From: Tubiluchus corallicola
Taxonomy: Eukaryota; Animalia; Priapulida
Assembly (NCBI GenBank): GCA_030141605.1
Contig: JAQGDQ010000180.1
Coordinates: forward strand, 1 to 64,000
Direction of reading: 5' to 3'
DNA: 64,000 nucleotides
Shown: in pieces, positions 1 through 64,000 of the stretch
Numbering within the stretch: the first letter of the stretch is position 1
How the letters are laid out: the number at the start of each line of letters is the position of its first letter
Made by a program: the position numbers and the translations under genes
Notes under the pieces: generated by a model
Database searches by the model: none
Told to the model about the DNA's origin: nothing
The model's input: only the letters and a program-made list of their open reading frames with translations

Positions 1-47
1 CTATAATTAATGGAAATTAGTTTTACTAGAAAGGGTATTGTTAATAT

Positions 48-611
48 ATGAAAAAGGTAATATTTTTAGATAGAGATGGAACTATAAATGTAGAAAAAAA
101 CTATTTATATAAAATAAGCGATTTTGAATTTGAAAAAAATGCTATAAATGGATTACTTCTAATGAAAAAATTAGGGTATTTATTAATTGTCATTACAAAT
201 CAATCAGGTATAGCTAGGGGTTATTATAATGAGGAAGATGTAAATAAATTGCATAAAGAGGTGAACTTTTATTTAAGTGAAAACTATAATTTTACTATAG
301 ATAGATTTTATTTTTGCCCTCATCATTTAGATGGGGTAATAGAAAAATATGCAATAAACTGTACCTGTAGAAAGCCTAAGAGTAAGCTATTAAAAAGAGC
401 TGTAAAAGATTATTCTATAGACTTATCAAACTCTTACTTAATAGGAGATAAGATAAGTGACATAGAGCTTGGAATAAATAACAGTATTACAAGCTTTTTA
501 GTGGAAACAGGGTATGGGAGTAAAACTAAAAAAATACTAAATAATAAAAATGTGATTATAAAAAAAGATTTATTTCAAGTAGCTAAATATATAGAAGAAA
601 TACGTAAATGA
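48..611 (+). CDS. gmhB: D-glycero-D-manno-heptose 1,7-bisphosphate phosphatase (HAD IIIA, GmhB/HisB-N family)
   Basis: FLDRDGTIN HAD motif I, ITNQSGIARG, CPHH..C.CRKP Zn motif, IGDK.SD. Confidence 0.85.
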   Translation: MKKVIFLDRDGTINVEKNYLYKISDFEFEKNAINGLLLMKKLGYLLIVITNQSGIARGYYNEEDVNKLHKEVNFYLSENYNFTIDRFYFCPHHLDGVIEKYAINCTCRKPKSKLLKRAVKDYSIDLSNSYLIGDKISDIELGINNSITSFLVETGYGSKTKKILNNKNVIIKKDLFQVAKYIEEIRK

Positions 612-638
612 TATACTATTTTTAGAAAGGATTATTTT

Positions 639-1958
639 ATGAATATAAAACAAAAAATACTAAGTGAAATGCTTCCTAATATAAATTTACCTATCAACAT
701 AAATTTTGAAATTGATAGTAGAAAAGTAAAACAAGGTGATATATTTATAGCTATAAGAGGTGGAAATGGTTATATATATAAGGCCTTAGAAAAAGGTGCG
801 TTTCTAGCTATATATGATGATAAAAATATAAAAATAAAGGACCAAAGGGTAAGACTTGTAGAAAACTCTTTAGAATTTTACCAAAATTTTTCTAAAAAAT
901 ATAGAAAGCAACTACAAACTAAAATAATAGGAATAACTGGAAGCAATGGAAAGACAACTACAAAAGATATATTATATAATATTTTATCGAAAGAAAAAAA
1001 AGGGTGTAAAACACCAGGAAATTATAATACAAAAGTAACAGTACCGTACACACTGCTTACTATTAAAGAAGACCATGAATTTCTAGTTTTGGAAATGGGA
1101 ATGAGTGATCTAGGAGATATTTCGAGATTATGTAAAATATCTTCTCCTAACTATGGAATTATTACTAACATTGGTCAATCGCACTTAGAATCATTAAAAA
1201 CAGAAGAAAATGTATTTAAAGGTAAAACAGAAATGTTGAATTATATAGAAAATGAAAACATAGTAGTAAATGGCGATGACAACTACTTAAAAGGCTTAAA
1301 AAAAGTTGTTAAAGTAGGATATAATGATGATAATGACTATGTAATAAAAGATGTTGTTGAAGGAAATGATGGTACAAAATATAAATTGTTTTCAAATTTA
1401 GATAAAAAATCTTATGATTTTTCATCAAATATACTAGGAAAACATAATGTTTTAAATGCTGCTTTGGCTTCAGTTTCTGCATATCTATATGGTATTACGT
1501 TTGAAAATATTAGAAATAATATAAAAAAAATTGAAATTAGTGAAATGAGGTTTCAAAAAATAGTTGTTGGAGATGATGTTGTTATCAATGATGCTTATAA
1601 CTCAAGCCCTTTGTCTGTAAAACATTCTATAGAAACTTTTGACAATATCTATAAAAAATACTTAAAAATAGTAGTATTAGGTGACATGTTAGAACTTGGA
1701 GAAAAAAGTAAATTTTACCATGAGGATCTAGCAAAAATAATAATACCTTCTTCAATTAATAAAGTGTTTTTATACGGTTCAGAAATGAAATATTTGTTTG
1801 AAAAGCTAAAAAAACATAAAAAAAAGGAAGTTAAGCATTTTGAAAGTAAAGAAGATTTAAAAAAATATTTATATCAAATAAAAGATAAGAAAGCTATTTT
1901 ATTAAAAGGGTCTAGAGGAATGGCTTTAGAAACATTGATAAAGGGAGATGATAGATAG
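639..1958 (+). CDS. murF: UDP-MurNAc-tripeptide--D-Ala-D-Ala ligase
   Basis: DSRKV, GITGSNGKTTTKD P-loop, VLEMGM, INDAYN, VLGDMLELG, LLKGSRGM; lies upstream of mraY. Confidence 0.93.
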   Translation: MNIKQKILSEMLPNINLPININFEIDSRKVKQGDIFIAIRGGNGYIYKALEKGAFLAIYDDKNIKIKDQRVRLVENSLEFYQNFSKKYRKQLQTKIIGITGSNGKTTTKDILYNILSKEKKGCKTPGNYNTKVTVPYTLLTIKEDHEFLVLEMGMSDLGDISRLCKISSPNYGIITNIGQSHLESLKTEENVFKGKTEMLNYIENENIVVNGDDNYLKGLKKVVKVGYNDDNDYVIKDVVEGNDGTKYKLFSNLDKKSYDFSSNILGKHNVLNAALASVSAYLYGITFENIRNNIKKIEISEMRFQKIVVGDDVVINDAYNSSPLSVKHSIETFDNIYKKYLKIVVLGDMLELGEKSKFYHEDLAKIIIPSSINKVFLYGSEMKYLFEKLKKHKKKEVKHFESKEDLKKYLYQIKDKKAILLKGSRGMALETLIKGDDR

Positions 1959-3040
1959 TGTTGTATTATTTTGCATCAATAATAGAAAGTTTTGAATGGT
2001 TTACATCAATTTATTTAAGAGTATTTTTTGGATTTATATTATCATTTTCTTTTATGTTAATATTTGGAAAACCCTTTATAAGCTTTTTAAAAAGAAAAAA
2101 ATATGGAGATGAAATACGAGAGGAAGGGCCAGATGGGCATAAAAGTAAAAAAGGAACTCCAACAATGGGAGGCGTTTTAATGTTATGTTCTATTGTAATA
2201 GTTTCACTTTTGATGACAAACTTATCAAATTCATTTATAATTGTTTTACTAGGCGTAACAGTTAGTGTAGGATTAATAGGATTTGTAGATGATTTTATGA
2301 AATTTACTAATAAAAATGGGATGCCTGGAAAAATAAAAATAGCAGGGCAAGGTGCAATAACTGTAACACTATGGCTATTTATACTTATATCAGGCTTAAC
2401 TCAGGATAAAATGGTTGACTTTGCAATTGTAAACCCTATAAAAGCTAATTCTTATTTTTATATAACGCCTATAGTTTTCTTAGTCTTTATAGGTCTTGTA
2501 TTTGTAGGTGCGTCAAATTCAGTTAATTTAACAGATGGGTTAGATGGACTAGTAATAATGCCAGTAATTATTGCAGCAGCTTTTTTAGGAACAGTTGCAT
2601 ATTTTACAGGAGATGAAAAATTAAGTGAATTTTTAAATCTTTATTATATAGCTGGAGCTAGTGAAATATCTGTATTTTTAGCAATATTAATAGGTGCAGG
2701 GTTAGGCTTTTTATGGTTTAATTTTTACCCAGCTCAAGTTTTTATGGGAGATACAGGTTCATTATCTTTAGGGGCCTTGCTAGGGACAATATCTATACTT
2801 CTAAAGCAAGAGTTACTTTTTTTTATTGTTGGTTTTCTATTTGTAATAGAAGCTTTATCTGTCATTATACAAGTGTCTTATTTTAAAAAAACAAGAAAAA
2901 GAATATTTAAAATGGCTCCAATACATCATCATTTTGAATTATTAGGAATACCTGAAAGTAAAGTAACAATAAGGTTTTGGGTGATAGCATTAATGTGCTC
3001 TATTTTAGGTATGATAGTTATAAGAATAAGAGGTTTTTAA
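1958..3040 (+). CDS. mraY: Phospho-N-acetylmuramoyl-pentapeptide transferase
   Basis: KKGTPTMGG, NSVNLTDGLDGL, VFMGDTGSL, MAPIHHHFE; GTG start overlapping the murF stop. Confidence 0.97.
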   Translation: MLYYFASIIESFEWFTSIYLRVFFGFILSFSFMLIFGKPFISFLKRKKYGDEIREEGPDGHKSKKGTPTMGGVLMLCSIVIVSLLMTNLSNSFIIVLLGVTVSVGLIGFVDDFMKFTNKNGMPGKIKIAGQGAITVTLWLFILISGLTQDKMVDFAIVNPIKANSYFYITPIVFLVFIGLVFVGASNSVNLTDGLDGLVIMPVIIAAAFLGTVAYFTGDEKLSEFLNLYYIAGASEISVFLAILIGAGLGFLWFNFYPAQVFMGDTGSLSLGALLGTISILLKQELLFFIVGFLFVIEALSVIIQVSYFKKTRKRIFKMAPIHHHFELLGIPESKVTIRFWVIALMCSILGMIVIRIRGF

Positions 3041-3043
3041 ACT

Positions 3044-4360
3044 ATGAAAAAAGCAATGATTTTTGGGGCAGGAATAAGCGGAGAAGGAGCTTCTAATTTA
3101 TTACAAAAAAATGGATATAATGTAATTTTAGTTGATGACAAGATAGGGGAAATACCATCAAGTGATGCATATAAATATATTGATGATATGGATTTATTCA
3201 TAAAAAGTCCAGGTTTTCCATACTTAGAAGTGATAAAAAAAATAAAGGGAAATGAAGAGAAAAAAGAGCTTATAGGTGAAATAGAGCTAGCTTATCGTTA
3301 CTTTAAAAAAAATAATAAAAAAGGAAAAATAATAGCAGTTACAGGAACTAATGGAAAATCCTCTGTGGTAACCTATATTTATAAAATATTAAAAGATTTA
3401 GATTATAAAGTTGCACTAGGAGGAAATATCGGAACCTCTTTTTCAGAAATAGTTTTAAGAAACAAAAAATATGATTATGTTATATTAGAACTAAGCTCTT
3501 ATCAGCTTGAAAACATAAAACATTTTAAAAGCAATATAAGTATAATACTGAATTTATCACCAGATCATTTAAATAGATATCCTTCACTTGAAAAGTATTA
3601 TTTAGCAAAATTAAATATATTAAATAACCAAAATCAAAATGATTGGTTTATTGGTAATAAAAGTAATGTTTTTTTATGGGAAAAATTAAAGCCATATAAA
3701 ATAAAAAAAAGCTGGATACATTTAAGTGATAATAAATCAGATATGTATATGTATGACAATACTATATATTATAAAAATAAAGAAATAATGAAAGTGGATG
3801 ATTTATTATTAGAAGGAAACCATAATATAGAAAATATTCTTTTTGTTATTGGTGTGATGAAAATTCTTAATATTAAAAATACTTTATTTGTAGAAAAATT
3901 AAAAAACATAAAGTCATTAGAACACCGAATGGAATATTTTTATAGCTATGGGAAAGTAAAATTTATAAATGATTCCAAAGGAACAAATATAGACTCTGCT
4001 ATAACAGCTATAAATTCATATAAAAATCCAATTATTATTTGCGGAGGGCAAGATAAGAATATAGATTTATCAAACTTTATAAATGTATTAAATAAAAATA
4101 GCAAAATAGTATTATTAGTTGGAGAAATATCAGATGAAATAGAAAAACAACTATTAAATAAAAATTACTTAAAAGAGGATATATATAATGTAAAAACTAT
4201 TGATAATGCAATTGAAGTATTAAAGAGTAAGATTTCAAAAGAAGTAGAAGATGTGGTTTTGCTTTCTCCAGCTACTTCTAGTTTTGACCAATTTGAAAAC
4301 TTTGAAGAAAGAGGCTTATACTTCAAGAAGAAAGTAATGGAAGTATTTAAAAAAAATTAA
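3044..4360 (+). CDS. murD: UDP-MurNAc-L-Ala--D-Glu ligase
   Basis: GAGISG, KSPG, AVTGTNGK, LELSSYQLE, DHLNRY, INDSKGTN, LLSPATSSFDQF. Confidence 0.95.
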   Translation: MKKAMIFGAGISGEGASNLLQKNGYNVILVDDKIGEIPSSDAYKYIDDMDLFIKSPGFPYLEVIKKIKGNEEKKELIGEIELAYRYFKKNNKKGKIIAVTGTNGKSSVVTYIYKILKDLDYKVALGGNIGTSFSEIVLRNKKYDYVILELSSYQLENIKHFKSNISIILNLSPDHLNRYPSLEKYYLAKLNILNNQNQNDWFIGNKSNVFLWEKLKPYKIKKSWIHLSDNKSDMYMYDNTIYYKNKEIMKVDDLLLEGNHNIENILFVIGVMKILNIKNTLFVEKLKNIKSLEHRMEYFYSYGKVKFINDSKGTNIDSAITAINSYKNPIIICGGQDKNIDLSNFINVLNKNSKIVLLVGEISDEIEKQLLNKNYLKEDIYNVKTIDNAIEVLKSKISKEVEDVVLLSPATSSFDQFENFEERGLYFKKKVMEVFKKN

Positions 4361-4368
4361 TATTATTC

Positions 4369-4397
4369 TTGACGTTCAAATAAATAATGTTTATAAT
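4369..4397 (+). promoter_or_regulatory. Sigma70-type promoter upstream of murG
   Basis: TTGACG (4369-4374), 17-bp spacer, TATAAT (4392-4397) in the murD-murG gap. Confidence 0.75.
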
Positions 4398-4452
4398 TTA
4401 AAGTGATTACATGTGACTTTATAATAATAATGCAAGGAAATGGAGAAATAAA

Positions 4453-5520
4453 ATGACAAAAGTAATAATAACTACAGGAGGGACAGGAGGGCATATATAT
4501 CCTGCTTTAGCTGTTGCAAATGAGCTAAAAAAAAGAGGAGTAGATATTATTTTTGTTGGAAGCCAAAAACGAATGGAATCTAAGATAGTAAGTGAAAATC
4601 AGATTAAATTTATTGCTTTAGATATAGAACCTTTAAATAAATTTAAAAATTTTTTTAAACTACTAAAAAGTACGACTAAAAGTTTACGTATAATATTAAA
4701 AGAAAAGCCTAAAGCAGTTATAGGTTTTGGAAATTATATTTCAATTCCAATACTGATAGCAAGTTTTATTTTAGGTAAAAAAATATATTTGCAAGAACAA
4801 AATGCTGAGTTAGGACTTGCTAATAAAATGTTTTATAAATTTTCTAAAAGAACTTTCTTAGCCTTTGAAAAAACTTATGATAGTTTACCTAGTAAATATC
4901 AAAAAAAGCTACTTGTTACAGGAAACCCTCTTAGGGAAGAATTTTATAGTTTAAATAAAGATGTAGAAAGAGAAAAATTAAAACTAGGAGTAAATGAAAA
5001 ACTATTACTTATAATTGGAGGGAGTTTAGGGGCTAAAAGTATAAATGATGCGGTAGCCTCTAAGTGGAACTTTCTTCACAATAATAAAAATATTAGAATA
5101 TACTGGGCCACTGGTGAAAATAATATAGATGAAATAGAAAATAAAATTCATAAATATAGTGGAAAAGATATGATAAAGCCTTTTTTTAATAATATTGGTA
5201 ACATTATGAGTGCAGCAGACCTTGTTTTATGTAGAGCTGGTGCTTTAACTATATCAGAGTTAATCGAGCTTCAAAAACCATCAATAATAATACCGTATCA
5301 ATATAAAAATGTAGGTCAGCTTGGAAATGTAAATTTACTTTTGAAAAAAGAAGCATGTATTATTTTTAATAATGAAGAAACAGAGGATGCAGTGGAAAGA
5401 GCAATAAACCTTTTAGATGAAGAAGAAAATTTAAATAAATTGTCAATAAATATAAAAGAGCTTAGAATAAAAAATTCAACTAAAAAAATAGTGGAAGAGT
5501 TAGACATTTGGAGGAATTAA
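4453..5520 (+). CDS. murG: Lipid II GlcNAc transferase
   Basis: GGTGGHIYPA, QEQN, TGNPLR, GGSLGA, CRAGALT. Confidence 0.96.
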   Translation: MTKVIITTGGTGGHIYPALAVANELKKRGVDIIFVGSQKRMESKIVSENQIKFIALDIEPLNKFKNFFKLLKSTTKSLRIILKEKPKAVIGFGNYISIPILIASFILGKKIYLQEQNAELGLANKMFYKFSKRTFLAFEKTYDSLPSKYQKKLLVTGNPLREEFYSLNKDVEREKLKLGVNEKLLLIIGGSLGAKSINDAVASKWNFLHNNKNIRIYWATGENNIDEIENKIHKYSGKDMIKPFFNNIGNIMSAADLVLCRAGALTISELIELQKPSIIIPYQYKNVGQLGNVNLLLKKEACIIFNNEETEDAVERAINLLDEEENLNKLSINIKELRIKNSTKKIVEELDIWRN

Positions 5521-5524
5521 TAAA

Positions 5525-6892
5525 TTGGAAAAAGTTTACTTTATAGGAATAAATGGAATTGGAATGAGTGGTCTTGCAAAAGTAATGGCTTGTCAAGGAT
5601 ATGATGTTTTTGGAGCAGACCTAGCAATAAAACCGGTAACTGAAGAATTAAAAAAACAAGGAATAACTATATATAACGAGCATAAAAAAGATAATGTGGA
5701 AGGATCTACTCTAGTAGTATATTCCACTGCAATAAATAGCAACAACCCTGAGCTACAGTATGCAAAAAAAAATAATATTCCAACTATAAGAAGAGGGGAA
5801 CTATTAGGAAGGCTGTTTAATAAGAAAAGAGGTATTGCAGTTGCAGGAACTCATGGTAAGACTACGACAAGTTCAATGTTAGGAAGTGTACTTTTATCTT
5901 TAGACCCTACTATTGTAGTGGGTGGTATTTTACCAGAAATAAGTAGCAATGCACATATAGGAAATGGAGAGCTTTTTATAACAGAAGCAGATGAAAGCGA
6001 TAACTCATTTTTGTTTTTAAAACCGTATCATTCTATTATTACAAATGTTGAAGCTGATCATTTGGAGATACATGGAAGCTTTGATAACATAAAAAAATCT
6101 TTTAAACAATTTATGAATCAAACTAGTTCAAAAAAAATAATAAATATAGATTGTGAAGAACTTCTAAAGCTATCAGAGGATTTAGAAAATAGCAATATAA
6201 TAACCTATAGTATAAAAGATAGCTCAGCAGACATATATGCTTATGATATAAGGGTAGAAAATGGAAAAACTGTATATAAAGTTAACATAAATGGTTATAA
6301 CTTAGGCGACTTTAAACTTTCAATTCCTGGAGGGCATAATATTTCTAACAGCCTAGGAGTGATTTATCTAGCTTTTAATTATAATATAGATTTAAACATA
6401 CTAAAATCTAGGTTAGAAAAATTTAAAGGTGCTAAAAGAAGGTATGATATTTTATATGATAGCAATATAAAAATTATTGATGACTACGCCCATCATCCAA
6501 CTGAAATCAAAGCAACACTGGATGGAGCTAGATCAATAGAAACCAATAAAAAGATAATAGCTATATTTCAGCCTCATAGGTACAGTAGGGTAAAGTTTTT
6601 ATTTGAGGAGTTTAAAGGTGTTTTTGATAAAGCAGATGAAATTATACTTCTTCCTATATATAGCGCAGGAGAAGATGACATATTTGGCATAACATTAGAA
6701 AAAATAGCTGACAAAATAGGTCAACATAAAGAGATAACTATTCTTATGGATGCAGAAGACTTGTATAAAGAGATAGACAAAAGAATAACAGATGATAATG
6801 AAGTATTTTTATTTATGGGAGCAGGAAATATTTCTCAAATGGCGTATAAAATAAAAGAAAGGATTGAAGTAATTAATAATGAAAATACATAA
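5525..6892 (+). CDS. murC: UDP-MurNAc--L-Ala ligase
   Basis: IGINGIGMSGLA, AGTHGKTTT, EADESD, DDYAHHPTE, FQPHRYSR; TTG start after a GGAGG SD. Confidence 0.97.
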   Translation: MEKVYFIGINGIGMSGLAKVMACQGYDVFGADLAIKPVTEELKKQGITIYNEHKKDNVEGSTLVVYSTAINSNNPELQYAKKNNIPTIRRGELLGRLFNKKRGIAVAGTHGKTTTSSMLGSVLLSLDPTIVVGGILPEISSNAHIGNGELFITEADESDNSFLFLKPYHSIITNVEADHLEIHGSFDNIKKSFKQFMNQTSSKKIINIDCEELLKLSEDLENSNIITYSIKDSSADIYAYDIRVENGKTVYKVNINGYNLGDFKLSIPGGHNISNSLGVIYLAFNYNIDLNILKSRLEKFKGAKRRYDILYDSNIKIIDDYAHHPTEIKATLDGARSIETNKKIIAIFQPHRYSRVKFLFEEFKGVFDKADEIILLPIYSAGEDDIFGITLEKIADKIGQHKEITILMDAEDLYKEIDKRITDDNEVFLFMGAGNISQMAYKIKERIEVINNENT

Positions 6893-7718
6893 TTCTTATA
6901 GTATGAAAAATCTTTCAAATATGAAAATTGGAGGTATTGCAAAAGAATATATTGAGGTTGAAACAAGAGAAGATTTGTTAAAAATATTAAAGTCTAAAAA
7001 AAATATATTTATTTTAGGTAATGGAACTAATACATTGATATTTGATGGAGATTTAGACAAAACTTTTGTGAGCTTATTAAGAATGAAACAAATAAAAGAC
7101 CTTGGAAATTATAAAATAGAAGTAGAATCAGGATATAATTTTGATGACTTAATAGATTTTTCTGGTGAAAAAAATTATTCAGGACTAGAAAATCTATCAG
7201 GAATACCAGGAAGTGTTGGTGGGCTAGTGTATATGAACGGTGGAGCTTACGGCACAGAAATATTTGATTGTATAGAAAAAATAGAAATAATAGATGAAAA
7301 TAATGAATTAAAGTGGAAAACAAAGGAGGAAATAAATTTTTCCTATAGAAATACAGAGATTCAAAGAAAATCTTGGGTTGTAGTGTCTGTTGTGTTAAAA
7401 TTAAAAAAAGATTTTGATAAAGAAAAAGTTAAAGAATTAAGAAATAATAGAAAGAAAAAACACCCTATTGATAAACCAAATTTAGGTAGTACTTTTAAAA
7501 ATCCTGAGGGTAAATTTTCAGCAGAACTTATTATAGAAGCGGGGATGCAAGGTCACCAGATAGGAGATGCAAGAATATCCAAAAAACATCCTAATTTTAT
7601 AGAAAACTTAGGAAATGCAAGCTTTGAAGATATAGTGACTTTAATAAAAGAAGTAAAGAAAAAAGTTAAAGAAAAAAGCGGGATAAATTTAGAGGAAGAA
7701 ATAGTAATAGTTAAATAA
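6879..7718 (+). CDS. murB: UDP-N-acetylenolpyruvoylglucosamine reductase
   Basis: IGG.A, LGNGTN, GIPGSVGG..MNGGAYG, FSYRNT, GSTFKNP, SKKHPNFIEN. Confidence 0.95.
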   Translation: MKIHNSYSMKNLSNMKIGGIAKEYIEVETREDLLKILKSKKNIFILGNGTNTLIFDGDLDKTFVSLLRMKQIKDLGNYKIEVESGYNFDDLIDFSGEKNYSGLENLSGIPGSVGGLVYMNGGAYGTEIFDCIEKIEIIDENNELKWKTKEEINFSYRNTEIQRKSWVVVSVVLKLKKDFDKEKVKELRNNRKKKHPIDKPNLGSTFKNPEGKFSAELIIEAGMQGHQIGDARISKKHPNFIENLGNASFEDIVTLIKEVKKKVKEKSGINLEEEIVIVK

Positions 7719-7771
7719 AATATTTTTAGATTAGATATTTAAAAGTAGGTGCACAATATTAAGGAGATTTC

Positions 7772-8458
7772 ATGCTAGGTAAAATATTTTTTATATTTTT
7801 AGTTTTTATTGTTTTATTTTCTATAAAAAATTTTACTATTTTTACAGAAAATGAAATTTTTTCAGTAAAACACATTGAATTTGAAAATGTGACTAAAAGT
7901 GTAGAAAATGATATAATGGTGAACTTAGATATATTAAAAGAGAAAAACATATGGGATATTGAAGAAGAAAATATCAAAGAAATTTTAGAAAAAGATATAA
8001 GAATAGAAAGTGTAAGTATAGAAAAAATTATGCCTAATAAGCTCAAAATAAATATTAAAGAAACAGAACCTTCTATGTATATTAATTATAAGAATAAATT
8101 ATATTTAGTAGATTTTAATGGAAATATACTAGGAACTGCAAATGAATATAAAGGGTATGACCTTATTATAGGAGAAGTAAAAAATATAGAAGAAATAGAA
8201 GATATTCTTAGTGTTCTTAAAAATATTGAAGATGACTTTTTAAAAAACTTTATTTCACAAATAGTCTATGTAAAGCCTTATGAAATAGACCTTATACTTA
8301 AAGATGGTACTAAGATAAAAACGTTACCTATAGTAGTTCCAAAAGAATATACTGTAAGTACTAAATTATATTTGAAGATAAAGAATGAACAAAAAAATAA
8401 AAAAATAGAGTATATTGATATAAGATTTGAAGACTATATTGTAAAATCAGGAGAGTGA
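7772..8458 (+). CDS. ftsQ: Cell division protein FtsQ/DivIB-like
   Basis: N-terminal TM helix, POTRA-like segment ending PNKLKINIKE, C-terminal YIDIRF; directly upstream of ftsA. Confidence 0.75.
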   Translation: MLGKIFFIFLVFIVLFSIKNFTIFTENEIFSVKHIEFENVTKSVENDIMVNLDILKEKNIWDIEEENIKEILEKDIRIESVSIEKIMPNKLKINIKETEPSMYINYKNKLYLVDFNGNILGTANEYKGYDLIIGEVKNIEEIEDILSVLKNIEDDFLKNFISQIVYVKPYEIDLILKDGTKIKTLPIVVPKEYTVSTKLYLKIKNEQKNKKIEYIDIRFEDYIVKSGE

Positions 8459-8462
8459 AATC

Positions 8463-9836
8463 ATGATTAATAGCTTTAAAAACATGAAATTTGGAATAGA
8501 TTTAGGGAGCTCTAGGATAAGAATTTTTTACGGAGAAATATCAGGAGATGGTCGAAGGATAAAGGTAATTGATAGTGAAGAAAGGAAATCTCAAGGTATA
8601 GAACAAGGAATAATAAAGGATAAAGAGAAAGTAAAAGAAATTATACTAGATATTAAAAAAGCTATAGAAAATAAGCATAATATAGATTTTAATAAGGCAA
8701 TGGTTGGAGTAACTGGAGGAAATATAAAATCTATAACAACAAAGGTTTTTTATCTGTATTCTTCAGAAGAAGAATCTCCAGTTACAATAGACGACTTTAA
8801 AAAAACTATAAAAATAGCAGAAAATAAAATAAAAAAAGAAGATGACTATATAATTGATGAAATTCCATATAATTTTAGAATAGATAACTCAGGAATTATA
8901 AAAAAGCCAATAGGAATTCCAGGGAAGGAAATACAAGCTCATGTTCACTTTGTTATAACTCAAAAGGAAAATATAAATACGATTAAAGAATTATTTGAAG
9001 AATGCAATATTGAAGTTGATGGGATTAGGTTAAGTGGATATGCTGCTTCAAAAGCTATTTTATCTATGGAGGATACGAAAGGTATTACCTTTATAGATAT
9101 TGGAGATGGGATAATTGATTTACTTATTTTTAAAAATGATAGATTAATTTATACTTCTTCAATTGCAATGGGAGGTGAATATTTAAAAAAAGATATAAGT
9201 TACTTATTAGATGTGGGAGAAGAAGTTGCAGAAGAAATTTTAAAGGATATTGAAGATAAAGATGATAATGATATAATTAAAATGTCAAATCAATTTGAGG
9301 TTAAGGAAAAGGAAGTATCTGTTTCCTACATAAAAGAAATAATAAGAGCTAGAATAGAAGATATTATTGAATATTTAGAAAAAGATATAGAAAGATCTGG
9401 TTATAAAAAATATATTCAAGAAGGCATAGTAATATCTGGAGGCATATCTAATGTTAGTTTATTTCAAAAAGTGCTAGAAGAAAAATTTGGTGCAGAGGTG
9501 AAAGTTGGAGAAATTATAGAGATAGATGGATTAGATGATGACAAAAGAACTCATGATAAATCAACTTCAATAGGACTTTTATTAGAGGCCTTTGAAAAGG
9601 AATACAGAAATTTAAAAAAAAGAAAGGTAAATAGAGTAAGGGTTGAGCGTAAAAGAAGCAATGAAAAAAGTAGCATAAATACTGAAAGTAAAGAAGAAAA
9701 AAATGAAATGACAACAAGCACAAATAAAAATATTGAAACAAATCTAAATAGTAACATTAAACTTGAAGAAAAGGAAGATGAAAATCTTAAAAAAGAGAAA
9801 TTTAGTTTAAAAAAATGGTTTTCTAACTTTTTATAA
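8463..9836 (+). CDS. ftsA: Cell division protein FtsA
   Basis: GIDLGSS, FIDIGDG, GIVISGG actin-like motifs; C-terminal amphipathic helix FSLKKWFSNFL; upstream of ftsZ. Confidence 0.92.
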   Translation: MINSFKNMKFGIDLGSSRIRIFYGEISGDGRRIKVIDSEERKSQGIEQGIIKDKEKVKEIILDIKKAIENKHNIDFNKAMVGVTGGNIKSITTKVFYLYSSEEESPVTIDDFKKTIKIAENKIKKEDDYIIDEIPYNFRIDNSGIIKKPIGIPGKEIQAHVHFVITQKENINTIKELFEECNIEVDGIRLSGYAASKAILSMEDTKGITFIDIGDGIIDLLIFKNDRLIYTSSIAMGGEYLKKDISYLLDVGEEVAEEILKDIEDKDDNDIIKMSNQFEVKEKEVSVSYIKEIIRARIEDIIEYLEKDIERSGYKKYIQEGIVISGGISNVSLFQKVLEEKFGAEVKVGEIIEIDGLDDDKRTHDKSTSIGLLLEAFEKEYRNLKKRKVNRVRVERKRSNEKSSINTESKEEKNEMTTSTNKNIETNLNSNIKLEEKEDENLKKEKFSLKKWFSNFL

Positions 9837-9864
9837 ATAGAAAAATGTCAGGAGGAAAGATATA

Positions 9865-10917
9865 ATGGACAGTGGAATTGTAAGAATAAAAGTAATGGGA
9901 ATTGGTGGAGCTGGAGGCAATGCTATAGACGATATGATTTCTTCAGGAGTTGGAGGAGTCGAATATATTGCAGCAAATACTGATGCGCAAGATTTACATA
10001 ATTCATTAGCAGATGTAAGGATACAACTAGGAGAAGAATTAACTAGAGGATTGGGAGCTGGAGCTAACCCAGAAATTGGGAGGCAAGCAGCAGAGTCAGA
10101 TCAAGAAAAAATAAAAACACTTTTAGAAGAAACAGATATGCTTTTTGTAACTGCAGGAATGGGAGGAGGCACTGGGACAGGAGCAGCTCCTATAATATCT
10201 GGTATAGCAAAGGGTATGGGGATTCTTACTGTTGGAGTTGTTACAAAACCTTTTACCTTTGAAGGAAGACAAAGAATAAAAAATGCTTTAGAGGGTCTAG
10301 AAAATTTAAAGACAGAAGTAGATGCTTTAGTGGTTATACCTAATGATAAATTATTTGAACTTCCTGAAAAAGTAATTACATTTAAAAATGCATTTAAAGA
10401 GGCCAATAATATTTTAAAGATAGGTATAAAAGGTGTTGCAGAGTTAGTATTACAACACGGTCTAATAAACTTAGATTTTGCAGATTTAAAGGCAGTAATG
10501 GGAAATTCAGGTATTGCTATGCTAGGTTTTGGAGAAGCTGAAGGTGAAAATAGAGCTATGAGAGCTGCAGAAAAAGCTCTTAAGAGTCCTTTACTTGAAA
10601 AAGCAATTAGTGGAGCTAATAAAATATTAATAAAAATAACAGGAGATCAAAACTTTGGGCTAAATGAAGCTTATGCGATTACTAATTTAGTTAGTGAAGA
10701 AGCAGGTAAGCAAGCAGACGATGTAATGTTTGGTCTTGCTTTAGATGAAAGCTTTGAGGATAAAGTAGAAATAACAATTATTGCAACGAATTTTGAAAAT
10801 GAAACTGTAGAAACAAAAGAAAAAGTATTTACAAGGACTACTTCAGAAAAGCCACCTGTAAATACTGACGATAAGGACCTTGAAATACCTGCATGGATAA
10901 GAAGAAAGAACACATAA
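9865..10917 (+). CDS. ftsZ: Cell division protein FtsZ
   Basis: GIGGAGGNA, GLGAGANPE, GMGGGTGTG tubulin signature, INLDFAD, C-terminal LEIPAWIRR. Confidence 0.99.
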   Translation: MDSGIVRIKVMGIGGAGGNAIDDMISSGVGGVEYIAANTDAQDLHNSLADVRIQLGEELTRGLGAGANPEIGRQAAESDQEKIKTLLEETDMLFVTAGMGGGTGTGAAPIISGIAKGMGILTVGVVTKPFTFEGRQRIKNALEGLENLKTEVDALVVIPNDKLFELPEKVITFKNAFKEANNILKIGIKGVAELVLQHGLINLDFADLKAVMGNSGIAMLGFGEAEGENRAMRAAEKALKSPLLEKAISGANKILIKITGDQNFGLNEAYAITNLVSEEAGKQADDVMFGLALDESFEDKVEITIIATNFENETVETKEKVFTRTTSEKPPVNTDDKDLEIPAWIRRKNT

Positions 10918-10922
10918 AAAGC

Positions 10923-10951
10923 TTGAAATTTATTGTTAAAAATGATAAAAT
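10923..10951 (+). promoter_or_regulatory. Sigma70-type promoter of rpsF-ssb-rpsR
   Basis: TTGAAA (10923-28), 17-bp spacer, extended -10 TG-A-TAAAAT (10943-51). Confidence 0.7.
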
Positions 10952-10955
10952 ATTT

Positions 10956-11000
10956 TTCCCTGCTCATAATAAAGATTGGGCAAATATCATAGGGAGGAGG
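10956..11000 (+). promoter_or_regulatory. rpsF 5' leader hairpin (S6:S18 leader-like)
   Basis: TCCCT pairs with AGGGA overlapping the SD; inner stem GCTCA/TGGGC; location matches the known S6:S18-binding leader. Confidence 0.55.
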
Positions 11001-11008
11001 TAGTAATT

Positions 11009-11296
11009 ATGAAAAATTATGAGATCATGTATATAGTTGATCCAAGTGTATCTGAAGAACAAAAAGAAGAGTTGATACAAAAAGTGGAGAGTCTTTTGAA
11101 AAAAAATGATGCAGAGTCTATAGTTACCAAAAAATGGGGCGAGAGAAAATTAGCATACCCAATAGATAAAAAAACAACAGGGTTTTATGTGTTAACTAAT
11201 TTTTCAATTGATGGAAAGTTAATACAAAATATTGAAAAAAAATTAAATATAATTGAAGAATTAATAAGATATATTATTGTTAAAAATGAAAAATAA
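11009..11296 (+). CDS. rpsF: 30S ribosomal protein S6
   Basis: MKNYEIMYI, WGERKLAYPI, IRYIIVK; start moved to ATG 11009 after the AGGAGG SD. Confidence 0.96.
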   Translation: MKNYEIMYIVDPSVSEEQKEELIQKVESLLKKNDAESIVTKKWGERKLAYPIDKKTTGFYVLTNFSIDGKLIQNIEKKLNIIEELIRYIIVKNEK

Positions 11297-11322
11297 TATT
11301 TGTGTTAGGGGATGGTTAAGTA

Positions 11323-11751
11323 ATGTCTATGAATGTGGTAGTTTTAACAGGAAGACTAACAAGAGACCCAGAGCTTAAGTATGGTCAGAGTGGAACAGCT
11401 TATTGTAGGTTTAGCTTAGCTGTAAATAGAGCTTTTGACAAAGATAATACAGACTTTATAAACTGTGTATGTTTTGGAAAAACTGCTGAACTTGTTGGTG
11501 AGTACTTAAGAAAGGGTAAAATGGTAGGGGCAACAGGAAGACTACAAAGTAGTAGCTATGAAGTTGAAGGTCAAAAAAGGTCCCGTTTAGACGTTATTGT
11601 AGATAGAATAGAATTCCTAGAACCTCGTAATTCAACAAGTAATAATTTTGATAATAGCGATGTATTTGATAATATTAAAGAAAGTAAAGAGAATTATAAA
11701 GAATTAGAATCTTCAAAAGATGTTGAAGAAGATGATGATTTCCCATTCTAA
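11323..11751 (+). CDS. ssb: Single-stranded DNA-binding protein
   Basis: MNVVVLTGRLTRDPEL, FSLAVNR, acidic tail DDDFPF; between rpsF and rpsR. Confidence 0.97.
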   Translation: MSMNVVVLTGRLTRDPELKYGQSGTAYCRFSLAVNRAFDKDNTDFINCVCFGKTAELVGEYLRKGKMVGATGRLQSSSYEVEGQKRSRLDVIVDRIEFLEPRNSTSNNFDNSDVFDNIKESKENYKELESSKDVEEDDDFPF

Positions 11752-11784
11752 TATGAAATGGGCATACTGTCAGGAGGTGTAGAA

Positions 11785-12003
11785 TTGGCTGAGTTCAGAA
11801 GAAGAAAAAGAAAACTAAGCATAAAAGTGGAAGATATAAACTATAAAAATGTAGATTTGTTGAAAAGATTTATGTCAGATAAAGGAAAGATTCAACCTGC
11901 AAGAATAACTGGGGCTAATGCAAAAATACAAAGAAAAATAACTCAAGCAATAAAGCAAGCTAGGAATGTAGCGTTATTGCCATATACAAAAAGAGAAAAA
12001 TAA
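11785..12003 (+). CDS. rpsR: 30S ribosomal protein S18 (no Zn-ribbon cysteines)
   Basis: [37 protein letters not shown]; TTG start at 11785 after AGGAGG. Confidence 0.96.
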
Positions 12004-12048
12004 TTTAAAAACATATTTACAAATGGAAATTTTTGAAGTATGCTAGGA

Positions 12049-12095
12049 ATAAAACCTCTTAAGTTACTTATTTATAGTGATTTAAGAGGTTTTAT
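12049..12095. terminator. Intrinsic (probably bidirectional) terminator after rpsR
   Basis: ATAAAACCTCTTAAGTTACT / AGTGATTTAAGAGGTTTTAT 20-bp stem with two G:U pairs and A/T runs at both ends. Confidence 0.75.
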
Positions 12096-12277
12096 GTATT
12101 TAGTAGATACTGATTTTAAAAAGTATTACTCACCTTTAGTTGTTGTTTTTATAATAAAAAAGTCAATGAAAATATAGATCTAAATAAAAAAAATTAAGCT
12201 AAAAAATTTTTAAATTTAAGAATTAATATTAATATATGAAAGTGATGATAGAATATTTATAATAAGATATATAAATT

Positions 12278-12316
12278 TTTCCTAATTAGGAAATAAGTAT
12301 AAAAATATGATATAAT
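12278..12316 (+). promoter_or_regulatory. Extended -10 promoter with overlapping palindromic operator candidate
   Basis: TG-A-TATAAT at 12308-12316; perfect palindrome TTTCCTAATTAGGAAA at 12278-12293 covering the expected -35 position. Confidence 0.45.
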
Positions 12317-12365
12317 TAAAAATCTTTATATAAAAAAATACCTAAATTTGAAATGAGAGAATTAT

Positions 12366-13001
12366 ATGAAATGTAAAATATGCAAAGAAGAAATAAAAAA
12401 AATATTAACAATAAATAATTGTAAATACTATGAATGTTTAACATGTAATACTATATTTAAAGATAAAAAAGCTTATTTAAATGAAAATAATGAAAAGAAA
12501 AGATATAGTTATCATAAAAATACAATAACTAATGTTGGATATTTAAATATATTTGAGAATTTTTTAGATTTTATTTTTGAAAATATTTCAAAAATGCCTA
12601 CGAAAGGACTAGATTTTGGATGTGGTCCAGGAAATGATCTAGTGCTATCTTGGTTAGTGAAAAAAAAATACCATATAACTATGGATGTTTATGATAAATA
12701 TTTTTACCCAGAAAAAATCTATTTAAAAAAAAGTTATGACATAATTTTTTCAACAGAAGTTTTTGAACACCTAAAGTACCCAATGTCAACTTTTGAAACT
12801 TTATTACAAAGTCTAAATAAAAATGGATATATTGCTATAATGACAAGTTTTATTCCAGAAAATTTTGAATCATGGTACTATAAAAATGATCCAACTCATA
12901 TTATATTTTATTCAGAAAAATCATTTGAATATTTATGTAGTAAACATAACTTAGAAATTGTAGCATCAAATAAAAAAAATGTGCTTCTATTAAAAAAATA
13001 A
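12366..13001 (+). CDS. Class I SAM-dependent methyltransferase with N-terminal CxxC..CxxC
   Basis: CKIC..CLTC, LDFGCGPG motif I, YD.I.STEVFEHL, WYYKNDPTHIIFY. Confidence 0.85.
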   Translation: MKCKICKEEIKKILTINNCKYYECLTCNTIFKDKKAYLNENNEKKRYSYHKNTITNVGYLNIFENFLDFIFENISKMPTKGLDFGCGPGNDLVLSWLVKKKYHITMDVYDKYFYPEKIYLKKSYDIIFSTEVFEHLKYPMSTFETLLQSLNKNGYIAIMTSFIPENFESWYYKNDPTHIIFYSEKSFEYLCSKHNLEIVASNKKNVLLLKK

Positions 13002-13037
13002 AATAATTATTACTAAAATAAATTTAAAGAGGAAAAC

Positions 13038-13439
13038 ATGTTTATAATATTATTATTGTTACTTGATCTATTTTTAAAAATACTTTCTAGTAAAGTAAAA
13101 CAAACACCATTGTCTTATTCTAAAAAAATGAGATTTGTTTATTTAGAAAACCATGGATTTATGTTTGGTTTTTTAAATCATAAAAAATATATTATAAAAA
13201 CAGTTTACATAGTAGTGCTGCTTCTATATTTTAAATACTTTTTTTTAGATGAAAGTAATTACTTATGGAAATATATAATGTGTGCTGGAGTTCTTGGAAA
13301 TGCACTAGAAAGGTTAATAAGAGGATATGTTACAGATTATATCCAAATAGGAAAAATTGTTTTTAATCTTGCAGACTTATATATGTTATTTAGTTTTTTT
13401 TTATTAGTTATAGATAAAATAATAGGGAGAAATATATGA
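13038..13439 (+). CDS. lspA: Signal peptidase II-like (peptidase A8), short form
   Basis: D...K, ENHG.MFG, GNALERL, GYVTDYI, VFNLAD with both catalytic Asp positions kept. Confidence 0.65.
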   Translation: MFIILLLLLDLFLKILSSKVKQTPLSYSKKMRFVYLENHGFMFGFLNHKKYIIKTVYIVVLLLYFKYFFLDESNYLWKYIMCAGVLGNALERLIRGYVTDYIQIGKIVFNLADLYMLFSFFLLVIDKIIGRNI

Positions 13440-14533
13440 AAAAAAAATGCATACTAAATACTTATTATTTTATATATTTCTTAGGTTTTGGATCTTGGAC
13501 AATTTTTAATATACTATATTTTAAAAATATTTTAAATTTTTCAGGAAGTGAATATGGACTAATTAACTCTCTCGGAATACTTGTAAGTATATTTTTTATA
13601 CCTTTTTGGGGAATTATAAGTGATAAGTACAAGAAATATAAAATGGTTTTAAAAATATTAATTATTATTACTATTTTTTTATTAATGATTTATAAAGAAA
13701 TGTATTTATTTATACCTGCAATTATAGCAGGGATATGTGTAGATATTTTTAAGTTTTCAACAATACCTCTTGCAGATAATATTGCAATATCCTACTCACT
13801 AGAAAATAACTATAATTTTGGAAAAATAAGATTATTTGGTTCGTTAGGTTTTATAGGAGCAGCTATTTTAATAGAAAGTTTATTAAAAATAGGATTTTCA
13901 ATAAAAATTATATTCAACATATATATAATATCTCTTATAGGTTGTTGGTTATTAATAGATCTATTTCCTGATACAAGTGTAAATACAAAAAAAATAAAAT
14001 TAAAAAAAGATTTGCCAGTATTAGTAAAAAATAATAAATTTGTATTAATTAGCATTATATTCTTCTTATTTATGGGAACAATATCATCATCTATATCTTA
14101 TATGGGAATTTATATAGATACATTTGGAAGCTATACTTTAGGTATTGGGTTAGGCATACTATTATCAGTTTTTCCAGAAATTCCATTTATGTATATAGTA
14201 GATAAGCTTCTTTTAAAATATGGTATTATAAAGCTTATATTATTTGCTATTTTAATTTCTTTGTTTAGGTGGTTGGTTTATTATTTCTCTAAAGACATTT
14301 ATATTTACTATGTACTAGCTACTTTTCACGGAATAGTAAATGGTTTAGTTCTTACATCTGGAGCTATATATGTAAAAAAAAATACCCCTAAAAAAATGTC
14401 TGCAACTTCTTTAACAGTTTTTAACTCTATAGGCTACCTAGGAGGAACAGCTTTTGTAAATCTTATAACAGGAATAACTATAGAAAAATTTGCATTAGGC
14501 ATTTCGGCAGGATCAAAGTCCATATCAAAATAA
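13436..14533 (+). pseudogene. MFS transporter (MFS_1-like / YwbF-type), C-terminally cut at the bacteria-eukaryote junction
   Basis: PFWGIISDK, FGKIRLFGSLGF, PEIPFM, FRW motifs; ends shortly after G.TIEKF with no final TM helix, and the last ~13 codons read into non-bacterial sequence. Confidence 0.75.
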
Positions 14534-14755
14534 GTATCGAATTAATTACTGTATTCAGTTTTTTCAGCAAATATACTGTTAGTAACAGATCATTCAACCA
14601 GATGTCACTTTTAATAGGAAATAATGCACAAAACGCATTCAAGAGGAGCCCTTCAAGCTGAGCAGAATCAAAACATTCATTTCTAGCGTGTTTTGTCATA
14701 TTGGTTTAATTAGATGGACGACTTGGCGAAGATTTAGTGTATGATACAAATTACA

Positions 14756-14895
14756 GTCGTCGTCGTCGTCGTCGTCGTCGTCTTCATCATCACGATAGTC
14801 ATCATCGTCAACATCGTCATCATTTTCATCATCATCATTATCGTCGTCGTCCTCGTCGTCATCAACATCGTCATCATCTTCACCATCATCATCAT
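14756..14895. repeat. Compound (GTC)n/(ATC)n trinucleotide repeat
   Basis: Visible tandem triplets. Confidence 0.95.
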
Positions 14896-16269
14896 CTGGC
14901 TTGGTGTAGTTAATTTATCAATATTTATAAATCGTCGCATTGCACGTTCAACTTTGATTTCTTATCCTTTTGTGAATGAACTTAAGGTATGTTCGTCATC
15001 GAATTAAAATGAAATTGTGAGGCTCTATGGTTTCCACGAAAAATTCTTTAATTACTCAATAAACAACCCAAAAAACTTGCCTGGACATGACATCACTAAC
15101 CAAAATTACCGAGAAAGAGAAACCCTAGAACAACGCCTCCTTACGGCACTGTCTTGACAAGTTTGGGGGCTTAAAAGGGGACCGAGTTTCGCACGGCAAG
15201 TTTCAAGAAACAAGCAGTACAATTTGTTTCATAGGTACAAGGGTAATCATAGAGGGCGCTTAGTGACCAGAGGGAGTGAGACAATGTCGGCGGTAGTGGG
15301 CAAATGTCGAAATCTGCCGAACTGCTGTTTGTCTCATTGGGAGCAGACGTCCAACGTCAAGACACCCCTGTTGGTTGCTATATCACCAGGCTCGAGATAT
15401 ATTACTGATAAGTGATATATTATCGTCACTTAAATTACAGCTAAAAACACTTGGGTTTCAACAAATGCCCCAAATTACTCTTATAGTGATCGTAGACTAG
15501 CTGTTCCTCAAACACGAATGCGGGTTGCCTTTTCTCAACTAAACTTTGACCTGAATCAGAAGGATGTAAAAACTATGATGGAACCCCTGTTTTACCTACC
15601 TGTAGATGCGGTGCCCCTTTTGAATCCATTAATCATTTTCTAATTAGCTGCCCGTTATATCACCAAATCCGAGATATATTACTAAGTAAACTCTGTGCTT
15701 TGTTAATTTCTCATAATATTAGAATTTATAATCTGTCAACAAATAAACTCGTTTATCTGCTTCTTCAAGGAAATCATCACTTACATATCACTTTTAATAT
15801 TCAAGTATTTAAGCTTGAACAGAAATTCATATTTCTTACTCAACGCTTCGAACCATTGTATCAGTTTATATAGATTACATAGTAACATTAATGTCTTTCT
15901 CAACATTATGCTATGTATGTGTATATAATGCTAGTAGTCACACCGTAATGCTTCTACTATTGTCTGCACTCTACGTTTCATTGGTGAGAACATTCATCAG
16001 TTGTTAAAAACTGTCTGTTTAAGTCCTATTGCAATACTTGTTATTCAATAAAAATATGTTTAAACCCCTGCTGGTTCAGTATCTCAACTTGGAGAATTAT
16101 ATTTTATAATTATATACGTTCAGGTCCTGCCACAACTATCAAACAACAAGTAGGCCCTGTTCTTGAGTAGTGGATTCCGGGTTACTGCCAAATGTTTGTG
16201 CCTTTAGGTCAGCTTGACCACACTAAAAACATACTTGGAAGATGCAGCAACACTGTTAAAGCTTAACAA

Positions 16270-16725
16270 TTCATCTTGAAATTTTATATCACTTACATGT
16301 TGTCTTATTGCATACAGGGCTTTCCTTAACAGCAACACTGTATAAAACTTGTAAATTTAAACTGCCGCAATGACCGTTACGTGCAGCCATTTGAAACATT
16401 AACAGCTAGTCATTTGAAAGAAGTTTAGATAACATTACCTTAAGTTTGAAAAGATAATCAGAGCATTCATAGAGCACACTTCACTAACTAAGCCAAAGTT
16501 TAAATTACTTTATATTGTCAATAAGATTAATAACGTATTTTTTGGTGAATCAGTGGTGCACACTGGGGTGGCAAGGCTGTGCGGTTTTACCAGGTGGTGC
16601 GAATATTTCAAATTATTAACAATTTTCTCTTTCAGTTACGTAAGTCTGTCAACAGGTACACGTAATCTAAGCCAATACAACTTTGAATAGTAAAAATACA
16701 TTAAAATTTCATTTTCTTCCCTTTA
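16270..16725 (+). mobile_element. Partial copy of Kolobok-type MITE family A
   Basis: Colinear with 41633-42299 and 47382-48058 (catacagggc, gcagccattt, ataatcagagcattc); termini not seen. Confidence 0.65.
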
Positions 16726-16806
16726 ATTTCACTTAATTCAAACGGTTGTAAACTGATTTTGTATTAAAACTGAATTTAGTAATGAAATCCTAATCATGTA
16801 ACTCAC

Positions 16807-16889
16807 TTGGAATATCTGGAATGCCGATCATCCCATTCGGGATAAGGGCCCGTAACTCCTGGCATCATCTATCACAGCTTCATAGGATC
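16807..16889 (-). other. Candidate spliced host exon with start codon (MMPGVTGPYPEWDDRHSRYS...)
   Basis: Minus strand: TTTTTGTTTCAG acceptor, 83-nt GC-richer exon, GTGAGT donor; ATG at 16868 preceded by in-frame stops and open to the donor. Confidence 0.45.
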
Positions 16890-17042
16890 CTGAAACAAAA
16901 AGGACACCTTGATTACATTTCAAAGGGATAAGATCACAAACGATCACTATGTAAGATGAACTATATTCAGAGTGAACAGTTTAGTGTAGTAAATGTCGTT
17001 ACAAACATTCCCTACTTTTAAATAACCAGTAACATTGGACAC

Positions 17043-17330
17043 AAAGGCTGTTTCATAGAACCCAAAGGCTGTTTCATGGAACTCAAACGCCGTTTCGTGG
17101 AACCTAAAGGCGTTTCACAGCACATAAAGACTGTTTCACAGCACCCAAAGGCTGTTTCACAGCACCCAAAGGCTGTTTCACAGCACTCAAAGGCTCTTTC
17201 ATAGCACCCAAAGGCTGTTTCATAGAACCAAAGGCAGTTTCATAGCACCCAAAGGCTGTTTCATGGAACTCAAAGGCTGTTTCACAACACCCAAAAGCTG
17301 CTCCATAGCATTCAAAGGCTGCCTCACAGA
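17043..17330. repeat. 21-bp minisatellite (~14 degenerate copies)
   Basis: Unit cccaaaggctgtttcacagca. Confidence 0.9.
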
Positions 17331-18489
17331 AATTAGGGAAATTTTACTTCATCGCGGAAAGCCTTTTTAGTTGTACGAACCTAAGAAGAGTGAAAAAAGA
17401 CTCATACTTTTAACAGGGAAGTAAACGCAGAGAAAACTTCAACGTACAACGAGCTCTTCAGAACGGAAAGGGTTGAACAAGAATCAGAACTTCCTTGACA
17501 CGGTTACTTTCGCCCCTTTCGCACGCAATTAAAACGCGTAGACTTCTTTCACGACTAGTCTCATCTGTCAGCGCTGATCAAAATCATCTAATGCTTTTCA
17601 ACCATCTCTGATCTAGCCTTTGTAAGAACGTCTCAATTCTCCACACCTGTCGTAGTTTTCTGTTTATTGATAAACAAACTAAACAATATGGGCAACATGG
17701 AATCTGACTGAACAGTTCACGCAAGCAATTTCTCGCGGACACGAAAACAAACCATTCTACGATCAAAGTGTGGATTGCGAGGCAATGAAAAAAACTACTG
17801 AAAACAATTTTTGAAACTGGTTCAGAATCCCCTGTTTAAGCTTAATACTTTTTCACACGACACGCGTTTGCGCGCGTTTTTTCTCCCATAAAACTGCTAA
17901 AATACATTTTAAATCAAAGAAATTTATGTGATGCGCTTCCACACTGGGAAACGAATTCTTATCTGCGTGTAATTCGTTCACAAAAGAATCAGAATACGTG
18001 AAAAACATCCGCACGCCGTGTACAGCAGCAATTTAAAGCCGTGGATTTACCACCGATCAACTTGTAATGATTACAACGGCAATTTTCCTAGATTTGCTGG
18101 GGTGAATGGCACGGGTTCCTTGCCCAAACATCTACTAACATCAATGATACTGTTTAAATCTTAGATAATAGTAAACTGAAACATTGAATGCCAGGTCAGC
18201 GTCGCGCGTTTTTGTTTCGTTTTGAATAAGCCAATCTCCCTTGGGGGCTGCAGTAAGAATGACACTACAACAGTTATAGAGGACACCCGTACTTTGAAAC
18301 TTTGTTACGTCACGACCTAACCATACAGCCATACAGTACTAGAACACTCGCATCGATTTTTTTATACGCAAAACACCAAGTAGACAATGTTGTTGAAATC
18401 TCTAATTAGGCATAATTGATCTCGCCCAATATTAGTCAGCTACATTCGGGTACTGAAACTGGATTTATTACAGAATATTTAAAAATGAT

Positions 18490-18555
18490 AGTAAGTAAGG
18501 TAAGTAAGGTAAGGTAAGGTAAGGTAAGGTAAGGTAAGGTAAGGTAAGGTAAGGT

Positions 18556-18619
<64 letters not shown>

Positions 18620-18850
18620 TGTATGTATGTATGTATGTATGTATGTATGTATGTATGTATGTATGTATGTATGTATGTATGTATGTATGTATGTATGTAT
18701 GTATGCATGTAAGTAAGTAAGTAAGTAAGTAAGGTAAGTAAGTTAGTTAGTTAGTTAGTTAAGTAAAGCAAGTATGTAAGTAAGAAAGTAAGTAAGCAAG
18801 TAAGTAAGTAAGCAAGCAAGCAAGTACGTAAGCAAGCAAGCAAGCAAGTT
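18490..18850. repeat. Compound microsatellite (GTAAG/GTAA/GTAT/GTTA/GCAA)
   Basis: Visible tandem units. Confidence 0.97.
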
Positions 18851-19226
18851 ACCAACCAACCATCTAAACTAAAAATGATAATAAGAGTTTCCTATTAGTT
18901 GTAGGATATAAGCAGGTAGCAGGATATAAAAATGTCATGACTATTTTTCCTTTGAACAAACTGTCATCAAATGATTTACTTACACCATTCCAATTCTTGG
19001 CCTTTTTGAAACTTGTAACTGGATAATTTCAAACGTTCTGTGTCGGCAGTAGGATATAATCCCAAACATACTCCCAGGCAAAATCAGTACTTGTAGAAAC
19101 TTACACTCCCTAATTTAGCAAGCCATCGAATATTTATTTTCATACGAAACACGTGTGAAACATTCCTATTCTCTGCATCAATTACCGTTTGCATTTTTAT
19201 ACTAAAATGCAACAGTTCACAATGGG

Positions 19227-19524
19227 TTGGTTGGCATCCTGTCTCGGAAGACAATGGAGCGTGCACCAGGAGAGTCAGTTATTGATCACATTGATGGAGC
19301 TGCAGCATCGACTGTGGCTGAGCAGTCCGATCTTTGAACGTCTCCAGGGCGCACACCTGGGCAAGGTGTATGGAGATCCTGAGTTGCCCAGACAACAGGA
19401 ACCCCCTCTCTTCCTCACTGGTGTAGTCCAAAGGAAAGCGGAGCGATACGTTTGGCACCAGGTTGGCTGCAGCAGCTGCGGGAGTGAGTGAGCACGCTGC
19501 ACTGGTCCGCCTTCGGGGCTCCAC
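19227..19524 (-). mobile_element. Bipartite RTE-derived non-autonomous retroelement, copy 1
   Basis: 10-bp TSD TCACAATGGG (19217-26 / 19525-34); encodes RTE C-terminal-like SKIGLLSHSRCC; 3' end ccattgtcttccgagacaggatgccaacc; homologous to the copies at 29807 and 37197. Confidence 0.75.
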
Positions 19525-19874
19525 TCACAATGGGCAATATATCAAATTAAAAACTAATTATCTACTATACGCTTATCGATTTAAAGTGTCACAAGACTTA
19601 GTTTTGATGAATTCGTGTTGCTGTTACGTAGGCTCTAAAGTTAATGTGCCACTTCGGCATACTCTGTTAATGCTGCCAAGCGAGTTTTGACCCTTGAATC
19701 TAATTAGATCAATATTAACCGAAAATAGCACCAAAAATTCTTAATATATGCACTGCCCTACAGACATATTGACAATCAGTTACGTCAAATAACTGCTTTA
19801 TTTTTTACTCTGAACCGAAGCGGCAAATTTTGACCGAGGAGGGTGACCAGCAGAAATTTACGTACTCCCACAAA

Positions 19875-20476
19875 AAACTTGGTCTTGAAATTTTAAACAA
19901 CTGTCTTCTTGCATACAGGGCTTTTTGACGATACATACATACATACGCAGCCATTTTGACGATAAAATCTCCAGAAACAAGTTTAGATAGCACCGAGTAA
20001 AGTTTGAAAAAATAATCAGAGCATTCGTAGTGTATGCGTCACTAAGTAAAATTTTAAATTGCCGTATCTTGTCAATAAAATTGAAAATAAGTTTTTTTAG
20101 CTAGTGAGTGGTGCACCCTGGAGGTGAATCAGCGACATTTTACCAGTTGGTCAAAACATTTTAAATAATTAATAATTTTCTTTTCTAGTTACATAAGTCT
20201 TTCAAGCAGGTAAGCGAAATGCCAAGTAACACAATTTTGCGTAGAAAGTTTTTCGGGACACAATTTAACATTTCCTTTTCTTTTCCTGATTTACGTTGCG
20301 CGTATATGACGTTACGTAACGGCGCGGTAGAAACAGTATTGCTGGAGATTTAAAATGAAAACCAACAAAAAATCCTCTCCACGCGAGTACGATATACGCA
20401 TAAAATTGCTGTAAAGTTATGTAATTTTTAATGCGATTTTTCTGAAACGTACTTCAAATACCTGTTTTCTTGTCCT
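19875..20476 (+). mobile_element. Kolobok-type MITE family A, 5' end degraded
   Basis: Right terminus TTTTCTTGTCCT followed by TTAA (20477-80); body colinear with other A copies. Confidence 0.7.
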
Positions 20477-20840
20477 TTAATAGACAAAATGCTTAAAAAT
20501 ACATGACACTAAATTACTAGCTTATCAAGAGGCACCTTCAAGGCTTCGACAGCCACAGCAGCAACTCCCACACCTTTGGGCCATTCTATTGTATTGTCAA
20601 AGCTCAAAGCTCGTAAAAACATGTAAAAGAGCGGAAAAAGTAGCACAGAGAGAGATACCACCACATACCTCTGCTCATCCATTAGCATAGATAGCAAGTT
20701 GGCAACTTTAGTTCAGTGACCTACGCCCCAAGCTTTCTGCAGTAGTAGCTTTGTGCAAGTTGATAATGGTTCTACTGTCAAACGGGTCTAACCTACAGTA
20801 GTGGTTCACTTTTGAATCGTTCTTGCACTGGAATCACCGA

Positions 20841-21180
20841 TATTCCATACTTAAACGTTCACAACGAATTATATTCCATACATAAACGTTTACAACGAAC
20901 TATATTCCATACTTAAACGTTTACAAAGAACTATATTCCATACTTAAACGTTTACAAGGAACTATACTACTCCATACTTACACGTTTACAACGAACTATA
21001 TTCCATACTTAAACGTTTACAACGAACTATATTCCATATTTAAACGTTTACAACGAATTATATTTCATACATAAACGTTTACAACGAATTATATTCCATA
21101 CTTAAACGTTTACAACGAACTATATTCCATACTTAAACGTTTACAACGAATTATATTCCATACTTAAACGTTTACAACAA
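20841..21180. repeat. 31-bp minisatellite (~11 copies)
   Basis: Unit tattccatacttaaacgtttacaacgaa(c/t)ta. Confidence 0.95.
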
Positions 21181-22088
21181 ACTAGAATTGCATTCTAAAG
21201 TGAACTGCATTCAACTGGTCAGTTTGTCAACTAATCACACTTAGTGAACGAACACAATGACTAGTCACCATCTGGCTAGAAATTTACTAAATTCCTGCAT
21301 AACGAAAACTAAATAATTGAATTTTTACCAAAATTAAAAAGTATCAGTGACCCACTAGTTACTTACTTAGTTATTAATATAGATATTAATTTCGTTTATG
21401 AATCTGTCATTACGCTGTTGTCTAAATATGAGTAAATATTCGTCAGATTAACTCTTTTTTTCTAGTACACTAACTAAGTTAACTGCGCCATCATATGATC
21501 ACTGATGTAACCCGTTACACAAAGTCTCTATTGTTATATGTTTACGTATTAGGCGTTGTGTTTGCATGATCTTGCTTCATTAGTTTATCTATGATACCCC
21601 CTGTTGGTGGGTGTTTCTCGTAATCTCACGCCTTAAACAATCCGGGACGGCCACCTACACACGCGGTTTTTCGGTTGAGCTTCTTAACTATGAAATCTAC
21701 AACCAAAACACTTGTTACCTTGCGTAATAGCATCTCTACCGTTTCACGAACAAGCCAACATACGCTTAAAAGCGAGGTGAACAGCTGAACTGTTACTTTA
21801 TTCATAGAGCGAGTTAAGTTAAGCAGCATCGGGCTTGGTCTGTAAATGGAAAGGTGAGTCTGGTTCAATGTTGGTTCTGGGCGATTTAACCTTCACTCTG
21901 TCTCTCATCAGGACGTGACTGGGATGCCACTGCCAGTCTAGTGCCTCATCTTAAAAGTTATCATTGATAACGCAATACAGATCTCGGTCCTATCAGATTC
22001 TATTCATACTGCAAGTTTCAGTCAAACACAGAAATGGAAATCGAAATCAACGCGCCAACACGAAAATCGAAAAAGACTGGATCGTTAA

Positions 22089-22710
22089 AGGAAAACCGGA
22101 CCCAATCTTAAACTGTAGTTCAAAACAATCTACTCTTTAAGAAATTGAAAGGAAACGTACTATTTTTTCAAAAATGATTTATTACCACACAAACACAATT
22201 TCACGTTCACGCCACTAGTTCTTTGCTGTTACATGGATTTCGCCATTCCATAGTTAGACGGGCACTAGCGCCTGCATTTCGGAAACGCAAAGCACAAAAA
22301 CACGTGCTGTACCTGTCAGTTCAGATATGATATGAAAATTCAGTTTTTACCTTAAAACCTGCCTAGTTTTAGTACAACACACTGAATCTCTTACAGTAGT
22401 ACTTCAATTTTCGCTTTCGCTAACACGTGCAACATTTGTGCTGTTGAAAATTATGTTAGTTTGAGATGTCATAAATATTTAATTACCACAAACGGTTTTG
22501 CAGCATTAATTCTGTTAAAATGAACACTTTTTATTTTATTTTCAAGAGTGACACTTATATTCATTCTACTTTGCATACGAAATGGACGTCATTTCTGTTC
22601 CACAGACATAATGATTTCACTACTTGAATTTATGAATTTTAAATAATGTTTATTGATTGTGTACTAATAACGTAATTATATTCCTATTATCGTTTACTTG
22701 TATATATGTG

Positions 22711-22777
<67 letters not shown>

Positions 22778-22981
22778 GTGTGTGTGTGTTTGTGTGCAAT
22801 TAATTTAATCTTTATTTTTACTACTAAAATTTTAGGTAAGGCTATTTTAAATTTTCACATATTTTATGTATTGTTTTGCATTTTTATATTAACTTTCTTG
22901 TCTGAAAAAAAATTATAATCAATCAATTATCGGACTTGAAAATGGGGATTACATGTATATGAAAAATCATCCTGTCTTCCT
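22089..22981 (+). mobile_element. Kolobok-type MITE family B with nested insert
   Basis: TTAA|AGGAAAACCGGA ... TCCTGTCTTCCT|TTAA; extra segment ~22535-22930 containing (TG)n. Confidence 0.8.
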
Positions 22982-23374
22982 TTAAGCTGAAAAGTTCCTT
23001 GAAGAAATACTCAATGATTTAACGACTGTACCATTACACAACTACAGCTGCATGAGCTGTAACATCAATGTTGCACTATGATGGCCAATGATCTTAAAAA
23101 TGCGCTCAATTACTACAAGACGACAATAGCAGGCCTTGACAATGTTAACAAGAGTCAACCAGAAAGATTACCAATCAAGGCAAGTTAACTATGCAAATTT
23201 ACCTTTACTAATCTAAACACGACGAGAGAGACTATTTAAAATAACATTCTATTTTTTCACCATGGACATGTGAAAATGCTTAACGATTAGACCTTGAGTG
23301 TAATAACAACGTTTCAATGAAGTTGCAATGTAAACAGGTAACGCTTTGCGGCAGCTAATTACTCATTTAAAATT

Positions 23375-24620
23375 ACGGAATAGGCCTATACTCCGTCAAA
23401 GCTTTAAACTCCCCCTTAGACTCAGCATATGCGATCACGGAATAGGCCCATACTCCGTCAAAGCTTTAAACTCCCCCTTAGACTCAGTGTATGCGATCAC
23501 GGAATAGGCCCATACTCCGTCAAAGCTTTAAACTCCCCCTTAGACTCAGCGCATGCGATCACGGAATAGGCCCATACTCCGTCAAAGCTTTAAACTCCCC
23601 CTTAGACTCAGCGTATGCGATCACGGAATAGGCCCATACTCCGTCAAAGCTTTAAAAACTCCCCCTTAGACTCAGTGTTGGCGATCACGGAATAGGCCCA
23701 TACTCCGTCAAAGCTTTAAACTCCCCCTTAGACTCAGCATATGCGATCACGGAATAGGCCCATACTCCGTCAAAGCTTTAAACTCCCACTTAGACTCAGC
23801 GTATGCGATTACGGAATAGGCCCATACTCCGTCAAAGCTTTAAACTCCCCCTTAGACTCAGCGTATGCGATCACGGAATAGGCCCATACTCCGTCAAAGC
23901 TTTAAACTCCCCCTTAGACTCAGCGTATGCGATCACGGAATAGGCCCATACTCCGTCAAAGCTTTAAACTCCCCCTTAGACTCAGCGCATGCGATCACGG
24001 AATAGGCCCATACTCCGTCAAAGCTTTAAACTCCCCCTTAGACTCAGCGTATGCGATCACGGAATAGGCCCATACTCCGTCAAAGCTTTAAAAACTCCCC
24101 CTTAGACTCAGTGTTGGCGATCACGGAATAGGCCCATACTCCGTCAAAGCTTTAGACTCCCCCTTAGACTCAGCGTATGCGATCACGGAATAGGCCCATA
24201 CTCCGTCAAAGCTTTAAACTCCCACTTAGACTCAGCGTATGCGATCACGGAATAGGCCCATACTCCGTCAAAGCTTTAAACTCCCCCTTAGACTCAGCGT
24301 ATGCGATCACGGAATAGGCCCATACTCCGTCAAAGCTTTAAACTCCCCCTTAGACTCAGCGTATGCGATCACGGAATAGGCCCATACTCCGTCAAAGCTT
24401 TAAAAACTCCCCCTTAGACTCAGTGTTGGCGATCACGGAATAGGCCCATACTCCGTCAAAGCTTTAAACTCCCCCTTAGACTCAGCGTATGCGATCACGG
24501 AATAGGCCCATACTCCGTCAAAGCTTTAAACTCCCCCTTAGACTCAGGGTATGGGATCACGGAATAGGCCCATACTCCGTCAAAGCTTTAAACTCCCCCT
24601 TAGACTCAGCGTATGCGATC
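23375..24620. repeat. 62-bp tandem array (~20 copies) with hairpin-forming unit
   Basis: Unit acggaataggcccatactccgtcaaagctttaaactcccccttagactcagcgtatgcgatc; head-to-tail with no spacers. Confidence 0.97.
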
Positions 24621-24904
24621 AAATAAAATCAAATTCGAAGATGAAAATGACCTTTACAAGTTTCGGATATCGAAACGCACTTGCCATAGTAACCATACTA
24701 AGCAGCTGCAGAAATAGCAATTTACTTAATTATACATTTTTACCTAAAATTGAATTAACCTTGTACTAGTTACAAGTCAAACAGCTATTAATGTTTACGC
24801 GCAGAGGATTCACGCAAAAATCAATAACGCCGGAATCGGAAAGCTTGTAAATTCTCACATAAATTCAATGTCAAATAGGTAGAGATAGAGAATATGTCAA
24901 ATAT

Positions 24905-25498
24905 CGGTGCAGTGATTTGCATTTTGGGTTAAAAATTCTTATGTGAACCTCTAAGGCACCCACAGTGCAACGTCTGACTGGAGCTTGGCTATCGGTTAAC
25001 AAGAATTCTCATGTGAACCTCTAAGGCACCCATAGTGCAACGTCTGACAGGAGCTTGGCTATCGGTTAACAAGAATTCTCATGTGAACCTCTAAGGCACC
25101 CATAGTGCAACGTCTGACAGGAGCTTGGCTATCGGTTAACAAGAATTCTCATGTGAACCTCTAAGGCACCCATAGTGCAACGTCTTACAGGAGCTTGGCT
25201 ATCGGTTAACAAGAATTCTTATGTGAACCTCTAAGGCACCACAGTGCAACGTCTTACAGGAGCTTAGCTATCAGTTAACAAGAATTCTCAAGTGAACCTC
25301 TAAGGCACCCACATTGCAACGTCTGACTGGAGCTAGGCTATCAGTTAGCAAGAATTCTTATGTGAACCTCTAAGGCACCACATTGCAACGTCTGACTGGA
25401 GCTTGGCTATGGGTGCTGTGATTTGCATTTTGGGTTAACAAGAATTCTCATGTGAACCTCTAAGGCACCCATAGTGCAACGTCTGACAGGAGCCTGGC
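24905..25498. repeat. 70-bp tandem array (~8 copies)
   Basis: atgtgaacctctaaggcacc recurs at 24941, 25011, 25081, 25151 and onward. Confidence 0.95.
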
Positions 25499-26085
25499 TC
25501 CGCTGTCATGCGCATAATACAATTTACTGTTTTTTTTCCAAAAAACTTTTAGCTCATACAGGTATGCATTTAAATTTAAGGTAAACACTACAATTGCATC
25601 AAATTCAAATACATTTCAAAAACCGAAAACATTTTAATTTAAAAAAATAAATTTAACAGCACGATTTTGTAAAGAATAGCGTTAATCGATTAAACAGTTA
25701 TAAAGATGTATGACTAAAGTTATATAAATTACTAAATGTCTACTATAAACTACAGCCATTCATTAACTAGTTCGTGATAGAATAAACCCACAAACATGTC
25801 TTCATTTCCGCGAGTTCTGTGACATCTACGTGACAATGTTATCAAACATTCTAGACCAGCATTGCAGTGACACAGCAGTTGGAGTGGAATGGTAGGATTG
25901 GAACAGCGGTGGCATGTACGTCTGCTCTAAATTATATATAGAGAGCGGTTCTGAGAATTATTTACCTGACAAGGAATGGCAAACGCATGAAAAGAAAGAG
26001 TTGAATTGAATTCTTGGAGAAAAATATTCTTAGAGAAAAAATCATAAAACTCGATTTCATACAGTCTGATAGAGAATAACCTTAA

Positions 26086-26693
26086 AGTAAAACCGGAGCC
26101 AATCTTAAACTGCAGGTCAAAACAATCTACTCATTAAAACATTGAAAGGAAACGTACGCTAGCGCCTGCATTTCAAAAACAGGTTCTGTACCGCTCAATT
26201 CAGATGTGCTAGTTTGTGATGTACTGCATACGTTCGACAGCTCATGCATGAGTTCAGCAGTAAATTTCAAATCTGAATTTTTATCTTAAAACTTGCCAAG
26301 TTTTAGCATAACACACTGAATATCTTACAGTAGCACTGTACTTCAATTTTCGCTCTGCAAACGGGTGCAACATGCTCATGGAATATTTTTGCTGTTCAAA
26401 ATTATGTTAGTTAATGATGTCATCAATAGTCGGGCTCGCCCCCAGTCATTAATTAAGATTTTAATCTATTATTCAATTATCACAAACGCTTTTGCAGTAT
26501 TAACTGTGTAAAAATGTATAGTTTTTATTTTATTTTCAAGAGTGACACTTATATTCATTCTGCTTTGCATGTGAAATGGACGTCATTTCTGTTCCATAGA
26601 CATAACGATTTCACTACTTGAATTTATGAATTTTAAATAATATGTTTATTGATTGTGTATCGATAATGTAACTATATTCCTATTATCGTTTAC

Positions 26694-26738
<45 letters not shown>

Positions 26739-26936
26739 CGTGTTTGTGTCAAATTAATTTAATCTTTATTTTTAGTACTAAAATTTTAGTTAAGGTCATT
26801 TTAAATTTTCACATATTTTATGTATTGTTTTGCATTTTTATATTAACTTTCTTGTCTGAAATAAATTTATAATCAATCAATTATCGGACTTGAAAATGGG
26901 GTTTTACATGTATATGAAAAATCATCCTGTCTTCCT
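26086..26936 (+). mobile_element. Kolobok-type MITE family B with the same nested insert
   Basis: TTAA|AGTAAAACCGGA ... TCCTGTCTTCCT|TTAA; insert ~26529-26884. Confidence 0.8.
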
Positions 26937-27685
26937 TTAAAGAACGTTCGAATGAACAGATCAATTAATAATATGATCACATAAACAAAGTAAAAAAAAG
27001 CTCAAAGAATAATAAAATAAACAGTTTAGGCCATTTCTGCATTCAGGAAAAACTAGAATTTCAGCGTTGCACAGTTACTGCTCCCCAGTATACATACAGT
27101 GGATTGCGGAACGATAAAGAATGTGAAATTTGGGACAGGGGCAGGTTTTTACACAGCCAGAGGGGTTCTTGTCCTATGTACATCCTACAGTCATGCACAA
27201 TAAACCGGAATAATTATTGCCATCCATGTAAAAACTGACTGCATTCGCGTGGGGAGGGGGATAAAACCAGAGGGAGCAAAGAGCAAAGGCCTAGGCGATA
27301 CAACTGATAAGATCAAAAAGTAATGGTGAAATATGTCGGTTCAAGAGCTGCAGGCCAAAGACAAACACGCTGTAAGTTTTAAAAGTGGTGCCAGTTGATA
27401 TACAAAACGTGGCACTAAAAAAATAGTGAATTCTCGAGGCGTTAAATAAAATCGTCTCACATGATTCAGTAATTGAATTGAATTGAATTTACTGACTAAC
27501 AGGTATAAAGCATATCAATAATACATCACATACAATGTTGTAGTCCAAATTAAAAACAATATCGGTAACAATGAGTCTAAACTGTCACACAGATAAAAAC
27601 ACAGGCTTACAATGAAAGATTACAAGAAGATCATATCAGATGGTTAAAAATATGAACACTACAACAAATATAACACTCAATGGCG

Positions 27686-27793
27686 GCAGACAGACAGACA
27701 GACACGCACGCGCTCGCACTCACTCACGCACGCACGCACACACACACAAACACACACACGCGCGCGCGCGCGCACACACACACACACACACAC
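27686..27793. repeat. (CAGA)/(CA)/(CG) compound microsatellite
   Basis: Visible tandem units. Confidence 0.9.
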
Positions 27794-28743
27794 TTCTACA
27801 AATAATTTCACAGTCGCCCGTCTCGCAGAAATTGGTATAAAATTGAACTACTGAAATGATAGTCCATTTTTGTTCACAGTCTTACGAAAAGGCCTTTGTT
27901 TCGTCACAATGAGTGCGAGTTCTAAGAACTGCATAAAATTTTAGCAAGAACTATGGACCACGCAGACTTACTGTACATTCTATAGAGACCAACACTTAGC
28001 TTAGTACCACTTGAAAAAAAAGAGTATGACCGACTAACTTTACCTAAAATAACAATTTATTACGTTTATTATGTCTTATATTTTTATTTCGTAATCTTCA
28101 GAGTGCAATACTCGAGTGACAAAGTAATTAAAAGTGAAATAAAATATTAAAGAACTACTACAAAAACAGTGCAAATTAAAACAAAGTGATGATAATAATA
28201 TAAGTAGAAGATTGAAAACACAAAGAACTAAAAGAATTGCTTACAGGTGTCTATTAAAAAGTAAAAATTTGCAAAAATCAACATGACATAACCGTTTTAT
28301 TTGAATAATTTTCACATGTGATGGTAGTTTATTCTATAAACTTACAACTCTGTTGCTGAAGAAATGTTTAAAGCTGTATACGGTACATGGTACTTTAACT
28401 CTCCCAATTACAGGTGTCACCTCGAATACTCTCTGCTATTCACATACAGATGAGAATTTCATAGAACGCCATGGGCTCTGTGTACTTGTTGAAGCGGGCA
28501 CGCAGAATACTTCAACAATAATGCGGAAAGAAGAATGTTAAACACTTTCCCTCGCAGAAAAACAAGTTTTCTATAGGCTTTCAGCTTTCAGTACACAGGA
28601 AGATGAGAACGTTCGAGCATTGCTGCCCCTGACTTTTTGGGAAAAATAAACCAGACTCGAACGAGTACTTTCATTCAGTAAAGTATTGAAGAAAAACACA
28701 ACCAAGTCAGACAGAGGCTGCCAGGCGCCTGAAGTCCAACTCG

Positions 28744-29102
28744 TGAACATGTGGCGCACATCATCATTTGCACTGAACATGTGGCGCACATCATCATTTG
28801 CACTGAACATGTCGCGCACATCATCATTTGCACTGAACATGTGGCGCATATCATCATCTGCACTGAACATGTCGCGCACATCATCATTTGCACTGAACAT
28901 GTCGCGCACATCATCATTTGCACTGAACATGTCGCGCACATCATCATTTGCACTGAACATGTCGCGCACATCATCATTTGCACTGAACATGTGGCGCATA
29001 TCATCATCTGCACTGAACATGTCGCGCACATCATCATTTGCACTGAACATGTCACGCACATCATCATTTGCACTGAACATGTGGCGCACATCATCATTTG
29101 CA
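28744..29102. repeat. 30-bp tandem array (12 copies)
   Basis: Unit tgaacatgt(g/c)gcgcacatcatcatttgcac. Confidence 0.97.
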
Positions 29103-29464
29103 TTCTTTCATTCAATAATGACGATTTGAAATAACAATTCGCTAATCAAACATGTATTAAAAAACTTAAAATTCATATTTCAAGTTTACCGTTATGCGCT
29201 CATGCATGAATTCTCGAGCGTGCGCACTACGTCACAATTGAACACTTCTGAGAGGTATTGCTCTTGTTTTGAGTGCAATGCATTCCCGAGATGCAGTAAA
29301 TGTTTAAATGTTATTCAACATCTAAGAACGACTCAACATCAGTAAAACTAACAGAAGCCAAAAGGAACAGAGTGGATTGAATTTGCCCCTAACACTATTA
29401 AATTGCAACATTAAAGGACCAATCTTACACTATACCTTAAAACAATTTACCCTACAAAATAGTG

Positions 29465-29806
29465 AAAACAAAACCGGACCTAATCTTAAACTATAGGTCA
29501 AAAGAATCTGCTCTGTAAAATAGTGAAAGGAAACATACTATTTTCTCGAGAATGACTTACGTGAAAGAATTATTACCTCAGAAATATAATTTAGCGTTTG
29601 CTAGTTCTTGGTAGTTGCATACAGTTCGCCATTCGCTAGTTAAGTGGGCACACCCCAGCATCTCGGAAAGCCATTGCACACAAAACAGGAGCAGTGCTTC
29701 CGTTCGCATGTTGTGTTGTGACGTAGTGCACAATTTCAAGAGTTCGCACGAGCACAGCGGCAAACTTGAAATATGAAATTTAAACTTAAAATTAGCACTG
29801 TACTTC
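29465..29806 (+). mobile_element. Partial Kolobok-type MITE family B, interrupted by the RTE-derived element
   Basis: aaaccggacctaatcttaaactataggtcaaaa left-end motif; similarity stops at tagcactgtacttc. Confidence 0.6.
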
Positions 29807-30154
29807 GGAGCCCCGAAGGCGGACCAATGCAGCATGCTCACTGACTCCGGCAGCTCCTGCAGCCAACCTGGTGCCAAACGTATCGCTGCGCTTTCCTTTG
29901 GACTACACCAAGGAGGAGGAGAGGGGGTTCCTGTTGTCTGGGCAACTCAGGATCTCCATACACCAGGCGTGCGCCCTGGAGAGGCCACTCCAGTGACAGA
30001 AACAACACGGGAGGCAGCAGTTACGGCTGTCTAACTGCCGTTCAAGGATCGGACTGCTCAGCCACAGTCGACGCTGCAGCTCCATCAATGTGGTCAATAA
30101 CTGACTCTCTTGGCGCACACTCCATTGTCTTCCGAGAAAGAAGGATGCCAACAA
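29807..30154 (+). mobile_element. Bipartite RTE-derived element, copy 2 (longer variant)
   Basis: Same head and tail as copy 1; reads CRSRIGLLSHSRRCSSINVVNN-stop; extra ~56 bp at the internal junction. Confidence 0.75.
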
Positions 30155-30439
30155 TATTAACATTTCCACGGTATAATCTTCACGCTGCTGACATACAGTC
30201 ATACTCGATACAAGTTATCTTTGTAGGGGATTGTTTCTATTTGCTTTGATATCAACACCAAACTCTATAAATTATATATTTGCCAAATACAGTCTCTAGT
30301 TAGTTTCTACCCGACGCTCAAACTCCACCCTCAAGACTTTCGTAGCCAAACTAATCGGTCATCGGGGAATATGGGCCCGAGTTCGAAATCAGCTTGTGAT
30401 TTTTTTTAGCTGTGAAATTAGCCAAATTCATGTGAAAAT

Positions 30440-30875
30440 CGGGGCTTCCACAGAATTTTAAAATAAATTTCCCTGACTTTTCCCTGACCAAGATAAGCAG
30501 AAATTGTATTACCTGTATACGTATTCAAACAATTTTGTGTATGGACATTCATACATATACTGATATGTAATGTGTCGAAACAGTTGCAGTAGTGCTTACA
30601 CTAATCCGCATTAAATAAACTTCCTTAATCCAATCATTATTTTTTGGAACAGAAATCGAAACTTGGAGCCTGCCATAGCAAAACTTCATTTGATCACGAA
30701 TCAATGAAAAATATGTCTGGCAAAATATCGGTTCACGATGATTATTTTTGCAACCTTTTCCAATTTCCCTGACTTTTTACCAAATTATCTTTTTCCCTGA
30801 CTTTTCTATGACTTTCCAAGATAAGCCTGTACTTTCAAGGCCTTTCCAGGATTTTCCCTGACCGTGAGAACCCTG
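30440..30875. mobile_element. MITE with CAGGG-type ends and 6-bp TSD (hAT-like)
   Basis: GAAAAT flanks both ends; imperfect TIR CGGGGCTTCCACAG / CCGTGAGAACCCTG; subterminal TTTCCCTGAC repeats. Confidence 0.65.
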
Positions 30876-31484
30876 GAAAATGCATACTCCTCTTCCTCGT
30901 CCTTTCCTCCCCTCCGCCTTCGCTAGAAGAAATCAACTACCTTGACAAGATAATTCTTGTACACGGACACATATACAGAAATATTACTTCAGGGCAGGTG
31001 AACAAGGTCAGTAGATGTAAAAGTTAATCGCACGGCTCTAATCTCTCAAAACATGTCCGCCCAAATTCTAGTTCAAGTAAAGGCAAAAGAATTAAACTGT
31101 CTAAACAAACACGAAATATAGCTTTTGTTTAGTCTTACCTTCAGGTAAATTTTTGCTTTCGTTCACTATAAACACGATTTACTGAATCCGTTTAAGTATG
31201 TTACATAAACAAATTCTACAAACGTGAGCAGAAAAATGGAAATTATCAGCAAATTCGGACAAAATACGTGTAAATAATGTAACAAGGCTGAACGTGATAC
31301 AGACTGGGTGGGTCAAAAGCAAAACAGTATATCAGTAGAACCCAGAGCATGTATATCATGCGACTGCTGACATAGGAAGACGTAAAGAGGGGAAAGAAGG
31401 ATCAAACTGTATCCATTGAAACTATAATTAATGCTTTTCTAGATAATGTATCTTGAAAAATGTACTGCTTCTGGTTAAGAAAGG

Positions 31485-31950
31485 ATCGGATAGGACAGGG
31501 CAGGACAGGACAGGACAGGACGGGACAAGTTAAAATATTTAGTCAGGATAACTTGATTGAGCAAAGCTCGTTTACAACAATGTCCTGACGGTCGCACAAT
31601 TTGCAAAACAATATTCAGGGTAAAAGCAAAAAAACACACATTATGAACAAAAACAAAACATGCCATAGTTTAAAAGCAGCTTAAAAAGACGAAATTTAAA
31701 AAAAACACAATACAATTAACTAGAATAACAATCTTGATAAAAAGCTTTAAGATGACCCTTAAATAAGTTAATATTTCTACTGCTCCTTAATTCAGTTGAC
31801 AAAAAATTCCATATTCTACCCCCCCCCCTCCCCTGTAGTTTAGAGATTTTTGTCCAGCTTATAATCTGTATAAGGGTATTTGTAATTCATTTCTTGTGGC
31901 TGACCTGGTTCGATACTGATGCGAATATCCAGTTAACGTAAAAGGAATAT
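31485..31950 (-). mobile_element. 3' remnant of a CR1/L2-type LINE
   Basis: Minus strand reads HQYRTRSATRNELQIPLYR...WNFL...FK, like CR1-group ORF2 C-termini; short (CCTGT)n tail. Confidence 0.45.
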
Positions 31951-31959
31951 GTCACAGTT

Positions 31960-32480
31960 TGCCTTCATTTTCTTTCGTCTTCAAAGTCTCATTTCAGCTC
32001 TTGCAGACATTGAGTCACGAACATTTATCAGAGAATTCCACCCAATATCTGCAGCTAACAGCATAAGTTCTTCTACTGTTAACAGAGATTTGGTTGAAGT
32101 TGTTGAATATCTTTATTATCTTAGCCATCCAAGTTGTTTATGATTTGCCAGGTGGTTTTTTTTGCAAAGTTTTAAGGCTTTCTTTAAGGCAATTCCTACT
32201 GGTACTTCACTCGGTAATCTCAGCGTCCTCGCCATCTCAATATTCGAATCTTGGCTTTTGAACTCCAAGACATTTCTCATTCTAGTTTCGTTGAGCGTCT
32301 GCAAAGACTTTTCATTAGTAATCTTCGATTTATTGACAGTAAAGCCTCTGCGTTTGCAAAAAAAACTCCATTCGAGATCGCTGTTAAAACAACTTACAGC
32401 ACCTTTTCATCGAGTCACTGGTATCAGTTTGGTCAGCGATTACATATTTCTCAAAGTCGTTTAGCTTAGAACCGCTTCAG
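31960..32480 (-). mobile_element. Degraded LINE ORF2 C-terminal remnant (RTE-like)
   Basis: LRLPSEVPVGIALKKAL segment resembles RTE-group C-termini; frameshifted. Confidence 0.35.
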
Positions 32481-32914
32481 CAAAGCTAATGCAAAGACAA
32501 TAGCTGTATAATAGACAAGGACGCCAAGCTGATGTTCTCCTAAATTCTAGCTACCTAGCCGTTGTTTCACTTTCAGCACCAATAACTTGTGAAAGCTAAT
32601 CCCTCTTCTGATTCTTGACTAAACTAACGAAATTGTGCAATCCTCATTAAGGACATGTATAAGTGAATTTTGCACAGCCCAATTAATTCAAAAGTGAAGG
32701 AAATGAGTACCTTGAGGGCCTAAATTTCTGACAACCTGCATTTCTGAAAACGGTCATAATTGTGTCAGTAGATCTGAGAAGAAACACGCAGCGAAGAAGT
32801 TACGAATTATGCTTCTGCTTCAATTAAGTACTTTTGAAAAAAAAATTGAAAAGCAGGCAGATGTCACAAACGCCGGTAATGAACTAGCTAGTTTATTACT
32901 GGGTGAAAGACTAG

Positions 32915-33551
32915 AAAAATCGCCTCAAAAAATTACAGCAATTTTATTCGGATATCGTGCTCGCGTTAAAGGCAATTTTTGTTTGTTTTCATTTTAAATC
33001 TCCCGCATACTGTTGCCATGGCGCCATTACATGACGTCATATATGCACAATGTAAAGAAAAGGAAATATTAAACTAGGTCCCAAAAAATTTTCCGTGCAA
33101 AGTTGCATTACTTAACATTTCGCTTACCTGCTTGAAAGACTAATACAACTGGAAAAGAAAATTGTTAATTATTTAAAATGTTATCACCAATTCGTATAAT
33201 GTCGCAGGCTCACCCTCCAGGGTGTGCCACTCACAGACCAAAAACGTATTTTTAATCTTACTGACAAGATATAGTAATTTAAAATATAAGTTAGTGACAC
33301 GTGTGCTACGAATGCTCTGATTATCCTTTCAAACTTTACTCAGTGTTATCTAAATTTGATTCAAATGACTTATCGTCAAAATGGCTGCACTTAACGGTCA
33401 TCTCTGGAGTTTAAATTTATATATTTTATACAACGTTACTACCAAACCGACGCAAGCCCTGTACACAAAAAGGCAGTATCAGTATGCAAGCGGTATAAAA
33501 TTTTAAGACGAATTTTTTAAGCTTTATGTAAGTTGAGGATTTTCTTGTGCT
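32915..33551 (-). mobile_element. Kolobok-type MITE family A, reverse orientation
   Basis: TTTTCTTGTGCT at 33540-51 is the reverse complement of the family A left end; body colinear. Confidence 0.7.
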
Positions 33552-33661
33552 GTTTATTTTAAGTTTAGAAACAAAATTATGTTGAATTCTCTCGGTAATA
33601 GATGGGTGGGTCTAACTGTCCATATAAACAGCAGCACAAAGCCCAGTATATTATATAAAAA

Positions 33662-33663
<2 letters not shown>

Positions 33664-33707
<44 letters not shown>
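33664..33707. repeat. (TA)n microsatellite
   Basis: Visible. Confidence 0.95.
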
Positions 33708-33709
<2 letters not shown>

Positions 33710-34503
33710 TCTTTATTTGATATCACTGTACAAAAACTTTACAGAGATGATCAATCAGTGTTAGTTACTAAAAACTTACACTGCTAAAGGCAAATGCGTC
33801 AGTGCAATCTAAACTACTGAGCAGTAATGGAAAGTATTTACAATTATTCACAAGAATCAAAAATTACGATTTAATTAATATGACCGTGGATAAAGAAATT
33901 CTGAATCAGTGTGTATGTTGTCGTTCTGGTGTGATGGTATTTCATATCTAGTTAATATTAATGGTTTTAATTTCGTTTTAAATGCTGATAGGAACCTGAT
34001 TTGTTGAACCTGTAATGGTAGAGAATTCCAAAGTAGAATCGCTTGCTTGATTATAGAGTTCGTTCCATAGTGGGTATTTGTCCCAATTTGTTTTAAATGT
34101 AAAAAAACCTGGCAGACGAAGACAGCGCATAAATGTTCTCACTAGAAAGTTACCCAGCAGACACAACTGGCAGAATTAATTTAGAGAGTGCACTCTATAC
34201 TGTATTGGTAAATAGTACGAAGGGCGTTGTCAATATTAGTTGCACTCAACCAGCGCAGTTTTTTCCCTCCTAACTTCCTAGGTGGTCCAACACCTGTCAT
34301 CGTGCACTTATTAGACTCTCCTCTTAACATTTGCACACAATTCACGTTTAGTTCAATTAATCTTGGGCCAAAACGATTTTACATGAAGCCAACTACGAAA
34401 TGGCATTACTGTCACTATAGATGACCAACCGTAGTGTACTTAATATTAGAACATGGGTCGAAGTGTAATTGTCAGAGTCCCTGCAACAAGATTAGAGATT
34501 TAA

Positions 34504-35105
34504 TACAAAACCGGACCCAATCTTAAACTGTAGGTCGAAACAATCCACTCTGTAAAAAATTGAAAAGAAACGTACTATTTTTTTCAAAAATGACTTACGT
34601 ATTGTGGTGTTATTGTATTTGAATTTGTGTAGTAATGCAGTAGTGGTTGAAATACAGAAACATTTGTTAAAGCAAAACAGGACGATTTTTCATATCCTAC
34701 CCCATTTTGATGTACGGAAAATGTATACATTTAACACATACTTAAAGCAAAACTCACCGGACTTGTTCAGCATATGCGTGAGCACAGCGGTAAATCTGAA
34801 ATTTCAATTTTTATCTTAAAACTTGCCTAATTTTAGTACAACACAGTAAATCTCGTACAGTAGCTGGTGTGCTTCAATTTTCTCTTTTGCAAACACGTGC
34901 AACATGCCCATGGAATATTTTTGTTGTTTAAAGTTTTGTGTTAGTTTGTGATGTCATCTACAACTGGACTCGTCTGCCGCAAATTAAGTTTTAAGTCTAT
35001 AATTTATTTATCAAAAACCTTTTTGCAGTATTAATTGCGTTAAAATGTATACTTTTTATCGGATTTGAAAATGGGGTAGCATATGAAAAATCATCCTGTC
35101 TTCCC
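34504..35105 (+). mobile_element. Kolobok-type MITE family B
   Basis: TTAA|..CAAAACCGGACCCAATCTTAAAC ... TCATCCTGTCTTCCC|TTAA. Confidence 0.75.
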
Positions 35106-35679
35106 TTAATATAAGAACCTGGGTTGAAGGGTAATCATCAGATGCACATGTACAGCAGCCTGCAACAAGATTGGAGATTTAATAATGTCATATAACGAAA
35201 TATGGAACTTTTAGAACACCAATAACAGCATTTAGCTTTGGCCAAAGTGTACCTGAGATTTTTTCGAATTTACCTAATAGAACTAGTGCAAACTGAGTCA
35301 CAAATCGTTCCACTTTGCAAGACGAAAGTGCAAACAGAGTGTGACTGGAAGAACTGACATGCGAGTGTCAATATTTGCCAGTCTTTGTGCGCATTGTCAC
35401 AGTAAAAATGGAATGTAAACAGCGGTGCTACAACAGTGCTACCAGTGCTTCCAGTTTAGACGGACAGAAACACACACACACGCACAGAACACTTGATGAA
35501 CTGGCAAACACAAACATTAAGTTCTAAAATGACAGAACCACGCGTTCTGTCCACACTGCCTTCTTAGCCACACGACGAGAACTTGCGAAAGTTTTAATCG
35601 GTTAAACAATTATGCGATTAATTAGCAGTTTATTAAGCTTCTGAATTCATTAAGTCATTAAGTTCAATAGTCTCTGAAA

Positions 35680-35870
35680 ATAAGCCTTTTCACAGTTCCA
35701 GCGATTGATGATGATCGTGAAAAGGCCAAAGCTTAAGTGTACCAGACAACATATTAGTGTACACTTGACAACGCCTCGCAGCCCAAGCTACTATAATAGT
35801 AGCAGTTCTAACAGCTAGCTAGAACCATACCTAGTTCATTTTTTCTTGTTCCCAAGCGAGATCCTGTTAG
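35680..35870 (+). repeat. Unclassified dispersed repeat (partner at 62886-63066, opposite strand)
   Basis: cacagttccagcgattgatgatgatcg...acagctagctagaa...ctagttcattttttcttgttcccaagc matches the reverse complement of 62886-63066. Confidence 0.75.
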
Positions 35871-37196
35871 AAAATCATTCTACGAACAGATTAATGCATA
35901 ATTAAGTAAAGTCCACATAAAACAACTGAAGCTACTGAACCGATACGGCAGACGGCTTTGTTTTACCAGCACATCACCTGACGATTGTAGTTAGGACGCG
36001 CTGCTGTGGCACACATAACCTTCGACCTACAGCAACTGCGCATGCGCACAACCAAACTGTAGGTCAACGAAGTAGGTAGGTCAGACTGCGAAAAGTCGAA
36101 GACATGGAAAAGCACCAAGACATCCCTCTAAAACACAGAGGTTTAATCTTCTTGCTAACAACTGATTCAGCACCACCACATGATGTGCACACATAATCCC
36201 CTCCAATGATGAGAAATATAAATAAACATTGCACGGGTTTTTCTTCAGATTAAATTGCTTTACAAAACGGAAAAGCTAAAGTTTAAACAACGAGGGTATC
36301 CACTATCTACTGTGTGTTTATTAGACCATATAAAAACCTACTCAGATCAACGAGGTTTACTTAAGCCAAATTTGGGCTTTCTTGTTAAAAATGTACGATT
36401 GTACGCCCCGGTCGTTCTAACAAAAGACAAGTGATGAAAGCGTCCAGTCGTTTAATTACAAATTTACAGAACTAAAATCGTGAATAGAAAATACCCTCAG
36501 AGTAATAAGAAAGTTGAACGAAAATTGGTAGGTAAATTTGTCAGTCAGTTAACTTGAGTTACCAGTTGGTCTAACTGTTACTAATTCTAACGTGTAGTTA
36601 GGTAGTATGTAATTATTTTTATTTATTTTATTGATACCCAATAGTAAAATACAGTCTATAATAAAACAGTATGTATAAAAACGTTACCAAAAACACACAA
36701 ATAAAATATTTACAAGAGTGTGGTAAAGACACAGAGATTAAATGCTTACACGTGTCTGTTGTGTACAAGGAATTTATGCAAGTTAACTTTATATAAGCGG
36801 CCTTTAAAGAACTTAATATTTTGTGCAGTTATGAGTGGTGCACCATCAACATAGGCAGGCAATAAGTTCCAACTCGGTCCAACTTATTTAAATGCTGCAA
36901 AACTACACAGGGCCCGTGGCTCCACCAACTGTGTTTCTGAACCTTTTCTTACATACAAAAATAATACGTCTATATATTGTCACATTTGTGAAGCATGTCC
37001 TTCATTGTCCAATGTGACTTCATTCGGGTTAGTCTTCATTGGTTAAAGTTCTAGAGTCTTCACTTTGATATCATTCGGGTAAGTCTGCTCTATAGAAAAT
37101 AAGTGAAATAACTTATACTGATATCGTTAGCAGCTTATGAGAAAAAGAACATACCAAATGAGAAATTTTCTACTCTATCAGTAGGCCTTATACACA

Positions 37197-37463
37197 GGTT
37201 GGCATGCTTCTGCCTCGGAAGACATGGAGTGTGCGCCAAGAGAGTCAGTTACTGATCACATTGATGGAGCTGCAGCATCGACTGTGGCTGAGCAGTGCGA
37301 TCCTTGAACGTCTCCAGGGCGCATGCCTGGGCAAGGTGTATGGAAATCCTGAGTTGCCCAGACAACAGGAATCCCCTCTCTTCCTCCCTGGTGAAGTCCA
37401 AAGGAAAGCGGAGCGATACGTTTGGCACCAGATTGGCTGCAGGAGCTGCCGGAGTCAGTGAGC
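37197..37463 (-). mobile_element. Bipartite RTE-derived element, copy 3 (5'-truncated)
   Basis: Colinear and highly similar to 19227-19495. Confidence 0.75.
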
Positions 37464-37839
37464 CTGGGTTAACATATAGGCTAGTATAGGCAATAGCCTA
37501 GGTGGGCCCTTCAAGCTCAGGGCCCTCAAGCATTGGTAACATTTGGCAAAAAATTCTGCTTTTTCACTACGAATGTGTTGAAATATGTGCTGATTTGGTT
37601 TGGAACAAATAGTAAAATAGCGGTATTTCTTAAAGAATACTTTTATTGAGAAAAGAACCTATACTAGTTTACTTAAAGAATGTACAATAAGTTTACTTCA
37701 AGCTGTGGAAATATGGCTAAATTATAACACGAGTAAAAAATATTCAAGACGGGCACGGGCAAGTTAGAGGGCGGCTCCATCTGAGGTGGCCCCATATTTC
37801 ATTAGCCTATGGGCTCAAAAACGTCATAATCCTGCCCTG
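37463..37839. mobile_element. Degenerate hAT-type MITE
   Basis: Right end taatcctgccctg (CAGGGC.GGATTA type), tagccta/gggccc subterminal motifs; left end unclear. Confidence 0.4.
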
Positions 37840-38058
37840 CTTGTGCACCTGCGCAGTACTTTACAGAACATGGAGTTAAATGTGCTTAATTTGAAGACCT
37901 AAAAGCAATCCTTCTGTAAAAGCTCTTTCAATATGAATGCTGGCTTTCACCAGTGTAGGCAGGGCTCTCCAAGGTGGTCTAGACGCTAAGTTCTTTTATA
38001 TGAAACAGTTCGCTGTGTACTGAAAAACTGATAAACTTGTGCAATACCGTACATTTAA

Positions 38059-38540
38059 ATGAAGACAGGATGATTTTTCATATACTACCCCATTTTCAAA
38101 TCCAATAAAACTATACAGTTTCAACACAATTAATACTGCAAAGGCGTTTTCTGATAATTAAATAATAGATTAAAAACTTAATTAACGACGGGCGGGCCAA
38201 ATTACTGATGACATCACAAACTAACATAATTTGCAACAGCAAAAATATTCCACGAGCGTGTTGCACGTGTTTGCGAAAGCGAAAATTGAAGTACATTGCT
38301 ACTGTAAGGTATTCAGTGCATTGTACTAAAACTAGGCAAGTTTTGAGATAAAAATTCAGATTTCAAATTTACCGCTGTGCATGTAACAGCGAAGAACTAG
38401 TGGCGCGAACGTGAAATTGTGTTTATGTGGTAATAATTCTTTCACGTAAGTCATTTTTGAAAAAAATAGCACGTTTCCTTTCAATATTTTAAAGAGTAGA
38501 TTGTTCTGACCTACAGTTTAAGATTGGGTTCTGTTTTGCT
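38059..38540 (-). mobile_element. Kolobok-type MITE family B, reverse, internally deleted
   Basis: TTAA|ATGAAGACAGGATGATTTTT ... TTCTGTTTTGCT|TTAA. Confidence 0.78.
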
Positions 38541-39652
38541 TTAAGATCAGCAACAAGCAACAACCCAGTAAAGAAATAATCACAGGAATCGATGCCTGCA
38601 ATCCCTTAAATAATATGATTTAGAGAGAAGTGTTTTACCAAATAAGTAAAAAAGGGTTACATGCAAGCCTGAATGTAGCAAGAGGATTAGTGTTCTTTTA
38701 GGCTGATATTGTATTAGTTTTTTCCCTGTGCCTATTTAATCTTCTTGAGAACAGCAGAGTTTGAAATCAATTATACTCGGAGCAAGCAAACTACCGTGAG
38801 AGATAGGTAGGCAGGTATTTGACCTATTTACGCGCATATTTTCGAACAAACCAAACATTGTTTCATGACACAAATAATGCCGCTTTAATTACAACCGTAC
38901 CGCAAACGTGTACTTTTTCTAGGCCCAGCTAGCCAAACTACAAATACACAGAAAATGTTCTTCTGACAATACGACCTAGTACGGTTGCTTAAGCATTGCT
39001 CAAAGTGGGCGTTTCGGTGTAACAACGCTCCGGGAAGAAGCGATCATTTGCTTAAGTGACCACTCTCAAATCTGACCGCTGTCCAGCGAAACTGACGTCA
39101 TTACATAGCGAAACTTATTAGCTGTTAAATGGAATAAGAAGCGCAATAAATTAGAGCTGCAATTTGCGGAGGGTTTTGCGACTGCTGATTTGAAGAGGGC
39201 AGAAGCGTAATATGTGGCAGGATTAAAAATTATAAACTGTGGTCAGCGCAATTGACCGAAAGTTTCCAATAGCCAGTAACAATCTGATTTCAATGTATAC
39301 GTACGGTGGACACACGTGTAAACAAGACTAAAGGTCACATACAATGTACCAAGCGCATACACAAACTGATATATTAAATACAACCTTACAGCACTTTCAA
39401 TTCTCGTTTCCTAATTAAAAATTTATACACCACGAAACAAACATTATTAGTCAAGGTGATTTCGGACAAAAATATTAGATAAAAGCTATCAAAAAGTTAA
39501 TATTTATAAAATCAAACTTTCCTCAAAATAATGTTTGAGAATCGCTCAAGAAAACTTCAAATGCAATTATCCTTGTTGAAGTAAACACTTCATTCATAAT
39601 AACACAATGTTCGTTACTTGCGTTACAAACTGACAAACTTACTGAAATTTAG

Positions 39653-40304
39653 AGCAAAACCGGATCCAATCTTAAACTGTAGGTCAAAGCAATCTACTCT
39701 TTAAAATACTGAAAAGAAAACATACTAGTTTCTCACAAATAACTTATGTGAAAGAATTATTACCACACAAACATAATTTCACATTCGCGCCACTGGTTCT
39801 TCGCTGTTACATGCATTTCGCCATTCGTTAGTTAGACAGGCATTAGCGCTTGCATATCGGAAACACGTTGCACAAAAAACAGGTGTTGTACCTCTAGTGC
39901 ACTAAAAAACAGGTGTTGTACCTCTAGTTTCAGATGTATTAGTTTGTGACGAACTACACACGTTCGACAGCTCATGCGGGAGCACAGCGGTAAATTTGAA
40001 ATTTAATTTTTTTATCTTAAAACTTGCCTAGTTTTAGAACAATACCTGAATATCTTACAGTAGCACTGTACTTCAGTTTTCTCTTTCGCAAATACGTGCA
40101 ACACGCTCATGGAATATTTCTGCTTTAGAAAATTACGTTAGTTTGTGATGTCATCAATATTTGGGATCGCCCGCGTTTAATTAAGTTTTAAATCTATTAT
40201 TTAAAAATCAGAAACAGTTTTGCAGTTTTAATTGTGTAGAAATGTATGCTTTTTATCGAACTTGAAAATGGGGTGTAAGGTAGTATATAAAAAATCATCT
40301 TCCT
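39653..40304 (+). mobile_element. Kolobok-type MITE family B
   Basis: TTAG|AGCAAAACCGGA ... TCATCTTCCT|TTAA. Confidence 0.78.
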
Positions 40305-40761
40305 TTAAACTAAAAGTTTCGATATACAGTGCACACAATGACACCATTTCTTACGTACTTTAAAACAGACCTGAAATTAATATACACAACGCATATCGTT
40401 CTTTAGAGAAGAGAAAACTTATCTGTCCAAGAGGTGATAGCGGGTATAAAACTTCTCTTCAAGCATTCAAACACAAAACCTGTTTTGTAATGACAGAGTC
40501 TCAGGCAACGAATACATATCAGCACACGTAGGCCGAGGCCAAGGGGAAGGTATTAACAGTAAAACGAGGAAAACGATGCGAACTTTAAATACAGTTCACT
40601 TTGTTACATATTAAGACAAGATGAAATTCTTTGGGTCGCTTGTAATCAGTAGTCACTGTTTTGTTATTCAATTCACTGCAGTTAAGGTTCACAGAGTTCA
40701 CGATTAGACATATGCGAGCCCATGTCGCTTTGCACAGTTTTTATGGCAAGGGAGATTATAA

Positions 40762-40959
40762 CTTATACGGGTGATATCGCACTGAATAATTCCTGTGAAC
40801 ATTATTTGTTACCATTAACGTTCATTCCTTATACGGATGATATCCCACTGAATAATTCCTGTGAACATTATTAGTTACCATTAACGTTCATTCCTTATAC
40901 GGGTGATATCCCACTGAACAATTCCTGTGAACATTATTTGTTACTATTAACGTTCATTC
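40762..40959. repeat. ~66-bp tandem repeat x3
   Basis: cttatacgg..gatatc.cactgaa.aattcctgtgaacatt at 40762, 40828, 40894. Confidence 0.9.
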
Positions 40960-41632
40960 AGTGGTTCATTTCGTCTGAAATTTTATTCAACGTCAGTTCT
41001 AAAAACAGGAACCACTACACGCGGACAGCTAGTTTCACCGACTAAGATATTTAAGAAATAAAAAATGTGAATATCTAAAATTTTCCCCGAATGCTGACTC
41101 CTGAAAAACATTTTCGCAAAACTGGATTTAAGAATTGTTTAATTAAGTTGCGGAATTGTATACCTGCGACACCGTGCAGACGTGATGAATGCATTTTATA
41201 AACCTTGGGAATACGCGTTCAACCTTGATGAGTACAGCATTTCATCATGCGGGCTCTGGAATTTTAGCCTGCAGGAATCTACAGGCGTGATCTGTTACAG
41301 AGGCATGAGCTTGTTGCGAGGGCTTACCAACATTCTACCTGGAGGATGATTCAATCACTGTGTTAAATGCTTTAAGCGAGTGTTTAATAAAAATAATCAA
41401 CAACAGTCAAGGATTTTCTGTACTGTTACACATAGTTACAAACACTTTTATTGGGATGACTAAGTCACTGCGTTAAATCAATTTAAGTTGCTTAAGTCAA
41501 CAGAAATAAGACACGATCAGCAAAAATAACCAACAACTTCATTGAGTTTTAAGCCATAGGAATGTTTGCGACAAACGTAAAGAAACGAAATTATGCTTCT
41601 AAATAAATCTGAGTACATTAAAATTCACTTAA

Positions 41633-42299
41633 AGCACAAGAAAATCTTCCACTTGCACAAAGTTTAAAAAAATCTATAAATTTTATGCCGCTTACATATT
41701 GCCTTTTTGTATACAGGGCCTGCGTCGGCAGTAACACCGTATAAAACTTATAAATTTAAACTCCCGCGATGACCGTTAAGCACAGCCATCTTGATGCTAA
41801 GTCATTTGAAGCAAGTTTAGTTAACACTGAGTAAAGTTTGAAAAAATAATCAGAGCATTCGTAGCACACACGTCACTAACTTATATTTTAAATTACTGTA
41901 TCCTGTCAATAAGATTAAAAAATTTTTTTTCGTTAATCAGTGCTGCACATGGAGATGAGTCAATGACATTTTATCAATCGGTGAAAACATTTTAAATAAT
42001 TAATAATTTTCTTTTCTAGCAACATAAGTCTTTCCAGCAGGTAACCAAAATGCCAAGTAACATAACTTTGCATGTAAAGTTTTTGGGACATAATTTAACA
42101 TTGCCTTTTCTTCCCCTGATTTACGTTGTGCGTATATGACGTCATACAATGGCCGGGTCAGAAGAGTATTGCGGGTGTTTAAAATGAAAACAAACAAAAG
42201 TTCCTTTCAACAAGAGTACGATATAAAATTCCTATAAAATAATATAATTTTTTAATCGATTTTTCTGAAACGTACTTCGGGTGCCCCTTTTCTTGTCCT
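41633..42299 (+). mobile_element. Kolobok-type MITE family A, full length
   Basis: TTAA|AGCACAAGAAAA ... TTTTCTTGTCCT|TTAC; 12-bp TIR with one mismatch. Confidence 0.8.
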
Positions 42300-45200
42300 T
42301 TACACACTCTTACGTGCTATGAACATTGTGTACAAATACTTAAATTTTATCTATACGACGGATTTGCCATAATCAGTGCATAGTATTACGTCTCGCTTTT
42401 GTTTCTCATTCTTTTTAAAATTATAATAAAGGAAATTTCAAATTCTAAAATCGATGCGCTAGCGGTAGGGTTCATAGCACAGATGACAGTAACTCAAACA
42501 CATATTATGTAAGATGTGCGGTACATGCTACTGAGGACGGCTGCAGTCTATTCATCGATGAGCACTCAATAAACAAGACACTCGGTCACCGGGTCCAATC
42601 TCTTTTGTGATGTACAATTGATCCAAACCCGCAAATTGATCGCGTTTTATGTAGCTTGTGTAAAGAAATCATTTTGTAAAAATTTCTTACAAACGTTCCC
42701 ACTTCACGAATTATTGTATCTATAAGAAACTACGGTGGGGGTTGCACGCTTAACCTCGACGCACGAGACGTGCATTATGTCGGAGTGAAAGCTCAGTTAA
42801 GTGCAATAATCGTGAATAGGCAATTATCCTGTTACTGTAGTAAGTAACGAAACAAGATTATCTCAGAGAAGATCAGAAAAAGGTAAAGAAAAAAAAACAG
42901 GTAGGACAAGTTCGGCTACAGAACGAGTTTGTTCCTAGTTGGCAAATTGGCAGCGATTTTTTAGCTTACACGTACGTTCGTAAGCTTTAGTGTCGTTTTT
43001 AGCTTACACGTACGTTCGTAAGCTTTAGTGTCGTTTCCTTCGTGTTGTCTTTATGATACAAAAGCAAGCTTAAATCTATCTGTCATTGCGTCAGTGAAAT
43101 ATATAACATGTCACCTATTAAATTCAGTATCTGTGAAATGAAACGTCTGTCTAACTAAACATGATGAAATTACCCGTCTTCTTACAAATAAAACTGAAAT
43201 TAAACCCAGTGCTAATTATGTATGTAAGCCAGATTTGTTCAACTTAGTAAAACTTTTAGTAAAACTAAAATAAAAACAGCCAAACAGCAACATTGTTGAT
43301 TTCTATTGCACGTCAATATACAACACTATCGACATAGCTACAGAAACGTACGGGCGAGTCATACATTAATTATGAGCAATTTAATAATATCCAAGAAACA
43401 CGCAGCCTAGCAAAAGTTGAACGTCTAGCAAGCAAACATGATTTATGAAGTTTCACTTACAGTCAAACGCCATTACGAGAAATGTTCACAAGAAACTAGT
43501 AAAAACGCGAACTAACTTTTGCATTTCGGCATTCACTCTTAAAGTAGAGACTTGTACTACTTAGTACAGACAGCTGTCAACTCGTGGCATGACCGCAACC
43601 TAGTTCATTAGACAGGACAATCGCCTAAGACGAGATATTGACCTGCAGAACTGTCTCCCCCAAGTTCGAATGTTTTCTCCCTCGATGAGAAGCCAATGAT
43701 AAAATGGCAGGTGAAGCCAACCAAAAAAGTTTGCATTTTTCTCCATCCATTTACTAATTAGCCCAAGCGTTGCTTCAATTCTACACCTAAGTACCAACCC
43801 TGCCCACTTACGACAACGACACATAGCTATTCTACTCCTCCCAGTAGCACAATTAGTTCAAATTTTCTTGCCCCACAAAAAGCTCGGCGTTAAAAAGACC
43901 GAACGGGTATATCTCTGAGCGAAAGCTAAATTGATAACAATTATCAAAAGATTACTAGCGCTTCATTAGTTTGCTTTTAAATTACTTCGGTTCTTTGGTA
44001 CAGTCTTAACAAACATTAAACGTTTGTGTACCTGGGTGTTTCCGCGTTGCAGTGTGCCCCAAGCTTTAGAAAACAGTTCACATTTATCTCGCCGAGATCT
44101 ACGTCACACCCATGAGCTTTTGCAATTACACAAAAGAAAGTCAAACCATTTCACACTAAAAACTGGCCGCGAGTATCACACCCGATTGTCAAGATCTCGT
44201 AGAAAGAACGCAGATGTGAAAAACCCACCTGGTCAATGGGAAAAATAGTTTTACCCAAGGGATTCTGGAGGTGTGAGCCTTAGTCAGGGTCACGTAGACA
44301 TGGACATGTTTGTTGATCTCTTGTAGACCACATTTAGATAAAATACGCAATTGATTAATCGTATAAAATTTACATGAAAATAAGAGGAAGAAAATACATT
44401 AATAAGTGATTAAGTGGGTGGAAGAGAAGGGTAGCGAAGTTCTTAAGTGGGTGGAAGAGAAGGGTAGTGAAAGAACTTCGCTACCCTTTTTAAATTAATA
44501 AATTAAAAACTATGACCGCTGCAAAAATGCTAGCAAAAACTACAAATTAGGCATAAGAGGAAAAAACAATGTCAACAAAAAAAACAAAGAAAACGAAAAA
44601 GGTCACAAAATTAAAGGAAAAAGATACAATAAATTGGCAGACTGACCAAATCGATAAGATGCGCTGTATACATACATATTGCAAATAGCTTTCATATTTA
44701 TTTACAAGGTGTGTGTGTGTGTCTGTGTGTCACAGGGCGTTGCGAACAAAACAGTTAATTTTGGTTCCCGCAGAAAGTCACAGACTACTGCCTACCGAAA
44801 TTAGGCGTTATGCAGATGTTTTTTACATTTTACGTCATGTGAGAAATGACTAGTCGCAAGCAGGAAATGGGAGGCGTTAACCGTGTAGCAGGGAGATAAA
44901 ATAAACGGTTGGGAAGAAAGTGAAGCAATTTTGATAAAAACCACTCAACCTGTGAAGCAGTACTGAGAACGTAATTATTGATTTTTCACACCAGGTGTGA
45001 CGTCAGCACTGCAAGCAGGATCTATCACGGCTTTTTTCACAAAATTAACCGAAAAGGAAGTTTAAAAATTCCAAACCCTGGAAGCGAAGGGGTAAAATGT
45101 AATTACGGACTAGCAAATAATTATAGCTTGGCTCTTATAAAATGTAACATTTCACCGCTGGGTATAAAATAGCAACAAAACGAAATTTAATATCAAAGCC

Positions 45201-45444
45201 CCCCCCCCAATTATGAAATGATATTATACTATTATCTTTAATTTAGTATTAGATTAGTATTGAATTTAGCTTGAGTATTATAATAGTAAAGCCAGTAAAT
45301 TCTATTCTTGAAAAACTTGTTTTCGTATCAGTGCGTTAAATAATTTAAATCAAAAGTGAGCAGTTTAAACCAAACTCATGTACAGTTATAAATATTAATA
45401 ACTTTAAACAAGTTTACCTTACATTAAACAGTTCAAACAACACG

Positions 45445-46110
45445 TTCATTTTAAGCAAGCCTATTTTTTGTCTTGTTACTCAACTATAAGCTAGGCATTT
45501 CTCATTTTAGCAAGTTTGTTTTTTAATCTTGTTATTCAACTATAAGCTAGACATTTCACATTTTAGCAAATTTATTTTTTACTCCGGTTACTCAACTATA
45601 AGCTAGACATTTCACATTTTAGGAACTTTATTTTTTCCTCCGGTTACTCAACTATAAGCTAGACATTTCTCATTTTAGCAAGTATATTTTTACTCCGGTT
45701 ACTCAACTATAAGCTAGACATTTCTCATTTCAGCAAGTTTGTTTTTTAATCTTGTTATTCAACTATAAGCTAGAGATTTCTCATTTTAGCAACTTTATTT
45801 TTTCCTCCGGTTACTCAACTATAAGCTAGACATTTCTCATTTTAGCAAGTATATTTTTTACTCCGGTTACTCAACTATAAGCTAGATATTTCTCATTTTA
45901 GCAAGTATATTTTTTACTCCGGTTACTCAACTATAAGCTAGACATTTCTCATTTTAGCAACTTTATTTTTTACTTCGGTTACTCAACTATAAGCTAGACA
46001 TTTCTCATTTTAGCAACTTCATTTTTTCCTCCGGTTACTCAACTATAAGATAGACATGTCTCATTTTTAGCAACTTTATGTTTAGTCCTGTTACTCAACT
46101 TTAAACTAGA
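45445..46110. repeat. ~56-bp tandem array (~12 copies)
   Basis: Core gttactcaactataagctagacatttctcattttagcaa. Confidence 0.95.
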
Positions 46111-47381
46111 CAGTTCTGAACTATCTTAGAAAACGTTACGATCCCCTTTATTAAGCTTACTCATAAGCAAACGAAAACAAAATAAACTTACCCAATTAAA
46201 AAAGTAATACGTGTCACTTCCTATAATAAATAATCCACCAGGTAGCACTACGTTCACTAGAATTTCAGCTATGAAGTTATTAAGTCCACCGTATGTTATT
46301 AGTCCGCTGACATCTTGCGTCGTTAGTACACCAATTCCTCACCTTTGATTCTTCCTACACATAACACAAAAAGACTAAAAAAGTCAAGCGTATAACCATC
46401 AAACCTGCCACTGTGTTCTAGGTGTGTCCGATGGGCAGTAAATCACAGTCCAAACAAGCCAGCCGGATTTGGGTTTAAAGAGATTGCACAGTAGCTCTAG
46501 CTGCAGATAACGAGCAGACGATTGCAGAGTCTAGCTTGACCGGAGAAATTGTCAAGCAACGTTGCGCACGGTAAAAACGCATTCAGCAAGGCGGAGAAAG
46601 TCAGGGACGGATTCAAGTTCCGCGCAATCGTAAGAATGCCCCAGAACTGATGCATAAAAAAATCACACAGTCCGGTTGTAGCAATACTGCGGAACAACGT
46701 ACAAAAATGCAAATTTACAAAAAATTGTTAAAATATTTTTTTCTTTAAGAATGCCAGCTGCATTCCTTGTAAAAAGGGAGTGTGTGTGATCCGCCACGGA
46801 AAACAAGAATGCAGTCTCTGTGTAGTTAGTAACGTGTCTGAGCTGCGCCATTATCTATACAGTTTGTTGAGTTTCAATATTTTAGATTGGGGTAGCTAAG
46901 GGGACGAACTCCCACGTTTGTGCACCTCCACATCGCCCATCAACGCCCACCACAAGCAACTTAATGAATCATTTCGGTCACAGGGAAAATCGTCGCCACT
47001 ATTTTGAGTAACGATTGCGAAAAATATTCGATATATTTATTTGCAGATGGCGTTTTCCTTAGTGGTTTGTATGATTAAATTATGCATAAGATGTGGCGCC
47101 ATCTGTTAACAATACTGGTTAGTGACTCTAAAAGCACTTATCATACCAGTTAGCCATTATACACCAAGTGGCACTATCCAAGAGACAGAAAGACCATTTT
47201 TTGCAGGGATTACTGTTAATTCAATGGTTTCACAAAAGGCAAGGCCTAGGAGCTTAGAAAACTACATATTCTCTTGCTCATATATTTTTGTTTCAACAAT
47301 GATTTGAAAATCCTGTTTACGATCAAGCAAATATTCTGCTTTCTTTGAATTACGTCTCAAAAAAATCTTTGAATTTCTTAA

Positions 47382-48058
47382 AGCACAAAAAAATCCTTCA
47401 CTTACATAAATTTAAAAAAATTGTGTTGAAATTTTATACCACTTACATACTGCCTTTTTGCATGCCCGGCTTGCGTTAGCAGTAATGCTGTATAAAAGTT
47501 GTAAATCTAAACTCACGTGATGGCCGTTAGATGCAGCCATTTTAAGGGTAGATTGTTTGAAACGAGTTTAGATAACATTGCGTAAAGTTTCAAAAATAAT
47601 CGTAGCATTCGTAGTACACACGTTACCAACTAAGCAAAATTTTAAATTACTGTATCTTGTCAATATGATTAAAAATATGTTTTTGGCAAGAGAGTGGCGC
47701 ACCCTGGAGGGTAAGCCAGCGACATTTTACAAGGTTGGCACGAACATTTTAAATTATTATTTCTAGTTACATAAGTCTTTCAAGCAGGTAAGCAAATTGC
47801 TAAGTAATACAGATTTACACGGAAAGTTTTTTAGGACATAATTTAAAATTTTCTTTTCTTCCCCTGATTTATATTGTGCATATATGACGTCATGTAATGG
47901 CGCCGTCGGAACAGCATTGCGGGACATTTAAAATGAAAACAAACAACAAAATTCTTTTCAACGCAAGTACAATATACGCATAAAATTGCTGTAAAGTAAT
48001 ATAATTTTTTAAGGTGATTTTTCTGAAACATATTTAAGGTACCCCTTTTTCTTGTCCT
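47382..48058 (+). mobile_element. Kolobok-type MITE family A, full length
   Basis: TTAA|AGCACAAAAAAA ... TTTTCTTGTCCT|TTAA. Confidence 0.82.
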
Positions 48059-48301
48059 TTAAATGAATTTTATTCCACATAAGGCTTTCACGACAGTACA
48101 ATAACAACTGAATCAAACTAAGATAGTGCTCTTCTGAGATTTGCCATGCTTATAATCGTAAAAGTATTTAAAATGCCCAAAAATCACAAAAAATTGTTTA
48201 TTTCTTCTTCAGAATTACTGACATAACTGGATTTACTGACATGTTACACTTTTTTTATACGTAGTTTCATCTTTAATTTATTATTGTATCTTTATATGCA
48301 G

Positions 48302-48331
48302 CTGATGAAGTCCGAGAGGACAAAAACTTTC
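48302..48331 (+). ncRNA. Degenerate hammerhead-ribozyme-like core
   Basis: CTGATGA-A-GTCC-GAGA-GGAC-AAAA: core plus stem II with GNRA loop, but GAAA is mutated and stem I is not evident. Confidence 0.3.
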
Positions 48332-48564
48332 AAAGAAAAAATAAAGAATTCTTTGAGATTAATGGGTGTTTTAACTTCTTTTACGAACTGAATCAAAGCT
48401 TATGTTTATGATTTTGCAACTAAAATAGTAGCGGTAGTAGGCAATTTAATCTGACAATTTTTGGCGTTAAACATACAATGTGACAATCATAGATGTCAAG
48501 GTGGCAGCTACAAAAAGCTTGTAATGTCACAGACATGGCATACACCGGAAAAGCAGAATTTTAA

Positions 48565-49545
48565 AGGAAGACGGGATGATTTTTCACTTACTACCCCATT
48601 TTCAACTCTGATAAAGAGTATACATTTTAACACAATTAATACTGAAAAAGCGGTTGTTGTGGAGATCGCTGGCATCTATTAGAATTACATAGAACATTGA
48701 GGAATGTTCCGCTGGAATGATCGCCTTACCGTCTGGAATGTCCCTGGAACATAACTTCTGGAAGCTTTATATAAGGCGTAGCAGGCCACTGACGGGGGAG
48801 CATTCAGATAGCACACAGACGCACACTCACACTTTCTCTTGCATACTTACATTTTCAGATACACTAAAACGTTTTCCAGATTTTCATGTTTAGTGTAATC
48901 ATTTCGCGTTCCTTCATACTTTTGTGTAGTAGAATTCTCGCTTAATAAACTAGTTTAATTTGACGGCGTGTTTTCTGGTTTTCTCTACGAGCCTTCCGAG
49001 AGGAACAAAACACAACAGCGGTTCTGGTAGTTAAATAATAGATTAAAGTGTTAATTAGCAGCGGGCAAGCCCAACTATTGATGACATCACAAACTAATAT
49101 AATTTTCAACATCAAAAATATTCCATGATTGTGTTGCACGTGTCTGTAAAAGTGAAAATTTAAGTACAGTGCTACTGTAAGCTATTCAGTGTGTTGTACT
49201 AAAACTAAGCATGTTCTAAAAAAAATTAAAATTTCAAATTTACTGCTGTACTCACGCATGAGCTGTCGAATGTGTGTTATTCGTCACAAACTAATACATA
49301 TGAACTGAAAAGTACAGCACCTATTTTTGTGCAATGCGTTTCCTAAATACAGGCGCTAGCGTCCGTCTAACTAGTGAATGTGAAATGCATGTAACAGCGA
49401 AGAACTAGTGGCACGAACGTGAAATTGTGTTTGTGGTAATAATTCTTTCACGTAAGTCATTTTTGAAAAACTAGTATGTTTCCTTTCAATATTTTAAACA
49501 GCAGATTGTTTTGATCTACAGTTTAAGATTGGGTCCGGTTTTTCT
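48565..49545 (-). mobile_element. Kolobok-type MITE family B, reverse, hosting a solo LTR
   Basis: TTAA|AGGAAGACGGGA ... TCCGGTTTTTCT|TTAA. Confidence 0.8.
48655..49017 (+). mobile_element. Solo LTR (363 bp)
   Basis: TGTTGTG...CACAACA ends, exact 5-bp TSD GCGGT (48650-54 / 49018-22), TATATAA near 48769, AATAAA near 48944. Confidence 0.85.
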
Positions 49546-49589
49546 TTAAGGCAATCCAAAACGGTAAATGTCAAAGTCTGGCCATACTA

Positions 49590-49897
49590 GCTCAAGCATG
49601 AGCTGTCGAAAGTGTGTAGTTCGTCACAAACCAACACAACTGAACTGAGAGGTACAGCACCTGTTTTTATGCAATGCGTTTCCAAAATGCTGGCACTAGT
49701 GCCCGTCTAACTAGCGAATGGTGAAATGCATGTAGCGGCAAAGAACTAGGGGTGATAATTCTTTCACGTACGGCACTTTTGAAAAAATAGTGTGTTTCCT
49801 CTTAACATTTTAAAGAGTAAATTGTTTTGACCTACAGTTTAAGAGTGGGCCCGGGTCTTGCTTTAAGGTATTTAAAACGGTAAATGTCAAAGTCTGG
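49590..49897 (-). repeat. Diverged tandem duplicate of the end of the family B MITE plus its flank
   Basis: Repeats ~49255-49582, including the flank aaacggtaaatgtcaaagtctggc. Confidence 0.7.
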
Positions 49898-50418
49898 CTT
49901 TACTACTCTCACCAATCATTAAGTCAGTGAGTGAGTCAGCAACAATATATGCCTCGTGGCTTCCTACCTTGTTCTTGTCAGCGAACAAATGAAATTAAAG
50001 TAATGTTTGAATTAAAAACCACCATTTCCACACTGAATATTAAGCTGCAAATAACCCGTTTTGTTGAAGATACTAGTCTGGTGTAAGAGTTTTGCCTAAG
50101 GTATATTCTACTAAACCAATAGTCAGATTTTTTCAAAAAACTAATCAGTTATTGAAAAGCTGAAAAAAAGTTGCTAAAAGTAAAAAGTAAGTAAAAAAGT
50201 AAGAGTGATTATAACTAATTAGGTTAATTTATAATTCTGAGCCTGAAATGTCAGTGGGTAATTAATTATTTATAATGTTAATACCAAGATTAATAACGGT
50301 ACAAAGAAACAATTTTTCTTGTAATTCAACTTTTTGGTAGTAATAATAAATAAATAAATAATAACTATAATTAATTAAATTTAAAACCACACTTGAAAAA
50401 CAGAAAATGTGAAAAAAA

Positions 50419-50497
50419 TGGGAACACTGCCAAGACTTGAACCAGGGACATTCTGCTTACATTATAGGCGCTAAGACCGCTAGACTACCGAGTTCCC
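50419..50497 (-). pseudogene. tRNA-like sequence (pseudogene or SINE head)
   Basis: Minus strand GGGAAC...GTTCCCA acceptor-like stem, A-box-like TAGTCTAGCGG, B-box-like GGTTCAAGTC, followed by a T7 run; anticodon arm irregular. Confidence 0.5.
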
Positions 50498-50559
50498 CAG
50501 CAATCGTGACAGTCCAAAGTTCATCCCTTATAGCTTATTGCCTAGCCAGCCAATTCAGC

Positions 50560-50772
50560 ATTTCCACTGCTAGATCACACAAGAGTGATTCTTCCACTGG
50601 TAGATCACTCAGAGTGATTCTTCCACTGCTAGATCACTCAGAGTGATTCTTCCACTCCCAGATCACTCAGAGCGATTCTTCCACTGCTAGATCACTCAGA
50701 GTGATTCTTCCACTGATAGATCACTCAGAGTCATTCTTTCACTCCCAGATCACTCAGAGCGATTCTTCCACA
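50560..50772. repeat. 29-bp minisatellite (~7 copies)
   Basis: Unit gattcttccactgctagatcactcagagt. Confidence 0.92.
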
Positions 50773-51097
50773 GCACTGTATTCCAATTTTTGTTTTCGCA
50801 AACATGCTTGCTCATAAAATATTTGTGCCATTACGAAATTATGTTCAGTTGTCAACACTTGCTACTCACAAGCTGTTAAATTCTTAAGACGTTATTTAAT
50901 TATTATAAAAACTTTGTCATTATTACATAAATGTGTTAGAATGCATACTGTTGCTGTAAAACAAGGCAGGATATGAAATTATCCCAATTTCCTTTACTTG
51001 TCACACTTGATTTATTTACATGCGCGACCATGACACAAAAATCAACTAATTTACATTGAATTTCATTAATTTTTTGCTTGATGTTATTCCTTGTTAT

Positions 51098-51493
51098 TAG
51101 GGATGAACATTCTCTACCAGAAAACGAATTTGAATCGAACTGAATTTGTGACTTTCGAATTTGAATCGAACCGAACTTCAGTGTTTCGAATTCGCAGTGA
51201 GATCGAAAGATTTTCGAACAAGTTTTCGAACCACCAGCAAAAATTAGTCTTACAAAGATCATGCATATCACTAGATTTTGTTCTGCAATAAAACGACTAG
51301 TAATTTCTTTAAAATTGTGTGCAGAAATCACAGCTAAATTATGCTAATTGCATGATGTTTCAATCGTTTTAGTGATAAAGAACATGTGTGATTGAAGTGC
51401 TGAATTATTCGAATCTATAGTTTTGGATTCGAATCGAGTTCGAACTAAAAAAATTCGTTCGAATCGAATTCGAATGTTCGATGCTCACCCCTA
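51098..51493. mobile_element. hAT-type MITE
   Basis: Exact 8-bp TSD CTTGTTAT; TIR TAGGGATGAACAT / ATGCTCACCCCTA; subterminal TCGAA clusters. Confidence 0.85.
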
Positions 51494-52826
51494 CTTGTTA
51501 TGCTTTGAATTGCATTTCTGCTTTGAGTTGATTTTTGTTGCTTTTGCCTTTTATACATACACAAACACCTAAAAAATGTCACCACCCTGTGAATAGACTT
51601 GTATTTTTCTCATTTTCATTCGTCGTGATTAATAAATAAACAGATGACTTTAAAACTTACTCACCTGGTTAACAAGTGAAGTTTGACAACCCTTTGTAAA
51701 TTTATGCTTTTACAAAAGTTTGATTTTGACGGTGACCGTAAACTTATTTTTAGACTTGAAACTCAACGTCGAAATTCTAATCAAACATTGGCAGAGGAAC
51801 GAAACTACAAAAATACAAAAAAAATAATTGAAAATAAGCTGTCTATAACAATAGTCACATAGTATACGATAGTATTTTGTAAGCACTCTAGAATACAATG
51901 GAAAGCAGCCTTACCAATTTCAGTCAAATTATTTATTAACTTATTACACGAAACCAACTCCTAAGTCCAACATGGCACCTGAGTAAAGCGGCAGTAACGA
52001 CCGGGAGTTTGAGAACCGAAAGGAATTTTAAACATTTACCTGTTTTGCACCTGTCTGCAATCAGTTACTGTTTCTTATTTAACAGCAGGCTACTGCTGAC
52101 ACATGATAGGTAGCGCCATCTAGAGCTGAATTTTTTTAGTATTCCCTGATCTTGGATAGATCAAGATACACTATGGATTTATTATTTGGTTCAAAACATT
52201 TAGCACTTAAAAAAGCTGCAATAATACCACAGTGACACAGTGTCTACTTTCACTCCTTTGCTCATACCACAATTATTGTAATAACTGGTTTATGGGATCT
52301 GGTGTGAAAGAAAGATGTTTAAAATTGTTGCTCTGTGCACCTGAAATCATGCATACACTGGAAGCAAAATTATTAATACATGTAAAAGCATATATATATC
52401 CTTTTAATTCATGGTAAAATTCCGTACTGTATACATCATACTCGCTTCAGAATAGGTTTTTCTCAGCTTAATAATCTCTCAAACATGCATAGTTGTAAAG
52501 ATTCTAAGTGGTAATACTCTTATGATTATTCTATTGAATCTATTATCCATTATTTCCCTTTATATGCTGTAAGTAGAGAGTAACTCATACACAAGTTATC
52601 CAATTTGTACTTAAATAATATTATCCAAGTTGACATTATTCTTTTGGATACTGTATATCTATAATTTGTTTACTCGTAAATTATAGTACCCTTCAAAACC
52701 TTCACCATAATATAGTTATATTTGATGTTGTTCAAACATAATAAAAAATACTCGTTAATTCGCCTATTAATGTGGTATATGTAACGTTTTTTTGCTTATT
52801 AGTACGTAACATTGAACTAATGTATG

Positions 52827-53225
52827 TGTTAAGGTCAGTTTCTGGCCTTAACATGTAGGTGGCAGCACCTATGTGAACTTACCTGTAATTTTACCTGTGA
52901 AGTTGTAAATTGGGTTGTGCCTCGCTAAACACGCTCACAGAAGCCTCAGCAAACGTTAAGTAATGTTTGATAAATGTTCAAGTATAGCGTCTTTACCTGA
53001 TTTGCTGTAAACCAGTATGACATTTCAAGGATCTGTTAAGTTGTTATAGCCGCACGATGTGAGTAATATTTACTTTATTATCTTAAATTATAATAATTAG
53101 ATTATTATACATTTGTAAGCAGTGAAAAGCAGTCAAATTTATTATTTTCATTTTTTTTTGTATATACAGAAATAAAGATTTCTAAGAACACCATATGCTA
53201 TGAAGGAAATTCTTTGTGTTCCCGT
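52827..53225 (+). repeat. 5' LTR (shared part; true 3' boundary probably further right)
   Basis: Matches 59595-59992 with 3 substitutions and 1 indel by eye. Confidence 0.88.
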
Positions 53226-53896
53226 CACATTTATTTATCCCAGGCTATTATTGGAGATAATTCAACGTCAGCCATAACCACCTGAGGTTTTATGCCATCG
53301 AGCCGCCCAAGTTGATCAAGGTCAGGAAGCCTACAGCACAGGTGTATAACTGCATGCCGGAAGTAGGACAGGAAATGCGTCTACGCTTCTCAGGCCTGTA
53401 TTATGTGAATTGCCTATTGCCAAAACTTTTAAGAACTGTATCAGTGTGGTGAACTGACCTGAAATACTAACCTACTGCATAAAATTATTGCGTTAATTTT
53501 GCGCATAAAGTTATTAAGCCATTAAGACTTGTAAGATTCGCTTGGCTGTTTAGTACTGAAGTATTGAGGGTTTAATAGTATTAAAGTTTTGAAATATTCA
53601 CAGTTTACCAATTAAGATTACATTTTATTTTCGACGACTTGGTATTATTTCCACATGTTAGTGTAGACTGTAGAGAATAACGTGAATTTCTACACTGTCA
53701 GATAATGCTTTGATTTGTTGTACAGTTTACCTAATTGCCTAAATACTAGTAGTACAGTGCAGTGCAGTGCAAAAAGAATTAGACCATATGTTATCGTTGC
53801 TATTTGACTACATGGATTTTTATGCCTATTTCACTAGTTTATCTACTTAGATACTTGTATTATTTTACTGAATTGTACTTTGCTGTATTTTGAAGC

Positions 53897-55426
53897 ATGT
53901 CTGATTTAGGTAAGAAAACTGTCCCTCAGTTACAGCGAATGCTTAAGGACAAGTGTTTACCTGTTAGCGGTCGGAAGCAGGAATTAATTGATAGGCTGTT
54001 GCAGAGCGAAGGCGCAGCTTCCAGCTCAACTGAAGATGAAATGCAGCTTATACCTGCCGCTATACCTGATAGTGGGGAGAAAGAAGAAAGCTTAAGCGAG
54101 CTAAGAAGCCACAGAACGCACAAAAGTCACAAGTCTCCTCATTCACTTAGTTTAAAATCAACCACTGTTTCGGCAACAGCACAAAGAATGTCAGCTGAAG
54201 CGAAAAAGGCTGCTCTTATGATTAAGCAGCAAGCACTTGCAGAAAAGGCAAAATTGCAGTTAAATGAAATGCAGCTCGAACAAGAAAAGCAAAAGTTAGT
54301 TTTGCAACAAGAACAGTTGAAGATAGCTACTGAAATTAAGCAAGCAGACGCTGAGGCAACTGTCTTTGCTCAGTTTGAAGCCGGTAGTCCACGTTCTTCC
54401 GAGGTCGTTTCCTTTGTTGACAAAAGAGAGCAAACGAGAGACTGGGTAGCAAATTATTGCCAAGTGCAACCAGGAAGCAGTTCCTTTCAGGCACCTTTAC
54501 GTGTCAGGCAACCTGAAACCAAAGGGAGGCCTCTGCCAGCAGTACAACCCCCTTACCAGTTTTATGGTTTTCCATTGCCTGGTATCGAGGTAGAGAAATT
54601 CGATGGCAGCCCACTGCAGTATTGTCGCTTCATTAAACAGTTTGAAACAACGGTTGAGAATTACACAACTGACAACATTGCCAGATTAACACTCCTTCTT
54701 CAGTTTTGCAGTGACAAAGTAAAACGCTATATTGACTGCTGTGTGACTAAGGACCCCGTTGTAGGTTACACAAAAGCAAAGCGCATGCTAAAGGAGCGGT
54801 TTGGAAATGAATTTAATATCACTCAAGCATGGATCAAACAGATTTCGGATTTCAAACCCATTAAGGCTGCGGAATATCAGACATTACAGGAATATGCAGA
54901 CTTGTTGCGTGCTTGTTATGAAACTCTGTCAAGTTTAGGTTATTTGTCCGAGATTAATGCTCAAGGAAATCTCGTACAAATCGTTGACAAATTGCCCATT
55001 GGCATTCATTCTCACTGGAGGAAAGAGGTTCATAATATTAAATCTTCTGGGAGAATTCCAGACATCTTTGATGTTGTCACTTTGATAGAAAAACAGGCAC
55101 AGATTGAAAATGATCCCACGTTTCGTAGGAAACCATCAGAGAGGAAGGACGCCTATAAGCCTAAACCAAAGTCTAATTCTGCAAACATTTTTGCTAGTTC
55201 TGGAACATTTGCTAGTTCACATACACGTGAACCTGACAAATCTGAAGAAAAGACTTCCCTTTCATGTGCCCTGTGTTCTGAAGCACATCGGCTTCACAAA
55301 TGCTTCAAGTTCAAGAGGCTAACTGTACCTGGAAGGCTAGAGGTAGCCAAGCAACACAAACTATGTTTTAATTGCCTGAAGCCTAACCACAGTAGTGCAT
55401 CATGTAAGGTCAGCCAGTCGCTGTGA
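53897..55426 (+). CDS. BEL/Pao Gag: SAP domain, coiled coil, DUF1759-like core, zinc knuckles
   Basis: LGKKTVPQLQRMLKDKCLPVSGRKQELIDRL; FDGSPLQY..F; CALC...H....C and CFNC....H....C; third knuckle shifted by a frameshift near 55410. Confidence 0.85.
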   Translation: MSDLGKKTVPQLQRMLKDKCLPVSGRKQELIDRLLQSEGAASSSTEDEMQLIPAAIPDSGEKEESLSELRSHRTHKSHKSPHSLSLKSTTVSATAQRMSAEAKKAALMIKQQALAEKAKLQLNEMQLEQEKQKLVLQQEQLKIATEIKQADAEATVFAQFEAGSPRSSEVVSFVDKREQTRDWVANYCQVQPGSSSFQAPLRVRQPETKGRPLPAVQPPYQFYGFPLPGIEVEKFDGSPLQYCRFIKQFETTVENYTTDNIARLTLLLQFCSDKVKRYIDCCVTKDPVVGYTKAKRMLKERFGNEFNITQAWIKQISDFKPIKAAEYQTLQEYADLLRACYETLSSLGYLSEINAQGNLVQIVDKLPIGIHSHWRKEVHNIKSSGRIPDIFDVVTLIEKQAQIENDPTFRRKPSERKDAYKPKPKSNSANIFASSGTFASSHTREPDKSEEKTSLSCALCSEAHRLHKCFKFKRLTVPGRLEVAKQHKLCFNCLKPNHSSASCKVSQSL

Positions 55427-58400
55427 TGTTTGTAAGAGAAAACATTCCATTTTCTTCCATGCTCAGAATACGAGAGGAAATATTAGCACTGCTGCTGCTG
55501 CACACAAACCCAACAGCAGGCTGTATAGTGGAGAAGAAAAAGAAAAGAAGAATAATAAAGAAGATAACGAGAAACCAAAAGAAGAAGATAGTGAGCACAA
55601 TTGCCAAAGTGGTTACATAAAGAAGACGCATGAGCCTTCTAAGTGCAATGTAGCTTTGCCTATCTTGCCAGTATCTTGCCTTGTTAACATACCAGGTTGT
55701 AAACCATTAAAGACACTAGCACTTCTTGACCCTGGTTCGACAAATACATTCTGCTCTAGCCAAATATATGAAAAGTTAGGTGCTCAGGGCAGAGAAGAAA
55801 CATTAATTTTGACTACGCTTGATGCTAAAAAGAGCCAGAAGAAGTGTAAAGTCACTAAACTACAAGTGTCTGATCCAAACTACAATGTCACGATAGATCT
55901 CCCTCTTGTCTTTACAAGACCATCCCTTATGTTAAAGATGGAGCATTTACCTGTTTATGAGAACTTGAGCTCTTGGCCACACTTACAAGGCATTGACTTC
56001 TATGTTGCCCAGGAAAGATCTCAGTCTCTGGAACTTGGCCTTCTCATAGGGCAAGATGTGCCTGAAGCTCTCGCTTCAATTGAAATAAGAAAAGGACCCA
56101 AACATGCTCCTTGGGCATCACTCAGTGTTTTGAGTTGGACCCTAAATGGGCCAGTTGGACCAACTGAAGTCGAGCATATCAGCTGTAACCTTAGCATTTT
56201 GCAGCCTGTAACACTGGAGCAACAAGTAGAGCGATTCTCTCAGTTAGAATCTTGTGAAGATAACAGCCATAAACCTTCTGTCGAAGATGTAAGAACTGTT
56301 AACATCTGGGAAAGATCCGCAACACTGACTGAAGACCACCACTATATGATGGATATCCCATTTAGAAGCGAATCTCCCGATTTGCCAAATAATAAAGTTG
56401 TTGCAGAGAAGAGACTTGAAGGTTTGAAGAAGAAGTTTAAGCAAGATGAGGTCCTTCACAACAAATACTCTAAAGAGATTAGTGACTTGCTCGAAAAAGG
56501 GTATGCTGAACCTGTAAATGAGGAAGCTGCAACCACTGATGGCAAGGTGTGGTATTTGCCACACTTTAATGTTAAAAGTGAGAGCAAGCCAGAGAAAACA
56601 AGAGTAGTATTTGATTGTGCTGTGAGCTTTGCTGGCACAACATTAAACAAAATTGTAATGGAAGGACCTGATCTAACCAACAAGCTCCTTGGCGTCCTGC
56701 TCAGATTTAGAAAAGGTAAAATAGTAATCGCTGCTGACATCCAGAGCATGTTTTACCAGGTGAGAGTCACTCCTACTGACAGAGATGTACTCCGTTTCCT
56801 GTGGTGGCCTGGAGGCAATATAGAACTAAAACCTGAAATATACAGGATGACTGTCCATATTTTTGGAGGAATATGGTGCCCAAGTATTGCATCATACGCA
56901 CTCCAGAAAACAGCCTACGACAACAGAGCTTTGCACAACAGCACCGTGGTACAAACAGTTATAAACAATTTTTATGTAGACGATCTTCTAAAGTCTCTTT
57001 CAACAACTCAGGAAGGTATTGCAATGATAGAAGACTTTACCAGTCTACTTCACCATGGTGGCTTCCATTTAACAAAATGATGCAGCAATGACCGAGAAGT
57101 TCTCAACTCTATCCCTGCAGAAGAAAGAGGGAAATCAGTGAAGGATATTGATTTAGATAACTCATCCTTGCCTGTTGATCGGGTTCTTGGCATTGCATGG
57201 AACATGGAAGCAGACCATTTTAGTATTCTTGTTAGGAAAAAAGAAAAACCGATGACACGCCGTGGTCTTTTGAGTGTAATGGCTTCATCATATGATCCTA
57301 TGGGAATAATAAGTCCCTATGTTCTGCAAGCGAAGTTACTGTTTCAGGAAGAAACACGATTGAAGAAATCCTGGGATGAACCTTTGGAGGATCACGTGAA
57401 ACAACAATGGAAAAGATGGTTAGAAGAACTTGACTTAATCAAAGATGTGCACCTGAGTCGGTGTTTTACACCACCAAACTTTGAAGCTGTTTCATACCAG
57501 CTTCATCATTTCTCAGATGCATCCGAAAAAGCACTTGGAACTGTATCATATCTTAGATCAGCAAATGCTTCAGGAGATATCGTCTGCACATTTGTGATGA
57601 GTAAAACAAGACTGACCCCCTTTAAGAAAGTCACTTTGCCACGCCTAGAACTGTCAGCTGCTGCGCTTGCAGTAAAAGTTGATTCCATGGTACGGAAGGA
57701 ATTAAGCATTCCTATAGGTACTTCTACATTTTGGGTTGACAGCACAATTGTTCTTGGCTATGTCAACAATGAAAGGGCCAGATACAAAACCTTTGTAGTT
57801 AACCGGTTAGCTACCATACACAGCTTAACAGTTCCCAGCCAATGGAGGCATGTCTCTGGAGATGAAAATCCAGCAAATGATGCATTGCGAGGTTTGTCTG
57901 CAAGAGATTTAATCAGATGGCTGCATGGCCTAGAATTTCTTTACAAACCTGAACCAGAATGGCCAGTTCAAACAGTTCTGCCCACAGTGGATAGTCACGA
58001 CAATGAGATAAAGCAAAGTGTTAAAGTCTTATTGTGTGAAGCTAACCCTTCGAAGTCAGAAGCTACTGACAAGCTTATGGAATATTATAGTAGCTTCTAC
58101 AAACTTAAAAAAGCAGTCACGTGGTTTTTGCTAGTGAAAGCCATTTTGAAGAACAAAATCGCAAAGATCCCATCCTCTCAATGCTATAATACAGAGATTT
58201 CTGTTTCAGAGTTGGAGCAAGCGGAAAAGGCGATTCTCAGCTATATCCAACGCCAACACTTTACTCGGGAATACAGAGCCTTATCTGCCGGACAGCCTGT
58301 CTCCAAATCGAGCAAGATAGCAAAGTTACATCCTGTCCTGTCTAAGGACAACCACATTGTTGTTGGAGGGCGACTTAGAAATGCAGCGCTACCTGAAGCT

Positions 58401-59541
58401 GCCAAACATCCTGCAGTACTTCCTAAAGAGCATCATGTTTCAACCTTAATAATCCGTCATTACCATGAAACCAATGGTCACATTGGAAGAGAACATGTGC
58501 TCTCCTTAGTTCGCTCTGCTTACTGGATTATTCGAGGACGGGCACTTACAAAGAAACTACTAAAAGATTGTCGTAAGTGCCGTCGTCTCTATGCACCCCT
58601 GGAGAGCCAGAAAATGGCAGATTTGCCAGTTGATCGTGTAGAAGGAACTCACGCTTTCGAATGTGTAGGTGTAGACTGCTTCGGAACCTTTTATGTTGTC
58701 AGAGGGCATGCAAAAGCTAAGCGATATGGCTGCATTTTTACTTGCACCACCACTAGAGCAGTTCACCTAGAGATTTTACACACTCGAAACCAGCTCTTTC
58801 ATTCAAGCACTGCAACGTTTCATAAGCCGAAGAGGTCCACCAAGACTAATCAGGTCTGATCAAGGTACAAATTTTGTTGGCGCCCAAAAGGAGCTTCAGA
58901 ATTCTATAACCGAATGGAACCAAAGTCAAATTCAAAGCACTCTACGTCAGAAAAATATAGAATGGATCTTCAACCCTGCTTCAGCTAGCCATTTTGGTGG
59001 CTTCTTTGAGTGCATGATTAGAAGTGTAAAGAAAGTTCTAGTCAGTATCTTGGAACAGCAAACACTGGATGACGAAAGACTTAGTACATTATTCTGTCTA
59101 GTAGAGGCCATTTTAAATAGCCGGCCCCTTACCATTGTTTCAGAAGATCCAAATGACTTAGAAGCTCTGACACCAAACCATTTGTTGCTGCTTCGACCAA
59201 ATCCCGCACTGCCGCCTGGCAACTTCAAAGTAAAGGACCAATACAAAAAGAAGTGGCGCCAAGTCCAGTACATGGCAGACTTAGTCTGGACAAGATGGTA
59301 TCGCGAATACTTGCCTACGTTACAACTGCGAACAAAATGGTTACGAAGCAAAGAAAATCTCAAAGCTGGAGACATAGTTTTGGTAAGCGATAATGTCCAT
59401 CGAAGCCAGTGGATACTTGGGCGAATTACAGATGTCAAGACAAGTGATGATGGATGCGTCCGCTCTGCAACCATAAAGACCAAAAATACGCTTCTAACCC
59501 GACCTATACACAAATTATGTTTAATTGAAAAAGCAGATTAA
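55410..59541 (+). pseudogene. BEL/Pao Pol (protease, RT, RNase H, integrase, DUF5641-like tail), disrupted
   Basis: ALLDPGST, ADIQSMF, FYVDD, in-frame TGA at 57078-80 (Trp position), HHFSDASE, H...GHIG/CRKC, GVDCFG, frameshift near 58782, then RSDQGTNF, LTPNHLL, W..EYLPTLQ. Confidence 0.88.
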
Positions 59542-59594
59542 TTTTGTCATTCTTTTAGTAGAAAATGGCACTCAAGTCCCATTTAAAGGGTGTG

Positions 59595-59992
59595 TGTTAA
59601 GGTCAGTTTCTGGCCTTAACATGTAGGTGGCAGCACCTATGTGAACTTACCTGTAATTTTACCTGTGAAGTTGTAAATTGGGTTGTGCCTCGCTAAACAC
59701 GCTCACAGAAGCCTCAGCAAACGTTAAGTAATGTTTGATAAATGTTCAAGTATAGCGTCTTTACCTGATTTGCTGTAAACCAGTATGACGTTTCAAGGAT
59801 CTATTAAGTTGTTATAGCCGCACGATGTGAGTAATATTTACTTTATTATCTTAAATTATAATAATTAGATTATTATACATTTGTAAGCAGTGAAAAGCAG
59901 TCAAATTTATTATTTTCATTTTTTTTGTATATACAGAAATAAAGATTTCTGAGAACACCATATGCTATGAAGGAAATTCTTTGTGTTCCCGT
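59595..59992 (+). repeat. 3' LTR, apparently truncated
   Basis: Follows a short purine-rich tract aaagggtgtg; identity to the 5' LTR stops at ttcccgt without a CA end or TSD. Confidence 0.85.
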
Positions 59993-60179
59993 GTATTTCT
60001 ATGTATCCCATCTATTTCTATGTATTTCATCTGCAGTAATTACTCCACCTGTATACCCTTTCTTCTTCCCGAGCGCTCTTTATCAGTGATTACCGTGGCC
60101 AAAGTTTTTTCTCTTTGACAATAATGAAATATGGTTACATAAAAAATCTCATATCTTAAGCTTTACTCAAATGTGGGAT

Positions 60180-60600
60180 AATCAGAACAGTAACAATGTA
60201 AACAAGAAAAACCTATTGTAAAAGCTTAAATTAAAACTTGAAAGTACGTATTTGGTCACATGGAGAGCATTCAACAGGGTACCCAATGATGAAAATCCAG
60301 AATGAAGTAAACTAAGAACCTGTTGCAAAATAAAAAACAGTTACGTTACGAAAAATCATTTGCTCATTTCCGAAACTAAAACAACTTTTTGTAAACTACG
60401 AAAAAGCGCCCATAGTCTAGCCATTGAGACAGGAAGGCATCATAAACCTTACAAGCTGTCAATAAATACAAGGATCTGTAAACAATGTAATAATAATGAA
60501 ATTGAAGATGAGTTACACGTAATGCTTGCCTGCCGTAAGTATGAACATAGAAGACAAAATATGTTCGCATAAATTAATTCTTTATGTCCTAATTTTCAAA
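60180..60600 (+). mobile_element. LINE ORF2 C-terminal remnant (RTEX-like)
   Basis: KLRKSAHSLAIETGR...RICKQC....EDELHVMLAC zinc-knuckle pattern; stops and frameshifts upstream. Confidence 0.6.
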
Positions 60601-60982
60601 ATGATCCACAAATCACACAAAATGAACACAATTAAAAGACACATTACTAGATTTTTTTATACAAACACCGTTTTATTTTATTTAAACATTTGTAACAACT
60701 TACAAAAACATTATTTCCCAACAAATTTAAAATCTCAACAAGTTTTAGACAGTAGAGCATCAAAGTATGTAACAGCAATAGAACAGCACATAGTTACATA
60801 ATACTAACACAATGTTGTGAATGATTATCACAAATTCCAAACAATAAGATTTGCACATTATTTAGCCACTGAAAGATGTGGATTCTGGATAGAAGATATG
60901 TATTATAACCGATGCAAAAATTTCAATATGTGAATTCTTCTGGAGGAACGGTAAGCGGATCTCTGACATGAATTCCCATGTA

Positions 60983-61695
60983 CAGTAAGTCCTCGCTTAA
61001 CGACTCCCCGCTTAGCTATGTTTCGTCTTTTCTTCGCTTAATGTCGGAGTTTTGTTTTAACGATGATTTTTTTGCCTTACTTTAAACACTAAAATCTTAT
61101 TTATTGCATTTGTACTTTATCAAGAAGCCTGTCACTTGACCCAGATCATCATAACACGACTAAACTGACAGCATACCATCAGCTACAGCTACAAGCAGGC
61201 CACGGTGATTCATTGCTTTCCCGTGTCTAGATAAACTTCTTGATAAAACCCAAGAATTTCAGGCTTCCTGCAAGCAGCTGAACATTTTTACATAGCTAAG
61301 CACAATTGATTTTTGCTCCAGAAACTCAACTGAATGCTTTTACATTGTTTCTTATGGAAAACGATGTTTCATTTAGCGACGTTTTGTTTAATGACGCATT
61401 TTGCTGGAACGCAACTGAATGTTTTTACGTTGTTTCTTATGAAAAACAATGTTTCATTTAGCGACGTTTTGTTTAATGACACATTTTGCTGGAACGCAAC
61501 TGAATGCTTTTACATTGTTTCTTATGGAAAACAATGTTTCATTTAGCAACGTTTTGTTTAATGACACATTTTGCTGGAACGCAACTGAATGCTTTTACAT
61601 TGTTTCTTATGGAAAACAATGTTTCATTTAGCGACATTTTGCTTAATGAGGCATTTTGCTGGAACGCATTAGCGTCGCTAAGCGAGAATTTACTG
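60983..61695. mobile_element. Tc1/mariner-pogo-type MITE with internal 85-bp tandem array
   Basis: TA|CAGTAAGTCCTCGCTTAACGAC ... GTCGCTAAGCGAGAATTTACTG|TA; units at 61327, 61412, 61497, 61582. Confidence 0.82.
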
Positions 61696-61842
61696 TACTT
61701 GATCTTCACCAGACAGTCCTACATGAACTTGCATCATAACATTTCATCAGCTGAGATGATATTATGTTAATCTAGACAGTTTATAATCAGTACATCTGCA
61801 TCACCTCGCACAATGACTACGAACTTTCAAAATTCTGATGAG

Positions 61843-62104
61843 GCAGTGAAGTTTTACCTTCACTGTGACTCAGAGAAGTGGGACAATTGTAATAGAATGT
61901 AATTGTAATAGAATTGTAATTGTAATTGTAATATTATAGTGGGGTAATTGTAACGACTTACTCTTATTCTGATTATGCAGTGAACTTTTTACCTACACTG
62001 TGACTCAGAGAAGTGGGACAATTGTAATAGAATGTAATTGTAATTGAATTGTAATTGTAATCGTAATATGATAGTGGGGTAATTGTAACGACTTACTCTT
62101 ATTG
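61843..62104. repeat. ~135-bp tandem duplication with TGTAAT sub-repeats
   Basis: cactgtgactcagagaagtgggacaattgtaatagaatg occurs twice. Confidence 0.85.
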
Positions 62105-62885
62105 CGATTTCTTGAACTGGACATGCTTAACGCAAGATACACAAAAAAATATTAGAAGCTGATTCAACCTGGATTTGAATGATGACGACATTACGTACGA
62201 TTTCAGTCTAATTAGCCAAACGTAAATGTAAAAAACATCATTTTAAGAAGCTGCCATTGAAAAACTTACAAAAGGTTTCAAGTGTGCAGTATTGTGTCAG
62301 CAGGATGTCATACTTTATCCGCAAAAACTTGAAGCAGTTCATGTCTATCCACTGTGACTTACAACCGCCACAATGGAAAACATCTGTCATTCACAATAAC
62401 AGAGTATAGTATCACAAGAAATGCGAAGTAAAAATTTTATGGAGACTCGTTAGTAAACAATTAATCCTCAAGACAGAAATCATTAAATAATATGGTAAAT
62501 ATTTACATTGACGCAATCGTCCAACTTAAAATAATAGGCCACAAAAAAAAATCACAATTAACGTGGGTAGTTAGCACTTATCTCCACCACACAAGATTAT
62601 CTAAACCCTCATGCCTCCACCATGAACTAACACACACACAAAATTATGCATTTGATCGTTGGCATCTCTTAGACAATAAGGCTTTTCACAGCTTCGTTGT
62701 GCGCACGCACACTTGCTGTAGGTCAAAGGTTAGTGTACCATAGCAACCATCTTAACTACAACCATCATGAGATGTGTGTGTGTAAAGCAAAGCCGTCTGG
62801 CATGTCAGTTCAGTAACATCAGTTATTTTACGTGGACCTTATTTAATTATGCATTAGTCAGTATGTAGAGTGATTTACTAGCACG

Positions 62886-63066
62886 ACCCTGCTTGGGAAC
62901 AAGAAAAAATGAACTAGGTAAGATTCTAGCTAGCTGTTAAAACTGTTACTATTACAATAGCATGGGCTGTGAGGCGTTGTCAGGTGTACACAAGTGCATT
63001 GCCTGGTACACTTGACATTTGACCTTTTACGATCATCATCAATCGCTGAAACTGTGAAAAGGTTTA
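62886..63066 (-). repeat. Unclassified dispersed repeat (partner at 35680-35870)
   Basis: Reverse-complement similarity to 35680-35870. Confidence 0.75.
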
Positions 63067-63332
63067 TTAATTCAAGCAGAAGATCTGTAGCCATTACTCA
63101 GCGCTAGTTGCAAAATCCCGAGCGAGGTCAGTTTAGTTTAGGAATGCGACTGAGTTTTGTTTCTTTGTTTATAATTCATCCTTTTCTTTACTTGAAGCCA
63201 TTTTTAGCAGGTGATTCCTCATTGCTTCAACTGTCAGTTTGCCAAAGTAGGTTTCAACCTTTTTGCCATCCCGGAATATCATTGCAGTAGGGTGAAAGCT
63301 AATCTAAAAAGAGACACCAATCAAATATCCAA

Positions 63333-63428
63333 TTAATAATAGTAGTAGTAGCAGCAGCAGCAGCAGTGACAGCGACAACAACAACAACAATGACAACAAC
63401 AACAACAACAACAACAACAGTAACAGTA

Positions 63429-63460
<32 letters not shown>

Positions 63461-63488
63461 AACAACAACAACAACAACAACAATAATA
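63333..63488. repeat. Compound trinucleotide microsatellite (TAG/CAG/CAA/CGA)
   Basis: Visible; probably the tail of the adjacent SINE. Confidence 0.95.
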
Positions 63489-63737
63489 TCCCTTATTTAA
63501 AGTTCGCTTCAAATTCAACAGACAACACAAGCCATGAGGTTTTTATCGCCGACTGCAAATAACAAACTACACCTACATAACAGGAATTATTATTACCGCA
63601 CTTCTATCTTGCATACCATGCACCAGGCTGGGCAACAGTAAGTACAATTTTTAAAGTTCTTTGATTTTACCCGACTGCAGTATCGAACTCGCAACCTCCC
63701 GGACAGAAAGCAGACACGTCACTACTAGACTACAGTG
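63488..63737 (-). mobile_element. tRNA-derived SINE with Meta-domain-like body
   Basis: Minus strand A-box-like TAGTCTAGTAG, B-box GAGTTCGATAC, then gggtaaaatcaaagaactttaaaaattgtacttactgttgcccagcctgg and a (TTG)n tail. Confidence 0.55.
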
Positions 63738-64000
63738 TTCCCTCGCTACTTCTCGGTTCCTTTATCACGGACTCGCTGTTTTGCGAGTTTTCAGAAATAT
63801 TAATGTAAAATATTTATAGCGGTATCGCAGTATCGCGATTATTTTATAAAAAATACCATTTACAGTAAATAGTGTATTTATTCAGCGAATGAATACACAC
63901 CAAAAACGAAATGTAGTACTTGTGCCCATATCAAATTTTTAAAATTACGTATCTAGGTTTAAGAGTTTAAAACATTTTTATGAACATTTAAGTAAAGTTT

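What the first reader, a model, noticed from the sequence alone, without database searches (positions are those of the whole stretch)
14440..14900. Abrupt bacterium-to-animal junction inside an MFS gene: lateral insertion or chimeric assembly
Seen: 14.5 kb of gene-dense, intact, very AT-rich bacterial DNA ends mid-gene (MFS lacking its last helix; break at about 14490-14500). It continues with no N-gap into microsatellite- and TE-rich animal-like DNA. No bacterial ORF is frameshifted, promoters and terminator are intact, and no host TE has landed in the bacterial part although the animal part is crowded with them. Inference: either a very recent insertion of a symbiont fragment into an invertebrate genome or, more likely a priori, a chimeric join. 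The (GTC/ATC)n tract ~260 bp from the break is a possible mis-join aid. Known large endosymbiont-to-animal transfers mostly involve intracellular Wolbachia-type donors, so a real Fusobacteriota-type donor would be unusual.
Basis: partly seen in the sequence, partly recalled or inferred. Interest (0 to 1): 0.85.

Follow-up and report, generated by a model that had tools for sequence, protein, structure and literature searches.

The report
Bacterium-animal join is an assembly artefact
A 14.5-kb piece of an apparently undescribed Fusobacteriaceae bacterium is joined mid-gene to invertebrate DNA, but sequencing runs holding this DNA show the animal chromosome running on without it and the bacterial part at a small fraction of the animal's depth, so the join is likely an assembly error rather than a gene transfer.

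Summary
The junction is really in the window. Bases 1-14491 hold 16 intact bacterial genes, ending inside an MFS transporter that lacks its last 36 residues, and animal DNA starts at 14495. The join is very likely not biological. In 3 of 3 runs of sample S1, host contigs match from exactly 14495 and run on leftwards for 475, 275 and 90 letters of other sequence, at full host depth. Bacterial contigs in run X1 have depth 5-15 against 169-192 for host contigs, also at matched GC. No listed contig bridges the break, and there is no microhomology there. The microsatellite is not at the break. The bacterium itself is real: a deep Fusobacteriaceae branch, tentatively sister to Psychrilyobacter (best FtsZ identity 69%). 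Short pieces at least 99% identical recur in two other studies, and a sister strain differs by mostly synonymous changes. Raw reads were not available, so a private or mosaic insertion keeps about 3%. The scan's earlier notes hold no similar finding.

The parts
1..14491 (+). Block of genomic DNA from an uncultured Fusobacteriaceae bacterium: 16 ORFs, all on the + strand; its left end lies at or beyond the window edge
   Evidence: contigs of runs X1 and X2 match it at about 99-100%
639..10917 (+). dcw cluster murF-mraY-murD-murG-murC-murB-ftsQ-ftsA-ftsZ, same order as in fetched Fusobacteriota loci; no room for a further gene between murB and ftsQ, unlike most of them
10976..12003 (+). rpsF-ssb-rpsR, directly after ftsZ as in several Psychrilyobacter and Ilyobacter loci (e.g. 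L005, L007, L027)
12049..12095 (+). Terminator-like hairpin after rpsR
   Evidence: 1 found, 0.0 in shuffles
13436..14533 (+). MFS_1_like transporter ORF: bacterial to codon 352 (14491), then 13 unrelated codons (one unassigned, twelve from host DNA) to a stop; last 36 residues of the relative P0001 missing
14492..14495 (.). The join: three unassigned bases (14492-14494), then the first host base 14495; no microhomology with the host's true upstream sequence
14495..14747 (.). Single-copy-depth host DNA whose real upstream neighbour is non-bacterial sequence (empty site)
   Evidence: table 8 (X1 record 6, X2 record 15, X3 record 18); table 7
14756..14896 (.). Host (GTC)n/(TCA)n microsatellite, 261 bases from the break; not involved in the join
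14495..64000 (.). Repeat-rich invertebrate DNA, including a BEL/Pao LTR retroelement in four separate ORFs at 53894-59541

Best explanation
The junction is likely an inter-kingdom assembly chimera: DNA of a Fusobacteriaceae bacterium sequenced together with the animal was joined end to end to a host fragment at 14492-14495, with no shared sequence at the join. Shown: the host locus continues into its own non-bacterial sequence at full depth, the bacterial block is at much lower depth, and the join has no microhomology or repeat. Inferred, about 70% within this explanation: one chimeric long molecule or read (ligation during library preparation, or two molecules read as one) was taken into the contig. 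The bacterium's own reads, which cover nearly the whole block in run X2, would then have given the bacterial arm its clean, frameshift-free consensus. The other 30% is a gap-closing or graph-level mis-join. The bacterium is likely a living, recurring associate of this animal (a gut or surface anaerobe), not part of its chromosomes.
For: (1) Empty site: in 3 of 3 runs of sample S1 a host contig matches from exactly 14495 and runs on leftwards for 475 (X1), 275 (X2) and 90 (X3) letters unlike the window (table 8; side read from strand and record positions; X2's loose end is listed directly table 7). (2) These through-running contigs have depth 177.3 and 14.1, like neighbouring host contigs (168.7 and 191.6; 14.5). 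If the upstream part lay on one haplotype only, about 124 and 11 would be expected. (3) Depth step: the four long bacterial contigs listed for X1 have depth 15.1, 7.6, 5.1 and 11.1. The 2697-base one (0 differences; GC 0.305, its ftsZ part 0.348) has 15.1, against 177 and 192 for host pieces of GC 0.344 and 0.338. (4) About 175 looks like the single-copy host depth: single contigs from other repeat copies in X1 sit at 171-179 in 5 of the 12 rows shown table 5c (a table that keeps the best supported rows). (5) The bacterium:host ratio differs between libraries of one sample: mean over 28 bins 0.05 in X1, 0.20 in X2. (6) No joint is listed over 1-15340, and none of the listed pieces bridges the break. 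(7) The six letters before 14495 differ at 5 of 6 positions between the host contig and the window. (8) X4, from another study, has the host flank at depth 11.7 but bacterial pieces averaging 0.48 per bin. (9) X1 and X4 also hold a sister strain about 90% identical in ssb; 14 of 14 listed differences are at third codon positions and 13 are synonymous, as expected for a living bacterial population. (10) Chimeric long reads are documented: at least 1.7% of reads in one nanopore ligation kit (PMC5600009, abstract); up to 0.81% in HiFi libraries and 69.3% in MDA (PMC11809032, passages). [quoted passage not shown]
Against: All laid runs are contigs, not raw reads. The tool warns that contig depth is no copy number, that rare variants are dropped and that a hole proves nothing, so a rare true junction molecule would be invisible. 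No bacterial contig continuing into the intact MFS C-terminus was seen; none covers 14417-14494. That S1 is the individual the window was assembled from is inferred from an 87% word share and perfect long matches, not shown. The window also differs from the S1 contigs at a few host sites (15029 in X1 and X2, 16796 in X1, 14646 in X2 and X3), which may be heterozygosity, window errors or another individual. The block is free of frameshifts, cleaner than one raw long read would be, so polishing or several bacterial reads must be assumed. Whether the block ends at a contig end could not be seen, because no genome is held. Only 32 pieces per call are printed, 11724 and 89 more not shown.
Confidence: 0.95

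Rival explanations
1. A real, very recent insertion of at least 14.5 kb of Fusobacteriaceae DNA, private to the assembled individual (if that is not S1) or present in a small share of its cells.
For: The join has no N-gap, and a blunt join is what end-joining repair could leave. The bacterium recurs with this animal, so a donor is at hand. Contigs drop rare variants, so a mosaic junction would not show (tool caveat). The window differs from S1 contigs at a few host sites.
Against: The block is 100% identical over 2697 bases to a low-depth sequence in S1 whose host locus is empty at full depth, so the ordinary source of a chimera is demonstrably in the sample. A mosaic allele rare enough to be invisible would be unlikely to become the assembled path. 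Fusobacteriaceae are not known to live in germ cells (own knowledge). One paper search for a fusobacterial insertion in an invertebrate genome gave 1 paper, off topic by its listing.
Confidence: 0.03
2. A germline insertion, heterozygous or fixed, in sample S1 or in the species.
For: Near-identical bacterial pieces occur in three samples from three studies, which a shared insertion would also give. In X2 the bacterial contigs (about 4) are only 3.5-fold below host (14).
Against: A heterozygous insert would give about 88 in X1; observed are 5-15. The empty-site contig is at full depth (177 vs 124 expected if hemizygous). X4 has the block at about 1/24 of host depth. The ratio varies fourfold between X1 and X2 of one sample.
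Confidence: 0.01
3. An artefact, but caused by a false overlap through the (GTC/ATC)n microsatellite or another repeat shared by the two genomes.
For: The tract lies only 261 bases from the break, and the read-laying tool skips it as a repeat.
Against: The break is in unique sequence 253 matched bases upstream of the tract. The bacterial side has no such repeat, and none of the ten best left-versus-right blastn hits lies at the join. The letters on the two true paths differ right up to the break.
Confidence: 0.03

Closest known systems
Inter-kingdom chimeric contigs in eukaryote assemblies (TRIM/FIX class of NCBI FCS-GX; PMC10898089, passages read)
   Same: A contaminant span fused to host sequence inside one contig. 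The paper notes that chimeras are often at contig ends and are under-reported when the contaminant species is missing from the database, which fits a donor with only about 62% protein identity to known genomes.
   Different: No N-gap at the join. Whether the block is terminal or internal in its contig could not be seen.
Chimeric long reads (PMC5600009, abstract; PMC11809032, passages)
   Same: Two unrelated molecules joined end to end without homology.
   Different: The read itself was not seen; only contigs were available, and the platform of the runs is not on record.
Nuclear Wolbachia transfers (nuwts) in insects and nematodes (PMC5429809, abstract; PMC10898089, passage)
   Same: Bacterial DNA contiguous with invertebrate DNA in an assembly.
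   Different: Real transfers sit at host-linked depth and come from intracellular endosymbionts. Here the block is at about 1/12 of host depth in X1, the site is empty at full depth, and the donor group is not known as a germline resident (own knowledge).
Psychrilyobacter (Fusobacteriaceae), gut anaerobes of marine invertebrates (PMC10580919, abstract)
   Same: Nearest branch in the five-gene tree (support 91/89, not starred); FtsZ 68-69% identical; the same ftsZ-rpsF-ssb-rpsR order.
   Different: Long separate branch (0.57 changes per column), about 61% identity over five conserved proteins, and a shorter murB-ftsQ interval. It is likely a separate genus-level lineage, not Psychrilyobacter itself.

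Membership tests
Bacterium-to-animal lateral insertion (nuwt-like) | Inserted block at half or full host depth | tested here: not met
   X1: 5-15 vs 169-192, also at matched GC; X2: about 4 vs 14; X4: mean 0.48 vs 11.7; contig depths, not raw reads
Bacterium-to-animal lateral insertion (nuwt-like) | Empty site absent or on one haplotype only | tested here: not met
   Host contigs run through 14495 into other sequence in 3 of 3 S1 runs; depth 177 vs 124 expected if hemizygous in X1, 14.1 vs 11.0 in X2
Bacterium-to-animal lateral insertion (nuwt-like) | Junction carried by several independent molecules | tested here: inconclusive
Bacterium-to-animal lateral insertion (nuwt-like) | Second junction at the other end of the block | not testable with these tools
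   The block reaches window position 1; no genome is held
Bacterium-to-animal lateral insertion (nuwt-like) | Decay or host repeats within the block (older transfers) | tested here: not met
   16 of 16 ORFs open, 94% coding, no host repeat; neutral for a brand-new insertion
Inter-kingdom assembly chimera | Depth step at the join | tested here: met
Inter-kingdom assembly chimera | Host sequence continues past the join into its own flank | tested here: met
   table 8; table 7
Inter-kingdom assembly chimera | Contaminant present in the sample as a separate organism | tested here: met
   Low and library-dependent depth; sister strain with 13 of 14 listed ssb changes synonymous; separateness is inferred from these
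Inter-kingdom assembly chimera | Bacterial sequence continues past the join into the intact gene end | tested here: inconclusive
   No contig of X1, X2 or X3 covers 14417-14494; a hole proves nothing
Inter-kingdom assembly chimera | Join supported by zero or one raw read | not testable with these tools
   All six listed runs are kept as contigs
Fusobacteriaceae | Nests inside the family in a conserved-protein tree | tested here: met
   Five-gene IQ-TREE tree, 24 rows; window inside starred clades (99/100, 98/97) of rows labelled Fusobacteriaceae, rooted on a Leptotrichiaceae outgroup; all rows came from one FtsZ-seeded search
Genus Psychrilyobacter | Genus-level similarity (AAI or 16S) and placement within the genus | tested here: not met
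   About 61% identity over five conserved proteins; outside the 100/100 Psychrilyobacter clade; no 16S or whole-genome AAI could be computed
MFS_1_like transporters (PF12832) | Profile match above cut-off and full C-terminal helix | tested here: not met
   Match 112.7 bits, residues 7-352 to profile 4-365 of 373, but the last 36 residues of P0001 are absent; the truncation is the artefact

The most novel reading that the evidence does not exclude
A brand-new insertion of at least 14.5 kb from an extracellular Fusobacteriaceae associate into an invertebrate chromosome, private to one individual or to a minority of its cells and caught before any decay. It would be a bacterium-to-animal transfer from a donor group not known to enter germ cells.
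Probability: 0.03. Interest if true: 0.8.

Novelty: not a real feature. Interest (0 to 1): 0.12.

Why it matters
As a junction it matters only for quality control: this contig should be split at 14492-14495, or its 16 genes will be read as horizontally acquired animal genes. A donor this distant from known genomes is the kind that screening can miss (PMC10898089, passages). The by-product is modestly interesting (about 0.3; probability about 0.75): a Fusobacteriaceae lineage with no close relative in the collections searched (FtsZ at most 69%). It appears in three samples from three studies, two labelled as the same animal species and the third holding its DNA, together with a sister strain, so it is likely a regular associate whose genome could be assembled from the same data. 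Had the insertion been real, it would have extended large bacterium-to-animal transfers beyond intracellular donors.

Tried and rejected
Whole-genome look for the other end of the block and for further bacterial contigs: not possible, no genome is held. Holes in cover (X1 13613-14215; 14417-14494 in X1-X3; no host flank in X5) were not used as evidence. A free-living relative with the same MFS neighbourhood: none of 80 GTDB loci has the methyltransferase, the signal peptidase II-like gene or the MFS within the fetched flank. The MFS scan of JGI metagenomes gave 0 relatives among 599 candidate stretches, and the MurC scan gave 1 distant locus (37%) among 291. The FtsA protein search returned only 5 distant hits (23-25%) and missed the 30-37% relatives seen, so it is insensitive and says nothing. 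Exact look-ups of window FtsZ, MurC and MFS: 0 of 3 in the collection. Host genes near the break: 21 short right-side or junction ORFs scanned against Pfam gave one weak sub-threshold hit (DUF599, E 0.002), rejected; the other 4 of the 25 are the BEL/Pao ORFs. GC bias as the cause of the depth step: rejected by the GC-matched comparison. The host flank as a roughly 12-copy repeat with true single-copy depth near 15: rejected, because a single contig explains the depth at 14495-14747 and 14900-15220 and depths of 171-179 recur at other loci. Microsatellite-aided mis-join: rejected (see rivals). A Hi-C ligation junction: the host side begins at a C^TNAG-type site, but the bacterial side does not end in a filled-in site (enzyme set recalled). 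Promoter scan: no excess over shuffles. For the trees, 63 of 80 loci had all five genes at over 60% length, and 23 of these were hand-picked for the IQ-TREE run. The FastTree tree left the window's position unresolved (local support 0.00-0.11). Bin means include short chance hits, so they overstate bacterial depth in X1. Supplements were not consulted.

Full report
Observation. The first 14.5 kb of the window are bacterial. There are 16 ORFs on the + strand, and all 16 match Pfam families: a GmhB-like phosphatase, the dcw cluster from murF to ftsZ, rpsF-ssb-rpsR, a methyltransferase, a signal peptidase II-like gene and an MFS transporter (names inferred from families and order). Coding density is 94%, GC is 26% against 37% to the right, CpG o/e is 0.29 against 0.82, and the window has no N. 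GC skew is positive in all 14 one-kb bins up to 14000 and then collapses. A Markov change-point lies at 14488-14489. The MFS aligns with its closest database relative P0001 (387 aa) up to Phe352, codon 14489-14491. It then reads 13 unrelated residues to a stop at 14531-14533, so 36 residues including the last helix are missing. To the right lie microsatellites, many tandem arrays and a BEL/Pao retroelement in four ORFs. Earlier notes on other pieces of this genome call the host an invertebrate, one of them a worm (unchecked). The terminator after rpsR is real; promoter matches are at chance level.

Who the bacterium is. FtsZ is at most 69% identical to any of 80 loci from GTDB species representatives and to the best 120 listed of 340 database proteins (only 7999 candidates were scored). 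The order murF to ftsZ, then rpsF-(ssb)-rpsR, is shared with many of those loci. I built a five-gene tree (MraY, MurG, MurC, MurB, FtsZ; 1767 columns; 24 rows hand-picked from 63 usable loci plus the window). It puts the window inside Fusobacteriaceae with starred support, on a long branch, tentatively sister to Psychrilyobacter (91/89, not starred). FastTree left that position unresolved. Psychrilyobacter prefers the guts of marine invertebrates (PMC10580919, abstract), so an animal-associated relative is unsurprising.

The test of the join. No genome is held, but six public runs were listed, all as contigs. X1, X2 and X3 are one sample (S1) and hold 87%, 72% and 26% of the sampled words of 10000-19500. 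That S1 is the assembly's source is inferred, not shown. Laid on 11000-17000, each of the three has a host contig that matches from exactly 14495 to 14747 and carries 475, 275 and 90 further letters on the left that do not fit the window. For X2 the loose end before 14495 is listed directly; its last six letters differ from the window's at five positions, so there is no microhomology. These through-running contigs have depth 177.3 (X1) and 14.1 (X2), the same as neighbouring host contigs (168.7 and 191.6; 14.5). If the upstream flank lay on one haplotype only, about 124 and 11 would be expected. The host locus in S1 is therefore empty, likely on both haplotypes.

Depth. The long bacterial contigs listed for X1 match the window almost perfectly (0 differences over 2697, 830 and 374 bases; one site in a fourth of 499) but have depth 15.1, 11.1, 5.1 and 7.6. 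GC does not explain this: the ftsZ region (GC 0.348) lies in the contig of depth 15.1, while host pieces of GC 0.344 and 0.338 have 177 and 192. A depth near 175 recurs on single contigs from other repeat copies (5 of 12 rows shown, table 5c), so it looks like the single-copy level. In X2 the bacterial block is covered in nearly every bin at about 4 per contig against 14. The mean ratio over 28 bins is 0.05 in X1 and 0.20 in X2, and two libraries of one sample should not differ fourfold for chromosomal DNA. Over 1-15340 no joint is listed and no listed piece bridges the break (89 pieces not shown). The depth of bin 14417-14617 is fully explained by the host contig alone in X1, X2 and X3. That hole is not itself evidence, and it means the intact MFS end could not be seen. 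The tool warns that contig depth is no copy number and that rare variants are dropped, so the argument rests on the through-running host contigs plus the size of the step.

Other samples. X4 (study P2, no organism label) holds the host flank at depth 11.7 and host repeats. It has seven listed bacterial pieces of 151-198 bases with no differences, averaging 0.48 per bin. X5 (study P3, same species label as S1) holds six pieces of 131-183 aligned bases with 0-1 differences, spread from the first gene to the signal peptidase gene (its seventh laid record gives only two 18-base chance hits). Some X5 pieces end in what I recall as a template-switch oligo and a transposase adapter, which hints at a cDNA library and so at a transcribing bacterium; the run is only guessed as DNA, so this is a hint. 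X1 and X4 also carry a sister strain about 90% identical in ssb, with 14 of 14 listed differences at third codon positions and 13 synonymous. Recurrence alone would fit a shared insertion too, but the depths do not. Cross-contamination between runs cannot be excluded for such short pieces.

Mechanism. Shown: a blunt join with at most three unassigned bases, no shared repeat, an empty host site and a depth step. Inferred: a chimeric long molecule or read was taken into the contig. [quoted passage not shown] The frameshift-free consensus needs further bacterial reads or polishing; X2 shows such reads exist. The window lacks one base in an A-run near 12334 relative to the X1 and X2 contigs, a typical long-read consensus slip (inference). 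A gap-closing or graph mis-join is the alternative artefact route. The microsatellite is not involved: the break lies 253 matched unique bases upstream of it.

Comparison with known cases. The feature works like, and meets the tested criteria of, an inter-kingdom chimeric contig. It fails the depth and empty-site criteria of a Wolbachia-type nuclear transfer (PMC5429809, abstract only). One full-text search for a fusobacterial lateral insertion in an invertebrate genome gave one paper, off topic by its listing; this is a narrow search. The scan's own notes hold nothing near this place and nothing similar by words or sequence.

Verdict. Artefact, confidence 0.95; interest 0.12. A private or mosaic real insertion keeps about 3% until raw reads are counted. 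The lasting yield is an apparently undescribed Fusobacteriaceae lineage that recurs with this animal.

Noticed in passing
window 1-14491; runs X1, X2, X4, X5: The bacterium has no close relative in the collections searched (FtsZ at most 69%, about 62% over five conserved proteins), yet pieces at least 99% identical occur in three samples from three studies: likely a regular, undescribed genus-level Fusobacteriaceae associate of this animal.
   Followed up: partly
window 11338-11548 (ssb), runs X1 and X4: A sister strain or species about 90% identical, with the same variant letters in two studies; 13 of 14 listed changes are synonymous.
   Followed up: partly
window 7097 and 13255-13385, run X5: Contig ends resemble a template-switch oligo and a transposase adapter (recalled motifs). 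The oligo precedes sense-strand murB sequence, so X5 may be a cDNA library that captured bacterial transcripts, although it is listed as 'DNA?'.
   Followed up: no
window 14494-14499: In the host's true sequence the break falls exactly at a C^TNAG-type restriction cut that overlaps a GATC site. About 1.9% of host positions are cuts of the four common Hi-C enzymes (set recalled), but the bacterial side does not end in a filled-in site, so this is probably chance.
   Followed up: partly
window 12331-12334: The window lacks one base in an A-run relative to contigs of X1 and X2 (X3 shows the same changed letter): likely a consensus error in the assembly.
   Followed up: partly
window 7718-7772: murB is followed directly by ftsQ. 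Most fetched Fusobacteriaceae loci have about 1 kb more here (likely ddl, recalled); L060, L075 and L076 share the short interval and also have a gmhB-like gene before murF.
   Followed up: no
window 53894-59541: BEL/Pao LTR retroelement in four separate ORFs, with a SAP domain at the start of the gag-like ORF.
   Followed up: no
window 16226-16627: A very high-copy host repeat (summed depth about 385,000 in X1, roughly 2000 times the single-copy level).
   Followed up: no
window 23375-24621, 24934-25414, 45446-46117, 61323-61668: Tandem arrays with units of 62, 70, 56 and 85 bases, 89-95% matches.
   Followed up: no
run X1: Its longest contig is 195,318 bases, far above the host contigs laid here; this may come from another, more abundant microbe in the sample (inference).
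   Followed up: no
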